Part shown: positions 1-56,870 of the stretch, one piece after another
Layout of the letters: every line of letters starts with the position of its first letter
How positions within the stretch are numbered: the first letter of the stretch is position 1
Virus record (IMG/VR): IMGVR_UViG_2850796239_000009
Direction: 5' to 3' (one strand)
DNA from: a virus
Taxonomy: Duplodnaviria > Heunggongvirae > Uroviricota > Caudoviricetes
Length of the DNA stretch: 56,870 bases
Translations under genes and position numbers: made by a program
The notes under the pieces: generated by a model
What the model was told of the DNA's origin: nothing
What the model saw: the letters and a program-made list of their open reading frames with translations, nothing else
Databases searched by the model: none

Positions 1-303
1 TTAACGCGTATTTTTCAGCGACTCCTGTGCAAAATACGCTGTTGCTTTTTTTAATATATCTCGCTCAAGGCGAGCTTCATTTAACGCCTTACGCAGTTGC
101 AGAATTTCAGATTCCAGTTCAGCCACCGTGCGGGAACCAGGAGTACAGAGCCCTTTTCTGGCGGCGGTAACCCATTGTCCTAAAGTGCCTTCAGGAAGGG
201 ATAATCGGGAAGCGCCTTCACTGATCGAAAGTTGATTTTCAAGAACCGTTCTGACAGCTTCGGCTTTGAACTCTTTAGAGTAACGTTGGGTTTTTCTGCT
301 CAT
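1..303 (-). CDS. IS3-family transposase OrfA (HTH), IS600-like
   Basis: 100-aa ORF MSRKTQRYSKEFKAEAV...ILKKATAYF, the characteristic IS3 OrfA HTH/leucine-zipper pattern. Confidence 0.75.
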   Translation of the reverse strand: MSRKTQRYSKEFKAEAVRTVLENQLSISEGASRLSLPEGTLGQWVTAARKGLCTPGSRTVAELESEILQLRKALNEARLERDILKKATAYFAQESLKNTR

Positions 304-367
304 TATTAGCTCCTTCTGATGCCATTCTATTTCAGGAAGGAGTGTCCGTTAAACTCAGGCTACCTCA
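1..367 (-). mobile_element. IS3-family insertion sequence, partial (OrfA end; remainder lies left of window)
   Basis: OrfA reads off the window edge; minus-strand terminus TGAGGTAGCCTGAG at 354-367 is typical of IS3-family ends. Confidence 0.6.
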
Positions 368-518
368 ACAGGATGGACTTAGCAATGGCTGCTCCTGGCA
401 CAAAGCGGACAGTGATCACCGTTCTTACGACTACTTTCTGACTTCCTTCGTGACTTGCCCTAAGCATGTTGTAGTGCGATACTTGTAATGACATTTGTAA
501 TTACAAGAGGTGTAAGAC

Positions 519-758
519 ATGGGTAGCATTAACCTGCGTATTGACGATGAACTTAAAGCGCGTTCTTACGCCGCGCTTGAAAAAATGGGTGTAACTCCTT
601 CTGAAGCGCTTCGTCTCATGCTCGAGTATATCGCTGACAATGAACGCTTGCCGTTCAAACAGACACTCCTGAGTGATGAAGATGCTGAACTTGTGGAGAT
701 AGTGAAAGAACGGCTTCGTAATCCTAAGCCAGTACGTGTGACGCTGGATGAACTCTGA
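519..758 (+). CDS. relB: RelB antitoxin
   Basis: 79-aa ORF MGSINLRIDDELKARSYAALEK... matches recalled RelB; stop overlaps relE start (TGATG). Confidence 0.9.
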   Translation: MGSINLRIDDELKARSYAALEKMGVTPSEALRLMLEYIADNERLPFKQTLLSDEDAELVEIVKERLRNPKPVRVTLDEL

Positions 759-1045
759 TGGCGTATTTTCTGGATTTTGACGAGCGGGCACTAAAGGAAT
801 GGCGAAAGCTGGGCTCGACGGTACGTGAACAGTTGAAAAAGAAGCTGGTTGAAGTACTTGAGTCACCCCGGATTGAAGCAAACAAGCTCCGTGGTATGCC
901 TGATTGTTACAAGATTAAGCTCCGGTCTTCAGGCTATCGCCTTGTATACCAGGTTATAGACGAGAAAGTTGTCGTTTTCGTGATTTCTGTTGGGAAAAGA
1001 GAACGCTCGGAAGTATATAGCGAGGCGGTCAAACGCATTCTCTGA
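758..1045 (+). CDS. relE: RelE mRNA interferase toxin
   Basis: 95-aa ORF MAYFLDFDERALKEWRKLGSTVREQLKKKL... matches recalled RelE; translationally coupled to relB. Confidence 0.9.
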   Translation: MAYFLDFDERALKEWRKLGSTVREQLKKKLVEVLESPRIEANKLRGMPDCYKIKLRSSGYRLVYQVIDEKVVVFVISVGKRERSEVYSEAVKRIL

Positions 1046-1116
1046 ACCAAAGCATGACATCTCTGTTTCGCACCGAAGGTGACACTTCTGCTTTGCGTTG
1101 ACAGGAGAAGCAGGCT

Positions 1117-1272
1117 ATGAAGCAGCAAAAGGCGATGTTAATCGCCCTGATCGTCATCTGTTTAACCGTCATAGTGACGGCACTGGTAACGAGGAAAGAC
1201 CTCTGCGAGGTACGAATCCGAACCGGCCAGACGGAGGTCGCTGTCTTCACAGCTTACGAACCTGAGGAGTAA
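1117..1272 (+). CDS. hokD: Hok-family small membrane toxin (HokD/RelF)
   Basis: 51-aa ORF MKQQKAMLIALIVICLTVIVTALVTRKDLCEVRIRTGQTEVAVFTAYEPEE, third gene of the relBEF arrangement; below the ORF-track size cutoff. Confidence 0.8.
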   Translation: MKQQKAMLIALIVICLTVIVTALVTRKDLCEVRIRTGQTEVAVFTAYEPEE

Positions 1273-1342
1273 GAGACCCGGCGAGTGAGAAATCCCTCGC
1301 CACCTCTGATGTGGCAGGCATCCTCAACGCACCCGCACTTAA

Positions 1343-1362
1343 CCCGCTTCGGCGGGTTTTTG
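1343..1362 (+). terminator. Rho-independent terminator after relBE-hokD
   Basis: CCCGC-TTCG-GCGGG hairpin followed by a T run. Confidence 0.5.
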
Positions 1363-1489
1363 TTTTTATTTTCAACGCATTTGAAGTTCTGGATGGTGCC
1401 GGAATAGAATCAAAAATACTTAAGTAGCGCGCAGGGATAAGAGGGATGGACCCCGAACAGGGGAGTGCTATTTATCTGGAAGGATTCTG

Positions 1490-1741
1490 ATGATGAACAT
1501 CGAAGAACTGCGTAAAATTTTTTGTGAAGATGGCCTCTGTGCTGTGTGCGTTGAAAATGGAAATATTGTTAGTCATTACCGCATTGTGTGTTTGCAAAAA
1601 AATGGGGCTGCGTTAATTAATTTTGTGGATGCCCGAGTGACGGACGGATTTATCTTGCGCGACGGTGAGTTTGTCACTTCATTACAGGCATTGAAAGAGA
1701 TCGGAATAAAAGCTGGCTTTTCTGCTTTTTCAGAAGAATAA
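1490..1741 (+). CDS. rem: Rem-like small prophage protein
   Basis: 83-aa ORF MMNIEELRKIFCEDGLCAVC...; position after hokD matches Qin gene order. Confidence 0.65.
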   Translation: MMNIEELRKIFCEDGLCAVCVENGNIVSHYRIVCLQKNGAALINFVDARVTDGFILRDGEFVTSLQALKEIGIKAGFSAFSEE

Positions 1742-1807
1742 ACTCATCTACAATCTTGCGCGGGGCTGAACTCCCGCTGAGTAACACCGTGCCACTGGAG
1801 AAAACCG

Positions 1808-2086
1808 ATGGCACGCAACGCAAAATATTACAATCATGATAATTCGACCGTTCTTGCCCACACGCACGAGCGGTATTCTCATGCATTTAAGTCAGACTGG
1901 TACCAGCATCCCTCATGCACTGAAGAACAGGCCGAATGGCTCATTCAGTGTTACCGCAGGCGCGGATGCGAGGTTAAAAAAGCCCTTAGCCTCGACTACC
2001 GTCACTGGATAATCTCCGTCAGGCTCCCTTACTCCGAACAGCCACCGCGTCCGTCCCGCACATTCCAGCAACGGATCTGGAGGTAA
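1808..2086 (+). CDS. Hypothetical protein
   Basis: 92-aa ORF ending 1 nt before the ydfU start; no recognisable motif. Confidence 0.3.
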   Translation: MARNAKYYNHDNSTVLAHTHERYSHAFKSDWYQHPSCTEEQAEWLIQCYRRRGCEVKKALSLDYRHWIISVRLPYSEQPPRPSRTFQQRIWR

Positions 2087-2087
2087 C

Positions 2088-3137
2088 GTGCGGGTATTAC
2101 TTCGACCTGTTCTGGTTCCGGAACTCGGGCTGGTGGTCCTTAAGCCCGGTCGTGAATCCATGCCGGTATTCCACAATACCCGGTTACTGGTGGAGCCGGA
2201 ACCGAAAAGCATGCGTAATCTGCCGTCCGGGGTCGTTCCTGCCGCTCGCCAGCCGCTGGTGGAAGACAAAACATTGCTGCCGTTTTTCAGTAACGCACGG
2301 GTGATTCGTGCTGCTGGTGGTGCTGGTGCATTGTCTGACTGGCTGTTGCGCCATATTAAATCCTGCCAGTGGCCACACGGCGATTATCATCACAGCGAAA
2401 CCGTCATTCACCGTTATGGTACCGGCGCAATGGTGTTGTGCTGGCACTGCGACAACCAGCTGCGTGACCAGACATCCGAATCACTCGAGCAACTTGCTCA
2501 TCAAAACCTGTCAGCATGGATGATTGACGTCATCGGTCACGCAATAAGCGGTACGCAGGAGCGTGAATTATCTCTGGCTGAATTATCCTGGTGGGCGGTC
2601 CGCAATCAGGTGGCGGACGCGCTACCGGAAGCGGTATTACGTCGTTCGCTGGGGTTGCGTGCGGAAAAAATCCGCTCAATGTACCGTGAAAGCGACATCG
2701 TACCGGGAGAGCAGACCGCCACCAGCATACTGAAACAGCGCACAAAAAATCTTGCGCCGCTGCCTCACGCCCACCAGCAACAGAACCCACCACAGGAAAA
2801 GACGGTGGTCAGCATTGCCGTTGATCCTGAGTCTCCGGAATCTTTCATGAAACGACCTAAACGTCGCCGCTGGGTTAACGAGAAATACACACGCTGGGTG
2901 AAGACACAGCCGTGTGCGTGTTGTGGTAAGCCAGCCGACGATCCCCATCACCTGATTGGTCATGGTCAGGGCGGAATGGGGACAAAATCTCACGATATTT
3001 TCACGCTACCGCTGTGTCGGGAGCATCACAACGAGCTTCATGCGGATCCGCTGGCGTTCGAAGAAAAGCATGGTTCTCAGGTTGATTTAATTTTTCGTTT
3101 TCTTGATCACGCCTTTGCAACTGGCGTGCTTGGGTAA
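2088..3137 (+). CDS. ydfU: YdfU-like prophage protein (DUF968), C-terminal Cys/His cluster
   Basis: 349-aa ORF with CACCGKPADDPHHLIGHGQGGMGTKSHD...CREHHNELH near the C-terminus; length and position match Qin ydfU. Confidence 0.6.
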   Translation: MRVLLRPVLVPELGLVVLKPGRESMPVFHNTRLLVEPEPKSMRNLPSGVVPAARQPLVEDKTLLPFFSNARVIRAAGGAGALSDWLLRHIKSCQWPHGDYHHSETVIHRYGTGAMVLCWHCDNQLRDQTSESLEQLAHQNLSAWMIDVIGHAISGTQERELSLAELSWWAVRNQVADALPEAVLRRSLGLRAEKIRSMYRESDIVPGEQTATSILKQRTKNLAPLPHAHQQQNPPQEKTVVSIAVDPESPESFMKRPKRRRWVNEKYTRWVKTQPCACCGKPADDPHHLIGHGQGGMGTKSHDIFTLPLCREHHNELHADPLAFEEKHGSQVDLIFRFLDHAFATGVLG

Positions 3138-3149
3138 AAGAGGTGACTG

Positions 3150-3524
3150 ATGCTCATAGATTTGGTTTTACCTTACCCGCCGACGGTGAACACTTACTGG
3201 CGACGCCGTGGCAGCACATATTTTATCTCGGAGGAGGGAAAGCGTTATCGCCGGGCTGTGGCGCTTATTGTTCGCCAGCAGCGGCTGAAATTAAGCCTGT
3301 CCGGAAGGCTGGCGATAAAGGTGATTGCAGAGCCACCGGATAAGCGTCGTCGCGACCTGGACAATATCCTGAAAGCACCGCTGGATGCGCTGACGCATGC
3401 GGGAGTGTTAATGGACGATGAGCAGTTTGATGAAATCAATATCGTTCGTGGTCAGCCAGTATCTGGTGGACGTATGGGGGTGAAGATTTACCCCATAATG
3501 CATGAAGAGCAGGTCAAAAAATGA
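3150..3524 (+). CDS. rusA: RusA-family Holliday junction resolvase
   Basis: 124-aa ORF with PPTVNTYWRRRG...KRRRDLDNILKAPLDALTHAGVLMDDEQF, the RusA catalytic-region pattern. Confidence 0.75.
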   Translation: MLIDLVLPYPPTVNTYWRRRGSTYFISEEGKRYRRAVALIVRQQRLKLSLSGRLAIKVIAEPPDKRRRDLDNILKAPLDALTHAGVLMDDEQFDEINIVRGQPVSGGRMGVKIYPIMHEEQVKK

Positions 3525-4342
3525 AACTGGAAGATTTACCGAAATACTACTCCCCAAAATCCCCTGGCCTGACCGATGCATCGGCCTCAACGTCAAAAGA
3601 TGCGCTGAGTATCACTGATGTGATGGCCGCGCAGGGCATGACACAGAATCGGGCTGAGATGGGGTTTTCTGCGTTCCTGGGGAAAATGGGCATCAGTATG
3701 AATGACAGGGCGCGGGCAACAGAATTACTGGCAGATTATGCACTCAGTCGGTGCGATCGTGTGGCGGCGTTGAGAAAACTTCCGGCAGAAATAAAACCGG
3801 TAGTGATGCGCATTATGGCTTCGTACGCTTTTGAGGATTATGCCCGCAGCGCAGCGAGTAAAAAGCAGTGCCCTTGTTGCTATGGGGAAAAATTTATTGA
3901 AAGCGTAGTTTTTACAAACAAGGTCCAGTATCCGGATGGTAAGCCGCCGGTATGGGCAAAGTGTACGAAAGGTGTGTATCCGTCTTACTGGGAAGAATGG
4001 AAAAAAGTCAGGGAGGTGGTAAAAGTTGCCTGTCCGGAGTGTGGCGGAAAGGGTGAGGTTTCCACCGCCTGTAAGGATAGCCGTGGGCGTGGTGTCGCCA
4101 TTCACCGTGAAGAGTCGGTAAAACGTGGTATGCCTGTTATCAGAGACTGCCAGCGTTGTGGTGGTCGTGGCTATGAAAGACTACCATCAACGGAGGTATT
4201 TAATGCTATATGCGAGGTGACAAACCAGATAACACGCGCGTCATGGGAAAAAACAGTTAAGAAATTCTATGATGCGCTGGTGACCCGGTTTGATATTGAA
4301 GAAGCATGGGCTGAGCGGCAGTTAAAAAAGGTAACTAGGTAA
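3521..4342 (+). CDS. Late-gene antitermination protein Q (zinc-binding)
   Basis: 273-aa ORF with three CxxC pairs (CPCCYGEK, CPECGGKG, CQRCGGRG); directly upstream of putative pR'/tR' and the lysis cassette. Confidence 0.6.
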   Translation: MKLEDLPKYYSPKSPGLTDASASTSKDALSITDVMAAQGMTQNRAEMGFSAFLGKMGISMNDRARATELLADYALSRCDRVAALRKLPAEIKPVVMRIMASYAFEDYARSAASKKQCPCCYGEKFIESVVFTNKVQYPDGKPPVWAKCTKGVYPSYWEEWKKVREVVKVACPECGGKGEVSTACKDSRGRGVAIHREESVKRGMPVIRDCQRCGGRGYERLPSTEVFNAICEVTNQITRASWEKTVKKFYDALVTRFDIEEAWAERQLKKVTR

Positions 4343-4347
4343 CAAGG

Positions 4348-4375
4348 TTGATTTTTCCGGAATCTGTGGTAAATT
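4348..4375 (+). promoter_or_regulatory. Putative late promoter pR' (-35 TTGATT, 16-bp spacer, -10 TAAATT)
   Basis: Sigma70-like hexamers immediately downstream of Q, the expected position of pR'/qut. Confidence 0.35.
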
Positions 4376-4424
4376 CGTCATAACGATGGGCTTTTTATGC
4401 CTGACGTTAGAAGAGTTTCTACAA

Positions 4425-4447
4425 CCCGCCGCCGAGCGGGTTTTTTA
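4425..4447 (+). terminator. tR'-like rho-independent terminator
   Basis: CCCGC-CGCCGA-GCGGG hairpin followed by TTTTTT. Confidence 0.5.
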
Positions 4448-4485
4448 TTGCGGAATTAATTACGGACCGTTATTATTCTGCTCCC

Positions 4486-4561
4486 GGCCCTTTAGCTCAG
4501 TGGTGAGAGCGAGCGACTCATAATCGCCAGGTCGCTGGTTCAAATCCAGCAAGGGCCACCA
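4486..4561 (+). tRNA. Phage-borne tRNA, anticodon CAU (Ile2/Met type, ileZ-like)
   Basis: 7-bp acceptor stem GGCCCUU/AAGGGCC, anticodon loop CUCAUAA, T-loop GGTTCAAATCC, encoded CCA. Confidence 0.8.
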
Positions 4562-4662
4562 TCACAAACCGGCATTAGCTTATCAGGAAGAGCAGACGAC
4601 ACGATAACAGGGTTGTTGGTGCGGGGGGCGGGTCCCCGATGGCGGTCCATTATCGGTATTCA

Positions 4663-4739
4663 GCGTTGTTAGCTCAGCCGGACAGAGCAATTGCCTTCTA
4701 AGCAATCGGTCACTGGTTCGAATCCAGTACAGCGCGCCA
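4663..4739 (+). tRNA. Phage-borne tRNA-Arg, anticodon UCU
   Basis: Acceptor stem GCGUUGU/ACAGCGC, D-loop AGCTCAGCCGGACAGAGC, anticodon loop CUUCUAA, T-loop GGTTCGAATCC, encoded CCA. Confidence 0.8.
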
Positions 4740-4849
4740 TATTCATTCTTCCAGATTCCTTCCGGCAGAGCCTTATACTGAAATATACCTGGCTCAGGAT
4801 ATTGTTGAAAATATTATATGTTTGTCAAAAATAAAAGTTCTGTTAAGTA

Positions 4850-5203
4850 TTGATTGAGTATTTGTTATACGGTCTAATGGTTTTTTCAGCATTAAATATT
4901 TATCATTCATATGGTGTGGGTAGAGTGAATATTGATGAGGCGTCGGGGTGTTTCATCCTTAGGCAGCGTATTGATATAGTCAATGCAGCACGAGCAAAGG
5001 CCTTCAGCCGTTTGACAGTTTTGTTCTGTACTCCTGATCGTCTTTCGGGAAGAGACGTTATTATTCTGAATAGTGATGCTATACAGAGGGTTTGCGATGA
5101 GTTCATGGTTGCTAATTCAGAATTATTTGCTCTTGTTCAGGAGTACAACAGAATAGCCAGGACCTGTGGTATGGATGAACTTCGGATTACTCATCTGGGG
5201 TAG
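4850..5203 (+). CDS. Hypothetical protein in AT-rich cargo region
   Basis: 117-aa ORF with no recognisable motif, in low-GC DNA just downstream of the tRNAs. Confidence 0.3.
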   Translation: MIEYLLYGLMVFSALNIYHSYGVGRVNIDEASGCFILRQRIDIVNAARAKAFSRLTVLFCTPDRLSGRDVIILNSDAIQRVCDEFMVANSELFALVQEYNRIARTCGMDELRITHLG

Positions 5204-5650
5204 ATACATATCTGGATTATCACCTGTTACGGTAAAAAGTGATTGCTTACTGTTTTTGTGAATGGCATTGCAGCAGCCGGATAATGTCAGTGCTGGCTGA
5301 CGGTGTGCTGGTGGCGGGTGTGGTGGTTGTTGCTTTCCCGTTGCTGAAAAAGAAAACGCCAGACTGTTAGCCGGGTATCAGTTAGCGGGAGAAATTTTTA
5401 AATACTTCACAATTCAGGCGGTTGACTGTTGTCTGGTTTGCGGGGAGTTTGTTAAAAGAAACTGGCATGGTGAATCCCCCTGTGCGGAGGGGCAATCAGC
5501 GAGTAGGTATATGGGATAATCGCGGATTCAGGTGCTGGTACTGAATTCACCGGGAGGCACCCGGCACCATGCAATGGCACATAGCGCCACTCTCCAGCCC
5601 CTCTCCGGAGGGGCTGTTTATATTGATTTTGTCAGATGTGAGTAAACTCC

Positions 5651-5986
5651 TTATGGACTTTGTTGTTTTAGTCCATAAGGACATATTTGCAGAGTGCAAC
5701 GGTTATTAAAGCATTCATTCAATACGTTATCTGTATTTGTAGGGCATTCCTGGCTGTTTTTGATTAAATTCCAGAATGTTTTATTGAATGGTACTACGTT
5801 GTAAATGGTTACAGGTAGCACTTTGTTATTGAGCATGATGCCTGTGTGAGTCAGTGTAAATATACTTTCAGGAGGTAAGAAAGCATCCGATTGATACCAG
5901 ATTATTAATTTTATTTTACTCCATATGACTGAAAAAGATATTCCGCATGATGGCTGGATAACTGTATCAATCACAATCCACTTCAT
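5651..5986 (-). CDS. Hypothetical protein in AT-rich cargo region
   Basis: 111-aa ORF convergent with 4850-5203; low GC. Confidence 0.25.
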
Positions 5987-6245
5987 TTAGTTTCCTTGTT
6001 TATGCCTTGCTGGTGATGTTCTGAAAAGTATAAATGATATTTTTGAATTAAACCATAGAGCAGAATTATTTTTCTGATATTGTTTATTGTTTATTTAAAT
6101 GCAGGGTGGTTTATATCTCGTCTTGTAGTTTATCCATGCATATCTGCTTGATAATCAGGTTTTTATTTAAGGTATGGTTTTGTGTTTTTTCTGTATTACA
6201 TGTCAGGTATTTTAAAGAATTATTTTTCAGATGGTGGAAAGAACC

Positions 6246-6434
6246 ATGGCATTTAAACACTATGATGTTGTCAGGGCGGCGCCGCCGTCAGATCTTGCGG
6301 AAAAGCTGACACATAAACTGAAAGAGGGCTGGCAGCCGTTTGGTAGTCCGGTGGCCATAACCCCTTATACCCTGATGCAGGCGATTGCAGCAGAAGGTGA
6401 TGTGGTGGTCAGTGGTGCAACTGAGCCGGAGTGA
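6246..6434 (+). CDS. Small conserved lambdoid protein (DUF1737-like)
   Basis: MAFKHYDVVRAAPPSDLAEKLTHKLKEGWQPFGSPVAI...; ORF-track frame starts at 6231, likely start is Met-6. Confidence 0.4.
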   Translation: MAFKHYDVVRAAPPSDLAEKLTHKLKEGWQPFGSPVAITPYTLMQAIAAEGDVVVSGATEPE

Positions 6435-6741
6435 TACTACGTCATCGTACTGGCCCGGCATTCCAGGCCATAAAAGACAGTCTGGCAGTGGGACTAAATG
6501 CACTGACGCTGACGGATATTACCAAAAATGCAACGTATGGCGTTGAGATAGAAAGTCTGGTGCTGGAGATAAATGCACCGGCATCATCATAAAAAGTGAG
6601 CCAGTCAAATGGAAGGTATCGTTAAACTCACCGGTAGTGTCAGTGGGTCGTCTGAGACGCTTGCATGAGTTATCAGAGCCATCAGTAGTTAACTGGTGGC
6701 TTTTTTATTGTTGTCAGCTTCCGGATAACGGGAGACGGGGT

Positions 6742-6957
6742 ATGGACCAGATGGAAAAAATCACAACAGGTGTGTCATACACCACGTCAGCGGTGGGAAC
6801 GGGCTACTGGTTCCTGCAGTTGCTGGACAGGGTTTCCCCGTCTCAGTGGGCGGCAATAGGCGTGCTGGGGAGTCGGCTGTTTGGGCTGCTGACATATCTG
6901 ACTAACCTGTATTTCAAAATCAGAGAGGACCGTCGTAAGGCTGCACGGGGAGAGTAA
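6742..6957 (+). CDS. Class II holin (phage 21 S-type pinholin), dual-start motif
   Basis: 71-aa product [15 protein letters not shown]...[22 protein letters not shown] with two TM segments; GGAGA Shine-Dalgarno upstream; ORF-track frame extends upstream to 6637. Confidence 0.8.
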
Positions 6958-6961
6958 TTCA

Positions 6962-7306
6962 ATGACTCAAAACTATGAACTGATTGTGAAAGGGATCCGC
7001 AATTTTGAGAATAAAGTTACGGTAACTTTAGCGTTACGGGACAAAAAACGCTTTGACGGTGAAATTTTTGACCTGGACATCTCGCTGGACCGTGTTGAAG
7101 GTGCCGCGCTGGAGTTTTATGAGGCAGCAGCCAGAATGAGCATCAGACAGGTCTTCCTGGATGTTGCTGCCGGGTTATGTGAAGGGGATGAACAGTCGCC
7201 GGAAAAGCGCCCCATAATTTTAGAGGCGCAGAATGTGTGGATAACCTACAAAGGAAAGCTACCAGGAAGAATTACTGATTCTCTGAAGACTCCACCGAAA
7301 TGGTAA
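6962..7306 (+). CDS. YdfR-like protein (DUF1327-like)
   Basis: 114-aa ORF between holin and lysozyme, where Qin-type prophages carry ydfR. Confidence 0.45.
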   Translation: MTQNYELIVKGIRNFENKVTVTLALRDKKRFDGEIFDLDISLDRVEGAALEFYEAAARMSIRQVFLDVAAGLCEGDEQSPEKRPIILEAQNVWITYKGKLPGRITDSLKTPPKW

Positions 7307-7544
7307 TTTTACCAGCATATTTTTCTTCCAGTAATGCCGCCAGCCACTTGAAAGAATTTTGTTGTTCCTGGGACCATTTGGGGTTGCGTGATTCAAGCAG
7401 GAGCGATGCCAGTGTTGGTTGCATTTGTTCTCTGGGAATTGATAAGGCCAGAGATGAAAATGCAACAGTGAGGGCATTTACATCATCCCGAAGCCTGGAA
7501 ATGCAGTCGAGCAACTCCTGTAGAGAAATGGTGTTATTGTCCAT
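7272..7544 (-). CDS. Hypothetical protein, convergent with ydfR-like gene
   Basis: 90-aa ORF with AGAGGA Shine-Dalgarno 7 nt upstream of its ATG; no recognisable motif. Confidence 0.3.
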   Translation of the reverse strand: MDNNTISLQELLDCISRLRDDVNALTVAFSSLALSIPREQMQPTLASLLLESRNPKWSQEQQNSFKWLAALLEEKYAGKITISVESSENQ

Positions 7545-7649
7545 AAATAATCCTCTTGATTGTCTTTACCTTTTCCCAGCCTGATTCAACAGGCCGGGAC
7601 AGATAAACATATCCAGGGTTCAGAAACCGATAAATCCTGATAAATATCC

Positions 7650-8677
<1,028 letters not shown>

Positions 8678-9039
8678 ATTAATATTAAATCGGATTATTT
8701 TTAGCGCTGAATGTGAAATTTAAATAAAAAGGACTCTTCCATGAGTCAAAATCCTTGAAATCTTAAGGGTAAGATAAAAGGTCATTAGACAGAATGACAC
8801 GTTTTATTAATAAATAAAGCTATTGTTTCATTCGTGTGTTTTTCTTTACAAAAGTAATCCTTGCTATGGTTGGTTAATCATGCGTTAATGGTGTTCTGGT
8901 TTGTTACAAAATTATCTGAAGCAGTCATTGTTATAATTTTATTATTTGTACCTCTTGAGATTTCCTTGTTGGTTTTTCTCTCTGATATTTTTTTCGGACC
9001 ATTCTGCCCAAGGGCTAACTTCTTCAAAAGGTAATAATA

Positions 9040-9252
9040 ATGTCTAACAAAATGACTGGTTTAGTGAAATGGTTTAACCCTGAAAAAGGTTTTGGTTTCA
9101 TCACGCCGAAAGATGGTAGCAAAGATGTGTTTGTGCATTTCTCAGCTATTCAGAGCAACGATTTCAAAACGTTAACTGAGAATCAGGAAGTCGAATTTGG
9201 TATTGAGAACGGACCTAAAGGCCCTGCAGCTGTTCATGTAGTGGCACTTTGA
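9040..9252 (+). CDS. cspI: Cold-shock protein (CspA family, CspI-like)
   Basis: 70-aa [41 protein letters not shown]... with RNP1/RNP2 motifs. Confidence 0.85.
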
Positions 9253-9459
9253 GGTAGAAAATATTACAAACCATATTCACTTTAGATGCCCGTGTTGCCA
9301 TGGTTCTCAGTATAGAACATCATCTTTTGATGTTTCTGACAGAAATCCTTTCGGGGCAAAATGTATCTTTTGTAAATCAATGATGATTACATTTGATAAT
9401 ATTTCACAATACTTAAATGTTAGCCATCTGTCGCTAGATTTAAGAAAGTGAAAATGAAG

Positions 9460-9479
9460 GCTCCTTCGGGAGCTTTTTT
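9460..9479 (+). terminator. Rho-independent terminator downstream of cspI
   Basis: GCTCC-TTCG-GGAGC hairpin followed by TTTTTT. Confidence 0.5.
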
Positions 9480-9522
9480 GCTTAGTGTCTAGTCGATGGA
9501 TACTCACATATTACGGTAACAT

Positions 9523-9753
9523 ATGAAAAAAATAATAGTTTTTTTTAACTCTGAACCAGCAATGGTAGTGCCAGTGATGACCGGAGTTAACACCATCATG
9601 CGTGAATACCCAAATGGCGAAACAACACACCTCACTGTAATGGCTGCAGGGTTTCCATCTCTGACCGGAGATCATAAAGTCATTTATGTAGCAGCGGATC
9701 GACATGTAACTTCAGAAGAAATTCTGGAAGCAGCAATGAGACTCTTGAATTGA
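9523..9753 (+). CDS. ynfN: YnfN-like small prophage protein
   Basis: 76-aa ORF MKKIIVFFNSEPAMVVPVMTG...; position matches Qin gene order. Confidence 0.5.
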   Translation: MKKIIVFFNSEPAMVVPVMTGVNTIMREYPNGETTHLTVMAAGFPSLTGDHKVIYVAADRHVTSEEILEAAMRLLN

Positions 9754-9925
9754 TTTGATTCTAATGCATTGATAATAAATGATAATCATCTTTATCTGTT
9801 TGTGTGAAATTTAGACCGTCGTATGTTGATTATTGCGATGTTTCATCTTATCTTTTATACGTTTGCTCCATATAATTGACACTACTGTGTACCAGGAAAG
9901 TCATAACAGACTAAAAGAGGAAATG

Positions 9926-10098
9926 ATGAACATTGAAGAGTTAAAAACAAAAACAGAAGCAGATATTTCTGAATATATAACAAAAAAATCATTGAGCTTA
10001 AGAAAAAGACCGGGAAAGAAGTTACCAGTATCCAGTTTACTGCACGGGAAAAAATGACTGGTCTTGAAAGCTATGATATCAAGATTGATTTAATCTAG
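9926..10098 (+). pseudogene. gnsB: GnsB-like small protein, frame broken at an A7 run
   Basis: MMNIEELKTKTEADISEYITKK in one frame, ...KTGKEVTSIQFTAREKMTGLESYDIKIDLI in the next; break lies in the A run near 9983-9990. Confidence 0.5.
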
Positions 10099-10674
10099 TA
10101 TGTTTATAGTATTAGCATCAATTTCTCATCAGATGCTATTCAACAATACAAATTACCCATAAACCTCGTTTTTACGGGGTTTTGTTATATTTAAACATTA
10201 CCGAATAGATATAAATCTCGATTGTCGATGGTATTGGTTGTGTGACAATACCTAGTCTTTCCGGTATGCCTGAAGAGAATACAAACGACAGATTATGTAA
10301 GGGAAACGCGCTGAAACTTTCACTCTTTCATGCTGAGTGATTTGACGTTATATTTTTAGCCGCAAGTGAAGAGCAAACGAATGGAGCGACAAAATGCATA
10401 AAGATCAATACATTGATGCCCCTCCCAGGAGCAGGTTCGTGTAAAAACTATGCTTAATAGCACCATTTCGATGGGTTACCCGGATGTTGTAATTGCATGT
10501 ATAGAACATCAAGTATCTCTGGAAGCATTCAGGGCAATTGAGGCCGCGTTAGTAAAGCACGATAAGAATACGAAGGATTATTCCCTGTTGGTTGACTGAT
10601 CACCATAACTGCTAACCATTCTGACCATTTCACAAGTGACAGAGTCAATATCGTATTCTGTCACTGTCAGGCTA

Positions 10675-11588
10675 GGCTGTGTCCCTTAATTACGTAAGCG
10701 TTGATAAAAGAGTCGGATGCAGCCCAGTTTCACCATCGCCAGGTAATTTCTCGCCGTTTTGTCGTAACGCGTGGCGATGCGGCGATATTCTTTCAGCCGC
10801 CCAAAGCACCGTTCAACGACATTACGATTGCGGTACGCATCACGATCAAGCTGTGCACGTCCATCCGATGCCATTTTCTCATTTGACTTTCGGGGATTAC
10901 TGCCTTTATACCGTTATTTTTCAGCTCGTTGCGCAATGCGCGCCCTGAATACGCTTTATCAGCCAGTACCGCATGTCCACGGCGTTTCATGCTGCCGTTC
11001 TGACGCTGAACGCCAATCCCGTCCAGAAGTCGTTGCGCGAACTGGCTTTCATGAGCTTGTCCGGGGCTTAGCACGATATTTAACGGGAGGCCACTTCCGT
11101 CTGTTGCCAGATGGATTTTGGTGCCAAAACCGCCGCGAGAGCGACCCGGCCCATTATCTCCGTCGATATCGGGATGTTTTTTTGAGCACCGGCGGCACAT
11201 TTCAGCGCCCGGATATTACTGCCATCCAGCGCGGTGGCAGACCAGTCAATAAAGCCGTTTGCATCAAGTAGCGAAAGCAACCTGTTGAAAATAATATTAA
11301 TCACGCCTGACTTTGACCATCGGTTAAAGCGGTTATAAACAGTTTTCCATGACCCATATCGTTCGGGTAAATCGCGCCATGGTGCACCGGAACATAACAC
11401 CCAGAACATGCCATTGATGATTTTACGGTGCTCAGCCCATGGGCGTCCGGCCCGTGGTGTGGCGGGTTCAGGAGGTAACAGGGGCTTGATGATGGTCCAT
11501 GCCTCATCGGGAAGGTCGTAGCGAGCCATAGTTCAATATGTTGTGTAAACAGACAGTTACTATAGCTCAGATGATTAAGGGACACAGC
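10675..11588 (-). mobile_element. IS5-family insertion sequence (IS427-group-like), copy 1, 914 bp
   Basis: Inverted ends GGCTGTGTCCCTTAAT; orfA 11080-11529 (-); orfB split (10793-11200, 10686-10874); differs from copies 2 and 3 only at homopolymer lengths. Confidence 0.8.
11080..11529 (-). CDS. IS5-family transposase OrfA (copy 1)
   Basis: 149-aa ORF MARYDLPDEAWTIIKPLLPPEP..., near-identical to OrfA of copies 2 and 3. Confidence 0.75.
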   Translation of the reverse strand: MARYDLPDEAWTIIKPLLPPEPATPRAGRPWAEHRKIINGMFWVLCSGAPWRDLPERYGSWKTVYNRFNRWSKSGVINIIFNRLLSLLDANGFIDWSATALDGSNIRALKCAAGAQKNIPISTEIMGRVALAAVLAPKSIWQQTEVASR

Positions 11589-12160
11589 CTAATACAGTAC
11601 TGCAATTCAACTACAGCAATGCCTCGTATTTAGGTGAATTTACAATATCGTTCTATTCGGATACCAACTGCATTTCTGAAGATAAGGCATTTATGGCTCA
11701 CATATTGGTCCCTCACGCTCGCCAGTTCTGTGCGGGGAGGGAGGGAAGGTAAAGAAACCGGGATGTTCATCCATCATCACTCTGGATTGATGTATATGCT
11801 CTCTTTTCTGACGTTAGTCTCCGACGGCAGGCTTCAATGACCCAGGCTGAGAAATTCCCGGACCCTTTTTGATCAAGAGCGATGTTAATTTGTTCAATCA
11901 TTTGGTTAGGAAAGCGGATGTTGCGGGTTGTTGTTCTGCGGGTTCTGTTCTTCGTTGACATGAGGTTGTCCCGTATTCTGTGTTGCTGATTTGTATTGTC
12001 TGAAGTTTTTTTTACGTTAAGTTGATGCAGATCAATTAATACGATACCTGCGTCATAATTGATTATTTGACGTGGTTTGATGGCGTAGATGCACGTTGTG
12101 ACATGTAGATGATAATTATTATCATTTTGCGGGTCCTTTCCGGCGATCCGACAGGTTACG

Positions 12161-12172
12161 GGGCGGCGACCT
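12161..12172 (+). other. Helper cosN cohesive-end site (lambda-type GGGCGGCGACCT) with flanking cosQ and cosB
   Basis: 12-mer GGGCGGCGACCT followed by CGCGGGTTTTCGCTATTTATGAAAATTTTCCGG..., the recalled lambda genome left end, ~190 bp upstream of nu1. Confidence 0.85.
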
Positions 12173-12349
12173 CGCGGGTTTTCGCTATTTATGAAAATTT
12201 TCCGGTTTAAGGCGTTTCCGTTCTTCTTCGTCATAACTTAATGTTTTTATTTAAAATACCCTCTGAAAAGAAAGGAAACGACAGGTGCTGAAAGCGAGCT
12301 TTTTGGCCTCTGTCGTTTCCTTTCTCTGTTTTTGTCCGTGGAATGAACA

Positions 12350-12869
12350 ATGGAAGTCAATAAAAAGCAGCTGGCTGACATTTTCGGTGCGAGTATCCGT
12401 ACCATTCAGAACTGGCAGGAACAGGGAATGCCCGTTCTGCGAGGCGGTGGCAAGGGTAATGAGGTGCTTTATGACTCTGCCGCCGTTATAAAATGGTATG
12501 CCGAAAGGGATGCTGAAATTGAGAACGAAAAGCTGCGCCGGGAGGTTGAAGAACTGCGGCGGGCCAGCGAGACAGATCTCCAGCCAGGGACTATTGAGTA
12601 CGAACGCCATCGACTTACGCGTGCGCAGGCCGACGCACAGGAGCTGAAAAATGCCAGAGACTCCGCTGAAGTGGTGGAAACCGCATTCTGTACTTTCGTG
12701 CTGTAGCGGATCGCAGGTGAAATTGCCAGTATTCTCGACGGGATCCCCCTGTCGGTGCAGCGGCGTTTTCCGGAACTGGAAAACCGACATGTTGATTTCC
12801 TGAAACGGGATATCATCAAAGCCATGAACAAAGCAGCCGCGCTGGATGAACTGATACCGGGGTTGCTGA

Positions 12870-12895
<26 letters not shown>
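12350..12895 (+). pseudogene. nu1: Terminase small subunit Nu1 interrupted by an in-frame amber codon
   Basis: [34 protein letters not shown]... runs to TAG at 12704-12706, then continues in the same frame (RIAGEIASILDG...EYIEQSG) to TAA at 12893-12895. Confidence 0.85.
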
Positions 12896-14998
<2,103 letters not shown>

Positions 14999-15026
14999 AA
15001 ACGTCCACCATTCCCACCCTTCTGGG

Positions 15027-16326
15027 CTGAGGGATCCCCACAAAATTACTGCTAATAAACCAGCACCATATTTCGGTAGGTTCTGGACAGATGGTTTAGA
15101 ACTGTGCTCAGTACTGTTCGTCTTAAAATAAGTGGCGAGTGTCGAAGAACATTCTTCGCTAACGTCAGATATGAGATAACCCGCCGGGATTTAATGCTGT
15201 TAGCCTGATATTTCAGGTGTAACCCTTTATTTTCAGCGTGATAACCGAGTAACCACATTACGATAGTGCTCAACGTTGCCAGCAGACTCAGAACCAGAAT
15301 TCTTCCTGTTGAACGACTTTTGCTGGCCCGAAGACCAAATCCGAAGCGCCCGTTCTTTTCATCACGAAAGTTTTGCTCAATCTGCATTCGCCGACTGTAT
15401 AACTTGATGATTTCTCGCGCTCTGAAGTCATTTGTACTGCTGAAGATCAACCAGGCTTCTTTTGCTGATTTGCTCTGTTCTTTGTCTGTTTTGTTTAAAC
15501 CACTCTGACCTTTCGAACGTTTCTTTTTTCGCCCTTTTGCCGATTTCTTATAGGTGTAAAAATGCCCCGGATGCTTTTTTTCCTTTCTTTAACCAGCCTT
15601 CCAGCCCCCATATATTCCGGTGTTTTACATTCAGGGCTATCCGACACTTTTAACCATCTTTCAGGCGCGTTATCGAGGCAATACTGAACGTTATTTCTGA
15701 TCCGACCAATAAAATCCCAGCCCAGAGAAGTAATATGGTGAAACCATGCGCTCTGAAATCCAGCATCCGTGACAATAATAACCCTGGCATCGGGGGGCAG
15801 GGATTGAGCAAGGGAATCAAGGAAATCATGTTGTATCAATGGATTATTTTGTTTTTCAGAAGGAACAACCTTACTCAATAACGGAATGGAACGCCCGTCA
15901 CACAGAAGGCTGGCACGAAGAACATGATGCTCCTGGGAGGGATAGCCACTCCAGTCTACGGCTATTACACATAAAGATAACTGCCGTGTCAGCATTGAAG
16001 TGATATTCCTGAAAATCATTGGAATATCGCGATGGAGCGCCTCATTACCCATGAGGCGATCAATACGTTTGATCTTATTCTTAACTTGTGCATTACCCGG
16101 CAAAAAACGTCCGATACTGGTCAGCGTCAGAGATGCTCCGTTGATTAACGCCACTGTGGCATCCATCAGGGCATTTTGTCGGTACTGATGAAATGGTGCT
16201 AAGGCATCCCGGAAGAAATTCTGACATACTTTATGAACAGGCATAGCAGTGATCTCATTGAATTGTTGGCACAAATCAGTAGATCACATAATGCTATGTC
16301 TGTCTCGTTTTCTGGGGATTCCTCAG
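15027..16326 (-). mobile_element. IS10-like (IS4-family) insertion sequence, copy 1, inserted in portal gene B
   Basis: Inverted ends CTGAGGGATCCCCA / CTGAGGAATCCCCA; 9-bp target duplication CCTTCTGGG at 15018-15026 and 16327-16335. Confidence 0.8.
15052..16274 (-). pseudogene. IS10-like transposase (copy 1), frame broken at a G run
   Basis: Two ORFs (15495-16274, 15052-15450) together match the intact 407-aa copy at 34672-35895; copy 1 has CCGGGG where copy 2 has CCGGGGG. Confidence 0.7.
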
Positions 16327-17133
16327 CCTTCTGGGGCCGGACGGCATGACATCGCTGCGTGAATATGCCGGTTATCACGGCGGTGGCAGCGGATTTGGTG
16401 GGCAGTTGCGGGCGTGGAACCCACCGGGTGAAAGTGTGGATGCAGCCCTGCTGCCCAACTTTACCCGTGGCAATGCCCGCGCAGACGATCTGGTACGCAA
16501 TAACGGCTATGCCGCCAACGCCATCCAGTTGCATCAGGATCATATCGTCGGGTCTTTTTTCCGGCTCAGTCATCGCCCAAGCTGGCGCTATCTGGGCATC
16601 GGGGAGGAAGAAGCCCGTGCCTTTTCCCGCGAGGTTGAAGCGGCATGGAAAGAGTTTGCCGAGGATGACTGCTGCTGCATTGACGTTGAGCGAAAACGCA
16701 CGTTTACCATGATGATTCGGGAAGGTGTGGCCATGCACGCCTTTAACGGTGAACTGTTCGTTCAGGCCACCTGGGATACCAGTCCCTCGCGACTGTTCCG
16801 GACACAGTTCCGGATGGTCAGCCCGAAGCGCATCAGCAACCCGAACAATACCGGCGACAGCCGGAACTGCCGTGCCGGTGTGCAGATTAATGACAGCGGT
16901 GCGGCGCTGGGATATTACGTCAGCGAGGACGGCTATCCTGGCTGGATGCCGCAGAAATGGACATGGATACCCCGTGAGTTACCCGGCGGGCGCGCCTCGT
17001 TCATTCACGTTTTTGAACCCGTGGAGGACGGGCAGACCCGCGGTGCAAATGTGTTTTACAGCGTGATGGAGCAGATGAAGATGCTCGACACACTGCAGAA
17101 CACGCAGCTGCAGAGCGCCATTGTGAAGGCGAT
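16327..17133 (+). pseudogene. B: Portal protein gpB, middle fragment
   Basis: MTSLREYAGYHGGGSGFGGQLRAWNPP...LQNTQLQSAIVKA matches recalled gpB residues ~15-283; N-terminal stub [11 protein letters not shown] at 14995-15026 is cut off by IS10-like; fragment ends at the satellite junction. Confidence 0.85.
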
Positions 17134-17261
17134 TTATGTCTATCATCTCACCGTAGTTGCCCGCATCGTTCGCCAACTCCACTGAAACCCTTGCTGCGTC
17201 TGGAATGTCGTTTTCCATGCTTTTGATGACCGTTCATCACCCTTCCAGTTTTTCGCGGTTT

Positions 17262-17315
17262 TGTGTATTGCAATGTGTATTGCAAATTGGCGATCGGGAT
17301 GGGTGTGTATTGCAA
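17262..17315 (+). repeat. Three direct TGTGTATTGCAA repeats next to attL (putative integrase arm-type sites)
   Basis: TGTGTATTGCAA at 17262-17273, 17274-17285 and 17304-17315, just upstream of int; two related copies lie near attR. Confidence 0.45.
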
Positions 17316-17333
17316 ATCTCTTGAGGGCTTTTA

Positions 17334-18574
17334 ATGGCTATTGAAAACAAACTCAGTGACAAACTGTTAAAGAGTCTTGTCGGAAAACGGCAGGACAAAC
17401 AAAAAACAATAGCGGATGGGCGCGGGTTGTCTGTGCGTGTAAGCATGGTTGGGGGATCAGCTTTGTTTTTTACTATCGTCTTGGTGGCAGGGAATCCCCT
17501 CCGGTATGGCTTACACTTGGTCGCTATCCTGACATGTCTCTTGCAACGGCCAGGCGCATGCGTGATCAGTGCCGTGAATGGCTGGCTGAAAATCTGGACC
17601 CCCGCAGGCAAATAAAACTTGCTGCCGAAAAAACTATGCAACCAGTGACCGTAAGGGATGCGCTGTTTTACTGGTACGACAATCACGCCACAACAGCCAG
17701 AAAAGAGCATGAATATTTAATAAAACGATTTGAAAAGCATATCTTCCCCTATATCGGTGATATGGCTATAGAACAGTGCAAATTACACACATGGCTTACC
17801 GTCTTTGACAGGATCAAAAAAAATGCGCCTGTTATGTCTGGTGCAATTTTTCTTGATATCAAACAGGCGTTGCGTTTTTGTCGCGTCAGGCAATACATCG
17901 CGTGCGATCCCTTTGGAGATATTAACGTAAGTTATGTCGGGCGCTCATCCGGTATAAGGGATCGCGTTCTTAATATCAATGAAACCGCTGATGTATGGTC
18001 TTATGCTTACGGTAATAATTTGCTAACTCTGTCATCAATATATAACCGAAGAATAATGGTTATCTGCCTGGTGTTTGGTTGCCGACAGCAGGAGGCGAGG
18101 CTATCCACCTGGGACGAATGGGATTTAAAAAACTGGGTATGGACAGTCCCAAAAGAGCACAGCAAAAACAAGGAGGCTATAGTAAGGCCTGTTCCTGACG
18201 GAATAAAACAATGGATCGTTAATCTTTACGCAGAAACAAAAAATCGCGGTTATGTTGTCGGTTGTGCTTTGCAAAGGGCGACAATAACAGGGGCTGCAAA
18301 CAGAATATGCAGGCGTCTTGGTCATGATACTAATGGCTTGTGGTGCATACATGATTTCAGGCGCACATTTTCCACTACGCTTAATGATATGGGGGCGGAT
18401 CCTTATATTGTCGAACTTCTTTTAGGTCATAAAGTGAAAGGGGTTGCTGGTGTTTACAATAAAAGCAGGCATATAAAGAAAAAACTTGAGGTGCTTAATA
18501 TGTGGGTTAATTACCTTAATACGATAGCAGGATTTAACAACAACGTTATCGAGCTTAATAAAGAGGTGGTGTGA
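17334..18574 (+). pseudogene. int: Tyrosine integrase (P4/CP4-57 type), frame broken in a T6 run
   Basis: MAIENKLSDKLLKSLVGKRQDKQKTIADGRGLSVRVS... switches frame at TTTTTT (17466-17471) to ...YRLGGRESPPVWLTLGRYPDMSLATARRMR... with catalytic domain (HDFRRTF, LLGH). Confidence 0.8.
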
Positions 18575-18575
18575 T

Positions 18576-18833
18576 ATGGCAATTTATTCTCTTGTTGATG
18601 AAAACGATTTGCGCACAATGAAGGACATTGATCGGTTCATTCGTGAAAAAGAGTGCATAGCACTTACCACGCTGGCAAACTCAACACGCTGGAAAATGGA
18701 GCAGGCAGGTAAATTCCCGCGACGTATCAAGATCGGTGAACGTGCTGCAGGGTATCGACTTTCAGAGGTTCAGGCATGGATCCGTGGTGAGTGGCATCCT
18801 GGATGGAAACCTGGAAAAACAAAACAGCAATAA
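18576..18833 (+). CDS. AlpA-family HTH regulator / excisionase-like
   Basis: 85-aa ORF with ...ALTTLANSTRWKMEQAGKFPRRIKIGERAAGYRLSEVQAWIRG, the AlpA/Xis MerR-like HTH pattern; immediately follows int. Confidence 0.6.
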   Translation: MAIYSLVDENDLRTMKDIDRFIREKECIALTTLANSTRWKMEQAGKFPRRIKIGERAAGYRLSEVQAWIRGEWHPGWKPGKTKQQ

Positions 18834-18846
18834 CCAGTAAATAATG

Positions 18847-18869
18847 CCCCTCATCACGAGGGGTTTTTT
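18847..18869 (+). terminator. Rho-independent terminator after int-alpA
   Basis: CCCCTC-ATCAC-GAGGGG hairpin followed by TTTTTT. Confidence 0.5.
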
Positions 18870-18889
18870 GTCTATAAGGTAAAAACGCG

Positions 18890-19468
18890 ATGAATAAAAA
18901 TATTGCCGTGACGGGCAAGGGGTACGCTCGTCCAGTGAAAAAATTCTGCGATATTCGTGATCTCGTCGTTCTGCGCTTTGATAGTGTGAACGTTCGTGTG
19001 GTGTATCTGAACGGCGATCCGTGGTTTGTTGCAAAAGATGTTTGTGCTGCGCTGGAACTAACCAATTCGCGTACGGCGTTGCAGATGCTTGATGATGATG
19101 AAAAGGGAGTAAATTTAACTTACACCCCAGGAGGAAATCAGAATATGAGAATTATCTCTGAGTCAGGTTTCTACAAACTAATAGCCCGCAGCCGCAAAGC
19201 AACGACGCCTGGCACATTTGCTCATCGTTTCAGTAACTGGGTATTCAGAAATGTGATACCAGGTATCAGAAAAACGGGGACTTATGGTATCCCGTGGGGT
19301 GCATTACAGGATTTTTCCCGCCGTAAAGAGCAATATCAAATAAGTGCCAGCGAGAAGGGGAGGGAGCTACAGGCATGTAAGCGCAAAAAGCGTGAGCTGG
19401 AGGAAGAAGAAAAAACGCTGATACGTGAATATCAGCCTGAGTTTTACTTTGGTAACCGCATTCAGTGA
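18890..19468 (+). CDS. BRO-N / KilA-N domain protein (antirepressor-like)
   Basis: 192-aa ORF with N-terminal ...LNGDPWFVAKDVCAALELTNSRTALQMLDDDEKG..., the Bro-N domain pattern. Confidence 0.6.
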   Translation: MNKNIAVTGKGYARPVKKFCDIRDLVVLRFDSVNVRVVYLNGDPWFVAKDVCAALELTNSRTALQMLDDDEKGVNLTYTPGGNQNMRIISESGFYKLIARSRKATTPGTFAHRFSNWVFRNVIPGIRKTGTYGIPWGALQDFSRRKEQYQISASEKGRELQACKRKKRELEEEEKTLIREYQPEFYFGNRIQ

Positions 19469-19801
19469 CAAAACAAAGGCGACCGCAAAAGGGTCGCCAG
19501 TGGGAACAAGGGAAAACAAAAGCATCACCAACAATGCCACATTTGCGGCTGGTGGGCAATGTGATCAGTCAGATTTGGTTCGTTCCAAGGTTTGCAACGA
19601 GAGCTTTTTCCTGTGCTCTTTAAGGAATTTCTCAAGAGCAAACGAACAAGGTGCGAATCTTTCTGATTCATGTTCATGCGCTATATTTTTGCGTCGTCTC
19701 TTACGAGTTGGTGATGGTGTTTTGGTTGATTCTGTGTCGCTCATGGTGCTGTCCTGTAAAGCAATGCGCCTGCGTTCCTCAAACTATGGCGCTGATATTG
19801 G

Positions 19802-20107
19802 CTATTCATGCTCTTTGACCTTGCGTCGCTGGAGTTCTTCACGCGCGACGGTGACGAGTTGCCCGATCTCCTCGGCTGCTTTGATGCCGATTTGTTCGAC
19901 CTTAGCCAGGGCATCCAGTGACGACACAAGGGGATTTTCTCCGCTGCCTTCTGCTTGGCGGCGGGCTATTTCTCCGCGCATGGCGGTTACGATAAATCCG
20001 GCATTGCTTTCACCGTCCAGCTTAACGGATTCCATCCCTTGCATAACATCTAGTGGGACTCTGACAGTTGTCAGTTGTGATTTTGCGTTTTTGTTAGCCG
20101 TTGCCAT
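19802..20107 (-). CDS. Putative ribbon-helix-helix DNA-binding regulator
   Basis: 101-aa ORF whose N-terminus (TTVRVPLDVMQGMESVKLDGESNAGFIVTAMRGEIARRQ) has an RHH-like strand-helix-helix pattern; divergent from the downstream operon. Confidence 0.35.
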   Translation of the reverse strand: MATANKNAKSQLTTVRVPLDVMQGMESVKLDGESNAGFIVTAMRGEIARRQAEGSGENPLVSSLDALAKVEQIGIKAAEEIGQLVTVAREELQRRKVKEHE

Positions 20108-20168
20108 TTCTGAAACTCCTAATCATCGGTGTGTTTCAGTATACACAAAAAAAGAAATACAAAAAGCC

Positions 20169-20206
20169 TTGACGTGTGTTTCATGCGCTCATAACATGAA
20201 ACACAC
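20169..20206 (+). promoter_or_regulatory. Putative promoter (-35 TTGACG) overlapped by a 12-bp inverted repeat operator
   Basis: GTGTGTTTCATG-n9-CATGAAACACAC perfect inverted repeat at 20174-20206 in the divergent intergenic region. Confidence 0.35.
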
Positions 20207-20348
20207 CGAAAGGATTGTTGAAATACAAAGAGCAACGCCCCGCAGTGCTGGGAACACATACGGGGCGTCTAACCAACAACGTAAACTAGGCTGTGTCCCT
20301 TAATCATCTGAGCTATAGTAACTGTCTGTTTACACAACATATTGAACT

Positions 20349-20798
20349 ATGGCTCGCTACGACCTTCCCGATGAGGCATGGACCATCATCAAGCCCCTGT
20401 TACCTCCTGAACCCGCCACACCACGGGCCGGACGCCCATGGGCTGAGCACCGTAAAATCATCAATGGCATGTTCTGGGTGTTATGTTCCGGTGCACCATG
20501 GCGCGATTTACCCGAACGATATGGGTCATGGAAAACTGTTTATAACCGCTTTAACCGATGGTCAAAGTCAGGCGTGATTAATATTATTTTCAACAGGTTG
20601 CTTTCGCTACTTGATGCAAACGGCTTTATTGACTGGTCTGCCACCGCGCTGGATGGCAGTAATATCCGGGCGCTGAAATGTGCCGCCGGTGCTCAAAAAA
20701 ACATCCCGATATCGACGGAGATAATGGGCCGGGTCGCTCTCGCGGCGGTTTTGGCACCAAAATCCATCTGGCAACAGACGGAAGTGGCCTCCCGTTAA
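20349..20798 (+). CDS. IS5-family transposase OrfA (copy 2)
   Basis: 149-aa ORF MARYDLPDEAWTIIKPLLPP...; A7 slippery run (GCTCAAAAAAAC) near its end feeds into orfB. Confidence 0.8.
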   Translation: MARYDLPDEAWTIIKPLLPPEPATPRAGRPWAEHRKIINGMFWVLCSGAPWRDLPERYGSWKTVYNRFNRWSKSGVINIIFNRLLSLLDANGFIDWSATALDGSNIRALKCAAGAQKNIPISTEIMGRVALAAVLAPKSIWQQTEVASR

Positions 20799-21193
20799 AT
20801 ATCGTGCTAAGCCCCGGACAAGCTCATGAAAGCCAGTTCGCGCAACGACTTCTGGACGGGATTGGCGTTCAGCGTCAGAACGGCAGCATGAAACGCCGTG
20901 GACATGCGGTACTGGCTGATAAAGCGTATTCAGGGCGCGCATTGCGCAACGAGCTGAAAAATAACGGTATAAAGGCAGTAATCCCCCGAAAGTCAAATGA
21001 GAAAATGGCATCGGATGGACGTGCACAGCTTGATCGTGATGCGTACCGCAATCGTAATGTCGTTGAACGGTGCTTTGGGCGGCTGAAAGAATATCGCCGC
21101 ATCGCCACGCGTTACGACAAAACGGCGAGAAATTACCTGGCGATGGTGAAACTGGGCTGCATCCGACTCTTTTATCAACGCTTACGTAATTAA
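20678..21193 (+). CDS. IS5-family transposase OrfB (DDE domain; likely OrfAB fusion by -1 frameshift)
   Basis: 171-aa ORF overlapping orfA in the -1 frame. Confidence 0.75.
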   Translation: MCRRCSKKHPDIDGDNGPGRSRGGFGTKIHLATDGSGLPLNIVLSPGQAHESQFAQRLLDGIGVQRQNGSMKRRGHAVLADKAYSGRALRNELKNNGIKAVIPRKSNEKMASDGRAQLDRDAYRNRNVVERCFGRLKEYRRIATRYDKTARNYLAMVKLGCIRLFYQRLRN

Positions 21194-21215
21194 GGGACAC
21201 AGCCTAGGAGCCGTT

Positions 21216-21413
21216 ATGGTTGCTGTAAATCATATACCACACCTTGTACACACACAAACGGCCTTTGTGTGGCGTTTTCTGGCACTGAGTGCCGGAGAAT
21301 CTCAAATCATCCACGTAACCGCCTGGACGGAACGCGAAGCGCGTAGCCGTTGCCCGTCCGGTTGTGTTGCTGTATTCGCTGCAAAAATCCGCCAGGGAGT
21401 GAGTCATGCTTAA
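21216..21413 (+). CDS. Hypothetical small protein (satellite operon)
   Basis: 65-aa ORF starting right after the IS5-family copy. Confidence 0.25.
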   Translation: MVAVNHIPHLVHTQTAFVWRFLALSAGESQIIHVTAWTEREARSRCPSGCVAVFAAKIRQGVSHA

Positions 21414-21591
21414 AACCTTCCGTGTATTTGCCCGAGCTGTTAACCCAATAGGCCACACAATTGGTATCGCTCAGAATGTGAAGGCTGTTAATGTTCAGAC
21501 GGCTATTGCTGCGGTGAGAAGCGAATCATCAGAATATGGCTTATCACAAGTCATTATTTCAGCAGTGTATGAATTAAAAGAGGTGCATTAA
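21406..21591 (+). CDS. Hypothetical small protein (satellite operon)
   Basis: 61-aa ORF overlapping its neighbours. Confidence 0.3.
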   Translation: MLKTFRVFARAVNPIGHTIGIAQNVKAVNVQTAIAAVRSESSEYGLSQVIISAVYELKEVH

Positions 21592-21782
21592 TGCAGGAAA
21601 TTACATTACACGAAGCCGCTGAACGTGCGCACCAGACAGAAATTATTTGCCGCCTTCTTGAGGTATACCCGAACAAAATTACAGATGCTGATATATCCGC
21701 ACTGGCGAGCCTACTGGCGCGTCTTTCGGGAAGTGTCGCTAGTTTTTTGATTGAGGAAGAAAGTAAGCTGGTGGGGGATTAA
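21591..21782 (+). CDS. Hypothetical small protein (satellite operon)
   Basis: 63-aa ORF with overlapping stop/start. Confidence 0.3.
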   Translation: MQEITLHEAAERAHQTEIICRLLEVYPNKITDADISALASLLARLSGSVASFLIEEESKLVGD

Positions 21783-22004
21783 ATGAATACAGAACGGGAA
21801 GTCTTTTTTAAATTGTTAGCATGTGCAGAAAGTTCATTAACTTTAAATAATTCAGCAAAAGCAATATTAAATATGTGGCTTGATTGCATAAATGACAATG
21901 AAGATGCAAATATTGCTTATGGCCTGTTGTCACTTATTGATGAATCAGCAGAAAAACTCAATGACGCAATAAATAGTGCCCTGCTATCAAATAAGTCGAG
22001 TTAA
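21783..22004 (+). CDS. Hypothetical small protein (satellite operon)
   Basis: 73-aa ORF. Confidence 0.3.
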   Translation: MNTEREVFFKLLACAESSLTLNNSAKAILNMWLDCINDNEDANIAYGLLSLIDESAEKLNDAINSALLSNKSS

Positions 22005-22021
22005 GTCGAGGAATAAATAAT

Positions 22022-22321
22022 ATGGAAATGAAAAATTCTGGCTTTATTGCCAGCGGCCCCGCTCGACCTGAATTTATGAACGGCGATATTTACCGCGATA
22101 AATACGGCGGCACGGTAACGATTAAAGGCGTGGCAGAACGGCGCATCACTTACCGCCGTGAGGGGTATAGCTATGACTGCGTGATGCCTGTTTATCAGTT
22201 CCGGCGTGATTTTTCCCTGGTATATGCCGCACCCCGCAGTAAGCCCATCAGCAGGGAAAAAGCGTGGGGAAATATCCAGAAAATGAAAACCATGATTAAC
22301 GGATTCAGAGGTAAAAAATGA
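22022..22321 (+). CDS. Hypothetical protein (satellite operon)
   Basis: 99-aa ORF whose stop overlaps the pri-rep start. Confidence 0.3.
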   Translation: MEMKNSGFIASGPARPEFMNGDIYRDKYGGTVTIKGVAERRITYRREGYSYDCVMPVYQFRRDFSLVYAAPRSKPISREKAWGNIQKMKTMINGFRGKK

Positions 22322-24071
22322 AACTGGCACCGAACGTAAAACAGCAGTCACGCGGCATAAAACACAAAGGAACAGAAGTAATTATTTTTGCGGGTAGTGA
22401 TGCCTGGGCACACGCGAAACAATGGCAGGAACATGATGCGCGTATGGCCGGAGATAATGAGCCTCCTGTGTGGCTTGGGGAGCAGCAGCTATCCGAACTG
22501 GATAATCTGCAAATTGTGCCGGAAGGCCGAAAATCAGCACGCATATACAGGGCCGGATATCTTGCGCCTGTAATGATAAAGGCGATTGGTCAGAAGCTGG
22601 CGGCAGCAGGCGTACAGGATGCAAATTTTTATCCTGAGGGTATGCACGGCCAGGAGGTGCAGAACTGGCGCGAATATCTGGCCCGTGAACGCCAGAATCT
22701 TTCTGATGGTCTGGTCATTGAGCTTCCGGTAAAGCAAAAGGCGCAACTTTCGCAGATGGCGGACAGTGAGCGCGCGCAGTTGCTTGCCGATCGCTTTGAT
22801 GGCGTTTGCGTACATCCTGAAAGTGAAATCGTTCACGTATGGCGCGGCGGGGTATGGTGTCCGGTCAGCACAATGGAACTTAGCCGCGAAATGGTGGCGA
22901 TCTATTCAGAGCACAGGGCCACTTTCAGCAAGCGCGTAATCAATAACGCCGTGGAAGCGTTAAAAGTTATTGCCGAACCAATGGGCGAGCCGTCTGGCGA
23001 TTTGCTGCCGTTCGCCAATGGTGCGCTTGACCTGAAAACGGGGGAATTTTCCCCGCACACGCCGGAGAACTGGATCACCACGCACAACGGCATTGAGTAC
23101 ACGCCACCAGCACCAGGGGAGAACATCCGCGATAACGCGCCAAACTTTCATAAATGGCTTGAGCACGCAGCCGGAAAAGACCCGCGCAAGATGATGCGTA
23201 TATGTGCCGCGCTGTACATGATTATGGCGAACCGGTACGACTGGCAGATGTTTATTGAGGCCACCGGAGACGGCGGGAGCGGTAAAAGTACATTCACACA
23301 CATAGCCAGCCTTCTGGCAGGGAAACAGAACACGGTAAGCGCTGAAATGACATCGCTTGATGATGCTGGTGGACGTGCGCAGGTTGTCGGGAGTCGTCTT
23401 ATCGTCCTGGCTGACCAGCCGAAATATACAGGCGAAGGAACGGGCATCAAGAAAATCACAGGCGGCGACCCGTGGAAATTAACCCGAAATATGAAAAGCG
23501 TTTCACGGCGGTAATCAGGGCGGTGGTGCTGGCGACCAACAACAACCCGATGATATTCACCGAACGGGCCGGAGGTGTGGCACGTCGTCGCGTGATTTTC
23601 CGTTTCGACAATATCGTCAGTGAGGCCGAAAAAGACAGGGAGCTACCGGAAAAGATTGCGGCTGAAATCCCCGTTATTATCCGCCGATTGCTGGCGAACT
23701 TTACCGACCCTGAGAAGGCACGGGCTTTACTACTGGAACAGCGTGACGGTGATGAAGCACTGGCAATAAAGCAACAGACGGATCCGGTTATTGAGTTTTG
23801 CCAGTTCCTGAATTTTCTGGAGGAAGCGCGCGGCCTGATGATGGGTGGCGGTGGTGATTCAGTGAAGTACACGACCAGGAACAGCCTTTACCGCGTCTAT
23901 CTGGCGTTTATGGCATACGCGGGCAGGAGCAAACCGCTAAACGTGGCTGAGTTCAGCAAGGCCATGAAGCCAGCGGCGAAAGTTTACGGGCATGAATATA
24001 TTACGCGAAAAGTTAAGGGAGTAACGCAGACCAACGCAATTACAACAGACGATTGCGACGCGTTTTTATAA
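22318..24071 (+). pseudogene. Primase-helicase (pri-rep, D5/P4-alpha-like), frame broken near 23470
   Basis: Walker A GDGGSGKST; ...KITGGDP switches frame to VEINPKYEKRF...NNNP (helicase-like C-terminus); two ORFs 22318-23514 and 23472-24071. Confidence 0.7.
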
Positions 24072-24087
24072 TTTTTTGTAAAAGCCA

Positions 24088-24325
24088 TCTACCCCATCTA
24101 CCTGAACGAAATAAACGCATATTATTCAACATGATAAGTGGGTATAGGGCTAGGTAGAAGGCTAATAAAAGCTCTCTACCTCTTCTACCTGATTTTATCA
24201 GTTTCAGGTAGCAGGGTAGACGGCAGGTAGAGGAGTCAAAAAAGCTATCTACCCGCTGAAAGCGGCGCCATTACTGACATGATGAGCATTCGGGTAGATG
24301 GGTAGAGGGGGGAGGCACAACTAAA
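24088..24325 (+). repeat. Iteron cluster / putative satellite replication origin
   Basis: At least ten TCTACC/GGTAGA-type repeats in both orientations with AT-rich spacers, directly downstream of pri-rep. Confidence 0.5.
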
Positions 24326-24355
24326 AACTTTTTAAACGAGGGGGGGTGAAAATAA

Positions 24356-24670
24356 ATGCGCATACATAAAAATCACTTAACAAACATGCCAGCCGAAAAC
24401 ATGAATCAGGGGCGACAAATGACCAAAATTCGCAGAGACAGAACACAGGCAAAATATAAAGCGTTAGACATGACAGAGCTTTCCTTAAAGGTGGCAATCA
24501 AAGCGATAGACCACCACACACGGGCAGGATACGCGAAGGAACATCCCGACCTGATAAGCGCATTCATGACCACAGCAGCGGCAAACTTTGCCACGCTGAC
24601 AGAACGGGAGATTGCCGAAGCGGAACAGGTGACAACCATCAATGTTAAAACCGGAGAGCAGACAGCATGA
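24356..24670 (+). CDS. Hypothetical protein
   Basis: 104-aa ORF; no recognisable motif. Confidence 0.3.
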   Translation: MRIHKNHLTNMPAENMNQGRQMTKIRRDRTQAKYKALDMTELSLKVAIKAIDHHTRAGYAKEHPDLISAFMTTAAANFATLTEREIAEAEQVTTINVKTGEQTA

Positions 24671-25089
24671 CAGCACAGATAGCGGCTTACGGGCGGCTGG
24701 TGGCTGACCCGCAGTTAAAGACCACCAGCAAAGGGACACAAATGGCGATGGCGAGTATGGCGGTTCCCCTGCCGTGCAGCCAGGCAGATGACGGAACGGC
24801 GACGATGTGGTTATCCGTCCTGGCGTTTGGCAGACAGGCCGACGCACTGGCAAAACACCACAAAGGCGAACTGGTGAGCGTGGCGGGTAACATGCAGGTA
24901 AGCCAGTGGACAGGCCAGAACGGCGAAACGCGGCGGGGCTGGCAGGTTATCGCAGACAGCGTAATCAGTGCGCGAACGGCGCGACCGGGCGGCAAAAAAG
25001 GCCAGCAGGGGCAGGCCACTGACGCACTGAACAGGGCAAAACAACAGTCGGGGAATGATGATCCGTACGGCGATAATATACCGTTTTAA
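24667..25089 (+). CDS. SSB-like single-stranded DNA-binding protein
   Basis: 140-aa ORF with Gly/Gln-rich linker and acidic C-terminal tip DDPYGDNIPF resembling the SSB tail DDDIPF. Confidence 0.5.
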   Translation: MTAQIAAYGRLVADPQLKTTSKGTQMAMASMAVPLPCSQADDGTATMWLSVLAFGRQADALAKHHKGELVSVAGNMQVSQWTGQNGETRRGWQVIADSVISARTARPGGKKGQQGQATDALNRAKQQSGNDDPYGDNIPF

Positions 25090-25300
25090 ATTCTGCAAAC
25101 AAAAAGATGCCGGAAAAAAATAGATTTTCCGGCATGCTACATAAATCCCGACCAAAGGAAGTAAATACATTAACACGAATTATCAGCACTGAAGTTGTTA
25201 CGGCATATTTTATACAACATTGCACTTGGTTGCATGTGTTCGCATAGCAGACATCGGTAATAGAATATATTCACAATTATTTGTAATGAATGTAAAGAGG

Positions 25301-26347
25301 ATGAGTATGGTTGATTTATATTCGCCTACACAGCTTGTGCAGGTGGCTAATGCTGAAGATGTGCAAAAAAATTAAATGCGTTGTTTACCAGTTTGTTTTT
25401 CACTCGCTCGGTAATGTTTGAATCGAGAGACATTATTCTTGATACGATCGACGATCCAAATATCCCGATCGCGGCGTTTTGCTCTCCTATGGTGGGCAGT
25501 AAAGTTTCACGAGATGAGGGATACGAATCAAAAACAATTCGTCCAGGTTATATGAAGCCGAAAAGCAGCATTGATCCAAATAAGTTAGCTGTGCAGCCCT
25601 GCTGGTGTGTCACCTGAGCAATACAATGCTTTTGGGGCGCGTAATATTAAAGTTAAACAGGCGATTGTAAATCAGGCTAAAGCTATTCGTGCACGTATTG
25701 AATGGCTTGCTGTTCAGGCAATCACAACGGGGAAAAATATCATTGAGGGCGATGGTATTGAACGTTATGAGCTGGACTGGAATATAAAACCACAAAATAT
25801 CATCACTCAGTCTGGCGGTACTGAGTGGTCAGGTAAGGATAAAGAAACTTTTGATCCAAATGATGATATTGAGAGCTACGCAGAATTTAGTGAGGGCGTC
25901 ACTAATATCATCATTATGGGTGGTAATGTATGGAAGAAATACCGTTCATTCAGAGCGATAAAAGAGGCTTTGGATACCCGTCGTGGTTCTAATTCCGAAC
26001 TGGAAACGGCCCTTAAAGACCTTGGTGATTCGGTGAGTTTTAAAGGGTATATGGGCGATGTTGCGATTGTTGTTTACAGCGGGCGTTATACCGACGAGGA
26101 CGGAACAGAAAAACATTTCCTTGATCCTGATTTGATGGTGCTTGGCAATACGGCTCTTCAGGGGATTGTCGCCTATGGCGGTATTCAGGATCCGGAGCTA
26201 ATCCGAATGGGGCTGACTAAAGCCGAACTTGCACCGAAAAACTATATTGTGCCTGGTGATCCGGCTATTGAATATGTGCAGACACATTCAGCACCACAGC
26301 CAATACCGGCCCGCATCAATCGTTTTGTTACCGTTCGCATTGGCTAA
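25301..26347 (+). pseudogene. Major capsid protein paralog (lambda gpE-like) encoded by the satellite; two homopolymer frame breaks
   Basis: MSMVDLYSPTQLVQVANAEDVQK (compare gpE MSMYTTAQLLAANEQKF), then ...ITQSGGTEWS...DTRRGSNSELETALKDLG...GDVAIVVYSG... alignable with the helper gpE at 31416-32441; breaks at the A7 run 25365-25371 and CCC at 25597-25599. Confidence 0.75.
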
Positions 26348-26356
26348 GGGGGAGCA

Positions 26357-26698
26357 ATGGCTACTCATTACACTGAACTCATGGCTGGCACTGAAGCACT
26401 GGTGACTACGCTGGGGATATTTTCAGCTAATAAAGGGGTAATTCCTGCATTTACGCCACTGATGCAGGAAGATGCAACAGGTGCACTGGTGGTATGGGAT
26501 GGTTCGAGCGTAGGTAAAGCGGTTTATGTTTCCGCTGTACAAATCGACACCGCGAAAAAAACACAGGCTCAGGTCTATAAGACAGGTGTCTTAAATGTTG
26601 ATGCTCTGAACTGGCCTGAGTCTGTTAAAGAACTGTCAGTAAAGGTTGCAGCGTTTGTTGGCTCAGGTATTTCTGTTCAGCCGCTGGCTCGTGTGTAA
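26357..26698 (+). CDS. Head decoration protein paralog (lambda gpD-like) encoded by the satellite
   Basis: 113-aa ORF with ...AFTPLMQEDATGALVVWDGSSVGKAVYVSAVQID... alignable with helper gpD (...[35 protein letters not shown]...). Confidence 0.7.
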   Translation: MATHYTELMAGTEALVTTLGIFSANKGVIPAFTPLMQEDATGALVVWDGSSVGKAVYVSAVQIDTAKKTQAQVYKTGVLNVDALNWPESVKELSVKVAAFVGSGISVQPLARV

Positions 26699-26709
26699 AG
26701 GGGGATACA

Positions 26710-27093
26710 ATGCAGAATGATTACAATGACCTTAAGCCAATTGCCGAAATGATGTACCCGAATCCAGCTGTAGAGGAATTAAAAGCTATCGCTGACAAAA
26801 TGTGTTTAAGCGAGCGCCTTGTTGATATGAATCAGGTGATGGAAATTACAACCCTGAGTCGTCGTACACTGCTAAACCTTGAGGCTAGTGGAGAGTTCCC
26901 GGAGCGTGTGCAGGTTACGGAAGGGCGTAAGGCCTGGTATTTAAGTGAAGTGATCGACTGGATAAATAATATTCCTCGCGCTTCTGAATATTGCCGCGTA
27001 CCTGTCCCAAAAAAGCCAGATGCGGCGCTATGCCTCAAGATTGAGCGTGTACGCCGCAATGCACGGGATGGTCGCTATAAGCTGATTGGTTGA
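26710..27093 (+). CDS. AlpA-like HTH DNA-binding protein
   Basis: 127-aa ORF with ...MEITTLSRRTLLNLEASGEFPERVQVTEGRKAWYLSEVIDWINN, a MerR/AlpA-like HTH pattern. Confidence 0.45.
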   Translation: MQNDYNDLKPIAEMMYPNPAVEELKAIADKMCLSERLVDMNQVMEITTLSRRTLLNLEASGEFPERVQVTEGRKAWYLSEVIDWINNIPRASEYCRVPVPKKPDAALCLKIERVRRNARDGRYKLIG

Positions 27094-27149
27094 TGAAATT
27101 AGGGCCCGCTCTGGCTGGCGGGTCCTTTCCGGTGATCCGGTAGGCTACG

Positions 27150-27161
27150 GGGCGGCGACCT
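27150..27161 (+). other. Satellite cos site (cosN GGGCGGCGACCT, helper-like cosQ, divergent cosB)
   Basis: GGGTCCTTTCCGGTGATCCGGTAGGCTACGGGGCGGCGACCTCGCGGGTTTTCGCTATTTATGA matches the helper cos at 12131-12195 almost base for base, then diverges. Confidence 0.75.
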
Positions 27162-27282
27162 CGCGGGTTTTCGCTATTTATGAGCCTTTTTCGGGTGCTG
27201 GTGGTGGTTTTGTTGTTCGCTCTATCTCTATGAATAAAAAGGAAAAGATAAAGCCAATACACCAACCTGAAACATTACTTAA

Positions 27283-27837
27283 GTGGGGATATTGATGAAA
27301 TCGCACCTGATGAACAAAAAAAACATGGCGCAAAGCTGCCGTGTAAGTGCGACAGCGTTCGACAAGTGGGGAGTGACTCCCGTTGAACGTAAAGGCCGCG
27401 AGGCGTTTTATGATGTTGCCAGCGTAATAGACAATCGGGTTAGCAATGCAATTAACCAGATTACAGACGACAAAGGCGAGATTGATGATGATGAACTCCT
27501 ACGAGTCAGGATCAGATTGCTGACAGCACAGGCAGAGGCGCAGGAGCTTAAAAACGAGCGCGAACGCGGCGACGTTATTGATACAGCGTTTTGTATATAC
27601 GTGCTTTCAAAATTGGCGAGTCAGATTTCTTCAATCATGGACAGCCTGCCGCTTGCCATGACAAGGAAGTTTCCCGACATGAAGCCGTCTATGCTGGATG
27701 GACTGAAAAAAGAAGTTATCAGAGCCTGTAACGCATGCGCAAAACTTGACGAAAACATACCGCTGATGCTGTCCGATTATCTGATGGAAACTGCCGGAAA
27801 CGTACCGGATAAGTTGCAGCCGAATAAAGATAAGTAA
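27283..27837 (+). CDS. Satellite terminase small subunit (Nu1-like; divergent N-terminal domain)
   Basis: C-terminal part ...LTAQAEAQELKNERERGDVIDTAFCIYVLSKLASQISSIMDSLPL... parallels Nu1 ...[46 protein letters not shown]...; true start may be Met-10 (27310). Confidence 0.7.
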   Translation: MGILMKSHLMNKKNMAQSCRVSATAFDKWGVTPVERKGREAFYDVASVIDNRVSNAINQITDDKGEIDDDELLRVRIRLLTAQAEAQELKNERERGDVIDTAFCIYVLSKLASQISSIMDSLPLAMTRKFPDMKPSMLDGLKKEVIRACNACAKLDENIPLMLSDYLMETAGNVPDKLQPNKDK

Positions 27838-27848
27838 CGTAGTACGCT

Positions 27849-28130
27849 ATGACTGAATCCGAAATACTGCGATTAATCCGCCGTGCTTGTGGAATCAGCA
27901 AGCAGCATGACGAACAGGCCACGCAGCCGGACAGCGTGACCGCAGATAATTATGTGCGTGTAGTGGCTGAGGTGATGCGCCGTGACGGTATTGAGCTTAA
28001 CGGCGTGGATATGCGCAACATACGAACAAGAGTCCTTGAGTTGCTGGCATATCGTCGCCGTTCTCAACAACGGAGGGAGAGCGCGAAAAATACTTACCAG
28101 TGGAAGAAGCCGGAACGATTGCGGCGGTAA
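27849..28130 (+). CDS. Hypothetical protein
   Basis: 93-aa basic ORF after terS. Confidence 0.3.
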   Translation: MTESEILRLIRRACGISKQHDEQATQPDSVTADNYVRVVAEVMRRDGIELNGVDMRNIRTRVLELLAYRRRSQQRRESAKNTYQWKKPERLRR

Positions 28131-28560
28131 CTTGCTGATATTCCCGATAACGCAAAATTGCGCTGGCTGACTTGTTGCATTGCAAAAAGTTAAGCAGGAA
28201 GGCACGGCCTGTAAGATGGGATGCAGTAAGTAGTTCAAGGCTACCTTGTGCTGGCACGCACAGTTAAGCCGTCGGTGCTGGATATCCCCCACTGGGGAAA
28301 AGCTGGCTACATCCCTCACATCTGAGGACTGATAACGCGACATTGCGCTGGCTGGCAAAGTGCAAAATTGCACGATGGCCTAACCCATTGATTATTTCGA
28401 AAACCTGCAATGCAGGAAATCGGGGAAGTAAGCCTAAGCTATTGATTGTTTCGAAAACCCCCATTGGGGGATGTCGGGAAAGTAAGACTAACCCATTGAT
28501 TCTTCCACAATCCTCAATTTGAGGAGGCCGGAACGTCTACATAGCTGCATCGCCGTAATG
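28130..28560 (+). repeat. Array of direct repeats each containing a different perfect palindrome (covarying stems)
   Basis: Three tandem ~54-bp units (28383-28545) share ATTGATTnTTyC...TCGGGrAAGTAAG and hold CCTGCA-A-TGCAGG, CCCCCA-T-TGGGGG, CCTCAA-T-TTGAGG; related pair GATAACGCnAnATTGCGCTGGCTG at 28146 and 28331 with CGCAA-AA-TTGCG, TTGCA-T-TGCAA, GTGCAA-AA-TTGCAC. Confidence 0.6.
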
Positions 28561-28843
28561 ATGATTCAGCCCACCAGCCAAATCAGCACAGCAACGACAG
28601 AATAGCCCGACACAGAAAAACCACGAATATGGGGTTTTTGTTATGACATGGTCATGATGACCACTCATACAAAACAGGTAAAGCCCACCAGCCTGATTAA
28701 AGGTTAACCGGAAAAAAGCCAGGTATCCAATCTCGATATGGGGATCCCTATATCGACATTAACGCCCACTAAAACTGTGCATATATGCATAGAAAAAGCA
28801 TCCACCAGCTTTATGACGGATGCCGCTCATCTTATAAATAATC

Positions 28844-28866
28844 GTGTATTGCAGTGTGTATTGCGA
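28844..28866 (+). repeat. Two GTGTATTGC repeats next to attR (arm-type-like)
   Basis: CGTGTATTGCAGTGTGTATTGCGA, related to the TGTGTATTGCAA repeats at attL. Confidence 0.4.
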
Positions 28867-28946
28867 CTCCTTTAAACGATAGGTCTGAGCATTCGTAATG
28901 TACTGTTTTTAAATTTTATTTTTTCCTGTCTTTTCATAAAGGCGAT

Positions 28947-29718
28947 GTATGCCGCCACCATTGAGAGTGAGCTGGATACGCAGTCAGCGATGGATTTTAT
29001 TCTGGGCGCGAACAGTAAGGAGCAGCGGGACAAGCTGACCGGCTGGATTGGTGAAATTGCCGCGTATTACGCCGCAGCACCGGTCCGTCTGGGAGGCGCA
29101 AAAGTGCCGCACCTGATGCCGGGGGACTCACTGAACCTGCAGACGGCTCAGGACACGGATAACGGCTACTCCGTGTTTGAGCAGTCACTGTTGCGGTATA
29201 TCGCTGCCGGGCTGGGTGTCTCGTATGAGCAGCTTTCCCGGAATTACGCCCAGATGAGCTACTCCACGGCACGGGCCAGTGCGAACGAGTCGTGGGCGTA
29301 CTTTATGGGGCGGCGAAAATTCGTCGCATCCCGTCAGGCGAGCCAGATGTTTCTGTGCTGGCTGGAAGAGGCCATCGTTCGCCGCGTGGTGACGTTACCT
29401 TCAAAAGCGCGTTTCAGCTTTCAGGAAGCCCGCAGCGCCTGGGGGAACTGTGACTGGATAGGCTCCGGTCGTATGGCCATCGATGGTCTGAAAGAAGTAC
29501 AGGAAGCGGTGATGCTGATAGAAGCCGGACTGAGTACCTACGAGAAAGAGTGCGCAAAACGCGGTGACGACTATCAAGAAATTTTTGCCCAGCAGGTCCG
29601 TGAAACGATGGAGCGCCGTGCAGCCGGTCTTAAACCGCCCGCCTGGGCGGCTGCGGCATTTGAATCCGGACTGCGACAATCAACAGAGGAGGAGAAGAGT
29701 GACAGCAGAGCTGCGTAA
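28947..29718 (+). pseudogene. B: Portal protein gpB, C-terminal fragment
   Basis: MYAATIESELDTQSAMDFILGANSKEQRDKLTGW...LRQSTEEEKSDSRAA matches recalled gpB residues ~284-533; resumes exactly where 16327-17133 stops. Confidence 0.85.
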
Positions 29719-31018
29719 TCTCCCGCATATTGCCAGCATGGCTTTTAATGAGCCGCTGATGCTTGAACCCGCCTATGCGCGGGTTTTCTTTTGTGCGCTT
29801 GCAGGCCAGCTTGGGATCAGCCGCCTGACGGATGCGGTGTCCGGTGACAGCCTGACTGCCGGAGAGGCACCCGCGACGCTGGCGTTATCCGTTAATGATG
29901 ACGGACCACGACAGGCCCGCAGTTATCAGGTCATGAACGGCATCGCCGTGCTGCCGGTTTCCGGCACGCTGGTCAGCCGGACGCGGGCGCTGCAGCCGTA
30001 TTCGGGGATGACCGGTTACAACGGCATTATCGCCCGTCTGCAACAGGCTGCCAGCGACCCGATGGTGGACGGCATTCTGCTGGATATGGACACGCCCGGC
30101 GGAATGGTGGCAGGGGCATTTGACTGCGCTGACATCATCGCCCGTGTGCGTGACATAAAGCCGGTATGGGCGCTGGCCAATGACATGAACTGCAGCGCAG
30201 GTCAGCTGCTTGCCAGTGCCGCCTCCCGGCGTCTGGTCACGCAGACCGCCCGGACAGGCTCCATCGGCGTCATGATGGCTCACAGTAATTACGGTGCTGC
30301 GCTGGAGAAACAGGGCGTGGAAATCACGCTGATTTACAGCGGCAGCCATAAGGTGGATGGCAACCCCTACAGCCATCTACCGGATGATGTCCGGGAAACA
30401 CTGCAGTCCCGGATGGATGCAACCCGCCGGATGTTTGCACAGAAGGTGTCGGCATATACCGGCCTGTCCGTGCAGGCTGTGCTGGATACCGAGGCTGCAG
30501 TGTACAGCGGTCAGGAGGCCATTGATGCCGGACTGGCTGATGAACTTGTTAACAGTACCGATGCGATCACCGTCATGCGTGATGCACTGGATGCACGTAA
30601 ATCCCGTCTCTCAGGAGGGCGAATGACCAAAGAGACTCAATCAACAACTGTTTCAGCCACTGCTTCGCAGGCTGACGTTACTGGCGTGGTGCAAGCGACG
30701 GAGGGCGAGAACGCCAGCGCTGCGCAGCCGGACGTGAACGCGCAGATCACCGCAGCGGTTGCGGCAGAAAACAGTCGCATTATGGGGATCCTCAACTGTG
30801 AGGAGGCTCACGGACGCGAAGAACAGGCACGCGTGCTGGCCGAAACCCCTGGTATGACCGTGGAAACGGCCCGCCGCATTCTGGCAGCTGCACCACAGAG
30901 TGCACAGGCGCGCAGTGACACTGCGCTGGATCGTCTGATGCAGGGGGCACCGGCACCGCTGGCTGCAGGTAACCCGGCATCTGATGCCGTTAACGATTTG
31001 CTGAACACACCAGTGTAA
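29699..31018 (+). CDS. C: Minor capsid protein C / prohead protease (with nested scaffold Nu3 frame)
   Basis: GTG start; (M)TAELRNLPHIASMAFNEPLMLEPAYARVFF...DLLNTPV, 439 aa, matches recalled lambda gpC. Confidence 0.9.
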   Translation: MTAELRNLPHIASMAFNEPLMLEPAYARVFFCALAGQLGISRLTDAVSGDSLTAGEAPATLALSVNDDGPRQARSYQVMNGIAVLPVSGTLVSRTRALQPYSGMTGYNGIIARLQQAASDPMVDGILLDMDTPGGMVAGAFDCADIIARVRDIKPVWALANDMNCSAGQLLASAASRRLVTQTARTGSIGVMMAHSNYGAALEKQGVEITLIYSGSHKVDGNPYSHLPDDVRETLQSRMDATRRMFAQKVSAYTGLSVQAVLDTEAAVYSGQEAIDAGLADELVNSTDAITVMRDALDARKSRLSGGRMTKETQSTTVSATASQADVTGVVQATEGENASAAQPDVNAQITAAVAAENSRIMGILNCEEAHGREEQARVLAETPGMTVETARRILAAAPQSAQARSDTALDRLMQGAPAPLAAGNPASDAVNDLLNTPV

Positions 31019-31027
31019 GGGATGTTT

Positions 31028-31360
31028 ATGACGAGCAAAGAAACCTTTACCCATTACCAGCCGCTGGGCAACAGTGACCCGGCTCATACCGCAACCGCGC
31101 CCGGCGGATTGAGTGCGAAAGCGCCTGCAATGACCCCGCTGATGCCGGACACCTCCACCCGTAAGCTGGTTGCGTGGGATGGCACCACCGACGGTGCTGC
31201 CGTTGGCATTCTTGCGGTTGCTGCTGACCAGACCAGCACCACGCTGACGTTCTACAAGTCCGGCACGTTCCGTTATGAGGATGTGCTCTGGCCGGAGGCT
31301 GCCAGCGATGAGACGAAAAAACGGACCGCGTTTGCCGGAACGGCAATCAGCATCCTTTAA
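31028..31360 (+). CDS. D: Head decoration protein gpD
   Basis: [27 protein letters not shown]...; followed by a GCCGCCTGTGCGGC hairpin. Confidence 0.9.
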
Positions 31361-31415
31361 CCTTACCCTTCATCACTAAAGGCCGCCTGTGCGGCTTTTT
31401 TTACGGGATTTTTTT

Positions 31416-32441
31416 ATGTCGATGTACACAACCGCCCAGCTGCTGGCGGCAAATGAGCAGAAATTTAAGTTTGATCCGCTGTTTCTGCGTCTCTTTTTCC
31501 GTGAGAGCTATCCCTTCACCACGGAGAAAGTCTATCTCTCACAAATTCCGGGACTGGTAAACATGGCGCTGTACGTTTCGCCGATTGTTTCCGGTGAGGT
31601 TATCCGTTCCCGTGGCGGATCCACCTCTGAATTTACACCGGGATATGTCAAGCCCAAGCATGAGGTGAATCCGCAGATGACCCTGCGTCGCCTGCCGGAT
31701 GAAGATCCGCAGAATCTGGCGGACCCGGCTTACCGCCGCCGTCGCATCATCCTGCAGAACATGCGAGACGAAGAGCTGGCCATTGCTCAGGTCGAAGAGA
31801 TGCAGGCCGTTTCTGCCGTGCTCAAGGGCAAATACACCATGACCGGTGAAGCCTTCGATCCGGTTGAGGTGGATATGGGCCGCAGTGCGGCGAACAACAT
31901 CACGCAGTCCGGCGGCACGGAGTGGAGCAAGCGTGACAAGTCCACGTATGACCCGACCGACGATATCGAAGCCTACGCGCTGAACGCCAGCGGCGTGGTG
32001 AATATCATCGTGTTTGACCCGAAAGGCTGGGCGCTGTTCCGTTCCTTCAAAGCCGTCAGGGAGAAGCTGGATACCCGTCGCGGCTCTCATTCCGAACTGG
32101 AGACAGCGGTAAAAGACCTGGGCAAAGCGGTGTCTTATAAGGGAATGTATGGCGATGTGGCCATCGTCGTGTATTCCGGACAGTACGTGGAAAACGGCGT
32201 CAAAAAGAACTTCCTGCCGGACAACACGATGGTGCTGGGTAACACTCATGCACGCGGTCTGCGCTCCTATGGCTGTATTCAGGATGCGGATGCATTGAGT
32301 GAGGGTATTAATGCGTCTCCCCGTTATCCGAAAAACTGGAAGACATCCGGCGATCCGGCGCGAGAGTTCACCATGATTCAGTCAGCACCGCTGATGCTGC
32401 TGGCTGATCCTGATGAGTTCGTGGCCGTTCAACTGGCGTAA
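31416..32441 (+). CDS. E: Major capsid protein gpE
   Basis: MSMYTTAQLLAANEQKFKFDPLFLRLFFRESYPFTTEKVY..., 341 aa, matches recalled lambda gpE. Confidence 0.95.
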   Translation: MSMYTTAQLLAANEQKFKFDPLFLRLFFRESYPFTTEKVYLSQIPGLVNMALYVSPIVSGEVIRSRGGSTSEFTPGYVKPKHEVNPQMTLRRLPDEDPQNLADPAYRRRRIILQNMRDEELAIAQVEEMQAVSAVLKGKYTMTGEAFDPVEVDMGRSAANNITQSGGTEWSKRDKSTYDPTDDIEAYALNASGVVNIIVFDPKGWALFRSFKAVREKLDTRRGSHSELETAVKDLGKAVSYKGMYGDVAIVVYSGQYVENGVKKNFLPDNTMVLGNTHARGLRSYGCIQDADALSEGINASPRYPKNWKTSGDPAREFTMIQSAPLMLLADPDEFVAVQLA

Positions 32442-32523
32442 TCATGGCCCTTCGGGGCCATTTTCTCTCTGTGGAGGAGTCCATGACGAAAGTAAGCGCT
32501 CCGAGAAGTACGTAGCGTAAGGA

Positions 32524-34124
32524 TTATTTTACAGACGAGAAGTTCCAGGGCAGCAGTTCATGCACTTGGTTCGACGGCCAGTCATTGAGCTTCTCGATCA
32601 CTTCGCGCAACCAGTCCTCCGGCTCCACTTCGTTCTGTTTGCAGGTGACCAGCAGACTGTAGATGATCGCCGCACTTTCTCCTCCCTTGTCTGAGCCGAA
32701 AAAGAGATAATTTTTTCTTCCAACCGCCACCGATCGTAACGCGTTTTCACCGATGTTGTTGTCTATTTCCACCCAGCCGTCACGACAGAACTCGTTCAGC
32801 GCATTCCAGTGATTCAGGATATAGTCGAACGCCTTCGCCATCTCCGCATGTTTCGACAGCGTTTTCCTCTGCAACTGTATCCAGTCGTACAACGACTGCA
32901 TCAACTGGACGCTTCTGGCTTTTCTGACTGCAAGCCGTTCCTCTGCCGGACTGCCACGTATCTCCGCTTCTATGTCGTATAACTCTGCTATCCGTCTGAG
33001 CGCTTCCTGAGTCATTTCTGTCGGACGGCGCACATCCTCGTCATGGATTTTTCGGCGGGCGTGGGCCAGGCACCCGGCTTCCTTCACCCGGCCCGTTTCG
33101 TACAGTACGTTATAACCTGCATAGGCATCAGCCTGCAGTACGCCCTGATACTTTGCCAGGTGGAGCTGCGGATGTTCTCCTTTGCGATCTGCCGAATACG
33201 CGAACCAGACGGCTGCCGGCAGGGATGAACCCGCATTACGATCATCCCTGACGTATACCCACAGACGACCCGTTTTCGTCTTTCCGTTCCCCGGGGCCAG
33301 TACTTTCACCGGAGTGTCATCTGCGTGCACCTTTCCTGCCTCCAGAACATAGTCATTCAGCGCTATATACAGAGGACGGAGTTTGTCTGCCATTTCTGAT
33401 ACCCAGCGCACCATGGTATTACGGCTCAGCTCCACGCCCTGTCGCGCGTATATTTCTGACTGGCGATATAAAGGGATATGTTCCATATATTTGCTGACCA
33501 GGATCCGTGCAAGTAACCCTGCACTGGCATAACCGCGTTCGATCGGTTTAGGGGAAGTGGTGCCTGAACGATGACATCACACCGGCTACAGGCCAGTTTG
33601 GGACGTATGGTTTCGATAACTTTAAAGGCGGTATTAATGATATCCAGTTGCTCTGAGATTGTTTCCCCCATTTCTTTCAGAACACCTCCACAGGCCGGGC
33701 AACTGGTTTCAGCAGGCAGAAGGCGATGTGTCTCCCGGGGAAGTTCTGCCGGCAGCGGTTTTCGTGAAGATTTTCGTCCCGGGGATTCAGGCTTACTGGC
33801 GATCGGGTTTTCTGACGGGGGACTGGTGTCAGGTGAATCTGTGACTGACGATGCATCTTCCAGAAGATTTCTGGCTGTGTTCAGCCGGTTTTCCAGTTCC
33901 GACAGTCGTTTTTCTGCCTGTCGGATCTGATTTTCAAGCTTATGACGCTTTTTCTCTGAACTCTGGCCGAACAACATACGACGCAACCTGTCGAGTTGCG
34001 CTTTCAGCCGTTCAATTTCCTGCTCATAGCCCGCGACCTGACAGGCATACTGTCGAAGCCGACTCTGTTGCTTACGCAACATGGCTTTAAGCAGCTCAAT
34101 ATCATCGGGGAGTTCATTGTTCAT
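32524..34124 (-). pseudogene. IS66-family transposase TnpC, frame broken near 33520
   Basis: N-terminal zinc-finger part (CPACGG...CSRCDV) at 33426-34124 and C-terminal DDE part ([17 protein letters not shown]...) at 32524-33486 lie in different frames. Confidence 0.75.
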
Positions 34125-34143
34125 TCCCTTGTTTTATCACGGG

Positions 34144-34491
34144 TTATATCCGGATGCCAGGCCGTTCTGTCCGTTTGGGATGTTGCCACGCGATCCCCTC
34201 CAGTAGCATGGATAACTGAGCTGGCGTCAGGTGCACTTTCCCTTCCCGGGTCACCGGCCAGACGAAGCGGCCCCGTTCCAGGCGTTTGGCGAACAGGCAT
34301 AACCCGTCACGATCGGCCCACAGTATTTTCACCATTTTGCCACTGCGGCCCCGGAAGACGAAGATATGCCCGGAGAACGGGTCATCTTTCAGCGTGTTCT
34401 GCACCTTCGAAGCCAGGCCATTGAAGCCACAACGCATATCTGTGATGCCAGCGATGATCCAGATTTTGGTACCGGTCGGCAGCGTTATCAT
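34144..34491 (-). CDS. IS66-family TnpB
   Basis: 115-aa ORF MITLPTGTKIWIIAGITDMRCGFNGLASKVQ..., the IS66 Orf2 pattern. Confidence 0.8.
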   Translation of the reverse strand: MITLPTGTKIWIIAGITDMRCGFNGLASKVQNTLKDDPFSGHIFVFRGRSGKMVKILWADRDGLCLFAKRLERGRFVWPVTREGKVHLTPAQLSMLLEGIAWQHPKRTERPGIRI

Positions 34492-34619
34492 CGGATACCC
34501 CCTTTCATTTCGCGGATTAGCGCCCGTAACAGTTCCGGAGTGAGAGGGTCAAACAGTTTTACCACACCTGATTTAAGATGCAGCTCGCACCGTGGGACGT
34601 TTCCGGGAGCCCCCTCAGG

Positions 34620-35920
34620 CTGAGGAATCCCCAGAAAACGAGACAGACATAGCATTATGTGATCTACTGATTTGTGCCAACAATTCAATGAGATCACTGC
34701 TATGCCTGTTCATAAAGTATGTCAGAATTTCTTCCGGGATGCCTTAGCACCATTTCATCAGTACCGACAAAATGCCCTGATGGATGCCACAGTGGCGTTA
34801 ATCAACGGAGCATCTCTGACGCTGACCAGTATCGGACGTTTTTTGCCGGGTAATGCACAAGTTAAGAATAAGATCAAACGTATTGATCGCCTCATGGGTA
34901 ATGAGGCGCTCCATCGCGATATTCCAATGATTTTCAGGAATATCACTTCAATGCTGACACGGCAGTTATCTTTATGTGTAATAGCCGTAGACTGGAGTGG
35001 CTATCCCTCCCAGGAGCATCATGTTCTTCGTGCCAGCCTTCTGTGTGACGGGCGTTCCATTCCGTTATTGAGTAAGGTTGTTCCTTCTGAAAAACAAAAT
35101 AATCCATTGATACAACATGATTTCCTTGATTCCCTTGCTCAATCCCTGCCCCCCGATGCCAGGGTTATTATTGTCACGGATGCTGGATTTCAGAGCGCAT
35201 GGTTTCACCATATTACTTCTCTGGGCTGGGATTTTATTGGTCGGATCAGAAATAACGTTCAGTATTGCCTCGATAACGCGCCTGAAAGATGGTTAAAAGT
35301 GTCGGATAGCCCTGAATGTAAAACACCGGAATATATGGGGGCTGGAAGGCTGGTTAAAGAAAGGAAAAAAAGCATCCGGGGGCATTTTTACACCTATAAG
35401 AAATCGGCAAAAGGGCGAAAAAAGAAACGTTCGAAAGGTCAGAGTGGTTTAAACAAAACAGACAAAGAACAGAGCAAATCAGCAAAAGAAGCCTGGTTGA
35501 TCTTCAGCAGTACAAATGACTTCAGAGCGCGAGAAATCATCAAGTTATACAGTCGGCGAATGCAGATTGAGCAAAACTTTCGTGATGAAAAGAACGGGCG
35601 CTTCGGATTTGGTCTTCGGGCCAGCAAAAGTCGTTCAACAGGAAGAATTCTGGTTCTGAGTCTGCTGGCAACGTTGAGCACTATCGTAATGTGGTTACTC
35701 GGTTATCACGCTGAAAATAAAGGGTTACACCTGAAATATCAGGCTAACAGCATTAAATCCCGGCGGGTTATCTCATATCTGACGTTAGCGAAGAATGTTC
35801 TTCGACACTCGCCACTTATTTTAAGACGAACAGTACTGAGCACAGTTCTAAACCATCTGTCCAGAACCTACCGAAATATGGTGCTGGTTTATTAGCAGTA
35901 ATTTTGTGGGGATCCCTCAG
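34620..35920 (+). mobile_element. IS10-like (IS4-family) insertion sequence, copy 2, 1301 bp, nested in the IS66-family element
   Basis: Ends CTGAGGAATCCCCA...TGGGGATCCCTCAG; 9-bp target duplication CCCCTCAGG at 34611-34619 and 35921-35929. Confidence 0.85.
34672..35895 (+). CDS. IS10-like (IS4-family) transposase, intact copy
   Basis: 407-aa ORF with DDE-type architecture similar to the IS10 transposase. Confidence 0.8.
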   Translation: MCQQFNEITAMPVHKVCQNFFRDALAPFHQYRQNALMDATVALINGASLTLTSIGRFLPGNAQVKNKIKRIDRLMGNEALHRDIPMIFRNITSMLTRQLSLCVIAVDWSGYPSQEHHVLRASLLCDGRSIPLLSKVVPSEKQNNPLIQHDFLDSLAQSLPPDARVIIVTDAGFQSAWFHHITSLGWDFIGRIRNNVQYCLDNAPERWLKVSDSPECKTPEYMGAGRLVKERKKSIRGHFYTYKKSAKGRKKKRSKGQSGLNKTDKEQSKSAKEAWLIFSSTNDFRAREIIKLYSRRMQIEQNFRDEKNGRFGFGLRASKSRSTGRILVLSLLATLSTIVMWLLGYHAENKGLHLKYQANSIKSRRVISYLTLAKNVLRHSPLILRRTVLSTVLNHLSRTYRNMVLVY

Positions 35921-36541
35921 CCCCTCAGGGCGCTCATCATGCTTGTTACGCCAGAAGGGATTTGTAACTGGTCTGGTCGGCTCCGGCGTATCAGTCAGTG
36001 CCACCGGGACAGGCATGCATTCCTGTATGTCATCATCGCTCAGTAAGCCGTCCTCGTACTGGCTTTTCCATTTAAACAGCAGGTTATCATTGATATCGTG
36101 TTCTCTGGCGATCCGGGCAACAACAGCCCCAGGCTGTAACGCCTGCTTAGCCAGACGGACCTTAAATTCACGGCTATAGCTGGTTCGCCGTTCTTTTCGC
36201 CATGAGCCTTCTCTGATTTGAGGCTCTGTTAATTCCTTCTTTCTGTTGGCATAAAGGATGGCGTCAAGTTGAGCGAATGAAACTGAATCGGGCAATGGCC
36301 ATGCGATACCGGATGCAAGAAATCGCTGAAAAAGCGTATGTATTGTGGAATGACTGAGACCCAGACGCTGAGCGATGGCCCGGATGGTCAGTTTATCTTC
36401 AAATCTTAAACGCAGGGCATCAGGCAAATAAGAACGGAAGCAGGGAATATCTTTTGTTGTCTGGGAATTCATCGTTCGTGTCCATCAATATAGATGGGCG
36501 CGATTGTTGCCAGACAGGACAATTTTCACAAGACGTCGCTG

Positions 36542-36949
36542 ATGGGGCGCTTACTGACGAAAGATGAACTGATTGCCCGTCTTCAGGTGCTGGGTGAGCA
36601 ACTGAACCGTGATGTCAGCCTGACGGGGACGAAAGAAGAACTGGCGCTCCGTGTGGCAGAGCTGGAAGAGGAGCTTGATGACACGGATGACGCAGCCGGT
36701 CAGGACACGTCTGTCAGCCCGGAAAATGCGCTGACCGGACATGAAAATGAGGTGGTATCAGAACAGACGGATACCGTGACTGATACGGCTGCTCTGGTCA
36801 CGGTCGTGGCACTGGTGACGCTGCATACCGATGCACTTCACGCCACGCGGGATGAACCTGTGGCATTTGTGCTGCCGGGAACGGCGTTTCGTGTCTCTGC
36901 CGGTGTGGCAGCCGAAATGACAGAACGTGGTCTGGCCAGAATGCAATAA
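36542..36949 (+). CDS. FI: DNA-packaging protein FI, native start displaced by IS66-family insertion
   Basis: Native ATG-ACG-AAA lies at 32483-32491 left of the IS; after the IS the frame continues TKDELIARLQVLGEQLNRDV...; an in-frame ATG inside the IS end (36542) would give MGRLL-TKDEL... Confidence 0.6.
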   Translation: MGRLLTKDELIARLQVLGEQLNRDVSLTGTKEELALRVAELEEELDDTDDAAGQDTSVSPENALTGHENEVVSEQTDTVTDTAALVTVVALVTLHTDALHATRDEPVAFVLPGTAFRVSAGVAAEMTERGLARMQ

Positions 36950-36960
36950 CGGGAGGCGCT

Positions 36961-37314
36961 GTGGCTGATTTCGATAACCTGTTCGATGCTGCCATTGCCC
37001 GCGCCGATGAAACGATACGCGGGTACATGGGAACGTCAGCCACCATGACATCCGGTGAGCAGTCCGGCGCAGTAATACGTGGTGTTTTTGATGACCCTGA
37101 AAATATCAGCTATGCCGGACAGGGCGTGCGCGTTGAAGGCTCCAGCCCGTCCCTGTTTGTCCGGACTGATGATGTGCGGCAACTGCGGCGTGGAGACACG
37201 CTGACCATCGGTGAGGAAAACTTCTGGATAGACCGGGTTTCGCCGGATGATGGTGGAAGCTGTCATCTCTGGCTTGGGCGGGGCGTACCGCCTGCCGTTA
37301 ACCGTCGCCGCTGA
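36961..37314 (+). CDS. FII: Head-tail joining protein FII
   Basis: 117-aa ORF (GTG start) MADFDNLFDAAIARADETIRGYMG... Confidence 0.9.
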   Translation: MADFDNLFDAAIARADETIRGYMGTSATMTSGEQSGAVIRGVFDDPENISYAGQGVRVEGSSPSLFVRTDDVRQLRRGDTLTIGEENFWIDRVSPDDGGSCHLWLGRGVPPAVNRRR

Positions 37315-37325
37315 AAGGGGGATGT

Positions 37326-37904
37326 ATGGCCATAAAAGGTCTTGAGCAGGCCGTTGAAAACCTCAGCCGTATCAGCAAAACGGCGGTGCCTGGTGCCGCC
37401 GCAATGGCCATTAACCGCGTTGCTTCATCCGCGATATCGCAGTCGGCGTCACAGGTTGCCCGTGAGACAAAGGTACGCCGGAAACTGGTAAAGGAAAGGG
37501 CCAGGCTGAAAAGGGCCACGGTAAAAAATCCGCAGGCCAGAATCAAAGTTAACCGGGGGGATTTGCCCGTAATCAGGCTGGGTAACGCGCGGATTGTCCT
37601 GTCCCGACGCAGGCGTCGTAAAAAGGGGCAGCGTTCAGCCCTGAAAGGTGGCGGCAGCGTGCTTGTGGTGGGAAACCGTCGTATTCCCGGCGCGTTTATT
37701 CAGCAACTGAAAAATGTCCGGTGGCATGTCATGCAGCGTGTGGCCGGGAAAAACCGTTACCCCATTGATGTGGTGAAAATCCCGATGGCGGTGCCGCTGA
37801 CCACGGCGTTTAAACAGAATATTGAGCGGATACGGCGTGAACGTCTTCCGAAAGCGCTGGACTATGCGCTGCAGCATCAACTGAGGATGGTAATAAAGCG
37901 ATGA
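37326..37904 (+). CDS. Z: Tail completion protein Z
   Basis: 192-aa ORF MAIKGLEQAVENLSRISKTAVPG... Confidence 0.9.
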   Translation: MAIKGLEQAVENLSRISKTAVPGAAAMAINRVASSAISQSASQVARETKVRRKLVKERARLKRATVKNPQARIKVNRGDLPVIRLGNARIVLSRRRRRKKGQRSALKGGGSVLVVGNRRIPGAFIQQLKNVRWHVMQRVAGKNRYPIDVVKIPMAVPLTTAFKQNIERIRRERLPKALDYALQHQLRMVIKR

Positions 37905-38296
37905 AACATACTGAACTCCGTGCAGCCGTACTGGATGCACTGGAGAAGCATGACACCGGGGCGACGTTTTTTGATGGTCGCCCCGCTGTTTTTGATGAGG
38001 CGGATTTTCCGGCAGTTGCCGTTTATCTCACCGGCGCTGAATACACGGGCGAAGAGCTGGACAGCGATACCTGGCAGGCGGAGCTGCATATCGAAGTTTT
38101 CCTGCCTGCTCAGGTGTCGGATTCAGAGCTGGATGCGTGGATGGAGTCCCGGATTTATCCGGTGATGAGTGATATCCCGGCACTGTCAGATTTGATCACC
38201 AGTATGGTGGCCAGCGGCTATGACTACCGGCGCGACGATGATGCGGGCCTGTGGAGTTCAGCCGATCTGACTTATGTCATTACCTATGAAATGTGA
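37901..38296 (+). CDS. U: Tail terminator protein U
   Basis: 131-aa [29 protein letters not shown]... Confidence 0.9.
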
Positions 38297-38303
38297 GGAC
38301 GAT

Positions 38304-39044
38304 ATGCCAACACCAAATCCTCTGGCACCGGTGAAAGGGGCCGGGACCACCCTGTGGGTTTATAACGGGAGCGGCGACCCTTATGCAAACCCGCTTTCAG
38401 ACAATGACTGGTCGCGTCTGGCAAAGGTTAAAGACCTGACGCCCGGCGAACTGACCGCTGAGTCCTATGACGACAGTTATCTCGATGATGAAGATGCGGA
38501 CTGGGCCGCGACCGGACAGGGGCAGAAATCTGCCGGAGATACCAGCTTCACGCTGGCGTGGATGCCCGGAGAGCAGGGGCAGCAGGCGCTGCTGGCGTGG
38601 TTTAATGAAGGTGATACCCGTGCCTATAAAATCCGCTTCCCGAACGGCACGGTCGATGTGTTCCGCGGCTGGGTCAGCAGTATCGGTAAGGCGGTGACGG
38701 TGAAGGAAGTGATCACCCGCACGGTGAAAGTCACCAACGTGGGACGTCCGTCGATGGCAGAAGATCGCAGCACGGTAACAGCGGCAACCGGCATGACCGT
38801 GACGCCTGCCAGCACCTCGGTGGTGAAAGGACAGAGCACTACGCTGACCGTGGCATTCCAGCCGGAAGGCGCAACCGACAAGAGCTTCCGTGCGGTGTCT
38901 GCGGATAAAACAAAAGCCACCGTGTCGGTCAGTGGTATGACCATCACCGTGAAAGGTGTTGCTGCAGGCAAGGTCAACATTCCGGTCGTATCCGGTAATG
39001 GTGAACTTGCTGCGGTTGCAGAAATCAACGTCACCGCCCGTTAA
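38304..39044 (+). CDS. V: Major tail protein V
   Basis: [33 protein letters not shown]...; ORF-track frame starts at 38274. Confidence 0.9.
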
Positions 39045-39059
39045 TCCGGAGAGTCAGCG

Positions 39060-39482
39060 ATGTTCCTGAAAACCGAATCATTTGAACATAACGGTGTGAC
39101 CGTCACGCTTTCTGAACTGTCAGCCCTGCAGCGTATTGAGCATCTTGCCTGGTTGAAAGAGCAGGAAAAAAAGGCTGAATCCAGTGGCAACCTGCAGGTG
39201 TCTGTAGAGGAGCTTATCAGAGGCGGGGCGTTTCTGGTGGCGATGTCTCTGTGGCATAACCATCCACAGAAGACAAAGCTGCCGTCCATGAATGAAGCCA
39301 TTACGCAGATTGAGCAGGAAGTGCTTACCACCTGGCCCACGGAGGCAATTGCTCAGGCTGAAAACGTGGTGTTACGTCTGTCCGGAATGTCTGAGTTTGT
39401 GGTGAATGATGCTCCTGAACAGACAGAGGACGCCGGGCCTGCAGAGCCTGTTTCTGCGGGAAAGTGTTCGACGGTGAGCTGA
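39060..39482 (+). CDS. G: Tail assembly chaperone G
   Basis: 140-aa ORF MFLKTESFEHNGVTVTLSELSALQRIEHLAWL...; slippery GGGAAAG near its 3' end. Confidence 0.9.
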   Translation: MFLKTESFEHNGVTVTLSELSALQRIEHLAWLKEQEKKAESSGNLQVSVEELIRGGAFLVAMSLWHNHPQKTKLPSMNEAITQIEQEVLTTWPTEAIAQAENVVLRLSGMSEFVVNDAPEQTEDAGPAEPVSAGKCSTVS

Positions 39483-39898
39483 GTTTTGCCCTGAAACTGG
39501 CGCGTGAGATGGGGCGACCCGACTGGCGTGCCATGCTTGCCGGGATGTCATCCACGGAGTATGCCGACTGGCACCGCTTTTACAGTACCCATTATTTTCA
39601 TGATGTTCTGCTGGATATGCACTTTTCCGGGCTGACATACACCGTCCTCAGCCTGTTTTTCAGCGATCCGGATATGCATCCGCTGGATTTCAGTCTGCTT
39701 AACCGGCGCGAGGCTGACGAAGAGCCTGAAGATGATGTGCTGATGCAGAAAGCGGCAGGGCTTGCCGGAGGCGTCCGCTTTGGCCCGGACGGGAATGAAG
39801 TTATCCGCGCTTCCCCGGATGTGGCGGATATGACGGAGGATGACGTAATGCTGATGACAGTATCAGAAGGGATCGCAGGAGGAGTCCGGTATGGCTGA
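39464..39898 (+). CDS. T: T portion of the G-T tail assembly chaperone (made by -1 programmed frameshift from G)
   Basis: 144-aa -1 frame ORF overlapping the G 3' end: ...LKLAREMGRPDWRAMLAGMSSTEYADWHRFYS... Confidence 0.8.
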   Translation: MFDGELSFALKLAREMGRPDWRAMLAGMSSTEYADWHRFYSTHYFHDVLLDMHFSGLTYTVLSLFFSDPDMHPLDFSLLNRREADEEPEDDVLMQKAAGLAGGVRFGPDGNEVIRASPDVADMTEDDVMLMTVSEGIAGGVRYG

Positions 39899-42466
39899 AC
39901 CGGTAGGCGATCTGGTCGTTGATTTGAGTCTGGATGCGGCCAGATTTGACGAGCAGATGGCCAGAGTCAGGCGTCATTTTTCCGGTACGGAAAGTGATGC
40001 GAAAAAAACAGCGGCAGTCGTTGAACAGTCGCTGAGCCGACAGGCGCTGGCTGCACAGAAAGCGGGGATTTCCGTCGGGCAGTATAAAGCCGCCATGCGT
40101 ATGCTGCCTGCGCAGTTCACCGACGTGGCCACGCAGCTTGCAGGCGGGCAAAGTCCGTGGCTGATCCTGCTGCAACAGGGTGGTCAGGTTAAGGACTCCT
40201 TCGGCGGGATGATCCCCATGTTCAGGGGGCTTGCCGGTGCGATCACCCTGCCGATGGTCGGGGCCACCTCGCTGGCGGTGGCGATCGGTGCGCTGGCGTA
40301 TGCCTGGTATCAGGGGGACTCAACCCTGTCCAGTTTCAATAAAACGCTGGTCCTTTCCGGTAATCAGGCAGGACTGACGGCAGATCGTATGCTGGTCCTG
40401 TCCAGAGCCGGGCAGGCGGCAGGGCTGACGTTTAACCAGACCAGCGAGTCACTGACGGCGCTGGTGAATGCAGGTGTGCGTGGTGGTGAGCAGTTTGAGG
40501 CGATCAGCCAGAGTGTGGCGCGTTTCTCCTCTGCATCCGGCGTGGAGGTGGACAAGGTCGCTGAAGCCTTCGGGAAGCTGACCACAGACCCGACGTCGGG
40601 ACTGACAGCGATGGCACGTCAGTTCCATAACGTGACGGCGGAGCAGATTGCGTATGTTGCTCAGTTGCAGCGTTCCGGAGATGAAGCCGGGGCATTGCAG
40701 GCGGCGAACGAGGCCGCAACGAAAGGGTTTGATGACCTGACCCGCCGCCTGAAAGAGAACATGGGCACGCTGGAGACCTGGGCAGACAGGACAGCGCGGG
40801 CATTCAAATCCATGTGGGATTCGGTGCTGGATATTGGTCGCCCGGACACTGCCCGGGAAATGCTGGAGAAAGCAGAAAAGGCTTTTGATGAGGCGGACAA
40901 AAAATGGCAGTGGTATCAGAGCCGGAGCCACCGGCGCGGTAAAACATCCGCATTTCTTGCCAATCTCCGGGGAGCATGGGAGGACAGAGCGAATGCGCAA
41001 CTTGGGCTTTCAGCCGCCACGTTGCAGGCCGATCTTGAAAAGGCCAGAGAGATGGCAGCAAAGGACTGGGCCGAGTCTGAGGCATCACGGCTGAAATATA
41101 CCGAAGAGGCGCAGAAGGCTTATGAACGCCTGCAGACGCCGCTGGAGAAATATACCGCCCGTCAGGAAGAACTGAACAAGGCACTGAAGGACGGGAAAAT
41201 TCTGCAGGCAGATTACAACACGCTGATGGCGGCGGCGAAAAAGGATTATGAAGCGACGCTGAAAAAGCCGAAACAGTCCGACGTGAAGGTGTCTGCGGGC
41301 GATCGTCAGGAAGACAGTGCTCATGCTGCCCTGCTGACGCTTCAGGCTGAACTCCGGACGCTGGAGAAGCATGCCGGAGCAAATGAGAAAATCAGCCAGC
41401 AGCGCCGGGATTTGTGGAAGGCGGAGAGTCAGTTCGCGGTACTGGAGGAGGCGGCGCAACGTCGCCAGCTGTCTGCACAGGAGAAATCCCTGCTGGCGCA
41501 TAAAGATGAGACGCTGGAGTACAAACGCCAGCTGGCTGCACTTGGCGACAAGGTTACGTATCAGGAGCACCTGAACGCGCTGGCGCAGCAGGCGGATAAA
41601 TTCGCACAGCAGCAACGGGCAAAACGGGCCGCTATTGATGCGAAAAGCCGGGGCTGACTGACCGGCAGGCAGAACGGGAAGCCACGGAACAGCGCCTGAA
41701 GGAACAGTATGGCGATAATCCTCTGGCGCTGAATAACGTCATGTCAGAGCAGAAAAAGACCTGGGCGGCTGAAGACCTGCTTCGCGGGAGCTGGATGGCA
41801 GGCCTCAGGTCCGGCTGGAGCGAGTGGAAAGAGAGTGCCACGGACAGTATGTCGCAGGTTAAAAGTGCTGCCACGCAGACCTTTGATGGTATTGCGCAGA
41901 ATATGGCGGCGATGCTGACCGGCAGTGAACAGAACTGGCGCAGCTTCACCCGCTCCGTGCTGTCCATGATGACAGAAATTCTGCTTAAGCAGGCAATGGT
42001 GGGGATTGTCGGGAGTATCGGCAGCGCCATTGGCGGGGCTGTTGGTGGCGGCTCATCCGCGTCAGGCGGTACAGCCATTCAGGCAGCTGCGGCGAAATTC
42101 CATTTTGCGACCGGAGGATTTACGGGAACCGGCGGCAAATATGAGCCAGCGGGGATTGTTCATCGTGGTGAATTTGTCTTCACGAAGGAGGCAACCAGCC
42201 GGATTGGTGTCGGCAACCTGTACCGCCTGATGCGGGGCTATGCGGAAGGTGGTTATGTGGGCGGTGCCGGAAGTCCGGCGCAGATGCGGCGGGCTGAAGG
42301 CATTAATTTTAATCAGAACAACAACGTGGTGATTCAGAACGACGGTACGAATGGTCTGCCAGGTCCACAGATGATGAAGGCAGTGTATGACATGGCCCGC
42401 AAGGGTGCCCGTGATGAAATTCAGGCACAGATGCGCGATGGTGGTCTGTTCTCCGGAGGTGGATGA
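39891..42466 (+). pseudogene. H: Tail tape measure protein H, frame broken at a G4 run
   Basis: MAEPVGDLVVDLSLDAARFDEQMARV... runs to a stop at 41657 (...AIDAKSRG*); remainder LTDRQAEREATEQ...MRDGGLFSGGG continues in the +2 frame to 42466; break at CCGGGGCTGA 41648-41657. Confidence 0.8.
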
Positions 42467-42795
42467 TGAAAACCTTCCGCTGGAAAGTGAAACCCGGTAT
42501 GGATGTGGCTTCGGCCCCTTCCGTAAGAAAGGTGCGCTTTGGTGATGGCTATTCCCAGCGAGCGCCTGCCGGGCTGAATGCCGACCTGAAAACGTACAGC
42601 GTGACGCTTTCTGTTCCCCGTTGGGAGGCCACGGCGCTTGAGTCGTTTCTGGCTGAGCACGGGGGCTGGAAATCCTTTCTGTGGACGCCGCCTTATGAGT
42701 GGCGGCAGATAAAGGTGACCTGCGCAAAATGGTCGTCGCGGGTCAGTATGCTGCGTGTTGAGTTCAGCGCAGAGTTTGAACAGGTGGTGAACTGA
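42463..42795 (+). CDS. M: Minor tail protein M
   Basis: 110-aa ORF MMKTFRWKVKPGMDVASAPSVRKVRFGDGYSQ... Confidence 0.9.
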   Translation: MMKTFRWKVKPGMDVASAPSVRKVRFGDGYSQRAPAGLNADLKTYSVTLSVPRWEATALESFLAEHGGWKSFLWTPPYEWRQIKVTCAKWSSRVSMLRVEFSAEFEQVVN

Positions 42796-43493
42796 TGCAG
42801 GATATCCGGCAGGAAACACTGAATGAATGCACCCGTGCGGAGCAGTCGGCCAGCGTGGTGCTCTGGGAAATCGATCTGACAGAGGTCGGTGGAGAACGTT
42901 ATTTTTTCTGTAATGAGCAGAACGAAAAAGGTGAGCCGGTCACCTGGCAGGGGCGACAGTATCAGCCGTATCCCATTCAGGGGAGTGGTTTTGAACTGAA
43001 TGGCAAAGGCACCAGTACGCGCCCCACGCTGACGGTTTCTAACCTGTACGGTATGGTCACCGGGATGGCGGAAGATCTGCAGAGTCTGGTCGGCGGAACG
43101 GTGGTCCGGCGTAAGGTTTACGCCCGTTTTCTGGATGCGGTGAACTTCGTCAACGGAAACAGTGACGCCGATCCGGAGCAGGAGGTGATCAGCCGCTGGC
43201 GCATTGAGCAGTGCAGCGAACTGAGCGCGGTGAGTGCCTCTTTTGTACTGTCCACGCCGACGGAAACAGACGGCGCTGTTTTTCCGGGACGTATCATGCT
43301 GGCCAACACCTGCACCTGGACCTATCGCGGCGATGAGTGCGGTTATCACGGTCCGGCGGTCGCGGATGAATATGACCAGCCAACGTCCGATATCACGAAG
43401 GATAAATGCAGCAAATGCCTGAGCGGTTGTAAGTTCCGCAATAACGTCGGCAACTTTGGCGGCTTCCTTTCCATTAACAAACTTTCGCAGTAA
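42795..43493 (+). CDS. L: Minor tail protein L
   Basis: 232-aa ORF MQDIRQETLNECTRAEQSASVVLWEIDLTEV... Confidence 0.9.
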   Translation: MQDIRQETLNECTRAEQSASVVLWEIDLTEVGGERYFFCNEQNEKGEPVTWQGRQYQPYPIQGSGFELNGKGTSTRPTLTVSNLYGMVTGMAEDLQSLVGGTVVRRKVYARFLDAVNFVNGNSDADPEQEVISRWRIEQCSELSAVSASFVLSTPTETDGAVFPGRIMLANTCTWTYRGDECGYHGPAVADEYDQPTSDITKDKCSKCLSGCKFRNNVGNFGGFLSINKLSQ

Positions 43494-43498
43494 ATCCC

Positions 43499-44240
43499 AT
43501 GACACAGACAGAATCAGCGATTCTGGCGCACGCCCGGCGATGTGCGCCAGCGGAGTCGTGCGGCTTCGTGGTAAGCACGCCGGAGGGGAAAGATATTTTC
43601 CCTGCGTGAATATTTCCGGTGAGCCGGAGGATTATTTCCGGATGTCGCCGGAAGACTGGCTGCAGGCAGAGATGCAGGGTGAGATTGTGGCACTGGTCCA
43701 CAGTCATCCCTGTGGTCTGCCCTGGCTGAGTGAGGCTGACCGGCGGCTGCAGGTGCAGAGTGATTTGCCGTGGTGGCTGGTCTGCCGGGGGCGATTCACA
43801 AGTTCCGCTGTGTGCCGCATCTCACCGGGCGGCGCTTTGAGCACGGGGTGACGGACTGTTACACGCTGTTCCGGGATGCTTATCATCTGGCGGGGATTGA
43901 GATGCCGGATTTTCATCGCGGGGATGACTGGTGGCGTCACGGTCAGAATCTCTATCTTGACAATATGGAGGTGACGGGTTTTTACCGTGTCGCACTGACA
44001 GAGGCACAGCCGGGCGATGTGCTGCTGTGCTGTTTTGGTTCATCGGTGCCGAATCATGCCGCCATTTACTGCGGTGACGGCGGGCTGCTGCACCATATTC
44101 CTGAACAACTGAGCAAACGAGAGAGGTATACCGACAAATGGCAGCGACGCACACACTCCCTCTGGCGTCACCGGGCATGGCGCGCATCTGCCTTTACGGG
44201 GATTTACAACGATTTGGCCGCCGCATCGACCTTCGTGTGA
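43499..44240 (+). pseudogene. K: Tail tip assembly protein K, two frame breaks
   Basis: MTQTESAILAHARRCAPAESCGFVVSTPEG in frame 2 (break at GAGGGGAAAG ~43585), ERYFPCVNISGEPE...LVCRG in frame 1 (break near 43787-43795), IHKFRCVPHLTGRRFEHG...AASTFV in frame 0. Confidence 0.8.
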
Positions 44241-44809
44241 AAACGGGGGCTGAAGCCATTCGGGCGCTGGCCACACAGCTCCCGGCGTATCGTCAGAAAC
44301 TGAGCGACGGCTGGTATCAGGTACGGATTGCCGGGCGGGACGTCAGCACGTCCGGGTTAACGGCGCAGTTACATGAGACTCTGCCTGATGGCGCTGTGAT
44401 TCATATTGTTCCCAGAGTCGCCGGGGCCAAGTCAGGTGGCGTATTCCAGATTGTCCTGGGGGCTGCCGCCATTGCCGGATCATTCTTTACCGCCGGAGCC
44501 ACCCTTGCAGCATGGGGGGCAGCCATTGGGGCCGGTGGTATGACCGGCATCCTGTTTTCTCTCGGTGCCAGTATGGTGCTCGGTGGTGTGGCGCAGATGC
44601 TGGCACCGAAAGCCAGGACGCCCACGGCAGCAAGTACAGATGACGGCAAACAGAACACCTATTTCTCCTCACTGGATAACATGGTTGCCCAGGGCAATGT
44701 TCTGCCTGTTCTGTACGGTGAAATGCGCGTGGGGTCACGTGTGGTTTCTCAGGAGATCAGCACGGCAGACGAAGGGGATGGTGGTCAGGTTGTGGTGATT
44801 GGTCGTTGA
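44138..44809 (+). CDS. I: Tail tip assembly protein I
   Basis: 223-aa ORF MAATHTLPLASPGMARICLYGDLQRFGRRIDL... Confidence 0.9.
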   Translation: MAATHTLPLASPGMARICLYGDLQRFGRRIDLRVKTGAEAIRALATQLPAYRQKLSDGWYQVRIAGRDVSTSGLTAQLHETLPDGAVIHIVPRVAGAKSGGVFQIVLGAAAIAGSFFTAGATLAAWGAAIGAGGMTGILFSLGASMVLGGVAQMLAPKARTPTAASTDDGKQNTYFSSLDNMVAQGNVLPVLYGEMRVGSRVVSQEISTADEGDGGQVVVIGR

Positions 44810-44830
44810 TGCAAAATGTTTTATGTGAAA

Positions 44831-44849
44831 CCGCCTGCGGGCGGTTTTG
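44831..44849 (+). terminator. Hairpin plus T run between I and J
   Basis: ACCGCC-TGCG-GGCGGT followed by TTTT. Confidence 0.4.
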
Positions 44850-44869
44850 TCGTTTATGGAGCGTGAGGA

Positions 44870-48267
<3,398 letters not shown>

Positions 48268-48285
48268 ATTTTATAACCCAGAACG

Positions 48286-48309
48286 GGCGTCAGAAATGAC
48301 GCCTTTTTT
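48286..48309 (+). terminator. Rho-independent terminator after J
   Basis: GGCGTCA-GAAA-TGACGCC followed by TTTTTT. Confidence 0.5.
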
Positions 48310-48333
48310 ATTGCAGAAAAGCGAGAGGTAATT

Positions 48334-48933
48334 ATGCGTAAACTTTATGCCGCCATTTTGTCCGCAGCCATTTGTCTGGCCGTATCCGGTGCGCCTGCAT
48401 GGGCGTCTGAACATCAGTCCACGCTGAGCGCGGGGTATCTTCATGCCCGGACGAACGTTCCCGGCAGTGATGATCTGAACGGGATTAACGTGAAATACCG
48501 TTATGAGTTTACGGACACACTGGGGATGGTGACGTCTTTCAGCTATGCAGGAGACAAGAATCGCCAGCTGACCCATTACAGCGATACCCGCTGGCATGAA
48601 GATTCCGTTCGTAACCGCTGGTTCAGCGTAATGGCGGGGCCGTCTGTGCGCGTGAATGAATGGTTCAGCGCGTATGCGATGGCGGGTGTGGCTTACAGCC
48701 GTGTGTCGACTTTCTCCGGGGATTATCTTCGCGTAACTGACAGCAAGGGGAAAACGCACGATGTGCTGACCGGAAGTGATGACGGTCGCCACAGCAACAC
48801 GTCTCTGGCGTGGGGAGCTGGCGTGCAGTTTAACCCGACCGAATCCGTGGCCATTGATATTGCTTATGAAGGCTCCGGCAGTGGCGACTGGCGCACTGAC
48901 GGTTTCATCGTGGGTGTCGGTTATAAGTTCTGA
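48334..48933 (+). CDS. lom: Lom outer-membrane protein (Ail/OmpX/PagC family)
   Basis: 199-aa ORF with signal peptide MRKLYAAILSAAICLAVSGAPAWA and beta-barrel pattern ending ...GFIVGVGYKF. Confidence 0.9.
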   Translation: MRKLYAAILSAAICLAVSGAPAWASEHQSTLSAGYLHARTNVPGSDDLNGINVKYRYEFTDTLGMVTSFSYAGDKNRQLTHYSDTRWHEDSVRNRWFSVMAGPSVRVNEWFSAYAMAGVAYSRVSTFSGDYLRVTDSKGKTHDVLTGSDDGRHSNTSLAWGAGVQFNPTESVAIDIAYEGSGSGDWRTDGFIVGVGYKF

Positions 48934-48960
48934 TTAGCCAGGTAACACAGTGTTATGACA

Positions 48961-48986
48961 GCCCGCCGGTTCAGGCGGGCTTTTTT
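48961..48986 (+). terminator. Rho-independent terminator after lom
   Basis: GCCCGCC-GGTTCA-GGCGGGC followed by TTTTTT. Confidence 0.5.
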
Positions 48987-48997
48987 GTGGGGTGAAT

Positions 48998-51900
48998 ATG
49001 GCAGTAAAGATTTCAGGTGTACTGAAAGACGGCACAGGAAAACCGGTACAGAACTGCACAATCCAGCTGAAAGCAAAACGTAACAGCACCACGGTGGTGG
49101 TGAACACGGTGGCCTCAGAAAATCCGGATGAAGCCGGGCGTTACAGCATGGACGTTGAGTACGGTCAGTACAGCGTTATTCTGTTGGTGGAAGGCTTCCC
49201 GCCATCGCATGCCGGGACCATCACCGTGTATGAAGACTCACAACCGGGTACGCTGAATGATTTTCTTGGTGCCATGACGGAGGATGATGCCCGTCCGGAG
49301 GCACTGCGCCGCTTTGAACTGATGGTGGAAGAGGTGGCGCATAACGCGTCCGCAGTGGCACAGAACACGGCAGCCGCAAAGAAGTCAGCCAGCGATGCCG
49401 GCACATCTGCCCGTGAGGCGGCAACCCATGCAACCGATGCTGCAGGCTCAGCACGTGCCGCCAGCACGTCAGCCGGACAGGCTGCATCATCTGCTCAGTC
49501 AGCATCTTCCAGCGCAGGAACGGCATCAACAAAGGCCACTGAAGCATTAAAAAGTGCTGCCGCTGCAGAGTCCTCAAAAAGCGCGGCAGCCACCAGTGCC
49601 GGTGCGGCGAAAACGTCAGAAACGAATGCCGCAGCATCACAACTATCAGCAGCCACTTCTGCATCCACCGCGACCACGAAAGCGTCAGAAGCTGTCACCT
49701 CAGCCAGGGATGCGTCGGCTTCAAAAGAAGCGGCAAAATCATCAGAAACGAACGCATCATCAAGCGCCAGTAGTGCAGCTTCCTCGGCAACGGCGGCAGG
49801 AAATTCCGCGAAGGCGGCAAAAACGTCCGAGACGAACGCTAGGCTGTGTCCCTTAATCATCTGAGCTATAGTAACTGTCTGTTTACACAACATATTGAAC
49901 TATGGCTCGCTACGACCTTCCCGATGAGGCATGGACCATCATCAAGCCCCTGTTACCTCCTGAACCCGCCACACCACGGGCCGGACGCCCATGGGCTGAG
50001 CACCGTAAAATCATCAATGGCATGTTCTGGGTGTTATGTTCCGGTGCACCATGGCGCGATTTACCCGAACGATATGGGTCATGGAAAACTGTTTATAACC
50101 GCTTTAACCGATGGTCAAAGTCAGGCGTGATTAATATTATTTTCAACAGGTTGCTTTCGCTACTTGATGCAAACGGCTTTATTGACTGGTCTGCCACCGC
50201 GCTGGATGGCAGTAATATCCGGGCGCTGAAATGTGCCGCCGGTGCTCAAAAAAACATCCCGATATCGACGGAGATAATGGGCTGGGTCGCTCTCGCGGCG
50301 GTTTTGGCACCAAAATCCATCTGGCAACAGACGGAAGTGGCCTCCCGTTAAATATCGTGCTAAGCCCCGGACAAGCTCATGAAAGCCAGTTCGCGCAACG
50401 ACTTCTGGACGGGATTGGCGTTCAGCGTCAGAACGGCAGCATGAAACGCCGTGGACATGCGGTACTGGCTGATAAAGCGTATTCAGGGCGCGCATTGCGC
50501 AACGAGCTGAAAAATAACGGTATAAAGGCAGTAATCCCCCGAAAGTCAAATGAGAAAATGGCATCGGATGGACGTGCACAGCTTGATCGTGATGCGTACC
50601 GCAATCGTAATGTCGTTGAACGGTGCTTTGGGCGGCTGAAAGAATATCGCCGCATCGCCACGCGTTACGACAAAACGGCGAGAAATTACCTGGCGATGGT
50701 GAAACTGGGCTGCATCCGACTCTTTTATCAACGCTTACGTAATTAAGGGACACAGCCTAGGTCTTCTGAGACGGCAGCGGGACAGAGCGCCTCAGCTGCG
50801 GCAGGCTCAAAAACAGCGGCTGCGTCGTCTGCCAGTGCCGCGTCAACAAGTGCCGGGCAGGCCTCAGCCAGTGCCACCGCAGCCGGAAAATCGGCAGAAA
50901 GCGCCGCATCATCCGCTTCAACAGCCACAACGAAGGCTGGCGAAGCCACTGAACAGGCCAGCGCAGCAGCGAGGTCTGCTTCCGCAGCGAAGACATCCGA
51001 AACGAACGCGAAAGCGTCGGAAACCCGTGCAGAATCCTCAAAAACGGCTGCCGCATCGTCCGCCAGTTCGGCGGCGTCATCGGCATCATCGGCGTCTGCT
51101 TCAAAAGATGAGGCGACCAGACAGGCGTCAGCAGCGAAGGGCAGCGCCACGACGGCATCCACAAAGGCGACAGAGGCAGCTGGCAGTGCGACGGCGGCAG
51201 CACAGAGCAAAAGTACGGCAGAAACCGCGGCAACGCGCGCCGAGACAGCGGCAAAACGGGCAGAGGATATTGCATCCGCCGTGGCGCTTGAGGATGCGAG
51301 CACGACGAAAAAGGGGATAGTCCAGCTCAGTAGTGCAACCAACAGCACATCTGAAACGCTTGCCGCGACACCGAAGGCAGTTAAAGCAGCGAATGACAAT
51401 GCGAATGGCAGGGTACCATCTAACCGAAAAGTTAACGGGAAAGCACTGACTGCGGATATAACATTAACACCGAAAGATATTGGCACTTTAAATTCAGTAA
51501 CGATCTCTTTCTCTGGCGGGGCAGGGTGGTTCAAACTGGCAACGGTTACCATGCCACAAGCGAGTTCCATCGTTTACATCGCATTGATTGGTGGCGCTGG
51601 TTACAACGTCGGCTCCCCACAGCCGTCGGATTAACGAATTTCGCCTGGATCAACACATCCGGCGATACATATGATATTTACGTTGAGATTGGCAATTATG
51701 CGACGAGTGTAAATATCCATTGGGATTGTACTACAAATGCGTCAGTTTCTATTTATACCTCGCCAACATATTCAGCGAGTAAGCCTTCCAGCGTTACCGA
51801 TGGTGTTGTTTATACGATGTATAGCTCACATCAGAAACCTACACCATCAGATATTGGAGCGCTGCCAACGACTGGAGGGACTATTTCAGGTCCGTTGTCT

Positions 51901-52989
51901 GTTACTGATGGGATCACCGGGGCACTGAAGGGGAACGCCGATACCGCGACGAAACTTGCGGCAGCCCCAAAAATTAACGGTGTTAAGTTTGATGGCTCGG
52001 CGGATATTAACCTCACGCCGGAAAATATTGGTGCATTTGCCCGACGTTCGACGGGGGCTTATGCGGATTCGGATGGAGCCGTTCCCTGGAATGCCGAATC
52101 AGGCGCTTACAATGTCACCCGCTCTGGCGACAGCTATATTCTGGTTAACTTCTATACCGGAGTCGGAAGTTGCCGGACCCTGCAGATGAAGGCGCATTAC
52201 AGAAATCGTGGTCTGTTCTACCGTTCTTCAAGAGACGGTTATGGTTTTGAGGAAGACTGGGCAGAAGTTTATACCTCGAAAAATCTTCCACCAGAAAGCT
52301 ACCCAGTCGGCGCACCAATCCCGTGGCCATCAGATACCGTTCCGTCTGGTTATGCCCTGATGCAGGGGCAGACTTTTGACAAATCTGCATACCCGAAACT
52401 TGCAGCGGCTTATCCGTCAGGCGTGATCCCTGATATGCGTGGCTGGACGATTAAGGGCAAACCTGCCAGTGGTCGGGCCGTATTGTCTCAGGAACAGGAC
52501 GGCATTAAATCGCATACCCACAGCGCCAGCGCATCCAGTACGGATTTGGGGACGAAAACCACATCGTCGTTTGATTACGGCACTAAATCCACGAATAACA
52601 CTGGTGCGCATACCCATAGTTTAAGTGGCAGCACGAATGCAGCTGGTAATCACAGCCATAGAGATGGCCGTCGATTTAACCCCAGTGTTTTTAAAGATAC
52701 TTATCAATATGGTTATACAAGCTCAGGTCAAAATACCTGGGGTGTACAAGGCTCAGTAGGTATGTCTACGGGGTGGTTAGCTAATACCAGTACAGATGGT
52801 AATCATAGCCACTCACTGTCCGGCACAGCAGCATCTGCAGGTGCACACGCGCATACTGTCGGTATTGGTGCTCATACGCACTCCGTTGCGATTGGTTCAC
52901 ATGGACACACCATCACCGTTAACGCTGCTGGTAACGCGGAAAACACCGTCAAAAACATCGCATTTAACTATATTGTGAGGCTTGCATAA
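48998..52989 (+). pseudogene. stf: Side tail fibre protein Stf, interrupted by IS5-family copy 3 and by an internal frame break
   Basis: MAVKISGVLKDGTGKPVQNCTIQLKA... with Ala/Ser-rich repeats up to 49841; resumes in frame after the 918-bp IS plus duplication; repeat frame stops at 51634 (...GSPQPSD*) while the His-rich C-terminal domain continues in another frame from ~51600 to 52989. Confidence 0.8.
49842..50757 (+). mobile_element. IS5-family insertion sequence (IS427-group-like), copy 3, 916 bp, inside stf
   Basis: Same ends as copy 2; flanked by CTA|...|TAG; orfA 49902-50351, orfB 50231-50746. Confidence 0.85.
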
Positions 52990-53564
52990 TGGCATTCAGA
53001 ATGAGTGAACAACCACGGACCATAAAAATTTATAATCTGCTGGCCGGAACTAATGAATTTATTGGTGAAGGTGATGCATATATTCCGCCTCATACAGGTC
53101 TGCCAGCAAACAGTACCGATATTGCACCGCCAGATATTCCGGCTGGCTTCGTGGCTGTTTTCAACAGTGATGAGTCATCGTGGCATCTCGTTGAAGATCA
53201 TCGGGGTAAAACAGTTTATGACGTGGCGTCAGGGGACGCGTTATTTATTTCTGAACTCGGTCCGTTACCGGAAAATGTTACCTGGTTATCGCCGGAAGGG
53301 GAGTTTCAGAAGTGGAACGGCACAGCCTGGGTGAAGGATACGGAAGCAGAAAAACTGTTCCGGATCCGGGAGGCGGAAGAAACAAAAAACAACCTGATGC
53401 AGGTAGCCAGTGAGCATATTGCGCCGCTTCAGGATGCTGCAGATCTGGAAATTGCAACGGAGGAAGAAATCTCGTTGCTGGAAGCATGGAAAAAGTATCG
53501 GGTATTGCTGAACCGTGTTGATACGTCAACTGCACAGGATATTGAATGGCCAGCACTGCCGTAG
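52989..53564 (+). CDS. tfa: Tail fibre assembly protein Tfa
   Basis: 191-aa [61 protein letters not shown]..., directly after stf. Confidence 0.85.
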
Positions 53565-53661
53565 GGTAAAACATATAAATTCTATAATTAGATGTATCTT
53601 TCCATTTACGGCAAGGAAGGGGGCTTGGAAGACGTAAAGCATCTCACACCGAGATTATTTT

Positions 53662-54252
53662 TTATATGTCAGGTGTCTGAAGTTTTGCTTTGGCTCTTAA
53701 AATGGTTTGCCGCGAGGTTTTGAATTCCCGGGCAATGGCACTTATACTTACACCTGACTTAATTCGTTCGAATACCACCTGTTTCTGTTCTTCATTTAAC
53801 ACAGGTGGTCGACCAAAACGTTTCCCTGCGCCGCGGGCTCTTACTATCCCGGAATGAGTGCGTTCAAGTAAAAGGTCTCGTTCAAATTCAGCGACTGCTG
53901 AAATTACTTGCATCATCATTTTTCCTGTTGGACTGGTCAGGTCAATGCCCCCCAATGCTAAGCAATGCACTCTGATACCTGTTTCGGTCAGTTGTTCCAC
54001 TGTTTTCCTGATATCCATTGCATTACAACCAAGGCGATCCAGTTTTGTCACAATCAATTGATCACCACATTTCAGGCGAGCAAGCAACCGGTTAAAACCA
54101 GGACGCTCACTGGTTGCTGCTGAGCCGCTAATGTGTTCTTCGATTATTTGCTGAGGTTTGATTTTAAAACCTGCACTTTCGATTTCCCGGCGTTGATTTT
54201 CGGTGGTCTGATCCAGCGTTGATATCCGACAGTAAGCAAAAATTCGAGACAT
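53662..54252 (-). CDS. pinQ: Serine recombinase / DNA invertase (Pin/Hin/Gin family)
   Basis: 196-aa [32 protein letters not shown]... with catalytic Ser in CRISTLDQ and C-terminal HTH. Confidence 0.9.
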
Positions 54253-54568
54253 AGTGAGACTCTATACGAAATTGGTGTTCATATCATAATGCATCTCAGA
54301 CAATAATTATGATTATTTTTGTGCATATTTGTATGTACACGTTCGAAAATAAACGAATGCGTATGCAACCCCGTAATTTTGGTGAGACCCAAAATCGATT
54401 TTGTGAAAAATGGCTTTAACTCGGTTTGTTTTTCGAGTTCCGGGCGGACTCAAGGAAGAAGAATAGTGTTGCGTGTTATTTTAACCAGATTTCAAGTTGT
54501 TTGGTCGTGGAAAAGTGGAGCAAAATGTTGTTAAAGTGGAAAAATGATAAAAAAGTAAGTTTATTATA

Positions 54569-54802
54569 TTACATTTTACCATTTAAATTTTGGTTGTCTT
54601 TAAGAACTGATATCGCTGTTTGTAATAAATCTTTGTTATCCAGCCATGATTTTTTCTTTATGTTTCCTTCAATGTAATCAAGCAATGTTCTGGTATTGAT
54701 AGGTCTTCCCTGTTTTGCTACTTCCACTATAGCATCCCCTAGGATAATTCTTACTTCAGGAAGCTGCGCAGGGAACCACTTTAGGGTGTCTTTTGATTTC
54801 AT
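54569..54802 (-). CDS. ydfK: YdfK/YnaE-like small prophage protein
   Basis: MKSKDTLKWFPAQLPEVRIILGDAIVEVAKQGRPINTRTLLDYIEG...; ORF-track frame extends upstream to 54835. Confidence 0.65.
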   Translation of the reverse strand: MKSKDTLKWFPAQLPEVRIILGDAIVEVAKQGRPINTRTLLDYIEGNIKKKSWLDNKDLLQTAISVLKDNQNLNGKM

Positions 54803-55586
54803 GAAGATATTCCTTAAAATATTATTGATTTTCATTGCGATATTGTATGTCTGATTCAGGATATGTTGACTTATACATCGGTTTTGTCTGGGTTATTGGA
54901 TATGCCAATCCCTAATTTTATTAGGGCATGACTAAAAATGCTGAATATGATAAGGAGAGATGTGATTATCAGTATGCTGTTCATATAGCCTCGAATTAGT
55001 AATGTGTTATATATGATATAGTTGACAATTTTTATCTTGGGTGTTCTTAAAGTTCGTAGATAAACATTGTCGTTTCAGGTATACAGGAATGCTAACAGGT
55101 GGCAGCAAAAATCAGGCGGTTTATGGCGCAAGCTGAAGCGGCAACTGCAAACTATCTTATGCAGAGACTCTACACGGATTGGGTTTAAAAGTATACATAG
55201 ATAACAGTTTTTATCTGAAAAAGAAAAATATCAAGGTGATATAGCCTATATTCCTTTGATGCGGAGGAATGAATGTGATGGGAGTGATGTATCTGAATAG
55301 TTGAAAAACCGCAGACACGCCTTATGCAGGAACGTGCTGCGGCTGGCTGATGCACTTTCGAGAGTGCATGTATTGAATTATTTCCAGCTATTATCGATTT
55401 TACGCATAAATCCATGAAAAAACTACTTATCTGTTGGGGAGTTTTTTTGGGGCATATATGGGACAGAAATAGGCCCCAGATAGACACTGAGATCGAACTT
55501 AGGATGCTTTTTAAAAAATGCAACTATCTGAAAAAACCTAGAAAACGCCAAGGAAACCACAGGATGGGAAAAAATACCTGTGAATT

Positions 55587-56870
55587 ATGGATTTCCAGTT
55601 ATATTCGCTCGGCGCAGCGTTAGTGTTTCATGAAATATTTTTTCCTGAATCATCAACGGCAATGGCGTTAATTCTGGCAATGGGAACCTATGGTGCAGGT
55701 TATGTGGCGCGTATTGTCGGAGCATTTATTTTCGGCAAAATGGGCGACAGAATAGGGCGTAAAAAAGTGCTCTTTATTACCATCACCATGATGGGGATCT
55801 GTACCACCTTAATTGGAGTGTTACCGACCTATGCACAGATTGGTGTTTTTGCACCCATCTTGCTGGTGACGCTGCGTATTATTCAGGGGTTGGGTGCAGG
55901 TGCGGAAATTTCCGGTGCCGGTACGATGCTGGCGGAATATGCGCCAAAAGGTAAGCGCGGAATTATCTCCTCATTTGTAGCTATGGGAACTAACTGCGGA
56001 ACCTTGAGCGCAACGGCAATCTGGGCCTTTATGTTCTTCATTCTCAGTAAAGAGGAACTGCTGGCGTGGGGATGGAGTATACCGTTCCTGGCGAGCGTTG
56101 TCGTGATGGTCTTTGCTATCTGGTTGCGTATGAATCTGAAAGAAAGCCCGGTCTTTGAGAAGGTTAACGACAGCAACCAACCGACAGCAAAACCTGCACC
56201 TGCTGGTAGCATGTTCCAGAGCAAATCCTTCTGGCTGGCAACAGGGCTGCGTTTTGGTCAGGCGGGTAACTCCGGGTTAATTCAGACTTTCCTTGCAGGC
56301 TATTTAGTACAGACGTTATTGTTTAACAAAGCAATTCCAACAGATGCATTGATGATCAGTTCGATTCTCGGCTTTATGACCATTCCGTTCCTTGGTTGGT
56401 TATCCGATAAAATTGGTCGCCGGATCCCGTATATTATTATGAATACCTCTGCGATTGTGCTGGCATGGCCAATGCTTTCTATCATCGTAGATAAAAGCTA
56501 TGCCCCGAGCACCATTATGGTTGCACTGATTGTGATTCATAACTGTGCGGTGCTGGGATTATTTGCTCTGGAAAATATTACCATGGCAGAAATGTTCGGC
56601 TGTAAAAACCGCTTTACCCGGATGGCTATTTCTAAAGAAATTGGTGGTCTTATCGCTTCCGGTTTTGGTCCTATCCTTGCGGGTATTTTCTGCACCATGA
56701 CGGAATCCTGGTATCCGATCGCCATTATGATCATGGCATATTCAGTGATTGGTTTAATCTCTGCGCTGAAAATGCCAGAAGTGAAAGACCGTGATTTAAG
56801 TGCGCTGGAAGACGCTGCGGAAGAACAACCGCGTGTTGTAAGAGCTGCGCAACCTTCCAGAAGTCTGTAA
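55587..56870 (+). CDS. ydfJ: MFS transporter (metabolite:H+ symporter family), N-terminally truncated by the prophage junction
   Basis: 427-aa ORF with 10 or more predicted TM helices; begins inside the first conserved MFS motif region (DFQLYSLGAALVF...GDRIGRKK), so roughly 25-40 N-terminal residues are missing. Confidence 0.7.
   Translation: MDFQLYSLGAALVFHEIFFPESSTAMALILAMGTYGAGYVARIVGAFIFGKMGDRIGRKKVLFITITMMGICTTLIGVLPTYAQIGVFAPILLVTLRIIQGLGAGAEISGAGTMLAEYAPKGKRGIISSFVAMGTNCGTLSATAIWAFMFFILSKEELLAWGWSIPFLASVVVMVFAIWLRMNLKESPVFEKVNDSNQPTAKPAPAGSMFQSKSFWLATGLRFGQAGNSGLIQTFLAGYLVQTLLFNKAIPTDALMISSILGFMTIPFLGWLSDKIGRRIPYIIMNTSAIVLAWPMLSIIVDKSYAPSTIMVALIVIHNCAVLGLFALENITMAEMFGCKNRFTRMAISKEIGGLIASGFGPILAGIFCTMTESWYPIAIMIMAYSVIGLISALKMPEVKDRDLSALEDAAEEQPRVVRAAQPSRSL

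Follow-up and report, generated by a model that had tools for sequence, protein, structure and literature searches.

A helper-type cos site with a predicted Nu1-family small terminase of N15-type specificity in a helper-embedded PICI

Organization of the locus

The window (the whole stretch of DNA analysed, 56,870 nt, Caudoviricetes, IMG/VR record IMGVR_UViG_2850796239_000009) contains a DLP12-like prophage of lambda specificity, which is the host of a satellite element. The helper part is organized as follows.

12131-12172, + strand: helper cosQ (GGGTCCT, 12131-12137) and cosN (12161-12172), located by exact motifs
12173-12349, + strand: helper lambda-type cosB, assigned by aligning it with the left end of Lambda_2E9; its R3 region, GGCGTTTCCGTTCTTCTT, occupies 12211-12228 (bp +51-68)
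12350-12895, + strand: helper small terminase Nu1 (nohD) with an amber codon at 12704-12706 (translation, Pfam)
12870-14795, + strand: intact gpA-like large terminase of the helper (641 aa, no stops); its EC93 counterpart is the CDS "phage terminase large subunit"
14995-17133, + strand: 5' part of the helper portal gene, ending at the attL core AAGGCGAT (17126-17133), from synteny with EC93
about 15024-16329 (homology to IS copies) or 15027-16317 (comparison with EC93): IS4-family element within the 5' part of the portal gene (transposase matches)
28939-29718, + strand: attR core AAGGCGAT (28939-28946) and 3' part of the helper portal gene (Pfam Phage_portal_2 positions 238-354)

As far as the start of Nu1, cosB included, the left end of the helper barely differs from a lambda-type phage genome, and the helper cosB has the R3/I1/R2/R1 layout (PMC4669245, PMC9026076). 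The stop in helper Nu1 is at codon 119, where EC93 reads TCG; the 118 residues preceding it match Pfam Phage_Nu1 with E 2.3e-73. The satellite interrupts the portal gene at Pfam position ~238-241, is co-oriented with it and is bounded by the att cores at 17126 and 28939.

17134-28938, + strand: satellite body (EC93 annotation and alignment, Pfam/PHROG)
17334-18574: satellite integrase, 1-bp deletion
about 20286-21208 (homology to IS copies) or 20291-21203 (comparison with EC93): IS5-family insertion
22318-24071: satellite primase, 1-bp deletion
25307-26347: E-like capsid gene, two indels
26357-26698: D-like decoration gene
26710-27093: AlpA-like gene
27120-27161, + strand: satellite cosQ (27120-27126) and cosN (27150-27161), helper-type (motif search, blastn)
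27200-27217, + strand: candidate binding element of the satellite small terminase (R3-equivalent), GGTGGTGGTTTTGTTGTT, at bp +51-68 from the cohesive end
27295-27837, + strand: satellite small terminase (TerS), 180 aa, Nu1 family with a predicted N15-type DNA-binding domain (Pfam, PHROG, BLASTP)
27849-28130, + strand: 93-aa ORF, phrog_1561, 76% identical to the ORF downstream of EcCICFT073 rppA

The full gene order is integrase, HTH, BRO-N, IS5-family element, Icd-like, DUF4222, primase, SSB, E-like, D-like, AlpA-like, cos, TerS and the 93-aa ORF. According to the annotation of the 99.8%-identical EC93 copy, the genes follow the HE-PICI zone order (Integrase-AlpA/HTH, Bro, primase/SSB, Late) and none of them is for tail or lysis functions. 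Without the IS the island measures 10.9 kb. The second cos site and TerS are the packaging module of this ~11-kb helper-embedded PICI, which belongs to the published group B:Phage_portal_2:241 (Tommasini, Mageeney and Williams 2023, PMC10111431). Members of the group are likewise ~11-kb islands that sit within the portal gene of argU (tRNA-Arg) lambdoid prophages and are co-oriented with it, with Integration, Bro, Replication and Late zones in order and the same att core; the supplementary entry B_Phage_portal_2_241 with core aaggcgat matches the satellite. Satellite TerS and cosB are not analysed in that work, and its model element 11capE lacks terS and has 258 bp of cos in common with its helper, whereas here a 66-bp shared block is followed by a private TerS. 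A scan of 26600-28300 for promoters and terminators returned none, which is consistent with read-through from upstream and is little informative.

The two cos sites

The cosN sequence GGGCGGCGACCT is present in two copies in the window, at 12161 and 27150, both on the + strand and 14,989 bp apart (exact motif search). The strings CGGGGCGGCGACCTCG (12159 and 27148) and GGGTCCTTTCCGG, which contains cosQ (12131 and 27120), are each also found exactly twice on the + strand. A second cos site with the cosQ and cosN of the helper, in direct orientation and at this distance, had been proposed in the initial annotation and is confirmed by the motif count and by blastn. The segment 27118-27183 is identical to 12129-12194 at 62 of 66 positions (E 1e-21), all four mismatches (27133, 27140, 27141 and 27145) falling within the spacer between cosQ and cosN. 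Thus GGGTCCT, the 12-nt cosN and the distance between them are the same in helper and satellite, as is typical of lambda-type cos.

Past cosN the identity continues for 22 bp. The 60 bp upstream of the shared block agree with the helper at 13 of 60 positions, which is the random level, and the 60 bp downstream at 30 of 60 (ungapped). The divergence after the block, originally described as complete, is therefore real but was overstated; at the R3-equivalent position a related T/G-rich triplet pattern is kept with different bases. The 12-mer is not an isolated match, being accompanied by cosQ within the block. Chance occurrence and duplication of the helper site were both rejected as sources of the second cos because its flanks are unrelated and it lies between the satellite att sites.

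The satellite small terminase

The ORF was initially listed from GTG 27283; the RefSeq start in the 100%-identical EC93 copy is ATG 27295, which yields the 180-aa product. The gene is situated 145 bp downstream of cosN and is followed by the 93-aa ORF. The satellite has no TerL gene, and the position between cos and the large terminase gene that is characteristic of the Nu1 family is not seen for its TerS.

Pfam Phage_Nu1 (PF07471) covers only residues 70-152 (profile positions 80-162 of 164; 85.7 bits against a cutoff of 30), phrog_57 ("terminase small subunit") spans residues 5-180 (E 3e-51), and BLASTP aligns TerS with helper Nu1 over the full length (38% identity, E 9e-37). Identity to helper Nu1 is 27% in residues 1-50, 52% in residues 71-130 and 40.5% in residues 131-167. 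The domain-wise comparison thus upholds the C-terminal similarity to Nu1 that had been noticed at first sight, but not the accompanying view that the N-terminal half is unlike Nu1. The N-terminal domain is homologous rather than foreign and looks like a winged helix of the N15 specificity type: its identity is 58% to N15 gp1 against 27% to helper Nu1, the recognition segment AFDKWGV is identical in TerS and N15 gp1, and the ~11-residue insertion of lambda and 21 is missing. N15 gp1 is also the closest phage relative overall (47.6%, the best among the phage records, none of which exceeds 48%). Judged from these alignments, the ORF is a full-length Nu1-family small terminase with a predicted N15-type DNA-binding domain.

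The AlphaFold2 model (family alignment of 29 sequences) is of low confidence (pLDDT 55), and only its order of secondary structure elements was used, as weak evidence: the predicted succession H8-14, H19-25, E29-31, E37-39, H41-56 would fit a winged helix-turn-helix. The PDB sequence search with TerS gave chance matches only, with no Rpp and no Nu1 DNA-binding domain entry among them.

The C-terminal segment, the apparent equivalent of the ~40 gpA-binding residues, aligns up to the last residues of helper Nu1; this Nu1-like tail retains the pattern LK..A.N....P....Y and carries a 13-residue extension. The last 37 residues are 40% identical to helper Nu1, compared with 32% between lambda and 21-type TerS, for which distinct DNA-packaging specificities were reported (PMC4669245). 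Direct docking of TerS on helper gpA is not assured, since the divergence of the tail is close to the lambda versus 21-type level.

Within the satellite TerS family the tail varies more than any other part, and its synonymous sites show a mosaic pattern. The tail of the window type is closest to that of lambda Nu1 and the tail of the roxA/phoQ-island type is closest to that of another prophage TerS, a comparison that comes from a small identity table and is offered as a hint. Variability and mosaicism of the tail lend weak support to matching of TerS with the helper. One further island bearing the module occupies the chromosomal cspD/clpS site with no adjacent helper.

The satellite cosB and its candidate recognition element

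The satellite cosB is shorter than the lambda R3/I1/R2/R1 cosB and different from it. When searched alone against 50,697 phage records it gave no match. Three other satellites, with TerS 79%, 60% and 59% identical to the present one, have the candidate element GGTGGTGGTTTTGTTGTT at an equal distance from cosN, while the flanks diverge; in a fourth, with a TerS identity of 73%, the GTTGTTGTT part alone is preserved and cosN differs. The element includes the GTTGTT core of N15 R3, which is GAGGTTGTTGTT at bp 48-59 (PMC4669245).

The agreement with N15 is incomplete. In the satellite GTTGTT is found at bp 63-68, positions 27212-27217, and bp 54-59, positions 27203-27208, are GGTGGT, which puts the core ~9 bp farther out from cosN than its N15 counterpart. 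The (GGT)n tract has 3 to 5 copies among the islands, with the spacing shifted by 6 bp in some of them; lambda is impaired by spacing changes that exceed 1-2 bp (PMC4669245). Both the offset of the core and the variable spacing count against the proposed recognition. The search for short direct repeats suggested at the outset came out negative: a scan of 27100-27900 for an N15-like inverted rR2 or further R repeats detected none at ≤2 mismatches. A 14-nt inverted match (86%) at 27312-27325 was rejected as an R site; it falls in A-rich codons for NKKN, and the coding sequence probably accounts for it.

Distribution and state of the module

Of 5426 complete E. coli genomes, 767 (about one in seven) carry the cos/TerS module. 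The TerS ORF is intact and under purifying selection across satellites of E. coli, Citrobacter and Enterobacter at several integration sites, with dN/dS of 0.2 overall and 0.09 in the DNA-binding domain. In EcCICFT073-like islands the TerS gene replaces Rpp at the same locus, directly downstream of cos, and the remainder of these islands is 94% identical to EcCICFT073. In one comparison of islands, the exchanged TerS/Rpp segment has cos1 and an inverted cos2 as its boundaries.

The composite in the window is damaged by the amber codon in helper Nu1, by IS insertions (one inside the satellite) and by frameshifts in integrase, primase and capsid genes. The amber codon is due to a substitution, and there is no ambiguity about the IS insertions; every indel sits at or beside a short run of the same base, where assembly error and real decay of the reading frame look alike. 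The satellite copy is unlikely to be active because integrase and primase carry 1-bp deletions. The cos/TerS module itself is 100% identical to the EC93 copy, and in the window it is probably a well-preserved module that is inactive, because the composite around it is degraded, and not mobile.

Relation to known packaging systems

Redirection of packaging by satellites is already established for SaPI TerS and for Rpp in cos PICIs. The Rpp-cos arrangement of EcCICFT073 (Fillol-Salom 2018/2019, PMC6092414, PMC6739421; Murialdo and Feiss 2022, PMC9026076) resembles the present one in having helper-type cosQ and cosN, a non-helper cosB and the gene of a DNA-binding protein next to it, and also in the flanks (E-like capsid, D-like decoration and the 93-aa ORF). 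The proteins differ. Rpp has 135-153 aa and is tailless, whereas satellite TerS is a full-length Nu1 homologue with a tail. BLASTP gave no alignment of TerS with RppA and the PDB search gave no match of TerS to RppC (6HLK), to which RppA itself matches at 5e-31; identity of TerS with Rpp was rejected on these grounds and on its 180-aa length with a Nu1-like tail. The DNA-binding domain of RppA resembles that of lambda Nu1 (30% over 64 aa), in contrast to the N15-type domain of TerS, and the cosB motifs are (GGT)n-TTTGTTGTT in the satellite and CACCACCACCAC in EcCICFT073.

With N15 (Feiss et al. 2015, PMC4669245) the satellite shares, in addition to AFDKWGV and the GTTGTT core in the R3-equivalent, a short cosB with no evident repeated R sites. 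It differs from N15 in its lambda-type cosN, in the farther position of the core, in the missing rR2 copy and in having no TerL gene after TerS. The C-terminal half of TerS is 40-52% identical to N15 and lambda, which are ~80% identical to each other there. The pac-type staphylococcal islands offer a functional parallel in TerS-SP, a satellite TerS homologue that pairs with the helper TerL at a satellite-specific site; they use headful packaging, a separate Ppi to block phage TerS and an unrelated TerS family, whereas the present satellite is of the cos type and keeps the cutting and termination sites of the helper.

A model for packaging and its alternatives

Most likely, with a probability of roughly 0.6, satellite TerS, bound to the private cosB, directs the large terminase of the helper to the helper-type cosN. 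The satellite would encode a complete Nu1-family TerS whose N-terminal winged-helix domain, being of the N15 recognition type, would bind GGTGGTGGTTTTGTTGTT at +51 to +68, a sequence that the lambda-type Nu1 of the helper should not recognise. The central and C-terminal parts, homologous to the oligomerisation and gpA-binding parts of Nu1, would recruit the helper large terminase, which would nick the helper-type cosN and later terminate at the helper-type cosQ/cosN. Satellite concatemers could thereby be packaged with the motor, portal and tails of the helper. The same nicking site combined with a private recognition site and a private small subunit is what the initial annotation had envisaged, and the conserved cosQ/cosN, the cosB absent from all phage records searched and the intact TerS at most 48% identical to phage proteins support it. 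We infer that TerS would act independently of the helper TerS. A direct experimental precedent for such redirected packaging is lambda carrying the N15 cosB and a chimeric TerS with the N15 HTH end, which is viable, works with lambda TerL and has the packaging specificity of N15; N15-cosB DNA is not packaged by lambda or 21 terminases (PMC4669245). A literature search returned no biochemical or genetic test of the satellite TerS family.

TerS might instead work as Rpp does, co-assembling with helper Nu1 through the central oligomerisation region into a mixed oligomer that reads satellite cosB and is poisoned for helper cosB, with gpA still held by Nu1. The exact rpp position of the gene in islands otherwise very similar to EcCICFT073 speaks for such a heteromer, as do the best-conserved region of TerS being residues 71-130, the requirement for helper TerS in EcCICFT073 packaging (PMC6739421, PMC6092414) and a tail just 40% identical to that of Nu1. 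TerS aligns with Nu1 to its very end, however, unlike Rpp with no TerL-binding tail (PMC9026076), and has no sequence similarity to RppA or RppC; moreover, Rpp contacts the DNA-binding domain of TerS, and this domain in satellite TerS is of a different type from that of the helper. We consider the heteromer unlikely, though it is the most plausible of the alternatives.

It is rather improbable that TerS is chiefly an interference device, titrating the helper large terminase or forming dead-end complexes while the satellite is packaged mainly through the shared cosQ/cosN and initiation of low specificity. Hindering helper packaging is a PICI hallmark (PMC6739421), and lambda and phi80 still transfer plasmids with a PICI cos and foreign cosB, though at lower levels (PMC6092414). 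Conservation is nevertheless strongest in the DNA-binding domain and is accompanied by a cosB element of fixed position, which indicates that selection acts on sequence-specific recognition of DNA. Least probable of all is a passive relic, i.e. cos and TerS captured from a lambdoid phage along with capsid and decoration genes, and now without a role. Capture of helper late genes is known for the late zones of PICIs (PMC10111431) and the composite around the module is clearly decaying here, but the ORF is intact and selected in satellites of three genera, the module is unchanged relative to EC93, and no source phage was found among the 50,697 phage records.

Implications for cos-type PICIs

For the window itself the finding is ordinary: it holds one decayed copy of a catalogued element with a gene already annotated as "terminase small subunit". 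Its wider interest is that redirection of packaging in Gram-negative cos PICIs has been explained experimentally by Rpp only, and that the authors of the Rpp work left open the origin of Rpp, the reason for its several types and the reason for two cos sites in some islands. What is added here is a common alternative in the rpp slot, namely a complete Nu1-family TerS that appears to be of N15-type specificity. A second, Rpp-free mode of hijacking in Gram-negative cos-type PICIs is conceivable, at somewhat less than even odds: a full-length TerS whose DNA-binding domain is N15-type and whose tail is helper-matched and recombining would recruit helper TerL directly to a private cosB, bypassing helper TerS. 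TerS and Rpp would then be interchangeable cassettes, bounded by cos1 and the inverted cos2 in EcCICFT073-like islands. N15-type terminase is also able to package lambda-type DNA, and satellite TerS might therefore tolerate the helper, or complement a defective Nu1 such as the amber-containing one in the window, rather than block it.

The satellite and the two cos sites

A DLP12-like lambdoid prophage (the helper) makes up the window, and in EC93, the best-matching E. coli genome, the same composite adjoins a tRNA-Arg gene and intD. The portal gene is split by an island of ~11 kb carrying an 8-bp core (AAGGCGAT) on both flanks; the downstream portal fragment begins at Pfam profile position 238. 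The genes of the island are co-directional with the helper late genes and follow the order integrase, HTH, BRO-N, Icd-like, DUF4222, primase, SSB, E-like capsid, D-like decoration, AlpA-like, cos, small terminase (TerS) and a 93-aa ORF.

Features discussed in the text
12161, plus strand: cosN of the helper
12350-12895: helper small terminase Nu1 (nohD)
17126 to 28946: bounds of the satellite island
25307-26698: satellite genes for a major capsid protein like lambda E (disrupted in this copy) and a D-like decoration protein
26710-27093: satellite AlpA-like gene
27150, plus strand: cosN of the satellite
27295-27837, plus strand: satellite TerS

[quoted passage not shown] The second cos can thus be assigned to the satellite, as the initial annotation proposed, in agreement with the location inside the portal gene, the core repeats and the gene order.

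A motif search found the lambda cohesive-end sequence GGGCGGCGACCT at just two places in the window, both on the plus strand and 14,989 bp apart, so the proposed direct orientation and distance hold. Each copy is preceded at equal spacing by the cosQ heptamer GGGTCCT. Positions 27118-27183 and 12129-12194 are identical at 62 of 66 bases (blastn E 1e-21), with all four mismatches in the cosQ-cosN spacer, which confirms a second cos with helper-type cosQ and cosN. Upstream of this block the helper and satellite regions are unrelated (13/60 identical), and downstream of it the ungapped identity is 30/60. The divergence of cosB is therefore real yet incomplete, and the initial claim of complete divergence at this point has to be softened. 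The left chromosome end of the helper is nearly identical to that of a lambda-type phage across the entire cosB, as far as the Nu1 start. A cos2 is absent from the window satellite.

The satellite has its own capsid and decoration genes and lacks genes for a portal, a protease and a large terminase. In the PICI EcCICFT073, removal of either the capsid or the decoration homologue left lambda plaque formation abnormal (PMC6092414). The AlpA-like gene (excisionase/regulator family) immediately upstream of the satellite cos is the second of its kind, additional to the HTH gene beside the integrase; it is also found in HE-PICIs and in one cspD/clpS island, and its place is taken in roxA/phoQ islands by an unrelated 137-aa ORF.

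The small terminase

The TerS ORF was listed from a GTG at 27283. The nucleotide-identical copy in EC93 is annotated from the ATG at 27295, which is most likely the true start and gives a protein of 180 aa. The Pfam Phage_Nu1 profile covers residues 70-152 only, in line with the initial view that similarity to Nu1 is confined to the C-terminal half; BLASTP aligns TerS with the helper Nu1 over the full length (38% identity, E 9e-37), so that restriction does not stand. Identity to the helper protein is 27% at residues 1-50, 52% at 71-130 and 40.5% at 131-167. By this homology TerS belongs to the Nu1 family along its entire length.

Among 50,697 phage records the closest relative of TerS is N15 gp1 (47.6% identity over 91% of the length), and none is closer. 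The N-terminal domain is 58% identical to that of N15 gp1 in the alignment, the AFDKWGV segment at the recognition-helix position is the same in both proteins, and TerS is without the post-wing segment of ~11 residues present in the lambda and 21-type proteins. The domain can thus be classed, on its sequence, as N15 type. The AlphaFold model has a low pLDDT (55); read with that limit, its order of helix, helix, two short strands, helix and long helices is the one expected of a winged HTH with a helical oligomerisation region after it.

TerS was also considered as an Rpp, a redirecting phage packaging protein of cos PICIs. For reference, EcCICFT073 was located in the CFT073 genome and its rppA identified (L008:42660-43094, 144 aa); it matches RppC (PDB 6HLK) at 5e-31. 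Similarity between TerS and the rppA product was not detected, and this assignment was rejected.

TerS is under purifying selection: its dN/dS against a 79%-identical relative is 0.205, and 0.09 in the DNA-binding domain. Within the family, conservation is highest in this domain (74-98%) and lowest in the C-terminal tail (30-87%). At synonymous sites the divergence is 0.23 in the DNA-binding domain and climbs to 0.73 in the tail, which shows that the tail has been exchanged by recombination. Tails of the window type have lambda/N15 Nu1 as their nearest match (40.5%) and those of the roxA/phoQ-island type another prophage TerS (43%), a hint from a small sample that the tails may track helper terminases.

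A conserved element in the satellite cosB

Elements at the R3 position or its equivalent in cosB (bp counted from the cohesive end)
Window satellite: GGTGGTGGTTTTGTTGTT (bp 51-68)
E. coli chromosomal PICIs, TerS 79% identical: same 18-mer, 6 bp nearer cosN in one island
Enterobacteriaceae HE-PICIs in the capsid gene, TerS 60% identical: GGTGGTGGTGTTGTTATT
Enterobacteriaceae HE-PICIs in the capsid gene, TerS 59% identical: GGTGGTGGTGTTGTTGTT
Metagenomic relative with another cosN right half, TerS 73% identical: GGTGGGCGTGTTGTTGTT
Helper prophage: GGCGTTTCCGTTCTTCTT (lambda R3)
EcCICFT073: CACCACCACCAC (bp 54-65)
Phage N15, R3: GAGGTTGTTGTT (bp 48-59)

The sequence flanking the 18-mer has diverged among the satellite relatives, and the N15 part that matters most for packaging is the GTTGTT block (PMC4669245). 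Retention of the 18-mer and its N15 core between diverged flanks marks it as a conserved candidate element of these satellites at the R3-equivalent region. The cosQ-cosN part follows the lambda-type cutting site, and in one case another, unlike the cosB element with its N15 core. No match to the satellite cosB was present in the phage records.

The satellite GTTGTT core lies ~9 bp farther from cosN than that of N15. GGT triplets number 3, 4 (one of them GCT) or 5 (window 27194-27208; about 9900-9925 in loci L009-L012, of which L009 is a roxA/phoQ-site island), and this variation moves the GTTGTT part by as much as 6 bp with respect to cosN. Altering this spacing by more than 1-2 bp is harmful in lambda (PMC4669245). 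The top strand of the TerS-type cosB reads GGTGGTGGT at 27200-27208, and the EcCICFT073 element (L008 42612-42623) is the reverse complement of this triplet repeat; the two opposed repeats lie at a near-equal distance from cosN, and the TerS and Rpp proteins are without detectable similarity.

Of 5426 complete E. coli genomes, 767 carry the cosB-plus-TerS segment at ≥80% nucleotide identity. The islands that bear it lie at several different sites (portal gene, capsid gene, roxA/phoQ and cspD/clpS). In one Enterobacteriaceae contig (L018, 1-1302) helper early genes (CI repressor, YdaS/YdaT and a truncated DUF1376 gene) lie directly beside an HE-PICI integrase, in place of the capsid gene's 5' part; a deletion appears to have removed a stretch of the helper that runs from its replication genes to its capsid gene and contains the helper cos and terminase.

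Packaging model

Redirection of the helper large terminase by a private cosB and TerS, as initially suggested, is the best-supported model. Beyond the anatomy, homology, conservation and selection of the module, which are established, we infer that TerS binds DNA and recruits the large terminase independently of the helper TerS. It would bind the private cosB and use its Nu1-like central and C-terminal parts to assemble with the large terminase of the helper (gene 12870-14795, intact), which would then nick the helper-type cosN; termination would be served by the helper-type cosQ. The viable hybrid lambda-N15hy4 is an experimental precedent: it works with lambda TerL and combines the cosB of N15 with a TerS chimera whose helix-turn-helix end comes from N15 (PMC4669245). 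By analogy, the helper is not expected to package the satellite unaided, and the satellite TerS would not have to exclude the helper.

The main rival model has the satellite TerS depend on the helper TerS, in the manner of an Rpp, by forming mixed oligomers with it. It is favoured by the position of the TerS gene in the island and by the only modest similarity of the TerS tail to Nu1 (40%), a value about equal to that between the lambda and 21-type proteins (32%).

The un-excised EC93 composite (~55.5 kb) is above lambda head capacity, and the arc that starts at the satellite cos and runs rightwards round to the cos of the helper (~43 kb) has a length that can be packaged. Conceivably, then, packaging that began at the satellite cos prior to excision would yield a hybrid chromosome without the 13-kb inter-cos segment.

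State of this copy

Lesions in the window, judged against EC93
12704-12706: amber TAG at codon 119 of helper Nu1 (TCG in EC93)
about 15024-16329: IS4-family element, ~1.3 kb, ~30 bp inside the helper portal gene
about 34617-35923: second IS4-family copy, opposite orientation, 99.9% identical to the first
32493-36554: IS66-plus-IS4 block, 4 kb, just after the helper capsid gene, containing the second IS4-family copy
about 20286-21208: IS5-family element, 923 bp, split transposase, flanked in the satellite by the BRO-N and Icd-like genes
about 49839-50761: second IS5-family copy, helper tail-fibre region, 99.9% identical to the first
17451, 23469, 25365, 25595: 1-bp indels that disrupt three satellite genes (integrase, primase, E-like capsid)

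The amber codon would deprive the helper TerS of its oligomerisation and gpA-binding part; the satellite TerS is intact. The indels lie at or adjacent to short single-base runs in sequence otherwise ~100% identical to EC93, and could be real decay or assembly errors. The cos site shows 100% identity to EC93, as do the genes for TerS, the decoration protein, the AlpA-like protein and the 93-aa ORF. Although the module is well preserved, mobility of the composite in this strain is very improbable.

Relation to known systems

A PICI cos in which a helper-like cosQ/cosN is joined to a cosB of another kind, followed directly by the gene for a DNA-binding protein, has been published for EcCICFT073 and its relatives (PMC6092414, PMC6739421, PMC9026076), with which the window satellite shares this general pattern. 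Small terminases are among the core PICI components of SatelliteFinder (PMC10085698), and a 2018 survey recorded a terS homologue in some Gram-negative PICIs. The N15-type nature of the satellite TerS and cosB, its TerS as a positional alternative to Rpp, and an experimental test of this TerS were not found in the searchable literature.

EcCICFT073 and a TerS-type island at the same roxA/phoQ site are 94% identical until ~40 bp beyond the cosN of cos1, unrelated across cosB and the rpp/terS gene, and similar again from the inverted cos2 onward. The differing segment (L008 42559-43309 in EcCICFT073, L009 9862-10729 in the TerS-type island; flanks 89-94% identical) thus has the form of an exchanged cassette bracketed by both cos sites, which suggests that Rpp and TerS cassettes may be exchanged at conserved cos sequences. 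The satellite is a further copy of a catalogued group with an established strategy; to this are added the identification of its N15-type specificity, a conserved candidate binding element and the alternation of TerS and Rpp cassettes.

Follow-up and report, generated by a model that had tools for sequence, protein, structure and literature searches.

What does an array of direct repeats do when each repeat holds a different perfect palindrome at the same position? The question is raised by a satellite within IMGVR_UViG_2850796239_000009, a Caudoviricetes record whose 56,870 nucleotides form the window analysed here. The array lies where the initial annotation had placed it, between the terS region and attR: terS (27283-27837) is followed by a 93-aa ORF, the array and the attP arm motif at 28845. 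On balance, we read 28128-28539 as a tandem, co-oriented array of composite operators for IHF and Roi-family proteins that would act at the DNA level. It is probably a multi-specificity docking or decoy site. The features referred to below are:

27140-27185, plus strand: satellite cos site, with the exact lambda cosN GGGCGGCGACCT at 27150-27161
27283-27837: terS, upstream of the array
27849-28130, plus strand: hyp93, the conserved 93-aa ORF and the sole gene always next to the array
28128-28170, plus strand: module 1, IHF-like core TAACTTGCTGATA (28128-28140), then the dyad CGCAA-AA-TTGCG (28151-28162)
28281-28310, plus strand: decayed module, dyad part ATCCCCCACTGGGGAAAAGCTGG kept, IHF core lost
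28331-28375, plus strand: two truncated modules, GATAACGCGACATTGCGCTGGCTG and GCAAAGTGCAA-AA-TTGCAC
28378-28431, plus strand: unit 1, IHF consensus 28381-28393 (minus strand AATCAATGGGTTA), dyad CCTGCA-A-TGCAGG 28404-28416
28432-28485, plus strand: unit 2, IHF consensus 28435-28447, dyad CCCCCA-T-TGGGGG 28458-28470
28486-28539, plus strand: unit 3, IHF consensus 28489-28501, dyad TCCTCAA-T-TTGAGGA 28511-28525
28612-28641, plus strand: A/T-rich hairpin, then a T-run (-8.6 kcal/mol, z -1.1)
28845-28864, plus strand: HE-PICI attP arm motif TGTATTGCagtgTGTATTGC, with a second copy at 17264-17283

The three tandem units of about 54 bp described at the outset were borne out. Tandem Repeats Finder detected a 54-nt period spanning 28378-28501 (2.3 copies, 80% matches), and a repeat search placed three in-register copies at 28378-28431, 28432-28485 and 28486-28539, with identities of 100, 80 and 61% to the first. 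Their palindromes are as originally given (CCTGCA-A-TGCAGG, CCCCCA-T-TGGGGG and CCTCAA-T-TTGAGG), the third extending by one pair to the form listed above. Counting perfect palindromes with arms of at least 5 and loops of at most 2, the region 28120-28560 contains 7, compared with 1.39 +/- 1.31 in 1000 dinucleotide shuffles, three of which reach 7; with arms of at least 6 there are 4 where 0.36 are expected, a count reached by two shuffles. The conserved frame reported around the palindromes is present and can be specified as an exact IHF consensus, WATCAANNNNTTR, on the minus strand of all three units (AATCAATGGGTTA, AATCAATAGCTTA and AATCAATGGGTTA in units 1, 2 and 3), with the dyad centre a constant 18 bp away.

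Further upstream, the motif GATAACGCnAnATTGCGCTGGCTG indeed occurs twice, at 28146 and 28331 (92% identity), and the accompanying small palindromes exist as well; both are better described as a fourth module (28128-28170) plus decayed and truncated ones (28281-28375). The fourth module, comprising the upstream 'GATAACGC...' motif, is of the same type as the tandem units, and the TAA of its IHF-like core is the stop codon of the 93-aa ORF. Three or four decayed or truncated modules occupy 28281-28375, between module 1 and unit 1. The decayed one (28281-28310) can be compared with TCCCCCA-T-TGGGGGAAGCTGG in L022; within 28331-28375, GATAACGCGACATTGCGCTGGCTG is a spoiled CGCAA dyad with its spacer deleted, and GCAAAGTGCAA-AA-TTGCAC is a dyad (28360-28373) without an IHF core. 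The array totals four intact non-coding modules and three to four relics, with four different dyads, three of which match roi classes.

The element that carries this array has the context of a helper-embedded PICI. The doubled arm motif TGTATTGC is exact at both ends (17264 and 28845), and the satellite splits the portal gene of the host prophage, which resumes at about 28945. Both this arm motif and integration inside a prophage late gene are described for this PICI type (PMC10111431). Array and attR are separated by 0.4-0.8 kb. Arm sites of att were considered as an identity for the array and discarded, the motif of the clade being different in sequence and mapped at 28845.

Roi and Rha proteins are widespread in lambdoid and Stx phages, and it is in their genes that the units have relatives. 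In BLAST searches single units match within annotated roi or KilAC-antirepressor genes at identities of 88-96%; these matches invariably lie some 120-175 nt from the start codon, in antisense orientation to roi, and all array matches are either satellite ends or roi genes. The matched segment covers codons ~41-58, where HK022 and other phages bear the same IHF-site-plus-dyad. Unit 1 resembles roi class C ('PALQ', related to the HK022 type; 82% identity), unit 2 class A (VT2-Sakai and HK629 type, 'PPMV'; 89%) and unit 3 class B ('PQIE'; 96%). Each unit is open in the Roi frame and nearer to one roi allele class (82-96% identity) than to the neighbouring units (69-78%). By sequence comparison the units are homologues of distinct roi alleles, not diverged copies of each other. 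The compensatory base changes of the initial annotation did not arise in place; each unit represents a distinct phage roi allele class. The notion that the region is the remnant of a known repetitive element does not hold for REP/BIME or IS ends, although the units do have a homologue in a segment of a known phage gene.

In the roi gene of HK022, the one that has been studied by experiment, CTGCA-T-TGCAG comes first and a perfect IHF consensus, AATCAATGATTTA, 11 nt after it, and the register between IHF site and dyad is identical in HK022, VT2-Sakai-type, HK629-type and phiP27 genes. Further module classes have their matches in phiP27 and Stx1 phages, at the corresponding position of Rha-like 'DNA-binding protein' genes. 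The 47-kb genome of HK629 contains the class-A dyad once, and its perfect IHF consensus sites are three in attP and one in roi. The dyad of unit 2 is perfect in the satellite and imperfect, with one mismatch, in all 48 phage copies of class A, which suggests selection for symmetry within the satellite itself. For the commonest module class, CGCAA-AA-TTGCG, no counterpart in a phage gene was found in the phage collection and E. coli genomes searched. Clerget and Boccard are said to have found in 1996 that Roi binds within its own gene, close to an IHF site, and that IHF stabilises this intragenic binding. Rha and Roi proteins also block phage growth in IHF-deficient hosts (PMC4936722).

A constraint at the level of DNA is seen in phages and satellites alike. 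Across 36 distinct 5' sequences of roi, codons 45-55 specify three to five amino acids per codon with a single synonymous variant across all eleven (CAA/CAG at codon 47), a pattern that indicates a constraint on the DNA. Ile52, Asn53 and Leu55 are ATC, AAT and TTA in 35 of the 36, the dyad-less allele having other residues, and the adjoining Gly56 uses four codons. The putative recognition-helix residues of Roi vary between dyad classes, and class B combines the same helix and dyad with two different downstream backgrounds. The linkage of helix and dyad may also reflect no more than hitch-hiking in a shared cassette.

On the satellite side, the TAA....TGAT positions are the most conserved among 42 unique modules, the NNNN positions being free; 19 have the strict IHF consensus and 32 have WATCAR. 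The dyad centre follows TTGAT by 17.5-18.5 nt in 40 of the 42, a distance fixed to within 0.5 nt. Complementarity at arm positions 1-5 is found in 40-42 of the 42 modules, percentages inflated by a module finder that required a palindrome, and three to four pair types occur at positions 2-4. When 17 modules from satellites and phages are aligned without gaps, pairing holds in 85.7% of cells compared with 69.5% after shuffling (reached in 0 of 500), and double-sided changes number 18 compared with 6.2. Covariation scores 0.417, whereas shuffles give 0.131 and slid registers 0.04-0.11. Dyads stay perfect even where module flanks diverge by up to ~40%. The claim that pairing is preserved while stem sequence varies therefore stands on these figures, and the covariation analysis set beforehand as its check exceeds both shuffled and slid controls.

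What fits poorly is the accompanying proposal of a hairpin constraint rather than a sequence-specific operator. The modules share a half-site, C-N-C-M-A, beside the centre, in which positions 1, 3 and 5 hardly vary; the centres measure just 1-2 nt; and mismatches in the inner arms (5 G.T-type and 6 A.C-type) show neither G.T enrichment nor strand bias. Half-site consensus, narrow centres and mismatch pattern are typical of operators for dimeric proteins, here of a diversifying protein family.

Related arrays terminate many E. coli PICI and cf-PICI satellites, directly after hyp93. Of 5426 complete E. coli genomes, 837-1234 show the array; the arrays comprise one to five detected modules (six to eight in L004, read by eye) from about ten dyad families. 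The class of module 1 accounts for the upper figure, occurring in 1234 of the 5426 genomes and always at satellite ends. Matches per genome have a median of one place and a maximum of five. Modules of about ten source classes have common boundaries, from the IHF core through the dyad, and a common orientation, 75 being on the plus and two on the minus strand. Modules are mosaics of an IHF block and a dyad block, and arrays differ among satellites with identical hyp93. The position of the array is constant even though the satellites differ in their modules for integration, replication and packaging: one and the same array type follows Nu1-type terS and P27-type terS/terL modules, and accompanies both RepA-helicase and D5-primase replication modules.

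Each module combines an IHF site with a different palindrome drawn from the roi genes of several lambdoid phages, and the array thus looks like a set of docking sites for the regulators of multiple phage types. The mechanism we propose starts from the module, a candidate IHF site followed at a fixed 18 bp by a short dyad-symmetric operator. Its homologous counterpart in the roi genes of lambdoid phages, and in related genes for Rha-domain 'DNA-binding proteins', is the IHF-site-plus-dyad in the DNA that encodes the variable part of the N-terminal DNA-binding domain. IHF would bend each module, and the dyad would be occupied by a Roi-family dimer whose specificity matches it and which comes from a phage present in the cell. 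As the modules carry dyads of different roi classes, the satellite would display docking sites for several phage types. Replication of the satellite would multiply the array into a high-capacity sink or decoy for Roi-family proteins, in competition with the one autoregulatory site that the phage itself has in roi. We infer binding by Roi-family proteins and IHF from the sequences of the modules, and the predicted consequence is titration of, or interference with, roi-bearing phages, not induction of the satellite. The decoy array, one of the guesses made at first reading, survives in this form. An autoregulated protein may, as a counterpoint to a sink, compensate for titration.

For EcCIEDL933, whose cf-PICI type is represented here by the array-bearing L004, HK106 is the proven helper (cf-PICI paper). 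A roi homologue and the dyads were searched for in HK106, and none was found. To our knowledge, lambda, a helper of lambda-cos PICIs, is likewise without roi. The array is therefore dispensable for induction and transfer by those helpers. The idea that the array senses the helper is weakened by HK106, which has neither roi nor dyads. In the window, tblastn detected no roi or Rha-like gene, the window's own prophage being without roi, and Pfam found no Rha-like domain in the satellite ORFs. A near-identical satellite occurs in strain CFSAN064035, where the nin region of the prophage also has no roi; that record and the window are not colinear left of the late zone. Satellite module class and resident roi class show no consistent match in a comparison of 7 IMG genomes with both a satellite and a roi prophage, too small a sample and one in which the helper need not be resident.

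More tentatively, and with considerable doubt, the composite operators might be viewed as an evolving library. Satellites would hold operator cassettes taken from Roi/Rha autoregulatory sites, one module per specificity class, and the amplified, multi-specific DNA sponge would capture these regulators together with IHF and disturb roi-bearing phages. If true, this would be a protein-directed, sequence-memory-like device for counter-measure or exploitation in non-coding DNA, with modules gained and lost as phage alleles turn over. Should the predicted binding be true, we know of no earlier non-coding satellite element directed against a family of phage regulatory proteins, nor of a natural decoy array with several specificities described in the conflict between phages and satellites. 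The array would then also offer a function-oriented handle on Roi/Rha, which are poorly understood beyond their IHF-dependent toxicity. The comparison further brings to light a compact 'specificity cassette' in roi: the stretch coding for the variable DNA-binding region also contains the protein's own likely operator. Our search of the satellite literature for PICIs in connection with Roi or IHF found no mention of the array.

Among the alternatives, an RNA-level role survives best, though we consider it unlikely. The array would be the 3' untranslated tail of the late operon terS-hyp93 and provide either a series of ~50-nt antisense stretches to the mRNAs of several roi alleles or stabilising 3' stem-loops. 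All modules point the same way as the satellite genes and lie antisense to roi, and 82-96% identity to phage alleles over 45 nt would allow pairing; however, the mosaics of IHF and dyad blocks shorten contiguous complementarity to any single allele, the class-A dyad has been 'perfected' in the satellite and is no copy of the phage target, and the commonest module class has no phage target. The interval between hyp93 and the array lacks a terminator, and past the array lies the hairpin with T-run at 28612-28641, which is kept in L004 and is possibly the operon terminator, a weak signal that the terminator scan did not call. If it is a terminator, the late transcript includes the array in its 3' untranslated portion. 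On either strand the region is predicted to fold better than its shuffles (z -4.6 and -3.0), and units 1 and 2 fold into an inner 5-bp and an outer 4-bp stem. Centres of 1-2 nt, however, force triloops at the cost of a base pair, and the inner-arm mismatches, free of strand bias, speak against the RNA reading. With G-U allowed, 85% of cells in the outer columns pair, and one column pair is T.G in 11 of 17 sequences, which pairs on the plus strand only; these outer 'pairs' nevertheless fall on conserved Arg and Glu codons of roi. No Rfam family matches, either at gathering score in the window or at E<=1 in 27800-29000, which also leaves the initially suggested analogy to the P4 CI/seq immunity RNAs unsupported.

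It is rather unlikely that the modules are scars, that is, fragments of phage roi/rha genes acquired by repeated satellite-phage recombination, amplified by unequal crossing-over and carried as passive passengers. PICIs are known to capture helper DNA (PMC10111431). The open Roi frame of each unit, its closeness to a phage allele, the relics beside intact modules and the variation of arrays behind identical hyp93 would all be expected of such a history. Passive passengers would nevertheless hardly show identical boundaries and orientation from ~10 source classes, perfect dyads amid diverging flanks or a class-A dyad better than the phage version, nor keep one position across different integration, replication and packaging modules in so many genomes.

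A purely architectural role is quite improbable. Phased IHF bends with a 54-bp period and a satellite or host protein on the dyads would together shape the element's right end for excision, insulation or as a roadblock to read-through, with no phage protein involved. The three perfect IHF sites at 54-bp spacing, the proximity of attR, the mobilisation of an array-bearing cf-PICI type by a roi-less helper and the satellite-specific CGCAA class, fused to the hyp93 stop codon, are compatible with this. Against it, the satellite encodes no Rha-like domain by tblastn or Pfam, and three to eight different dyads are more than a single satellite protein could read. The array is also common to elements with unrelated integrases, and this integrase clade has an arm motif of another sequence, located closer to the core (PMC10111431).

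A packaging (cos/cosB) or replication-origin element, likewise among the first suggestions and brought to mind by the nearby terS and by the resemblance of repeats plus IHF sites to lambda cosB and iteron origins, is very improbable: packaging is rejected because the exact lambda cosN (27150; other copy 12161, none within 28100-28600) lies with its flanks (27140-27185) 1 kb upstream of the array and ahead of terS as in lambda and known PICIs (PMC9026076), and a role in replication is unlikely, given that satellites with different replication modules have the array in common, its type being independent of these and of terS type, and that mapped PICI origins colocalise with replication genes (PMC10111431).

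Returning to the composite operators, the closest known system is the intragenic Roi/IHF site of HK022 roi, of the same sequence family, with an IHF consensus and adjacent dyad at equal spacing and direct homology of the array units to roi alleles (82-96%); the HK022 gene carries the module itself. The phage site is a single copy in coding sequence, matched to the protein of the same gene, whereas the array is tandem and non-coding, with four dyads in an element encoding no Roi. By function the array would resemble datA, a DnaA-titrating DnaA-box cluster of E. coli that needs IHF: in both, clustered binding sites plus IHF would form a sink for a regulatory protein. Unlike the array, datA is a chromosomal housekeeping locus of a single specificity that promotes DnaA-ATP hydrolysis, and the two are unrelated in sequence. 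Boccard and Prentki reportedly described, in 1993, BIME/RIB-RIP elements as REP palindromes flanking an IHF site at operon 3' ends. The array shares with them an IHF site and palindromes past the last gene of a transcription unit, but has no REP sequence and occurs at a median of one place per genome, not hundreds.

Plasmid centromeres are similar in that tandem direct repeats each carry a small inverted repeat and IHF is involved: F sopC consists of 12 repeats of 43 bp, each with an inverted repeat, and in P1 parS, ParB boxes surround an IHF site. The repeats of a centromere do not differ and are bound by a single protein encoded alongside, whereas the array units are 61-80% alike with differing dyads; no partition genes were found among the ten largest satellite ORFs scanned. 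Lambda cosB (R3-I1-R2-R1) also combines three repeats with IHF sites near terS, but would fall between cosN and terS, while the array lies 1 kb past cosN and is independent of terS type. The P4 CI RNA and seqA-seqC (Rfam C4, isrK) share the satellite context and short structured repeats; such elements of P4-like satellites lie in the Bro zone, and the array at the right end of its satellite (PMC10111431).

The constant neighbour of the array, hyp93, has no Pfam family, and its 977 homologues are all named 'hypothetical'. In the cf-PICI paper, loss of a 'hypothetical gene 1792', which may or may not correspond to hyp93, lowers transfer. A Foldseek search of the PDB returned only matches with E>2, and the AF2 model of hyp93 is helical (pLDDT 74).

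The array at 28128-28539 is a real and widespread feature (837-1234 of 5426 E. coli genomes), best supported as a DNA-level set of putative IHF and Roi-family operators; its anatomy is clear, its biological role uncertain. The 54-nt repeats and palindromes that the initial annotation described at 28120-28560 were recovered by repeat finding. Tandem Repeats Finder places the 54-nt period at 28378-28501, and a repeat search gives copies in register with identities of 100, 80 and 61%, together with a 24-nt motif duplicated at 28146 and 28331. Seven perfect palindromes with arms of at least 5 and centres of at most 2 lie in the region (1.39 expected from 1000 dinucleotide shuffles, three of which reached seven), and four have arms of at least 6 (0.36 expected). 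The frame noted as conserved is present in all three units, and its real identity is the minus-strand IHF consensus WATCAANNNNTTR, exact in each. The array stands past the last gene, about 1 kb beyond cos and 0.4-0.8 kb short of attR, among these features:

16346-17185 and 28945-29718, halves of a lambdoid prophage's portal gene (lambda-B type), interrupted by the satellite
about 17140-28940, phage satellite of ~11.8 kb that hosts the array
17264-17283 and 28845-28864, the two copies of arm motif TGTATTGCnnnnTGTATTGC
27140-27185, satellite cos site, exact lambda cosN plus flanks, upstream of terS
27849-28130, hyp93, a conserved 93-aa ORF
28128-28170, fourth module; core TAACTTGCTGATA begins on the hyp93 stop codon, dyad CGCAA-AA-TTGCG
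28281-28375, decayed or truncated modules
28378, 28432 and 28486, starts of units 1, 2 and 3

Searched by BLAST against phage genomes and 5426 complete E. coli genomes, the array matched two kinds of sequence: other satellite ends and, through single units, the interior of lambdoid nin-region genes annotated as Roi or as KilAC-domain antirepressors. The matches to genes have 88-96% identity and are antisense to the gene, with the start codon always ~120-175 nt away. Roi joins a Rha-like N-terminal DNA-binding domain to a C-terminal ANT/KilAC domain. Across HK022 roi and 80 IMG/VR roi loci (comparison loci L086-L165 and L168), a variable cassette at about residues 22-64 is flanked by conserved sequence on either side, and inside it codons 44-48 spell a dyad of three classes: A, CCCCCA-A-TGGTGG ('PPMV'); B, CCTCAA-A/T-TTGAGG ('PQI/FE'); and C, CCTGCA-T-TGCAGG ('PALQ'). 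AATCAATNNNTTAG sits 11 nt downstream of the dyad. The window units carry the same three dyads (unit 1 class C, unit 2 class A, unit 3 class B). The identity of each unit to its own phage class (82, 89 and 96%) exceeds that to its array neighbours (69-78%). In HK022 roi, CTGCA-T-TGCAG is followed by a perfect IHF consensus. Clerget & Boccard (1996) reportedly found that Roi, with IHF as a stabiliser, binds inside the gene that encodes it, at a site close to one for IHF; the sequence here is consistent with this. Phage growth in IHF-deficient hosts is blocked by Rha and Roi proteins (PMC4936722; PMC3430580).

A 'specificity cassette', in which a variable helix and wing are encoded by DNA holding the dyad and IHF site, is exchanged among roi alleles; one allele ('LPPMQKVENKQ') has neither dyad nor IHF site. 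Two antisense ORFs of 166 and 66 aa (minus strand, 27873-28373 and 28264-28464) extend over parts of hyp93 and the array, probably for no other reason than that the modules are all open in the Roi frame; their Roi-like stretch covers 27 residues only (tblastn).

Codon usage points to what is being conserved in the phages. The roi 5' ends compared comprise 36 distinct sequences, in which codons 45-55 encode three to five amino acids each, yet show one synonymous variant only (CAA/CAG, codon 47); the codons flanking them have 1-3 each, and Gly56, next to the constrained codons, uses all four. Ile52, Asn53 and Leu55 are ATC, AAT and TTA in 35 of the 36, the exception being the dyad-less allele, which has other residues there. 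Judged from these sequences, the constraint on codons 45-55 is at the DNA level. Putative recognition-helix residues vary by dyad class, and class B retains one helix and one dyad on two downstream backgrounds; the helix-dyad association could be explained by linkage within one cassette. HK629, a Lambdavirus with lambda-type packaging genes, contains the class-A dyad once and only four perfect IHF consensus sites, three in attP and one in roi.

In satellites that differ in integration, replication and packaging modules, the sole gene always adjoining the array is hyp93, for which neither a Pfam family nor a fold match was found. The first IHF-like core takes in the hyp93 stop codon, and the final ~30 nt of the gene look like a module flank (GAAGAAGCCGGAACG vs GAGGAGGCCGGAACG). 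L004, an O157:H7 cf-PICI of the EDL933 type, has integrase, replication and packaging modules different from those of the window and ends in the same hyp93, then six to eight modules. The comparison took in 38 right ends, all distinct (the window, L004 and 36 from IMG/VR loci with hyp93 as anchor), and 1-5 modules were detected in 31 of them. Exact dyad strings number 21 and group into about ten families. Orientation is with the satellite genes in 75 modules and on the opposite strand in two, at least one of which is the reverse reading of a plus-strand module. The IHF core TAA....TGAT holds the best-conserved positions in 42 unique modules, its NNNN positions being free, and in 40 of these the dyad centre shifts by no more than half a base. 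Complementarity at arm positions 1-5 holds in 40-42 of the 42, values that are upper bounds since the module finder required a palindrome, a requirement that does not impose a fixed register or strand asymmetry. Positions 2-4 use three to four pair types, arm mismatches in the 42 modules show no G.T excess, and satellite modules have the half-site C-N-C-M-A in common.

The proposal that stems vary while pairing is preserved held when 17 modules from satellites and phages were aligned without gaps: dyad pairing reaches 85.7% of cells, compared with 69.5% in shuffles (0/500), 18 changes are double-sided against 6.2, and covariation scores 0.417 in register but 0.04-0.11 in slid registers. The class-A dyad is perfect in the satellite and has one mismatch, imposed by 'PPMV', in 48 of 48 phage copies. 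The initial annotation had taken such pairing to favour hairpins over an operator; operators of a dimeric protein are the better fit to the short centres, to a half-site that is shared yet variable at its specificity positions, and to dyads perfected outside coding sequence. The modules would be copies of intragenic sites from several phage roi alleles, maintained as separate units whose boundaries stay constant.

A role at the RNA level, which is less probable, would draw on probable transcription of the array as the tail of the late operon, on its antisense relation to roi, on predicted RNA structures that fold well on both strands, and on an outer helix paired in 85% of cells with G-U allowed; this helix includes a + strand-specific T.G column, which, however, coincides with conserved Arg and Glu codons. 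That the modules are passive recombination scars is less likely, given their constant boundaries and orientation and the preservation of perfect dyads. A purely architectural function of IHF cannot account for there being several dyad classes. The array is not a cos site (the exact cosN lies at 27150-27161), an att arm site (TGTATTGCnnnnTGTATTGC stands at 28845) or a REP/BIME element (BLAST matches are satellite ends or roi-type genes), and tests for a replication origin, a centromere and an Rfam family were negative.

If these are composite IHF and Roi-family operators, phages would have to supply the proteins that bind the dyads, because the satellite encodes no Rha-like domain. The favoured gain for the satellite is a sink or decoy: once the satellite amplifies, the array would compete with the phage's single autoregulatory site. 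Helper sensing during induction is unlikely, since HK106, a proven helper of EcCIEDL933, has no roi and none of the dyads, and lambda, helper of lambda-cos PICIs, is not known to carry roi either. Seven genomes with both satellite and roi prophage gave no consistent match of module class to roi class, and the commonest module class had no phage counterpart in the collections searched. The array yields a specific, testable biochemical prediction. The HK022 roi site is reportedly the one experimental precedent for this type of module; the multi-allelic tandem array in satellites appears undescribed within the literature searched, and the HE-PICI and cf-PICI papers examined do not mention it.

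Tommasini et al. 2023 (PMC10111431) described helper-embedded PICIs, for which the doubled arm motif is a defining mark. The satellite is of this type and sits inside the lambda B-like portal gene of its prophage, which is lambdoid. The satellite encodes an integrase, AlpA, a Bro-N protein, an IS-type transposase ORF, a split D5-type primase, SSB, capsid-E-like and decoration-D-like proteins, a second AlpA-like protein, terS (Nu1-type C-terminus) and hyp93. Enteric PICIs are likewise described with cos upstream of terS (PMC9026076); the prophage (12161-12172) and the satellite (27150-27161) each have one exact lambda cosN, GGGCGGCGACCT. Of the Phage_Nu1 domain, the satellite terS has only the C-terminal part (Nu1 80-162), so that its N-terminal, DNA-binding part is another type. 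The DDE transposase ORF and the D5_N/Pox_D5 primase, broken into two overlapping ORFs, together cover 20678-21193 and 22318-24071, and this copy may be partly decayed. The late zone recurs in strain CFSAN064035, where the integrase and the replication module are different.

Downstream of the array, an A/T hairpin (28612-28641) precedes a perfect palindrome, TGGTCAT-G/A-ATGACCA (28648-28662; L004 4361-4377; two copies in comparison locus L026). Both are kept even in module-free right ends and are an element separate from the array. CCACCAGC(C/T) is directly repeated three times between array and attR (28571, 28685 and 28802, ~115 bp spacing), with one copy in L004; these repeats may be recombination-protein sites. 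Rfam and ARAGORN matches elsewhere in the window (4486-4739, 5436-5625, 8883-9298 and 53332-53530) are tRNA-Met, tRNA-Arg, the sRNA STnc100, a cspA-type thermoregulator leader and IS009, all prophage- or IS-related and unrelated to the array.

Follow-up and report, generated by a model that had tools for sequence, protein, structure and literature searches.

The nested insertion at the start of the FI gene is in all probability an ordinary insertional knock-out of a lambdoid packaging-chaperone gene in a decaying prophage. The window analyzed here, a stretch of 56,870 nucleotides, covers a decaying lambda-like prophage in an IS-rich chromosome, most likely that of Shigella boydii ATCC 35964, in which FI is interrupted by the IS66-family element ISSfl3 and ISSfl3 in turn by the IS4-family element ISSfl1. 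New here is the presence of the same 4.06-kb ISSfl3::ISSfl1 composite at further loci. The features of the insertion and of a second ISSfl1 copy are as follows.

15027-16326: second ISSfl1 copy in the window, breaking the portal gene, with its own 9-bp duplication
32473-32479, + strand: native FI ribosome-binding site GGAGGAG (anti-SD duplex −9.3 kcal/mol)
32483, + strand: native FI start codon ATG
32473..32515, + strand: the ribosome-binding site plus the FI stub MTKVSAPRST, 10 codons that enter the IS and end at stop codon TAG (32513-32515)
32484-32491: left 8-bp target-site duplication TGACGAAA, made by ISSfl3
32492-36554, genes on − strand: ISSfl3 whole, 4063 bp with ISSfl1 included, ends GTAAGCGC...GCGCTTAC
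32492..34619, − strand: tnpC-proximal segment of ISSfl3, with the terminal repeat GTAAGCGC(T)CC
34124 to 32524, − strand: ISSfl3 tnpC, present as two ORFs, with one G absent from a G-run at ~33550
34491 to 34144, − strand: ISSfl3 tnpB
34619 to 34488, − strand: final 132 nt of ISSfl3 tnpA
34611-34619: left 9-bp duplication CCCCTCAGG, part of ISSfl3 tnpA, made by ISSfl1
34620-35920, + strand: ISSfl1, IS4 family, IS10-related, 1301 bp, ends CTGAGGAATCCCC...GGGGATCCCTCAG, inverted repeat 17/19 nt
34702-35895, + strand: intact ISSfl1 transposase gene, 397 aa
35921-35929: right 9-bp duplication CCCCTCAGG
35930..36554, − strand: tnpA-proximal segment of ISSfl3, with the terminal repeat ending GCGCTTAC at 36554
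36472 to 35930, − strand: first 181 codons of ISSfl3 tnpA
starting at 36531, − strand: predicted tnpA promoter TTGTGA-17-AACAAT
36555-36562: right 8-bp duplication TGACGAAA, containing FI codons 2-3 (ACG AAA)

The first-pass annotation had bounded the nest by positions 32484 and 36562, which are the exact outer edges of the two 8-bp duplications, and had described an IS66-family element with GTAAGCG-type ends and an 8-bp duplication lying three codons into FI. This description is exact: ISSfl3 sits after the ninth base of FI with TGACGAAA on either side, and other ISSfl3 copies are likewise flanked by 8-bp duplications. FI codons 2-131 resume at 36557, ~4 kb past the native start. On careful alignment the outer and the inner duplications are both present and both targets are restored exactly; removal in silico of ISSfl3 and one duplication copy leaves a perfect E-FI junction. 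Comparison with uninterrupted E-FI sequence, which had been proposed as a check, gives a gap-free alignment to phage 2G7b that agrees base for base over the junction stretch, and gap-free alignments at 99.7-99.8% identity to seven other assemblies, all of which share this E protein and have FI intact at 131 aa. The reconstructed FI is 131 aa long (MTKDELIARL...), matches PF14000, and has the major capsid gene E on one side and FII on the other, in synteny with 2G7b; its C-terminal domain corresponds to 2LSM, the solved domain of gpFI (E = 1e-27). gpFI is a chaperone that aids docking of the terminase-DNA complex on proheads (PMC4856287). A search of one genome per species returned zero matches to the exact FI junction, and in the nested-junction search the junctions were spanned nowhere in 5426 complete E. 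coli genomes or 72,556 plasmids.

The identity of the outer element was established after deletion of ISSfl1 and one copy of its duplication, which leaves 2753 bp that are 99.7% identical end to end to an intact 2754-bp ISSfl3 annotated as 'IS66-like element ISSfl3 family'. In some records this sequence is labelled ISSfl4 ORFs. The element has the IS66 gene order tnpA, tnpB, tnpC and an IS66-type DDE transposase, with NCBIfam matches to IS66_access_TnpA (2e-77), IS66_TnpB (5.5e-37) and transpos_IS66 (2.5e-105) and Pfam matches to DDE_Tnp_IS66, zf-IS66, LZ_Tnp_IS66 and TnpB_IS66. Its terminal inverted repeats are imperfect, having GTAAGCGC at both ends followed by partial matching over ~23 nt; the GTAAGCG terminal motif is typical of the IS66 family. 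Elements of this family are tabulated with an 8-bp duplication (PMC3281130). In the literature searched, ISSfl3 receives incidental mentions only, and the chromosome accession CP026875 none.

The splitting of tnpA by a nested IS with a 9-bp duplication had also been described exactly, CCCCTCAGG occurring just twice in the window, at the flanks of ISSfl1. ISSfl1 was recognized by its 99.9% identity to copies carrying the annotation 'IS4-like element ISSfl1 family', and it has a single DDE_Tnp_1 transposase of ~400 aa (NCBIfam transpos_IS4_2, 1.6e-108). Its earlier designation as a second 'IS10-like' copy is borne out in that another ISSfl1 lies at 15027-16326, and is correct at the level of the IS4 family, but not beyond it: the transposase is only ~35-37% identical to IS10A/ISVsa5, and close kinship to IS10 is not found. 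Three other ISSfl1 copies are flanked by the 9-bp duplications CCTTCTGGG (window, + strand), CCTCAGGGG and CCCGCGCGG(G), and the target sites have in common only a loose pattern, CCY....GG or, loosely symmetric, CC.....GG. IS10 also makes 9-bp duplications, at a symmetric consensus.

The first-pass annotation implied that ISSfl3 arrived first and that ISSfl1 entered it in situ. The nesting stands; the order does not follow, because the identical ISSfl3::ISSfl1 composite recurs at a second locus of this chromosome (4064 bp, 99.9% identity) and at a third locus in a third assembly. Nested junctions, orientation and the CCCCTCAGG duplication agree throughout, so that the order of insertion at FI is unreadable from the duplications. 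Target-site duplications alone do not order nested insertions when the nest recurs at several loci. That the composite was already nested on entering FI, having moved as a unit with the help of ISSfl3 proteins from other copies acting in trans, is a serious possibility although on balance we lean somewhat against it, and it competes with in-situ nesting for the order only, not with the knock-out. The recurrence of the composite is consistent with such movement, as is the FI copy, whose terminal repeats are both intact and whose 8-bp duplication, likewise intact, encloses the entire composite; in addition, the loose patterning of ISSfl1 targets makes three independent hits on one site unlikely. 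However, the second locus lacks an 8-bp duplication, its counterpart in another S. boydii strain is an ISSfl3 without ISSfl1, and the sequence characters of ISSfl3, in a comparison that drew on copies from the strain's plasmid, track strain and not locus, so that gene conversion among copies could have spread ISSfl1 instead. Moreover, at least one locus must be that of the original in-situ event, and tnpA of the composite is disrupted and would have to be complemented in trans. The 4.06-kb nest might itself be mobile, moved by trans-acting ISSfl3 proteins, a milder proposal than the donation of a start codon by ISSfl3 considered below. A pre-existing nest on a pINV plasmid was rejected as a candidate, ISSfl1 and ISSfl3 being separate neighbors there that had been merged by hit-joining, and a search of one genome per species returned zero matches to the exact nested junction.

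In the knock-out favored here, ISSfl3 would have transposed into FI after its ninth base, duplicating 8 bp, with ISSfl1 either already in its tnpA on arrival or gained later. Ribosomes starting at the intact native FI site would make a 10-residue peptide and then stop, and FI codons 2-131 would have been left 4 kb downstream, behind IS sequence that is open for 21 codons by chance and holds two ATGs. Since these ATGs have no Shine-Dalgarno sequence and the IS end has no promoter, little protein is expected from them, and not in meaningful amounts. The features on this side of the insertion are as follows.

36071..36099, + strand: candidate promoter TTTAAA-17-(TGa)TATCGT, found by PWM, antisense within tnpA
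36494..36949, + strand: in-frame ORF of 151 aa, MGAIVARQDNFHKTSLMGRLL-TKDEL..., comprising 21 IS-derived codons and FI codons 2-131
36494 and 36542, + strand: IS-borne ATGs of the ORF, that at 36494 directly following a TAG

The same layout had been taken as a possible IS-driven gene fusion. In a functional fusion the ISSfl3 end would give the start codon, an internal antisense promoter or read-through would give the transcript, and an extended gpFI (MGRLL- or 21-residue) would work as a packaging chaperone; the evidence makes this very improbable. The ATG at 36542 is indeed in frame (MGRLL-TKDELIARL), although the frame opens one ATG earlier, at 36494, and the ORF keeps every FI residue except Met1, including the domain that matches 2LSM. 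It is called by gene callers and deposited as EFW53941.1, 'Phage DNA-packaging protein'. However, random sequence would stay open for about as long, ~21 codons, before meeting a stop. The ribosome-binding site near 36542, suspected from the outset to be weak, is not detectable: the anti-SD check shows no Shine-Dalgarno at ATG 36494 or ATG 36542 (duplex energies +0.6 and −0.7 kcal/mol, respectively), against −9.3 kcal/mol for the start of native FI; the background in the window is −2.5 kcal/mol. The native FI, FII, Z and U genes, unlike the IS-borne ATGs, have strong Shine-Dalgarno sequences. ATG 36494 is furthermore predicted to lie inside a stable hairpin. Together these energies and the predicted hairpin indicate that ribosomes have no workable start site on the fused ORF.

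Promoter prediction at the right end of the IS, suggested as a further check, likewise lends the fusion no support. On the + strand, the IS end has no sigma-70 consensus promoter and no −35 or −10 element, and the PWM gave no + strand match over the final 420 nt of the element; no outward-facing promoter element is therefore seen at the end of ISSfl3. The candidate at 36071, a moderate match 420 nt upstream of the ORF, is the only notable + strand promoter-like site before the FI remnant; its score is at the 99.97th percentile for the window, and ~0.2 such sites are expected by chance in this 640-nt stretch. FI belongs to the lambdoid late operon, and upon induction Q-antiterminated pR' transcription would be expected to cross the insert. 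The earlier restriction of possible transcription to sources within the IS was therefore too narrow, and the obstacle for the FI ORF is translation initiation, not transcription. In a trap-plasmid study in Paracoccus, outward promoters were shown to come with IS5-family (IS903 group), IS3-family (IS407 group) and IS21-family elements, and IS66-family elements are not reported among the promoter-delivering elements (PMC3281130).

Set against the knock-out are the promoter-like site at 36071 and the retention in the ORF of all FI residues but Met1. In addition, there could be read-through from the ISSfl1 transposase gene, which points the same way as FI, and a late transcript under antitermination should span the ORF on induction, so that some initiation independent of a Shine-Dalgarno sequence is possible.

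The fusion is further weakened by its setting, in that another ISSfl1 interrupts the portal gene and the prophage can therefore build no heads whatever the fate of FI, and in that the FI insertion is seen in only two near-identical assemblies, relatives retaining the intact gene. There is only a very slim prospect that the ISSfl3 end serves as a portable start-codon donor and that FI expression has been re-wired and not destroyed, by the promoter-like site at 36071 or by read-through from ISSfl1, to give an N-terminally extended, active gpFI. Given the broken portal gene, it probably matters little whether FI still works. From the sequence we infer that FI is neither expressed nor under selection. 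Gene callers list the 151-aa ORF as a complete "DNA-packaging protein" in spite of the split in the gene, a caution to anyone relying on such calls.

That the nest is an artefact of mis-joined repeats can be set aside almost entirely: the window assembly does have systematic single-G deletions in G-runs, and a contig of the near-identical ATCC 9905 draft does run from E into ISSfl3 without ISSfl1 and exit into unrelated flank, but mis-joins do not create perfect duplications that restore both targets exactly, the nested junctions recur in two further loci and assemblies, the ATCC 9905 FI contig starts 4 nt past the right edge of ISSfl1 and independently confirms the ISSfl3-FI junction, and the ISSfl1-less contig ends in foreign flank as a collapsed repeat would. 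For the latter reason the ATCC 9905 draft gives no guidance on whether FI::ISSfl3 exists without ISSfl1. Every indel between the window and this independent draft is a G missing from a G-run. Several of the "frameshifts" in the window, that in tnpC included, thus look like assembly errors, and real decay was rejected as the reading of the frameshift in tnpC, of the splits in the tape-measure and J genes and of the frameshift in one ISSfl1 copy. Besides the run at ~33550, suspect G-runs lie at 41649, 43584, 43786 and 45875. Systematic deletions of this kind create false frameshifts.

Insertions are numerous in this prophage, with two ISSfl1, one ISSfl3 and three ISSfl7-like copies lying inside phage genes of the 57-kb window. 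A separate feature, at 17139-28938 inside portal gene B, has the characteristics of a helper-embedded PICI, being integrase-bearing, co-oriented, within a lambdoid late gene and flanked by att repeats. It contains int, AlpA, primase, capsid-like, decoration-protein and Nu1-like genes and a cos-like stretch, its ends carry a 13-bp imperfect repeat on both sides, and 63 complete E. coli genomes share its junction. Elements of this class are the subject of PMC10111431.

Compared with known systems, the FI product resembles gpFI of phage lambda (PF14000; 2LSM) in its reconstructed length of 131 aa, its C-terminal domain and its E and FII neighbors, and differs in that the gene here is split after codon 3. 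The FI copy of ISSfl3 shares with the reference element its sequence, gene order, GTAAGCG ends and 8-bp duplication; it differs in having tnpA cut by ISSfl1 after codon 181, one private base change in the terminal repeat at position 32500, and a tnpC short of one G, which is probably an assembly error. The inner element has the single transposase, CTGAG..ATCCCC ends and 9-bp duplications of ISSfl1; with IS10 it shares the family and the 9-bp duplications, but it is a distant relative and not an IS10 copy, and it has no RNA-OUT recognizable by an Rfam scan for this or other RNAs, which gave only a chance mir-55 match (E = 0.13). In IS-mediated gene activation, outward or hybrid −35 promoters and IS-derived starts drive a neighboring gene; here too an IS end adjoins a coding sequence with an in-frame ATG nearby, whereas the ISSfl3 end has no −35, −10 or ribosome-binding site. 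The window as a whole fits IS expansion and prophage decay in Shigella with nothing unusual, and its biological weight is small, as one more instance of IS elements eroding Shigella prophages.

The nested insertion at the start of FI, the DNA-packaging gene between E and FII, lies exactly at the coordinates given by the first-pass annotation, and the duplications claimed there are real rather than coincidental. FI begins with the ATG at 32483, and GGAGGAG lies just upstream. An outer element of 4063 bp, with ends GTAAGCGC and GCGCTTAC, contains an inner element of 1301 bp whose terminal inverted repeats match at 17 of 19 positions. Each is bounded by a direct duplication:

32484-32491 and 36555-36562: 8-bp duplication TGACGAAA, flanking the outer element
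34611-34619 and 35921-35929: 9-bp duplication CCCCTCAGG, flanking the inner element

Both occurrences of CCCCTCAGG within the window are at the inner-element edges. When the inner element is excised in silico together with one 9-mer, the remaining 2753 bp match an intact 2754-bp copy end to end at 99.7% identity. Excision of the outer element and one 8-mer restores an E-FI junction in gap-free alignment with phage 2G7b, the junction stretch agreeing base for base. The comparison with uninterrupted sequence, which had been proposed as a check, extends to seven other assemblies that match the restored junction at 99.7-99.8% identity, also without gaps; all seven have the same E protein, and their FI is intact at 131 aa. 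Among them are two further complete chromosomes with neighbouring accession numbers, CP026845.1 and CP026877.1. The nested anatomy in FI is thereby confirmed; both elements, the FI gene and the phenomenon are already known. The window coincides with CP026875.1 (GCA_002950355.1), whose locus L005 is a 100% match to positions 26494-46949; we infer that this chromosome comes from the same strain as the next accession, CP026876.1, which is the Shigella boydii ATCC 35964 invasion plasmid.

The outer element is ISSfl3 of the IS66 family, the name borne by RefSeq copies at 99.7% identity, and its TnpA, TnpB and IS66 DDE transposase, all on the minus strand, are recognised by NCBIfam and Pfam. The inner element, at 99.9% identity to annotated copies, is ISSfl1, an IS4-family element that encodes an intact 397-aa transposase on the plus strand and interrupts the tnpA of ISSfl3 past codon 181 of 224. 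Because this transposase is only 35-37% identical to those of IS10A and ISVsa5, the earlier description of the inner element as IS10-like holds at the family level and not beyond it. Near the transposase-proximal end of ISSfl1, a promoter-like site (TTGGCA-15-CATAAT, 34680-34650, minus strand) points outward into tnpB-tnpC; it presumably corresponds in position to pOUT of IS10 and could drive tnpB-tnpC transcription in the composite.

The suggestion that the insertion creates a functional, IS-driven fusion of FI through an IS-borne ATG at 36542 is rejected, because start signals are missing at both candidate ATGs and there is no promoter at the IS end. The ATG at 36542 is present and in frame, though preceded by another at 36494, and is thus the second in-frame ATG of a 151-aa ORF deposited also as EFW53941.1 from S. 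boydii ATCC 9905. The frame open before FI codon 2 spans 21 codons from ATG 36494, immediately 3' of a TAG; random sequence also runs for about 21 codons on average before a stop, so the open frame is unremarkable. Anti-Shine-Dalgarno pairing is +0.6 kcal/mol at 36494 and -0.7 at 36542, as suspected of the latter site, compared with -9.3 at the native FI start, -9.6 to -10.7 for FII, Z and U, and a window background of -2.5 +/- 2.5 kcal/mol. ATG 36494 also lies in the stem of a predicted stable hairpin (-31.5 kcal/mol for the 81 nt around it), and no upstream ORF was found to end where translational coupling to this ATG could occur. Promoter prediction at the right end of the IS, likewise proposed as a check, yielded no plus-strand promoter in that region by consensus scan and no plus-strand match within 420 nt of the IS end by position-weight scan. 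The sole position-weight candidate is further in, at 36071 (TTTAAA-17-TATCGT with a TG extension; 99.97th percentile of window scores, with about 0.2 such sites expected by chance in a 640-nt stretch), and the same scan places the probable tnpA promoter at 36531 on the opposite strand. In a Paracoccus trap-plasmid study, outward promoters were delivered by elements of the IS5 (IS903 group), IS3 (IS407 group) and IS21 families, and IS66-family elements were not reported among them (PMC3281130).

FI is a late-operon gene, co-oriented with the prophage's lysis, terminase and head genes. The lambda late operon is transcribed from pR' by Q-modified, terminator-resistant polymerase; by analogy, late RNA would probably cross the insert after induction, contrary to the earlier view that transcription must come from inside the IS, and on this analogy transcription would not be the limiting step for the FI remnant. 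Ribosomes on such RNA would use the intact native FI site and produce the peptide MTKVSAPRST, followed by a stop. A terminator-like hairpin (32444-32461; ATGGCCCTTCGGGGCCAT followed by a T-rich run) lies between the E stop and the FI ribosome-binding site and is conserved in 2G7b. The gpFI protein aids docking of the terminase-DNA complex onto proheads (PMC4856287). A second ISSfl1 is present in the window and differs from the nested copy only by a G missing from a G-run:

15027-16326, inverted: ISSfl1 in portal gene B, with its own 9-bp duplication CCTTCTGGG

With the portal absent no prohead is packaged, so the loss of FI in this prophage should be neutral. Only two assemblies, which are near-identical, carry the FI insertion.

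The read-through ORF from TnpA into ISSfl1 (35816-36472, minus strand; a truncated TnpA) is encoded at three places. A second full composite at ~4.86 Mb of CP026875.1 (L010, 5919-9982; 4064 bp, 99.9% identical) adjoins uppS-cdsA-rseP-bamA and has the same junctions and CCCCTCAGG duplication as at FI, with an intact tnpC; no 8-bp duplication is present around it, the flanks being CAGTCACT and GCATTATC. A partial composite is found near katE-cedA in AMJQ01000108.1 (L011, 5919-7950). The nested junction occurs in none of 5426 complete E. coli genomes, 72,556 plasmids and a set of one genome per species. At the positional counterpart of L010 in S. boydii CP026836.1 (L019), ISSfl3 has both flanks and the IS neighbours as in L010, without ISSfl1. 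Four ISSfl1 target sites (CCCCTCAGG, CCTCAGGGG, CCCGCGCGG and CCCAGAAGG) have no more in common than a loose CC.....GG pattern, which makes it unlikely that one site was hit repeatedly and independently; the same nest at several loci therefore points to spread either through gene conversion or through transposition of the entire composite. In a table of variable sites, all ten sampled ISSfl3 copies of CP026836.1 (L012-L021) have A at column 467 and a 5-bp insertion (ACTGC) splitting tnpC, whereas the nested, un-nested and plasmid-borne copies of ATCC 35964 have neither, even at the shared locus. This shows that ISSfl3 characters track strain rather than locus, a pattern that points to concerted evolution among copies, or else to the expansion of one variant with a broken transposase frame.

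The tnpC gene at FI reads as two ORFs, with one G missing from a G-run near 33550. Over 10 kb, a single substitution and four single-base indels separate the window from an independent ATCC 9905 draft contig, each of the four indels being a G missing from a G-run; that contig has an intact tape-measure gene (858 aa), whereas in the window the gene is split. The frameshift of the ISSfl1 copy in the portal gene is due to the same type of change. Relative to independent sequences the affected sites are:

33550, 41649, 43584, 43786, 45875 and the G-run of ISSfl1 copy 1: missing G

As every indel is of this kind, the reading-frame breaks seen in tnpC, the tape-measure gene and the J region probably reflect systematic errors of long-read assembly, and the secure lesions of the prophage are the IS insertions only. 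Another ATCC 9905 draft contig (L033, AERN01000048.1; last 240 nt) runs from E into ISSfl3 without ISSfl1 and then into unrelated flank, as would a collapsed repeat; this contig also lacks ~85 nt of the D gene present in the window (31163-31247).

Further mobile elements in the window are:

~10672-11599, 20279-21207 and 49832-50760: three copies of an IS5-family element of ~0.92 kb, the closest annotated being "ISSfl7 family"
17139-28938: integrase-bearing island of 11.8 kb inside portal gene B, with flanks AAGGCGATTTATG and AAGGCGATGTATG

The ISSfl7-like copies lie between the lysis genes and cos, within the satellite island and in the tail-fibre region; because one is inverted relative to the other two, IS-mediated inversions are possible. 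The island carries int, a P4-type primase, a capsid-like gene, a decoration-protein gene, AlpA, a cos-like stretch and a Nu1-like gene, and its portal-integrase junction is present in 63 of 5426 complete E. coli genomes. Helper-embedded PICIs are a published class for which portal sites are listed, and the island fits this class, including its portal site (PMC10111431).

Follow-up and report, generated by a model that had tools for sequence, protein, structure and literature searches.

A side tail fibre pseudogene interrupted by ISSfl7 and by an 82 bp deletion in a Qin-type prophage

The side tail fibre gene stf, spanning positions 48998-52989 of a 56 870-nucleotide virus record (IMGVR_UViG_2850796239_000009; the whole of this stretch of DNA is called the window below), is a pseudogene of the lambda-type Stf family. 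Alignment with an intact Escherichia coli Stf identifies exactly two lesions in it: an insertion of the IS5-family element ISSfl7 and an 82 bp deletion that breaks the reading frame. On the basis of these comparisons we consider it very probable that stf is a dead gene of a defective Qin-type lambdoid prophage in Shigella boydii, put out of action by two independent and ordinary mutations. The window is an exact substring of GenBank entry CP026875.1, and its source is probably the chromosome of S. boydii ATCC 35964.

Results and discussion

Prophage context and layout of the gene

The prophage is of the Qin-type lambdoid kind and is inserted at ydfJ. The gene order J-lom-stf-tfa is confirmed in the window, and stf occupies the same place as in lambda, after J and lom and before tfa. 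The pieces of stf and its neighbours are the following.

48334-48933, plus strand: lom (Ail/Lom outer membrane protein), intact, upstream neighbour of stf
48998-49841, plus strand: stf 5′ fragment, codons 1-281 and the first base of codon 282
50760-51634, plus strand: stf middle fragment, with codons 282-569 in unchanged phase
51619-52989, plus strand: stf 3′ fragment, codons 596-1051 and the stop codon in the other phase (located by tblastn with residues 596-1051 as query)
52989-53564, plus strand: tfa (tail fibre assembly chaperone), apparently intact, 191 amino acids
53662-54252, minus strand: pinQ/pinR-type serine recombinase gene, intact, 196 amino acids, part of the Qin-type prophage end

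Like Qin and Rac of E. coli K-12 (stfQ/stfR-tfaQ/tfaR-pinQ/pinR), this prophage is lambdoid and defective and has damage in its structural genes, and with Qin it has the chromosomal locus and the gene order (ydfJ, ydfK, pinQ, tfaQ, stf) in common. In contrast to Qin and Rac, it keeps a nearly whole late operon, from terminase to tfa, and contains a great many Shigella IS elements. An 11.8 kb island splits the portal gene, an IS66/IS4 block interrupts FI and the W-portal junction holds an IS4-family element.

As the reference for the lesions we used the intact E. coli Stf WP_163419442.1 (L001:2717-5872), which consists of 1051 amino acids encoded by a single 3156 bp ORF. Residues 1-134 of this homologue match the prophage tail fibre attachment domain PF08400 (Pfam, E = 5.5e-72) and residues 1-94 match the `Tail fiber protein' of PDB entry 9e7m, while the Collar domain PF07484 is found in the distal part of Stf (Pfam, E = 6.6e-12). 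The T4 gp37 tip (PDB entry 2xgf) matches residues 821-1051 (E = 1.6e-84), including the HxH repeats, and as in T4 a chaperone gene follows. The likeness to T4 gp37 concerns the distal tip alone, whereas the attachment domain and the Ala/Ser-rich shaft belong to the lambda Stf type; lambda stf also carries a gp37-like tip. In the window, the 5′ fragment encodes the N-terminal prophage tail fibre domain and the beginning of the shaft, with residues 1-282 being 96.5% identical to Stf of E. coli 14EC047, and the 3′ fragment encodes the collar domain and the gp37-like receptor-binding tip with its HxH motifs. No single uninterrupted ORF covers the full length of Stf; the gene lies in three pieces.

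The only structural differences between the window and the WP_163419442.1 gene are the IS with one copy of TA and the 82 bp gap. When both lesions are repaired in silico, one ORF of 1051 codons without a stop is obtained, which differs from the reference at 75 nucleotides and 12 amino acids, 63 of the 75 substitutions being silent. Since 75 nucleotide changes result in only 12 amino-acid changes, stf was under purifying selection until recently.

Insertion of ISSfl7 at the sole CTAG of stf

The insertion consists of the following elements.

49840-49841, no strand: duplicated TA, left copy (homologues with an empty site show CA/TA once)
49842-50757, plus strand: ISSfl7 (IS5 family), 916 bp, with 16 bp perfect terminal inverted repeats
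49902-50351, plus strand: transposase orfA, DUF4096 N-terminal domain (E = 1.5e-30)
50231-50746, plus strand: transposase orfB, DDE catalytic domain (DDE_Tnp_1, 1e-21), in the -1 frame relative to orfA
50249-50255, plus strand: slippery heptamer A AAA AAC in the orfA/orfB overlap, as read from the sequence
50758-50759, no strand: duplicated TA, right copy

The left and right junctions with stf read ACGAACGCTAGGCTGTGTCCC and GGGACACAGCCTAGGTCTTCTG. A preliminary description, made from the DNA sequence alone, had placed a 916 bp IS5-family insert here with CTA and TAG as its flanks and a duplicated TA. Its boundaries are confirmed by the inverted repeats GGCTGTGTCCCTTAAT at 49842-49857 and 50742-50757, and the two TA copies are where the duplication requires them. 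The best full-length matches to the element share 99.2-100% identity with it along the full 916 bp and come from Shigella or EIEC, mostly from Shigella plasmids; several of the top matches are annotated in RefSeq as `IS5-like element ISSfl7 family transposase', and lower-ranked matches go down to about 91% identity. The heptamer A AAA AAC is predicted to cause a -1 programmed frameshift by which orfA and orfB are fused, and the RefSeq entry for the same element has a two-piece CDS annotated with `programmed frameshift'.

Insert and duplication add up to 918 bp (916 + 2), which is 3 × 306, so stf is in the same phase on both sides of the IS (48998 and 51281 each leave a remainder of 2 on division by 3), as had been proposed. 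The 5′ fragment nevertheless stops inside the element: as it stands, its ORF reads into the IS and ends at a stop at 49864, giving 288 amino acids that terminate in ...ETNARLCPLII. Translation would thus end seven codons into the IS, leaving a stub with no more than the tail-attachment domain and a portion of the shaft.

The target in stf is the only CTAG in the whole gene. Three copies of the IS are present in the window, with flanks CTA/TAA, CTA/TAG and CTA/TAG in window orientation, in agreement with the flanks first reported. Their targets are CTAG, CTAG and CTAA, and TA is duplicated in all three. The suspected preference for CTAG-type sites extends beyond the window: among related IS elements TA precedes 144 of 150 inverted-repeat ends, and complete related elements in other genomes show a TA duplication in every case (26/26) and a YTAR target in 25 of 26, with CTAC as the lone exception. 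The locus also puts figures on the target preference of ISSfl7-like elements, which is YTAR with a duplicated TA. The preliminary description regarded a low-complexity Ala/Ser-coding repeat as the target. The insertion does lie within the Ala/Ser-rich region, but it is the lone CTAG, and not that region as such, that accounts for the site. Tandem Repeats Finder returned no rows for intact stf, and the Ala/Ser `repeat' is low complexity at the protein level only, with no tandem repeat in the DNA. ISSfl7, whose DDE transposase is predicted to be produced by -1 programmed frameshifting, has jumped into this CTAG and duplicated its central TA.

The CTAGG of stf corresponds to CCAGG, a Dcm methylation site, in about 1600 E. 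coli records, and the T allele at the empty site is found in one E. coli record only. The C-to-T change that made the CTAG is synonymous. Because both duplicated copies read TA, the T preceded the insertion. Unrepaired deamination of 5-methylcytosine at Dcm sites might produce new CTAG sites at which CTAG-specific IS5-family elements can land, which we regard as a rather unlikely proposition and which entails a failure of very-short-patch repair. As a general rule for ISSfl7 targets an origin at Dcm sites was rejected: at the only other testable copy (20289-21204) the empty site is natively CTAGG, ancestral in 635 E. coli records. If the proposition were true, Dcm deamination would tie the expansion of IS elements in Shigella to a known hotspot of mutation; the Dcm-site origin of the stf target itself is a small curiosity.

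An 82 bp deletion between direct repeats

The second lesion lies at the end of the Ala/Ser frame.

51619-51623, plus strand: deletion junction, the single ACAGC left of two 5 bp direct repeats

The junction reads GGCTCCCCACAGCCGTCGGATT. A short internal deletion had been suspected here, and alignment with the intact homologue sizes it at 82 bp, with ACAGC direct repeats bracketing the missing segment. Codons 570-596 and one additional base are taken out and 27 conserved residues are gone. The frame changes at the junction because 82 mod 3 is 1, and the middle fragment continues through three out-of-frame codons (P, S, D) to a TAA at 51632-51634. The C-terminal frame with the HxH motifs is open from 51526 to 52989. 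The two frames recognized earlier, one ending at 51634 and the other holding the HxH domain, are thereby accounted for. ACAGC is present at both ends of the segment in the homologue and one copy is kept in the window, the arrangement expected of a slippage deletion. The 82 bp would have been lost between these repeats by replication slippage or by microhomology-mediated illegitimate recombination, and the loss puts the shaft out of phase with the receptor-binding tip.

In favour of a native two-frame arrangement, in which for example a programmed ribosomal frameshift would join shaft and tip, stands only the fact that the two open frames overlap at 51526-51634. The preliminary description already thought this unlikely, and we see practically no chance of it. 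Intact homologues are longer by 82 bases and are read in one frame throughout: more than 500 E. coli records hold these bases in one frame, and the top E. coli matches listed span 202 bp for a 120 bp query and thus contain the 82 bp. The 41-nucleotide deletion junction has no match in 5426 complete E. coli genomes. There is no slippery heptamer at the deletion junction, and the loss of 82 nucleotides also removes the 27 conserved residues. An exact 31-mer of the junction gave no matches among GTDB species representatives, a search that is uninformative for Shigella, which did not appear there as a representative of its own.

Invertases of the Pin/Gin/Cin type work on the tail fibre genes of other phages, and some 2 kb downstream of the junction there is an intact recombinase gene. 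Site-specific deletion by this PinQ-type enzyme in place of slippage nonetheless seems very improbable to us. Pin-type enzymes need an imperfect palindromic crossover site of roughly 26 bp, whereas the end points of the deletion have 5 bp (ACAGC, direct) in common, with no extended similarity on either side. Hundreds of E. coli genomes have pinQ as well, and in them the intact sequence is stable. A deletion by slippage or microhomology remains our preferred reading.

Both lesions in a second assembly

Assembly GCA_000193915.2 contains both lesions. The left IS junction is on contig AERN01000025, and contig AERN01000066 holds the IS, the right junction and the deletion junction with 100% identity over 6151 bp. 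In favour of an artefact of the long-read assembly, H (at about 41660) and J (at about 46200) of the same prophage show two single-G losses in identical CCGGGGGC contexts that resemble long-read homopolymer errors, and the 450-amino-acid J fragment protein occurs only in CP026875.1 and was not found in the second assembly. These frameshifts in H and J may be assembly errors and are not counted here as evidence of decay. The stf lesions, a 916 bp insertion with target duplication and an 82 bp deletion, are unlike homopolymer slips, and they are reproduced base for base in an independent assembly; therefore they are not assembly artefacts, and the chance that one or both breaks arose in sequencing or assembly is negligible. 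GCA_000193915.2 may come from the same strain, sequenced again; it would then exclude assembly error but say nothing of how far the lesions have spread. Among complete E. coli genomes the same stf arrangement is absent, the best match reaching 83% coverage in three pieces. To judge from these searches, the stf lesions appear specific to this lineage, another difference from Qin and Rac.

State of the 3′ module

The 3′ fragment and tfa contain no further stops, and their protein identity to the counterparts in E. coli 14EC047 is 99.1% and 97.9%, respectively. Only two of the 12 amino-acid substitutions relative to WP_163419442.1 lie in the 3′ fragment, and gene callers predict a 390-amino-acid ORF with a Collar domain from an internal start (e.g. 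ATG 51817). This module, the gp37-like tip ORF together with tfa, might be retained because it is useful, either through expression of the fragment or as a stock of sequence with which incoming lambdoid phages could recombine. We think this improbable: its intactness is equally well explained by the lesions being recent, as suggested by the predominance of silent substitutions, and a tip that lacks the N-terminal attachment domain is unable to join the tail (Ur-lambda structure, PMC12617516).

Our preferred explanation is thus a dead gene. Judged from the reading frames, each lesion by itself would abolish a functional fibre, and both may have persisted because selection was relaxed in a prophage that could no longer make particles.

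Relation to known cases

In laboratory lambda (PaPa), as against Ur-lambda, a frameshifting mutation likewise divides the lambda-type stf between two frames and abolishes the OmpC-binding side fibres (PMC12617516, citing Hendrix and Duda 1992). Here, the frame is shifted by an 82 bp microhomology deletion instead of a frameshift mutation, a second lesion (the IS) is present and the carrier is a defective prophage and not a viable phage. Inactivation by the same IS in the same species has been described for a different target gene, as ISSfl7 disrupts fimD at codon 801 in S. boydii CIP52-54 (PMC4374849). Sets of at least 199 pseudogenes each, many of them made by IS elements, are known from Shigella reference genomes, in which most IS insertions stem from IS1, IS2, IS4, IS600 and IS911 (PMC7373316); beside these five, ISSfl7 is a minor IS.

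The double lesion in stf is therefore an already known kind of event, real but ordinary Shigella gene decay, and its importance beyond correct annotation is small. For annotation, the three stf pieces are one pseudogene, and the 275-amino-acid antisense ORF and the 390-amino-acid `Collar' ORF produced by gene callers are not to be treated as genes. The locus stands as a fully resolved example of the decay of a Shigella prophage through IS insertion and a probable slippage deletion.

Disruption of the side tail fibre gene

The stf reading frame can be followed by ORF listing and direct reading from its start codon into foreign sequence, where it stops at 49864. The phase returns unchanged at 50760, since 918 = 3 × 306, and is terminated by a TAA at 51632–51634. 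The remainder of the gene lies in another phase.

Ends of the stf reading frames (ORF listing and direct reading)
48998: ATG, start of stf, reading MAVKISGVLKDG...
51526–52989: HxH-rich C-terminal part, open in the other phase

The preliminary description had considered the gene to be disrupted twice; both this observation and its interpretation are supported, and every coordinate that it gave is correct. A 275-amino-acid antisense ORF (50743–51570, minus strand) spans the Ala/Ser-rich shaft, and the contig's public gene calls include it. It matches nothing in Pfam and is most likely an artefact of the GC-rich Ala/Ser codons, which are open on the opposite strand too.

The intact Stf has an N-terminal PF08400 attachment domain (PDB entry 9e7m matches residues 1–94) and an Ala/Ser-rich shaft, in the gene of which no DNA tandem repeat was found. 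At the distal end, a Collar domain is followed by a tip matching the T4 gp37 receptor-binding tip (2xgf, E = 1.6e-84). An intact tfa chaperone gene follows stf. In Ur-lambda, fibres of this kind bind OmpC and speed up adsorption but are dispensable, and laboratory lambda lost them by a frameshift in stf (PMC12617516).

The inserted element is ISSfl7

The foreign sequence in stf is 916 bp long, with perfect 16-bp inverted repeats GGCTGTGTCCCTTAAT at 49842–49857 and 50742–50757 and TA on either side. It is 99.2–100% identical to RefSeq copies annotated as IS5 family or 'IS5-like element ISSfl7 family transposase', found mostly on Shigella plasmids and also in EIEC-like E. coli. RefSeq annotates the transposase as a CDS in two pieces joined by programmed frameshifting, and in the stf copy orfA and orfB overlap in a −1 relationship.

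ISSfl7 features in the window
49902–50351: orfA of the stf copy, DUF4096
50231–50746: orfB of the stf copy, DDE_Tnp_1
50249–50255: heptamer A AAA AAC within the orfA/orfB overlap (direct reading)
10675–11589, minus strand: copy 1, 915 bp, one base missing from orfB (IS position 695)
20289–21204: copy 2

One base separates the stf copy from copy 1 and from copy 2. IS position 442 is C in copies 1 and 2 and T in the stf copy, a Leu/Pro difference in orfB. The transposase of copy 1 is probably defective owing to its 1-bp deletion.

The three window copies have the targets CTAA, CTAG and CTAG, with TA duplicated in each. We scanned the GTDB representative genomes with the 16-bp inverted repeat and analysed the flanks. 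TA precedes the repeat end in 144 of 150 distinct ends (YTA in 136 of 150) and is duplicated in all 26 complete elements, for which the reconstructed targets are CTAG (12), CTAA/TTAG (10), TTAA (3) and CTAC (1). These elements therefore prefer YTAR targets, and CTAG above the others. The CTAG-type target suggested earlier is thus borne out, CTAC being the sole exception to YTAR among the 26.

Fourteen of the 26 paired elements are 265 bp long, with the same inverted repeat and TA flanks. They resemble a family of non-autonomous MITEs that arose from an ISSfl7-like IS.

265-bp elements (loci in other genomes)
L013, L017, L019, L027, L050, L059, L067, L083 (Serratia aquatilis NZ_CP173186.1) and others

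Full-length ISSfl7 relatives are abundant in Symbiopectobacterium, Phytobacter, Xenorhabdus and Photorhabdus.

A landing pad at a former Dcm site

The restored stf contains a single CTAG, at nt 842, and this is the insertion site. CTAG is very rare in the whole window, with 16 occurrences where base composition would predict about 220. The junction sequences show that an element entering CTAG ends up with a CTAG on either side, so the ISSfl7 insertions should themselves account for several of the 16.

In intact E. coli homologues the insertion site is CCAGG, and a 41-mer centred on the empty site matches 1,596 records in its C version and one in its T version. These comparisons indicate that the landing pad arose when the inner cytosine of a Dcm site changed to T, a synonymous change (GCC to GCT) that may be tied to 5-methylcytosine deamination. 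As a general rule for ISSfl7 targets a Dcm-site origin is rejected, since the native sequence at the empty site of copy 2 is already CTAGG (635 records). The target had been described as a low-complexity Ala/Ser-coding repeat: the insertion is indeed in the Ala/Ser-coding region, but low complexity does not account for the site, which is the gene's only CTAG.

An 82-bp deletion causes the frame break

Alignment with MAFFT of the IS-less window stf against the intact 3156-bp gene of E. coli P27_L1_05.20 (WP_163419442.1) gave 75 substitutions and one gap. The short internal deletion suspected at the frame break is thereby confirmed and sized: 82 bases are absent, ACAGCAGGCAGG...GGAAGCGT, and everything beyond the gap is shifted in phase because 82 mod 3 = 1. 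The loss takes out QAGISELVLRAGNGNPKGITGALWKRT, and the product now ends ...GSPQPSD*.

A native two-frame arrangement is rejected: in the top E. coli matches listed, a 120-bp junction probe aligns as two pieces over 202 bp, so these matches contain the 82 bp, and a 41-nt probe that seeds only on the deleted form was matched by none of 5,426 complete E. coli genomes.

In the intact gene the 82 bases are bracketed by ACAGC direct repeats, of which one copy is left at 51619–51623. Such a structure is what replication slippage or a microhomology-mediated deletion leaves behind, and either could have removed the segment. An intact recombinase gene lies nearby:

53662–54252, minus strand: PinQ/PinR-type serine recombinase, adjoining tfa

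Deletion by a site-specific recombinase is, however, argued against by end points that have only 5 bp in common.

Removing the IS with one TA and putting back the 82 bases in silico yields a 1051-codon ORF without internal stop. It shows 12 amino-acid for 75 nucleotide differences from the intact homologue, which points to purifying selection until shortly before inactivation. The 288-amino-acid chimeric product of the 5' fragment occurs in only two public records. For one of them, the 5.16-Mb chromosome CP026875.1, 12,867 bases recur in the window without a single difference. The adjoining accession, CP026876.1, is a Shigella boydii ATCC 35964 plasmid, so that the window very probably comes from the chromosome of this strain. 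An assembly artefact is excluded, as the independent assembly GCA_000193915.2 has both lesions: the left IS junction is on contig AERN01000025, while contig AERN01000066 has the IS with its right junction and also the deletion junction, at 100% identity over window positions 49839–55989.

Prophage setting and decay

The best-matching E. coli locus, in strain 14EC047, has the order nohA-terminase-...-J-lom-stf-tfaQ-pinQ-ydfK-ydfJ, which identifies the element as a Qin-type lambdoid prophage inserted at ydfJ. Further damage was mapped by tblastn of 14EC047 late proteins against the window, DNA comparison and junction reading.

Other insertions in the prophage
~15027–16317: IS4-family element between the W and portal genes, at their junction
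17141–28932: 11.8-kb island splitting the portal gene, flanked by the imperfect direct repeat AAGGCGAT(T/G)TATG
17534–18574: integrase-domain protein of the island
22318–23514: P4-type (P4-family) primase of the island
32493–36554: IS66-family and IS4-family block at codon 3 of FI, direct repeat GACGAAAG

The portal halves correspond to residues 8–279 (16325–17140) and 273–533 (28933–29715). ISSfl7 copy 2 and an Icd-like region also lie in the island, which resembles an integrative element of P4-like or satellite type within a helper-type prophage gene. Plasmid CP026876.1 begins with 200 bases that match the window at 35680; an IS4-type element is therefore common to chromosome and plasmid.

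H (tape measure, ~41651–41672) and J (46192–46216) each lack one G in an identical context (CCGGGGGC to CCGGGGC) and are frameshifted. Because the 450-amino-acid J fragment protein was not found in GCA_000193915.2, though the stf lesions are common to both assemblies, both frameshifts may be homopolymer errors of long reads and the genes no true pseudogenes, and they were left out of the decay evidence.

Inactivation of stf by an IS and a deletion is a kind of event already known. What is added to the preliminary description is the name of the IS, the quantified YTAR/TA target rule, the exact deletion size with its putative ACAGC microhomology mechanism, and the choice of site through the change at the Dcm site. 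Shigella reference genomes have 199 or more pseudogenes, a large share of which IS elements made (PMC7373316), and fimD in S. boydii is reported to be interrupted by ISSfl7 (PMC4374849). With the damage mapped here the prophage would be unable to make particles, leaving stf free to decay, and this decay is the standard Shigella pattern.
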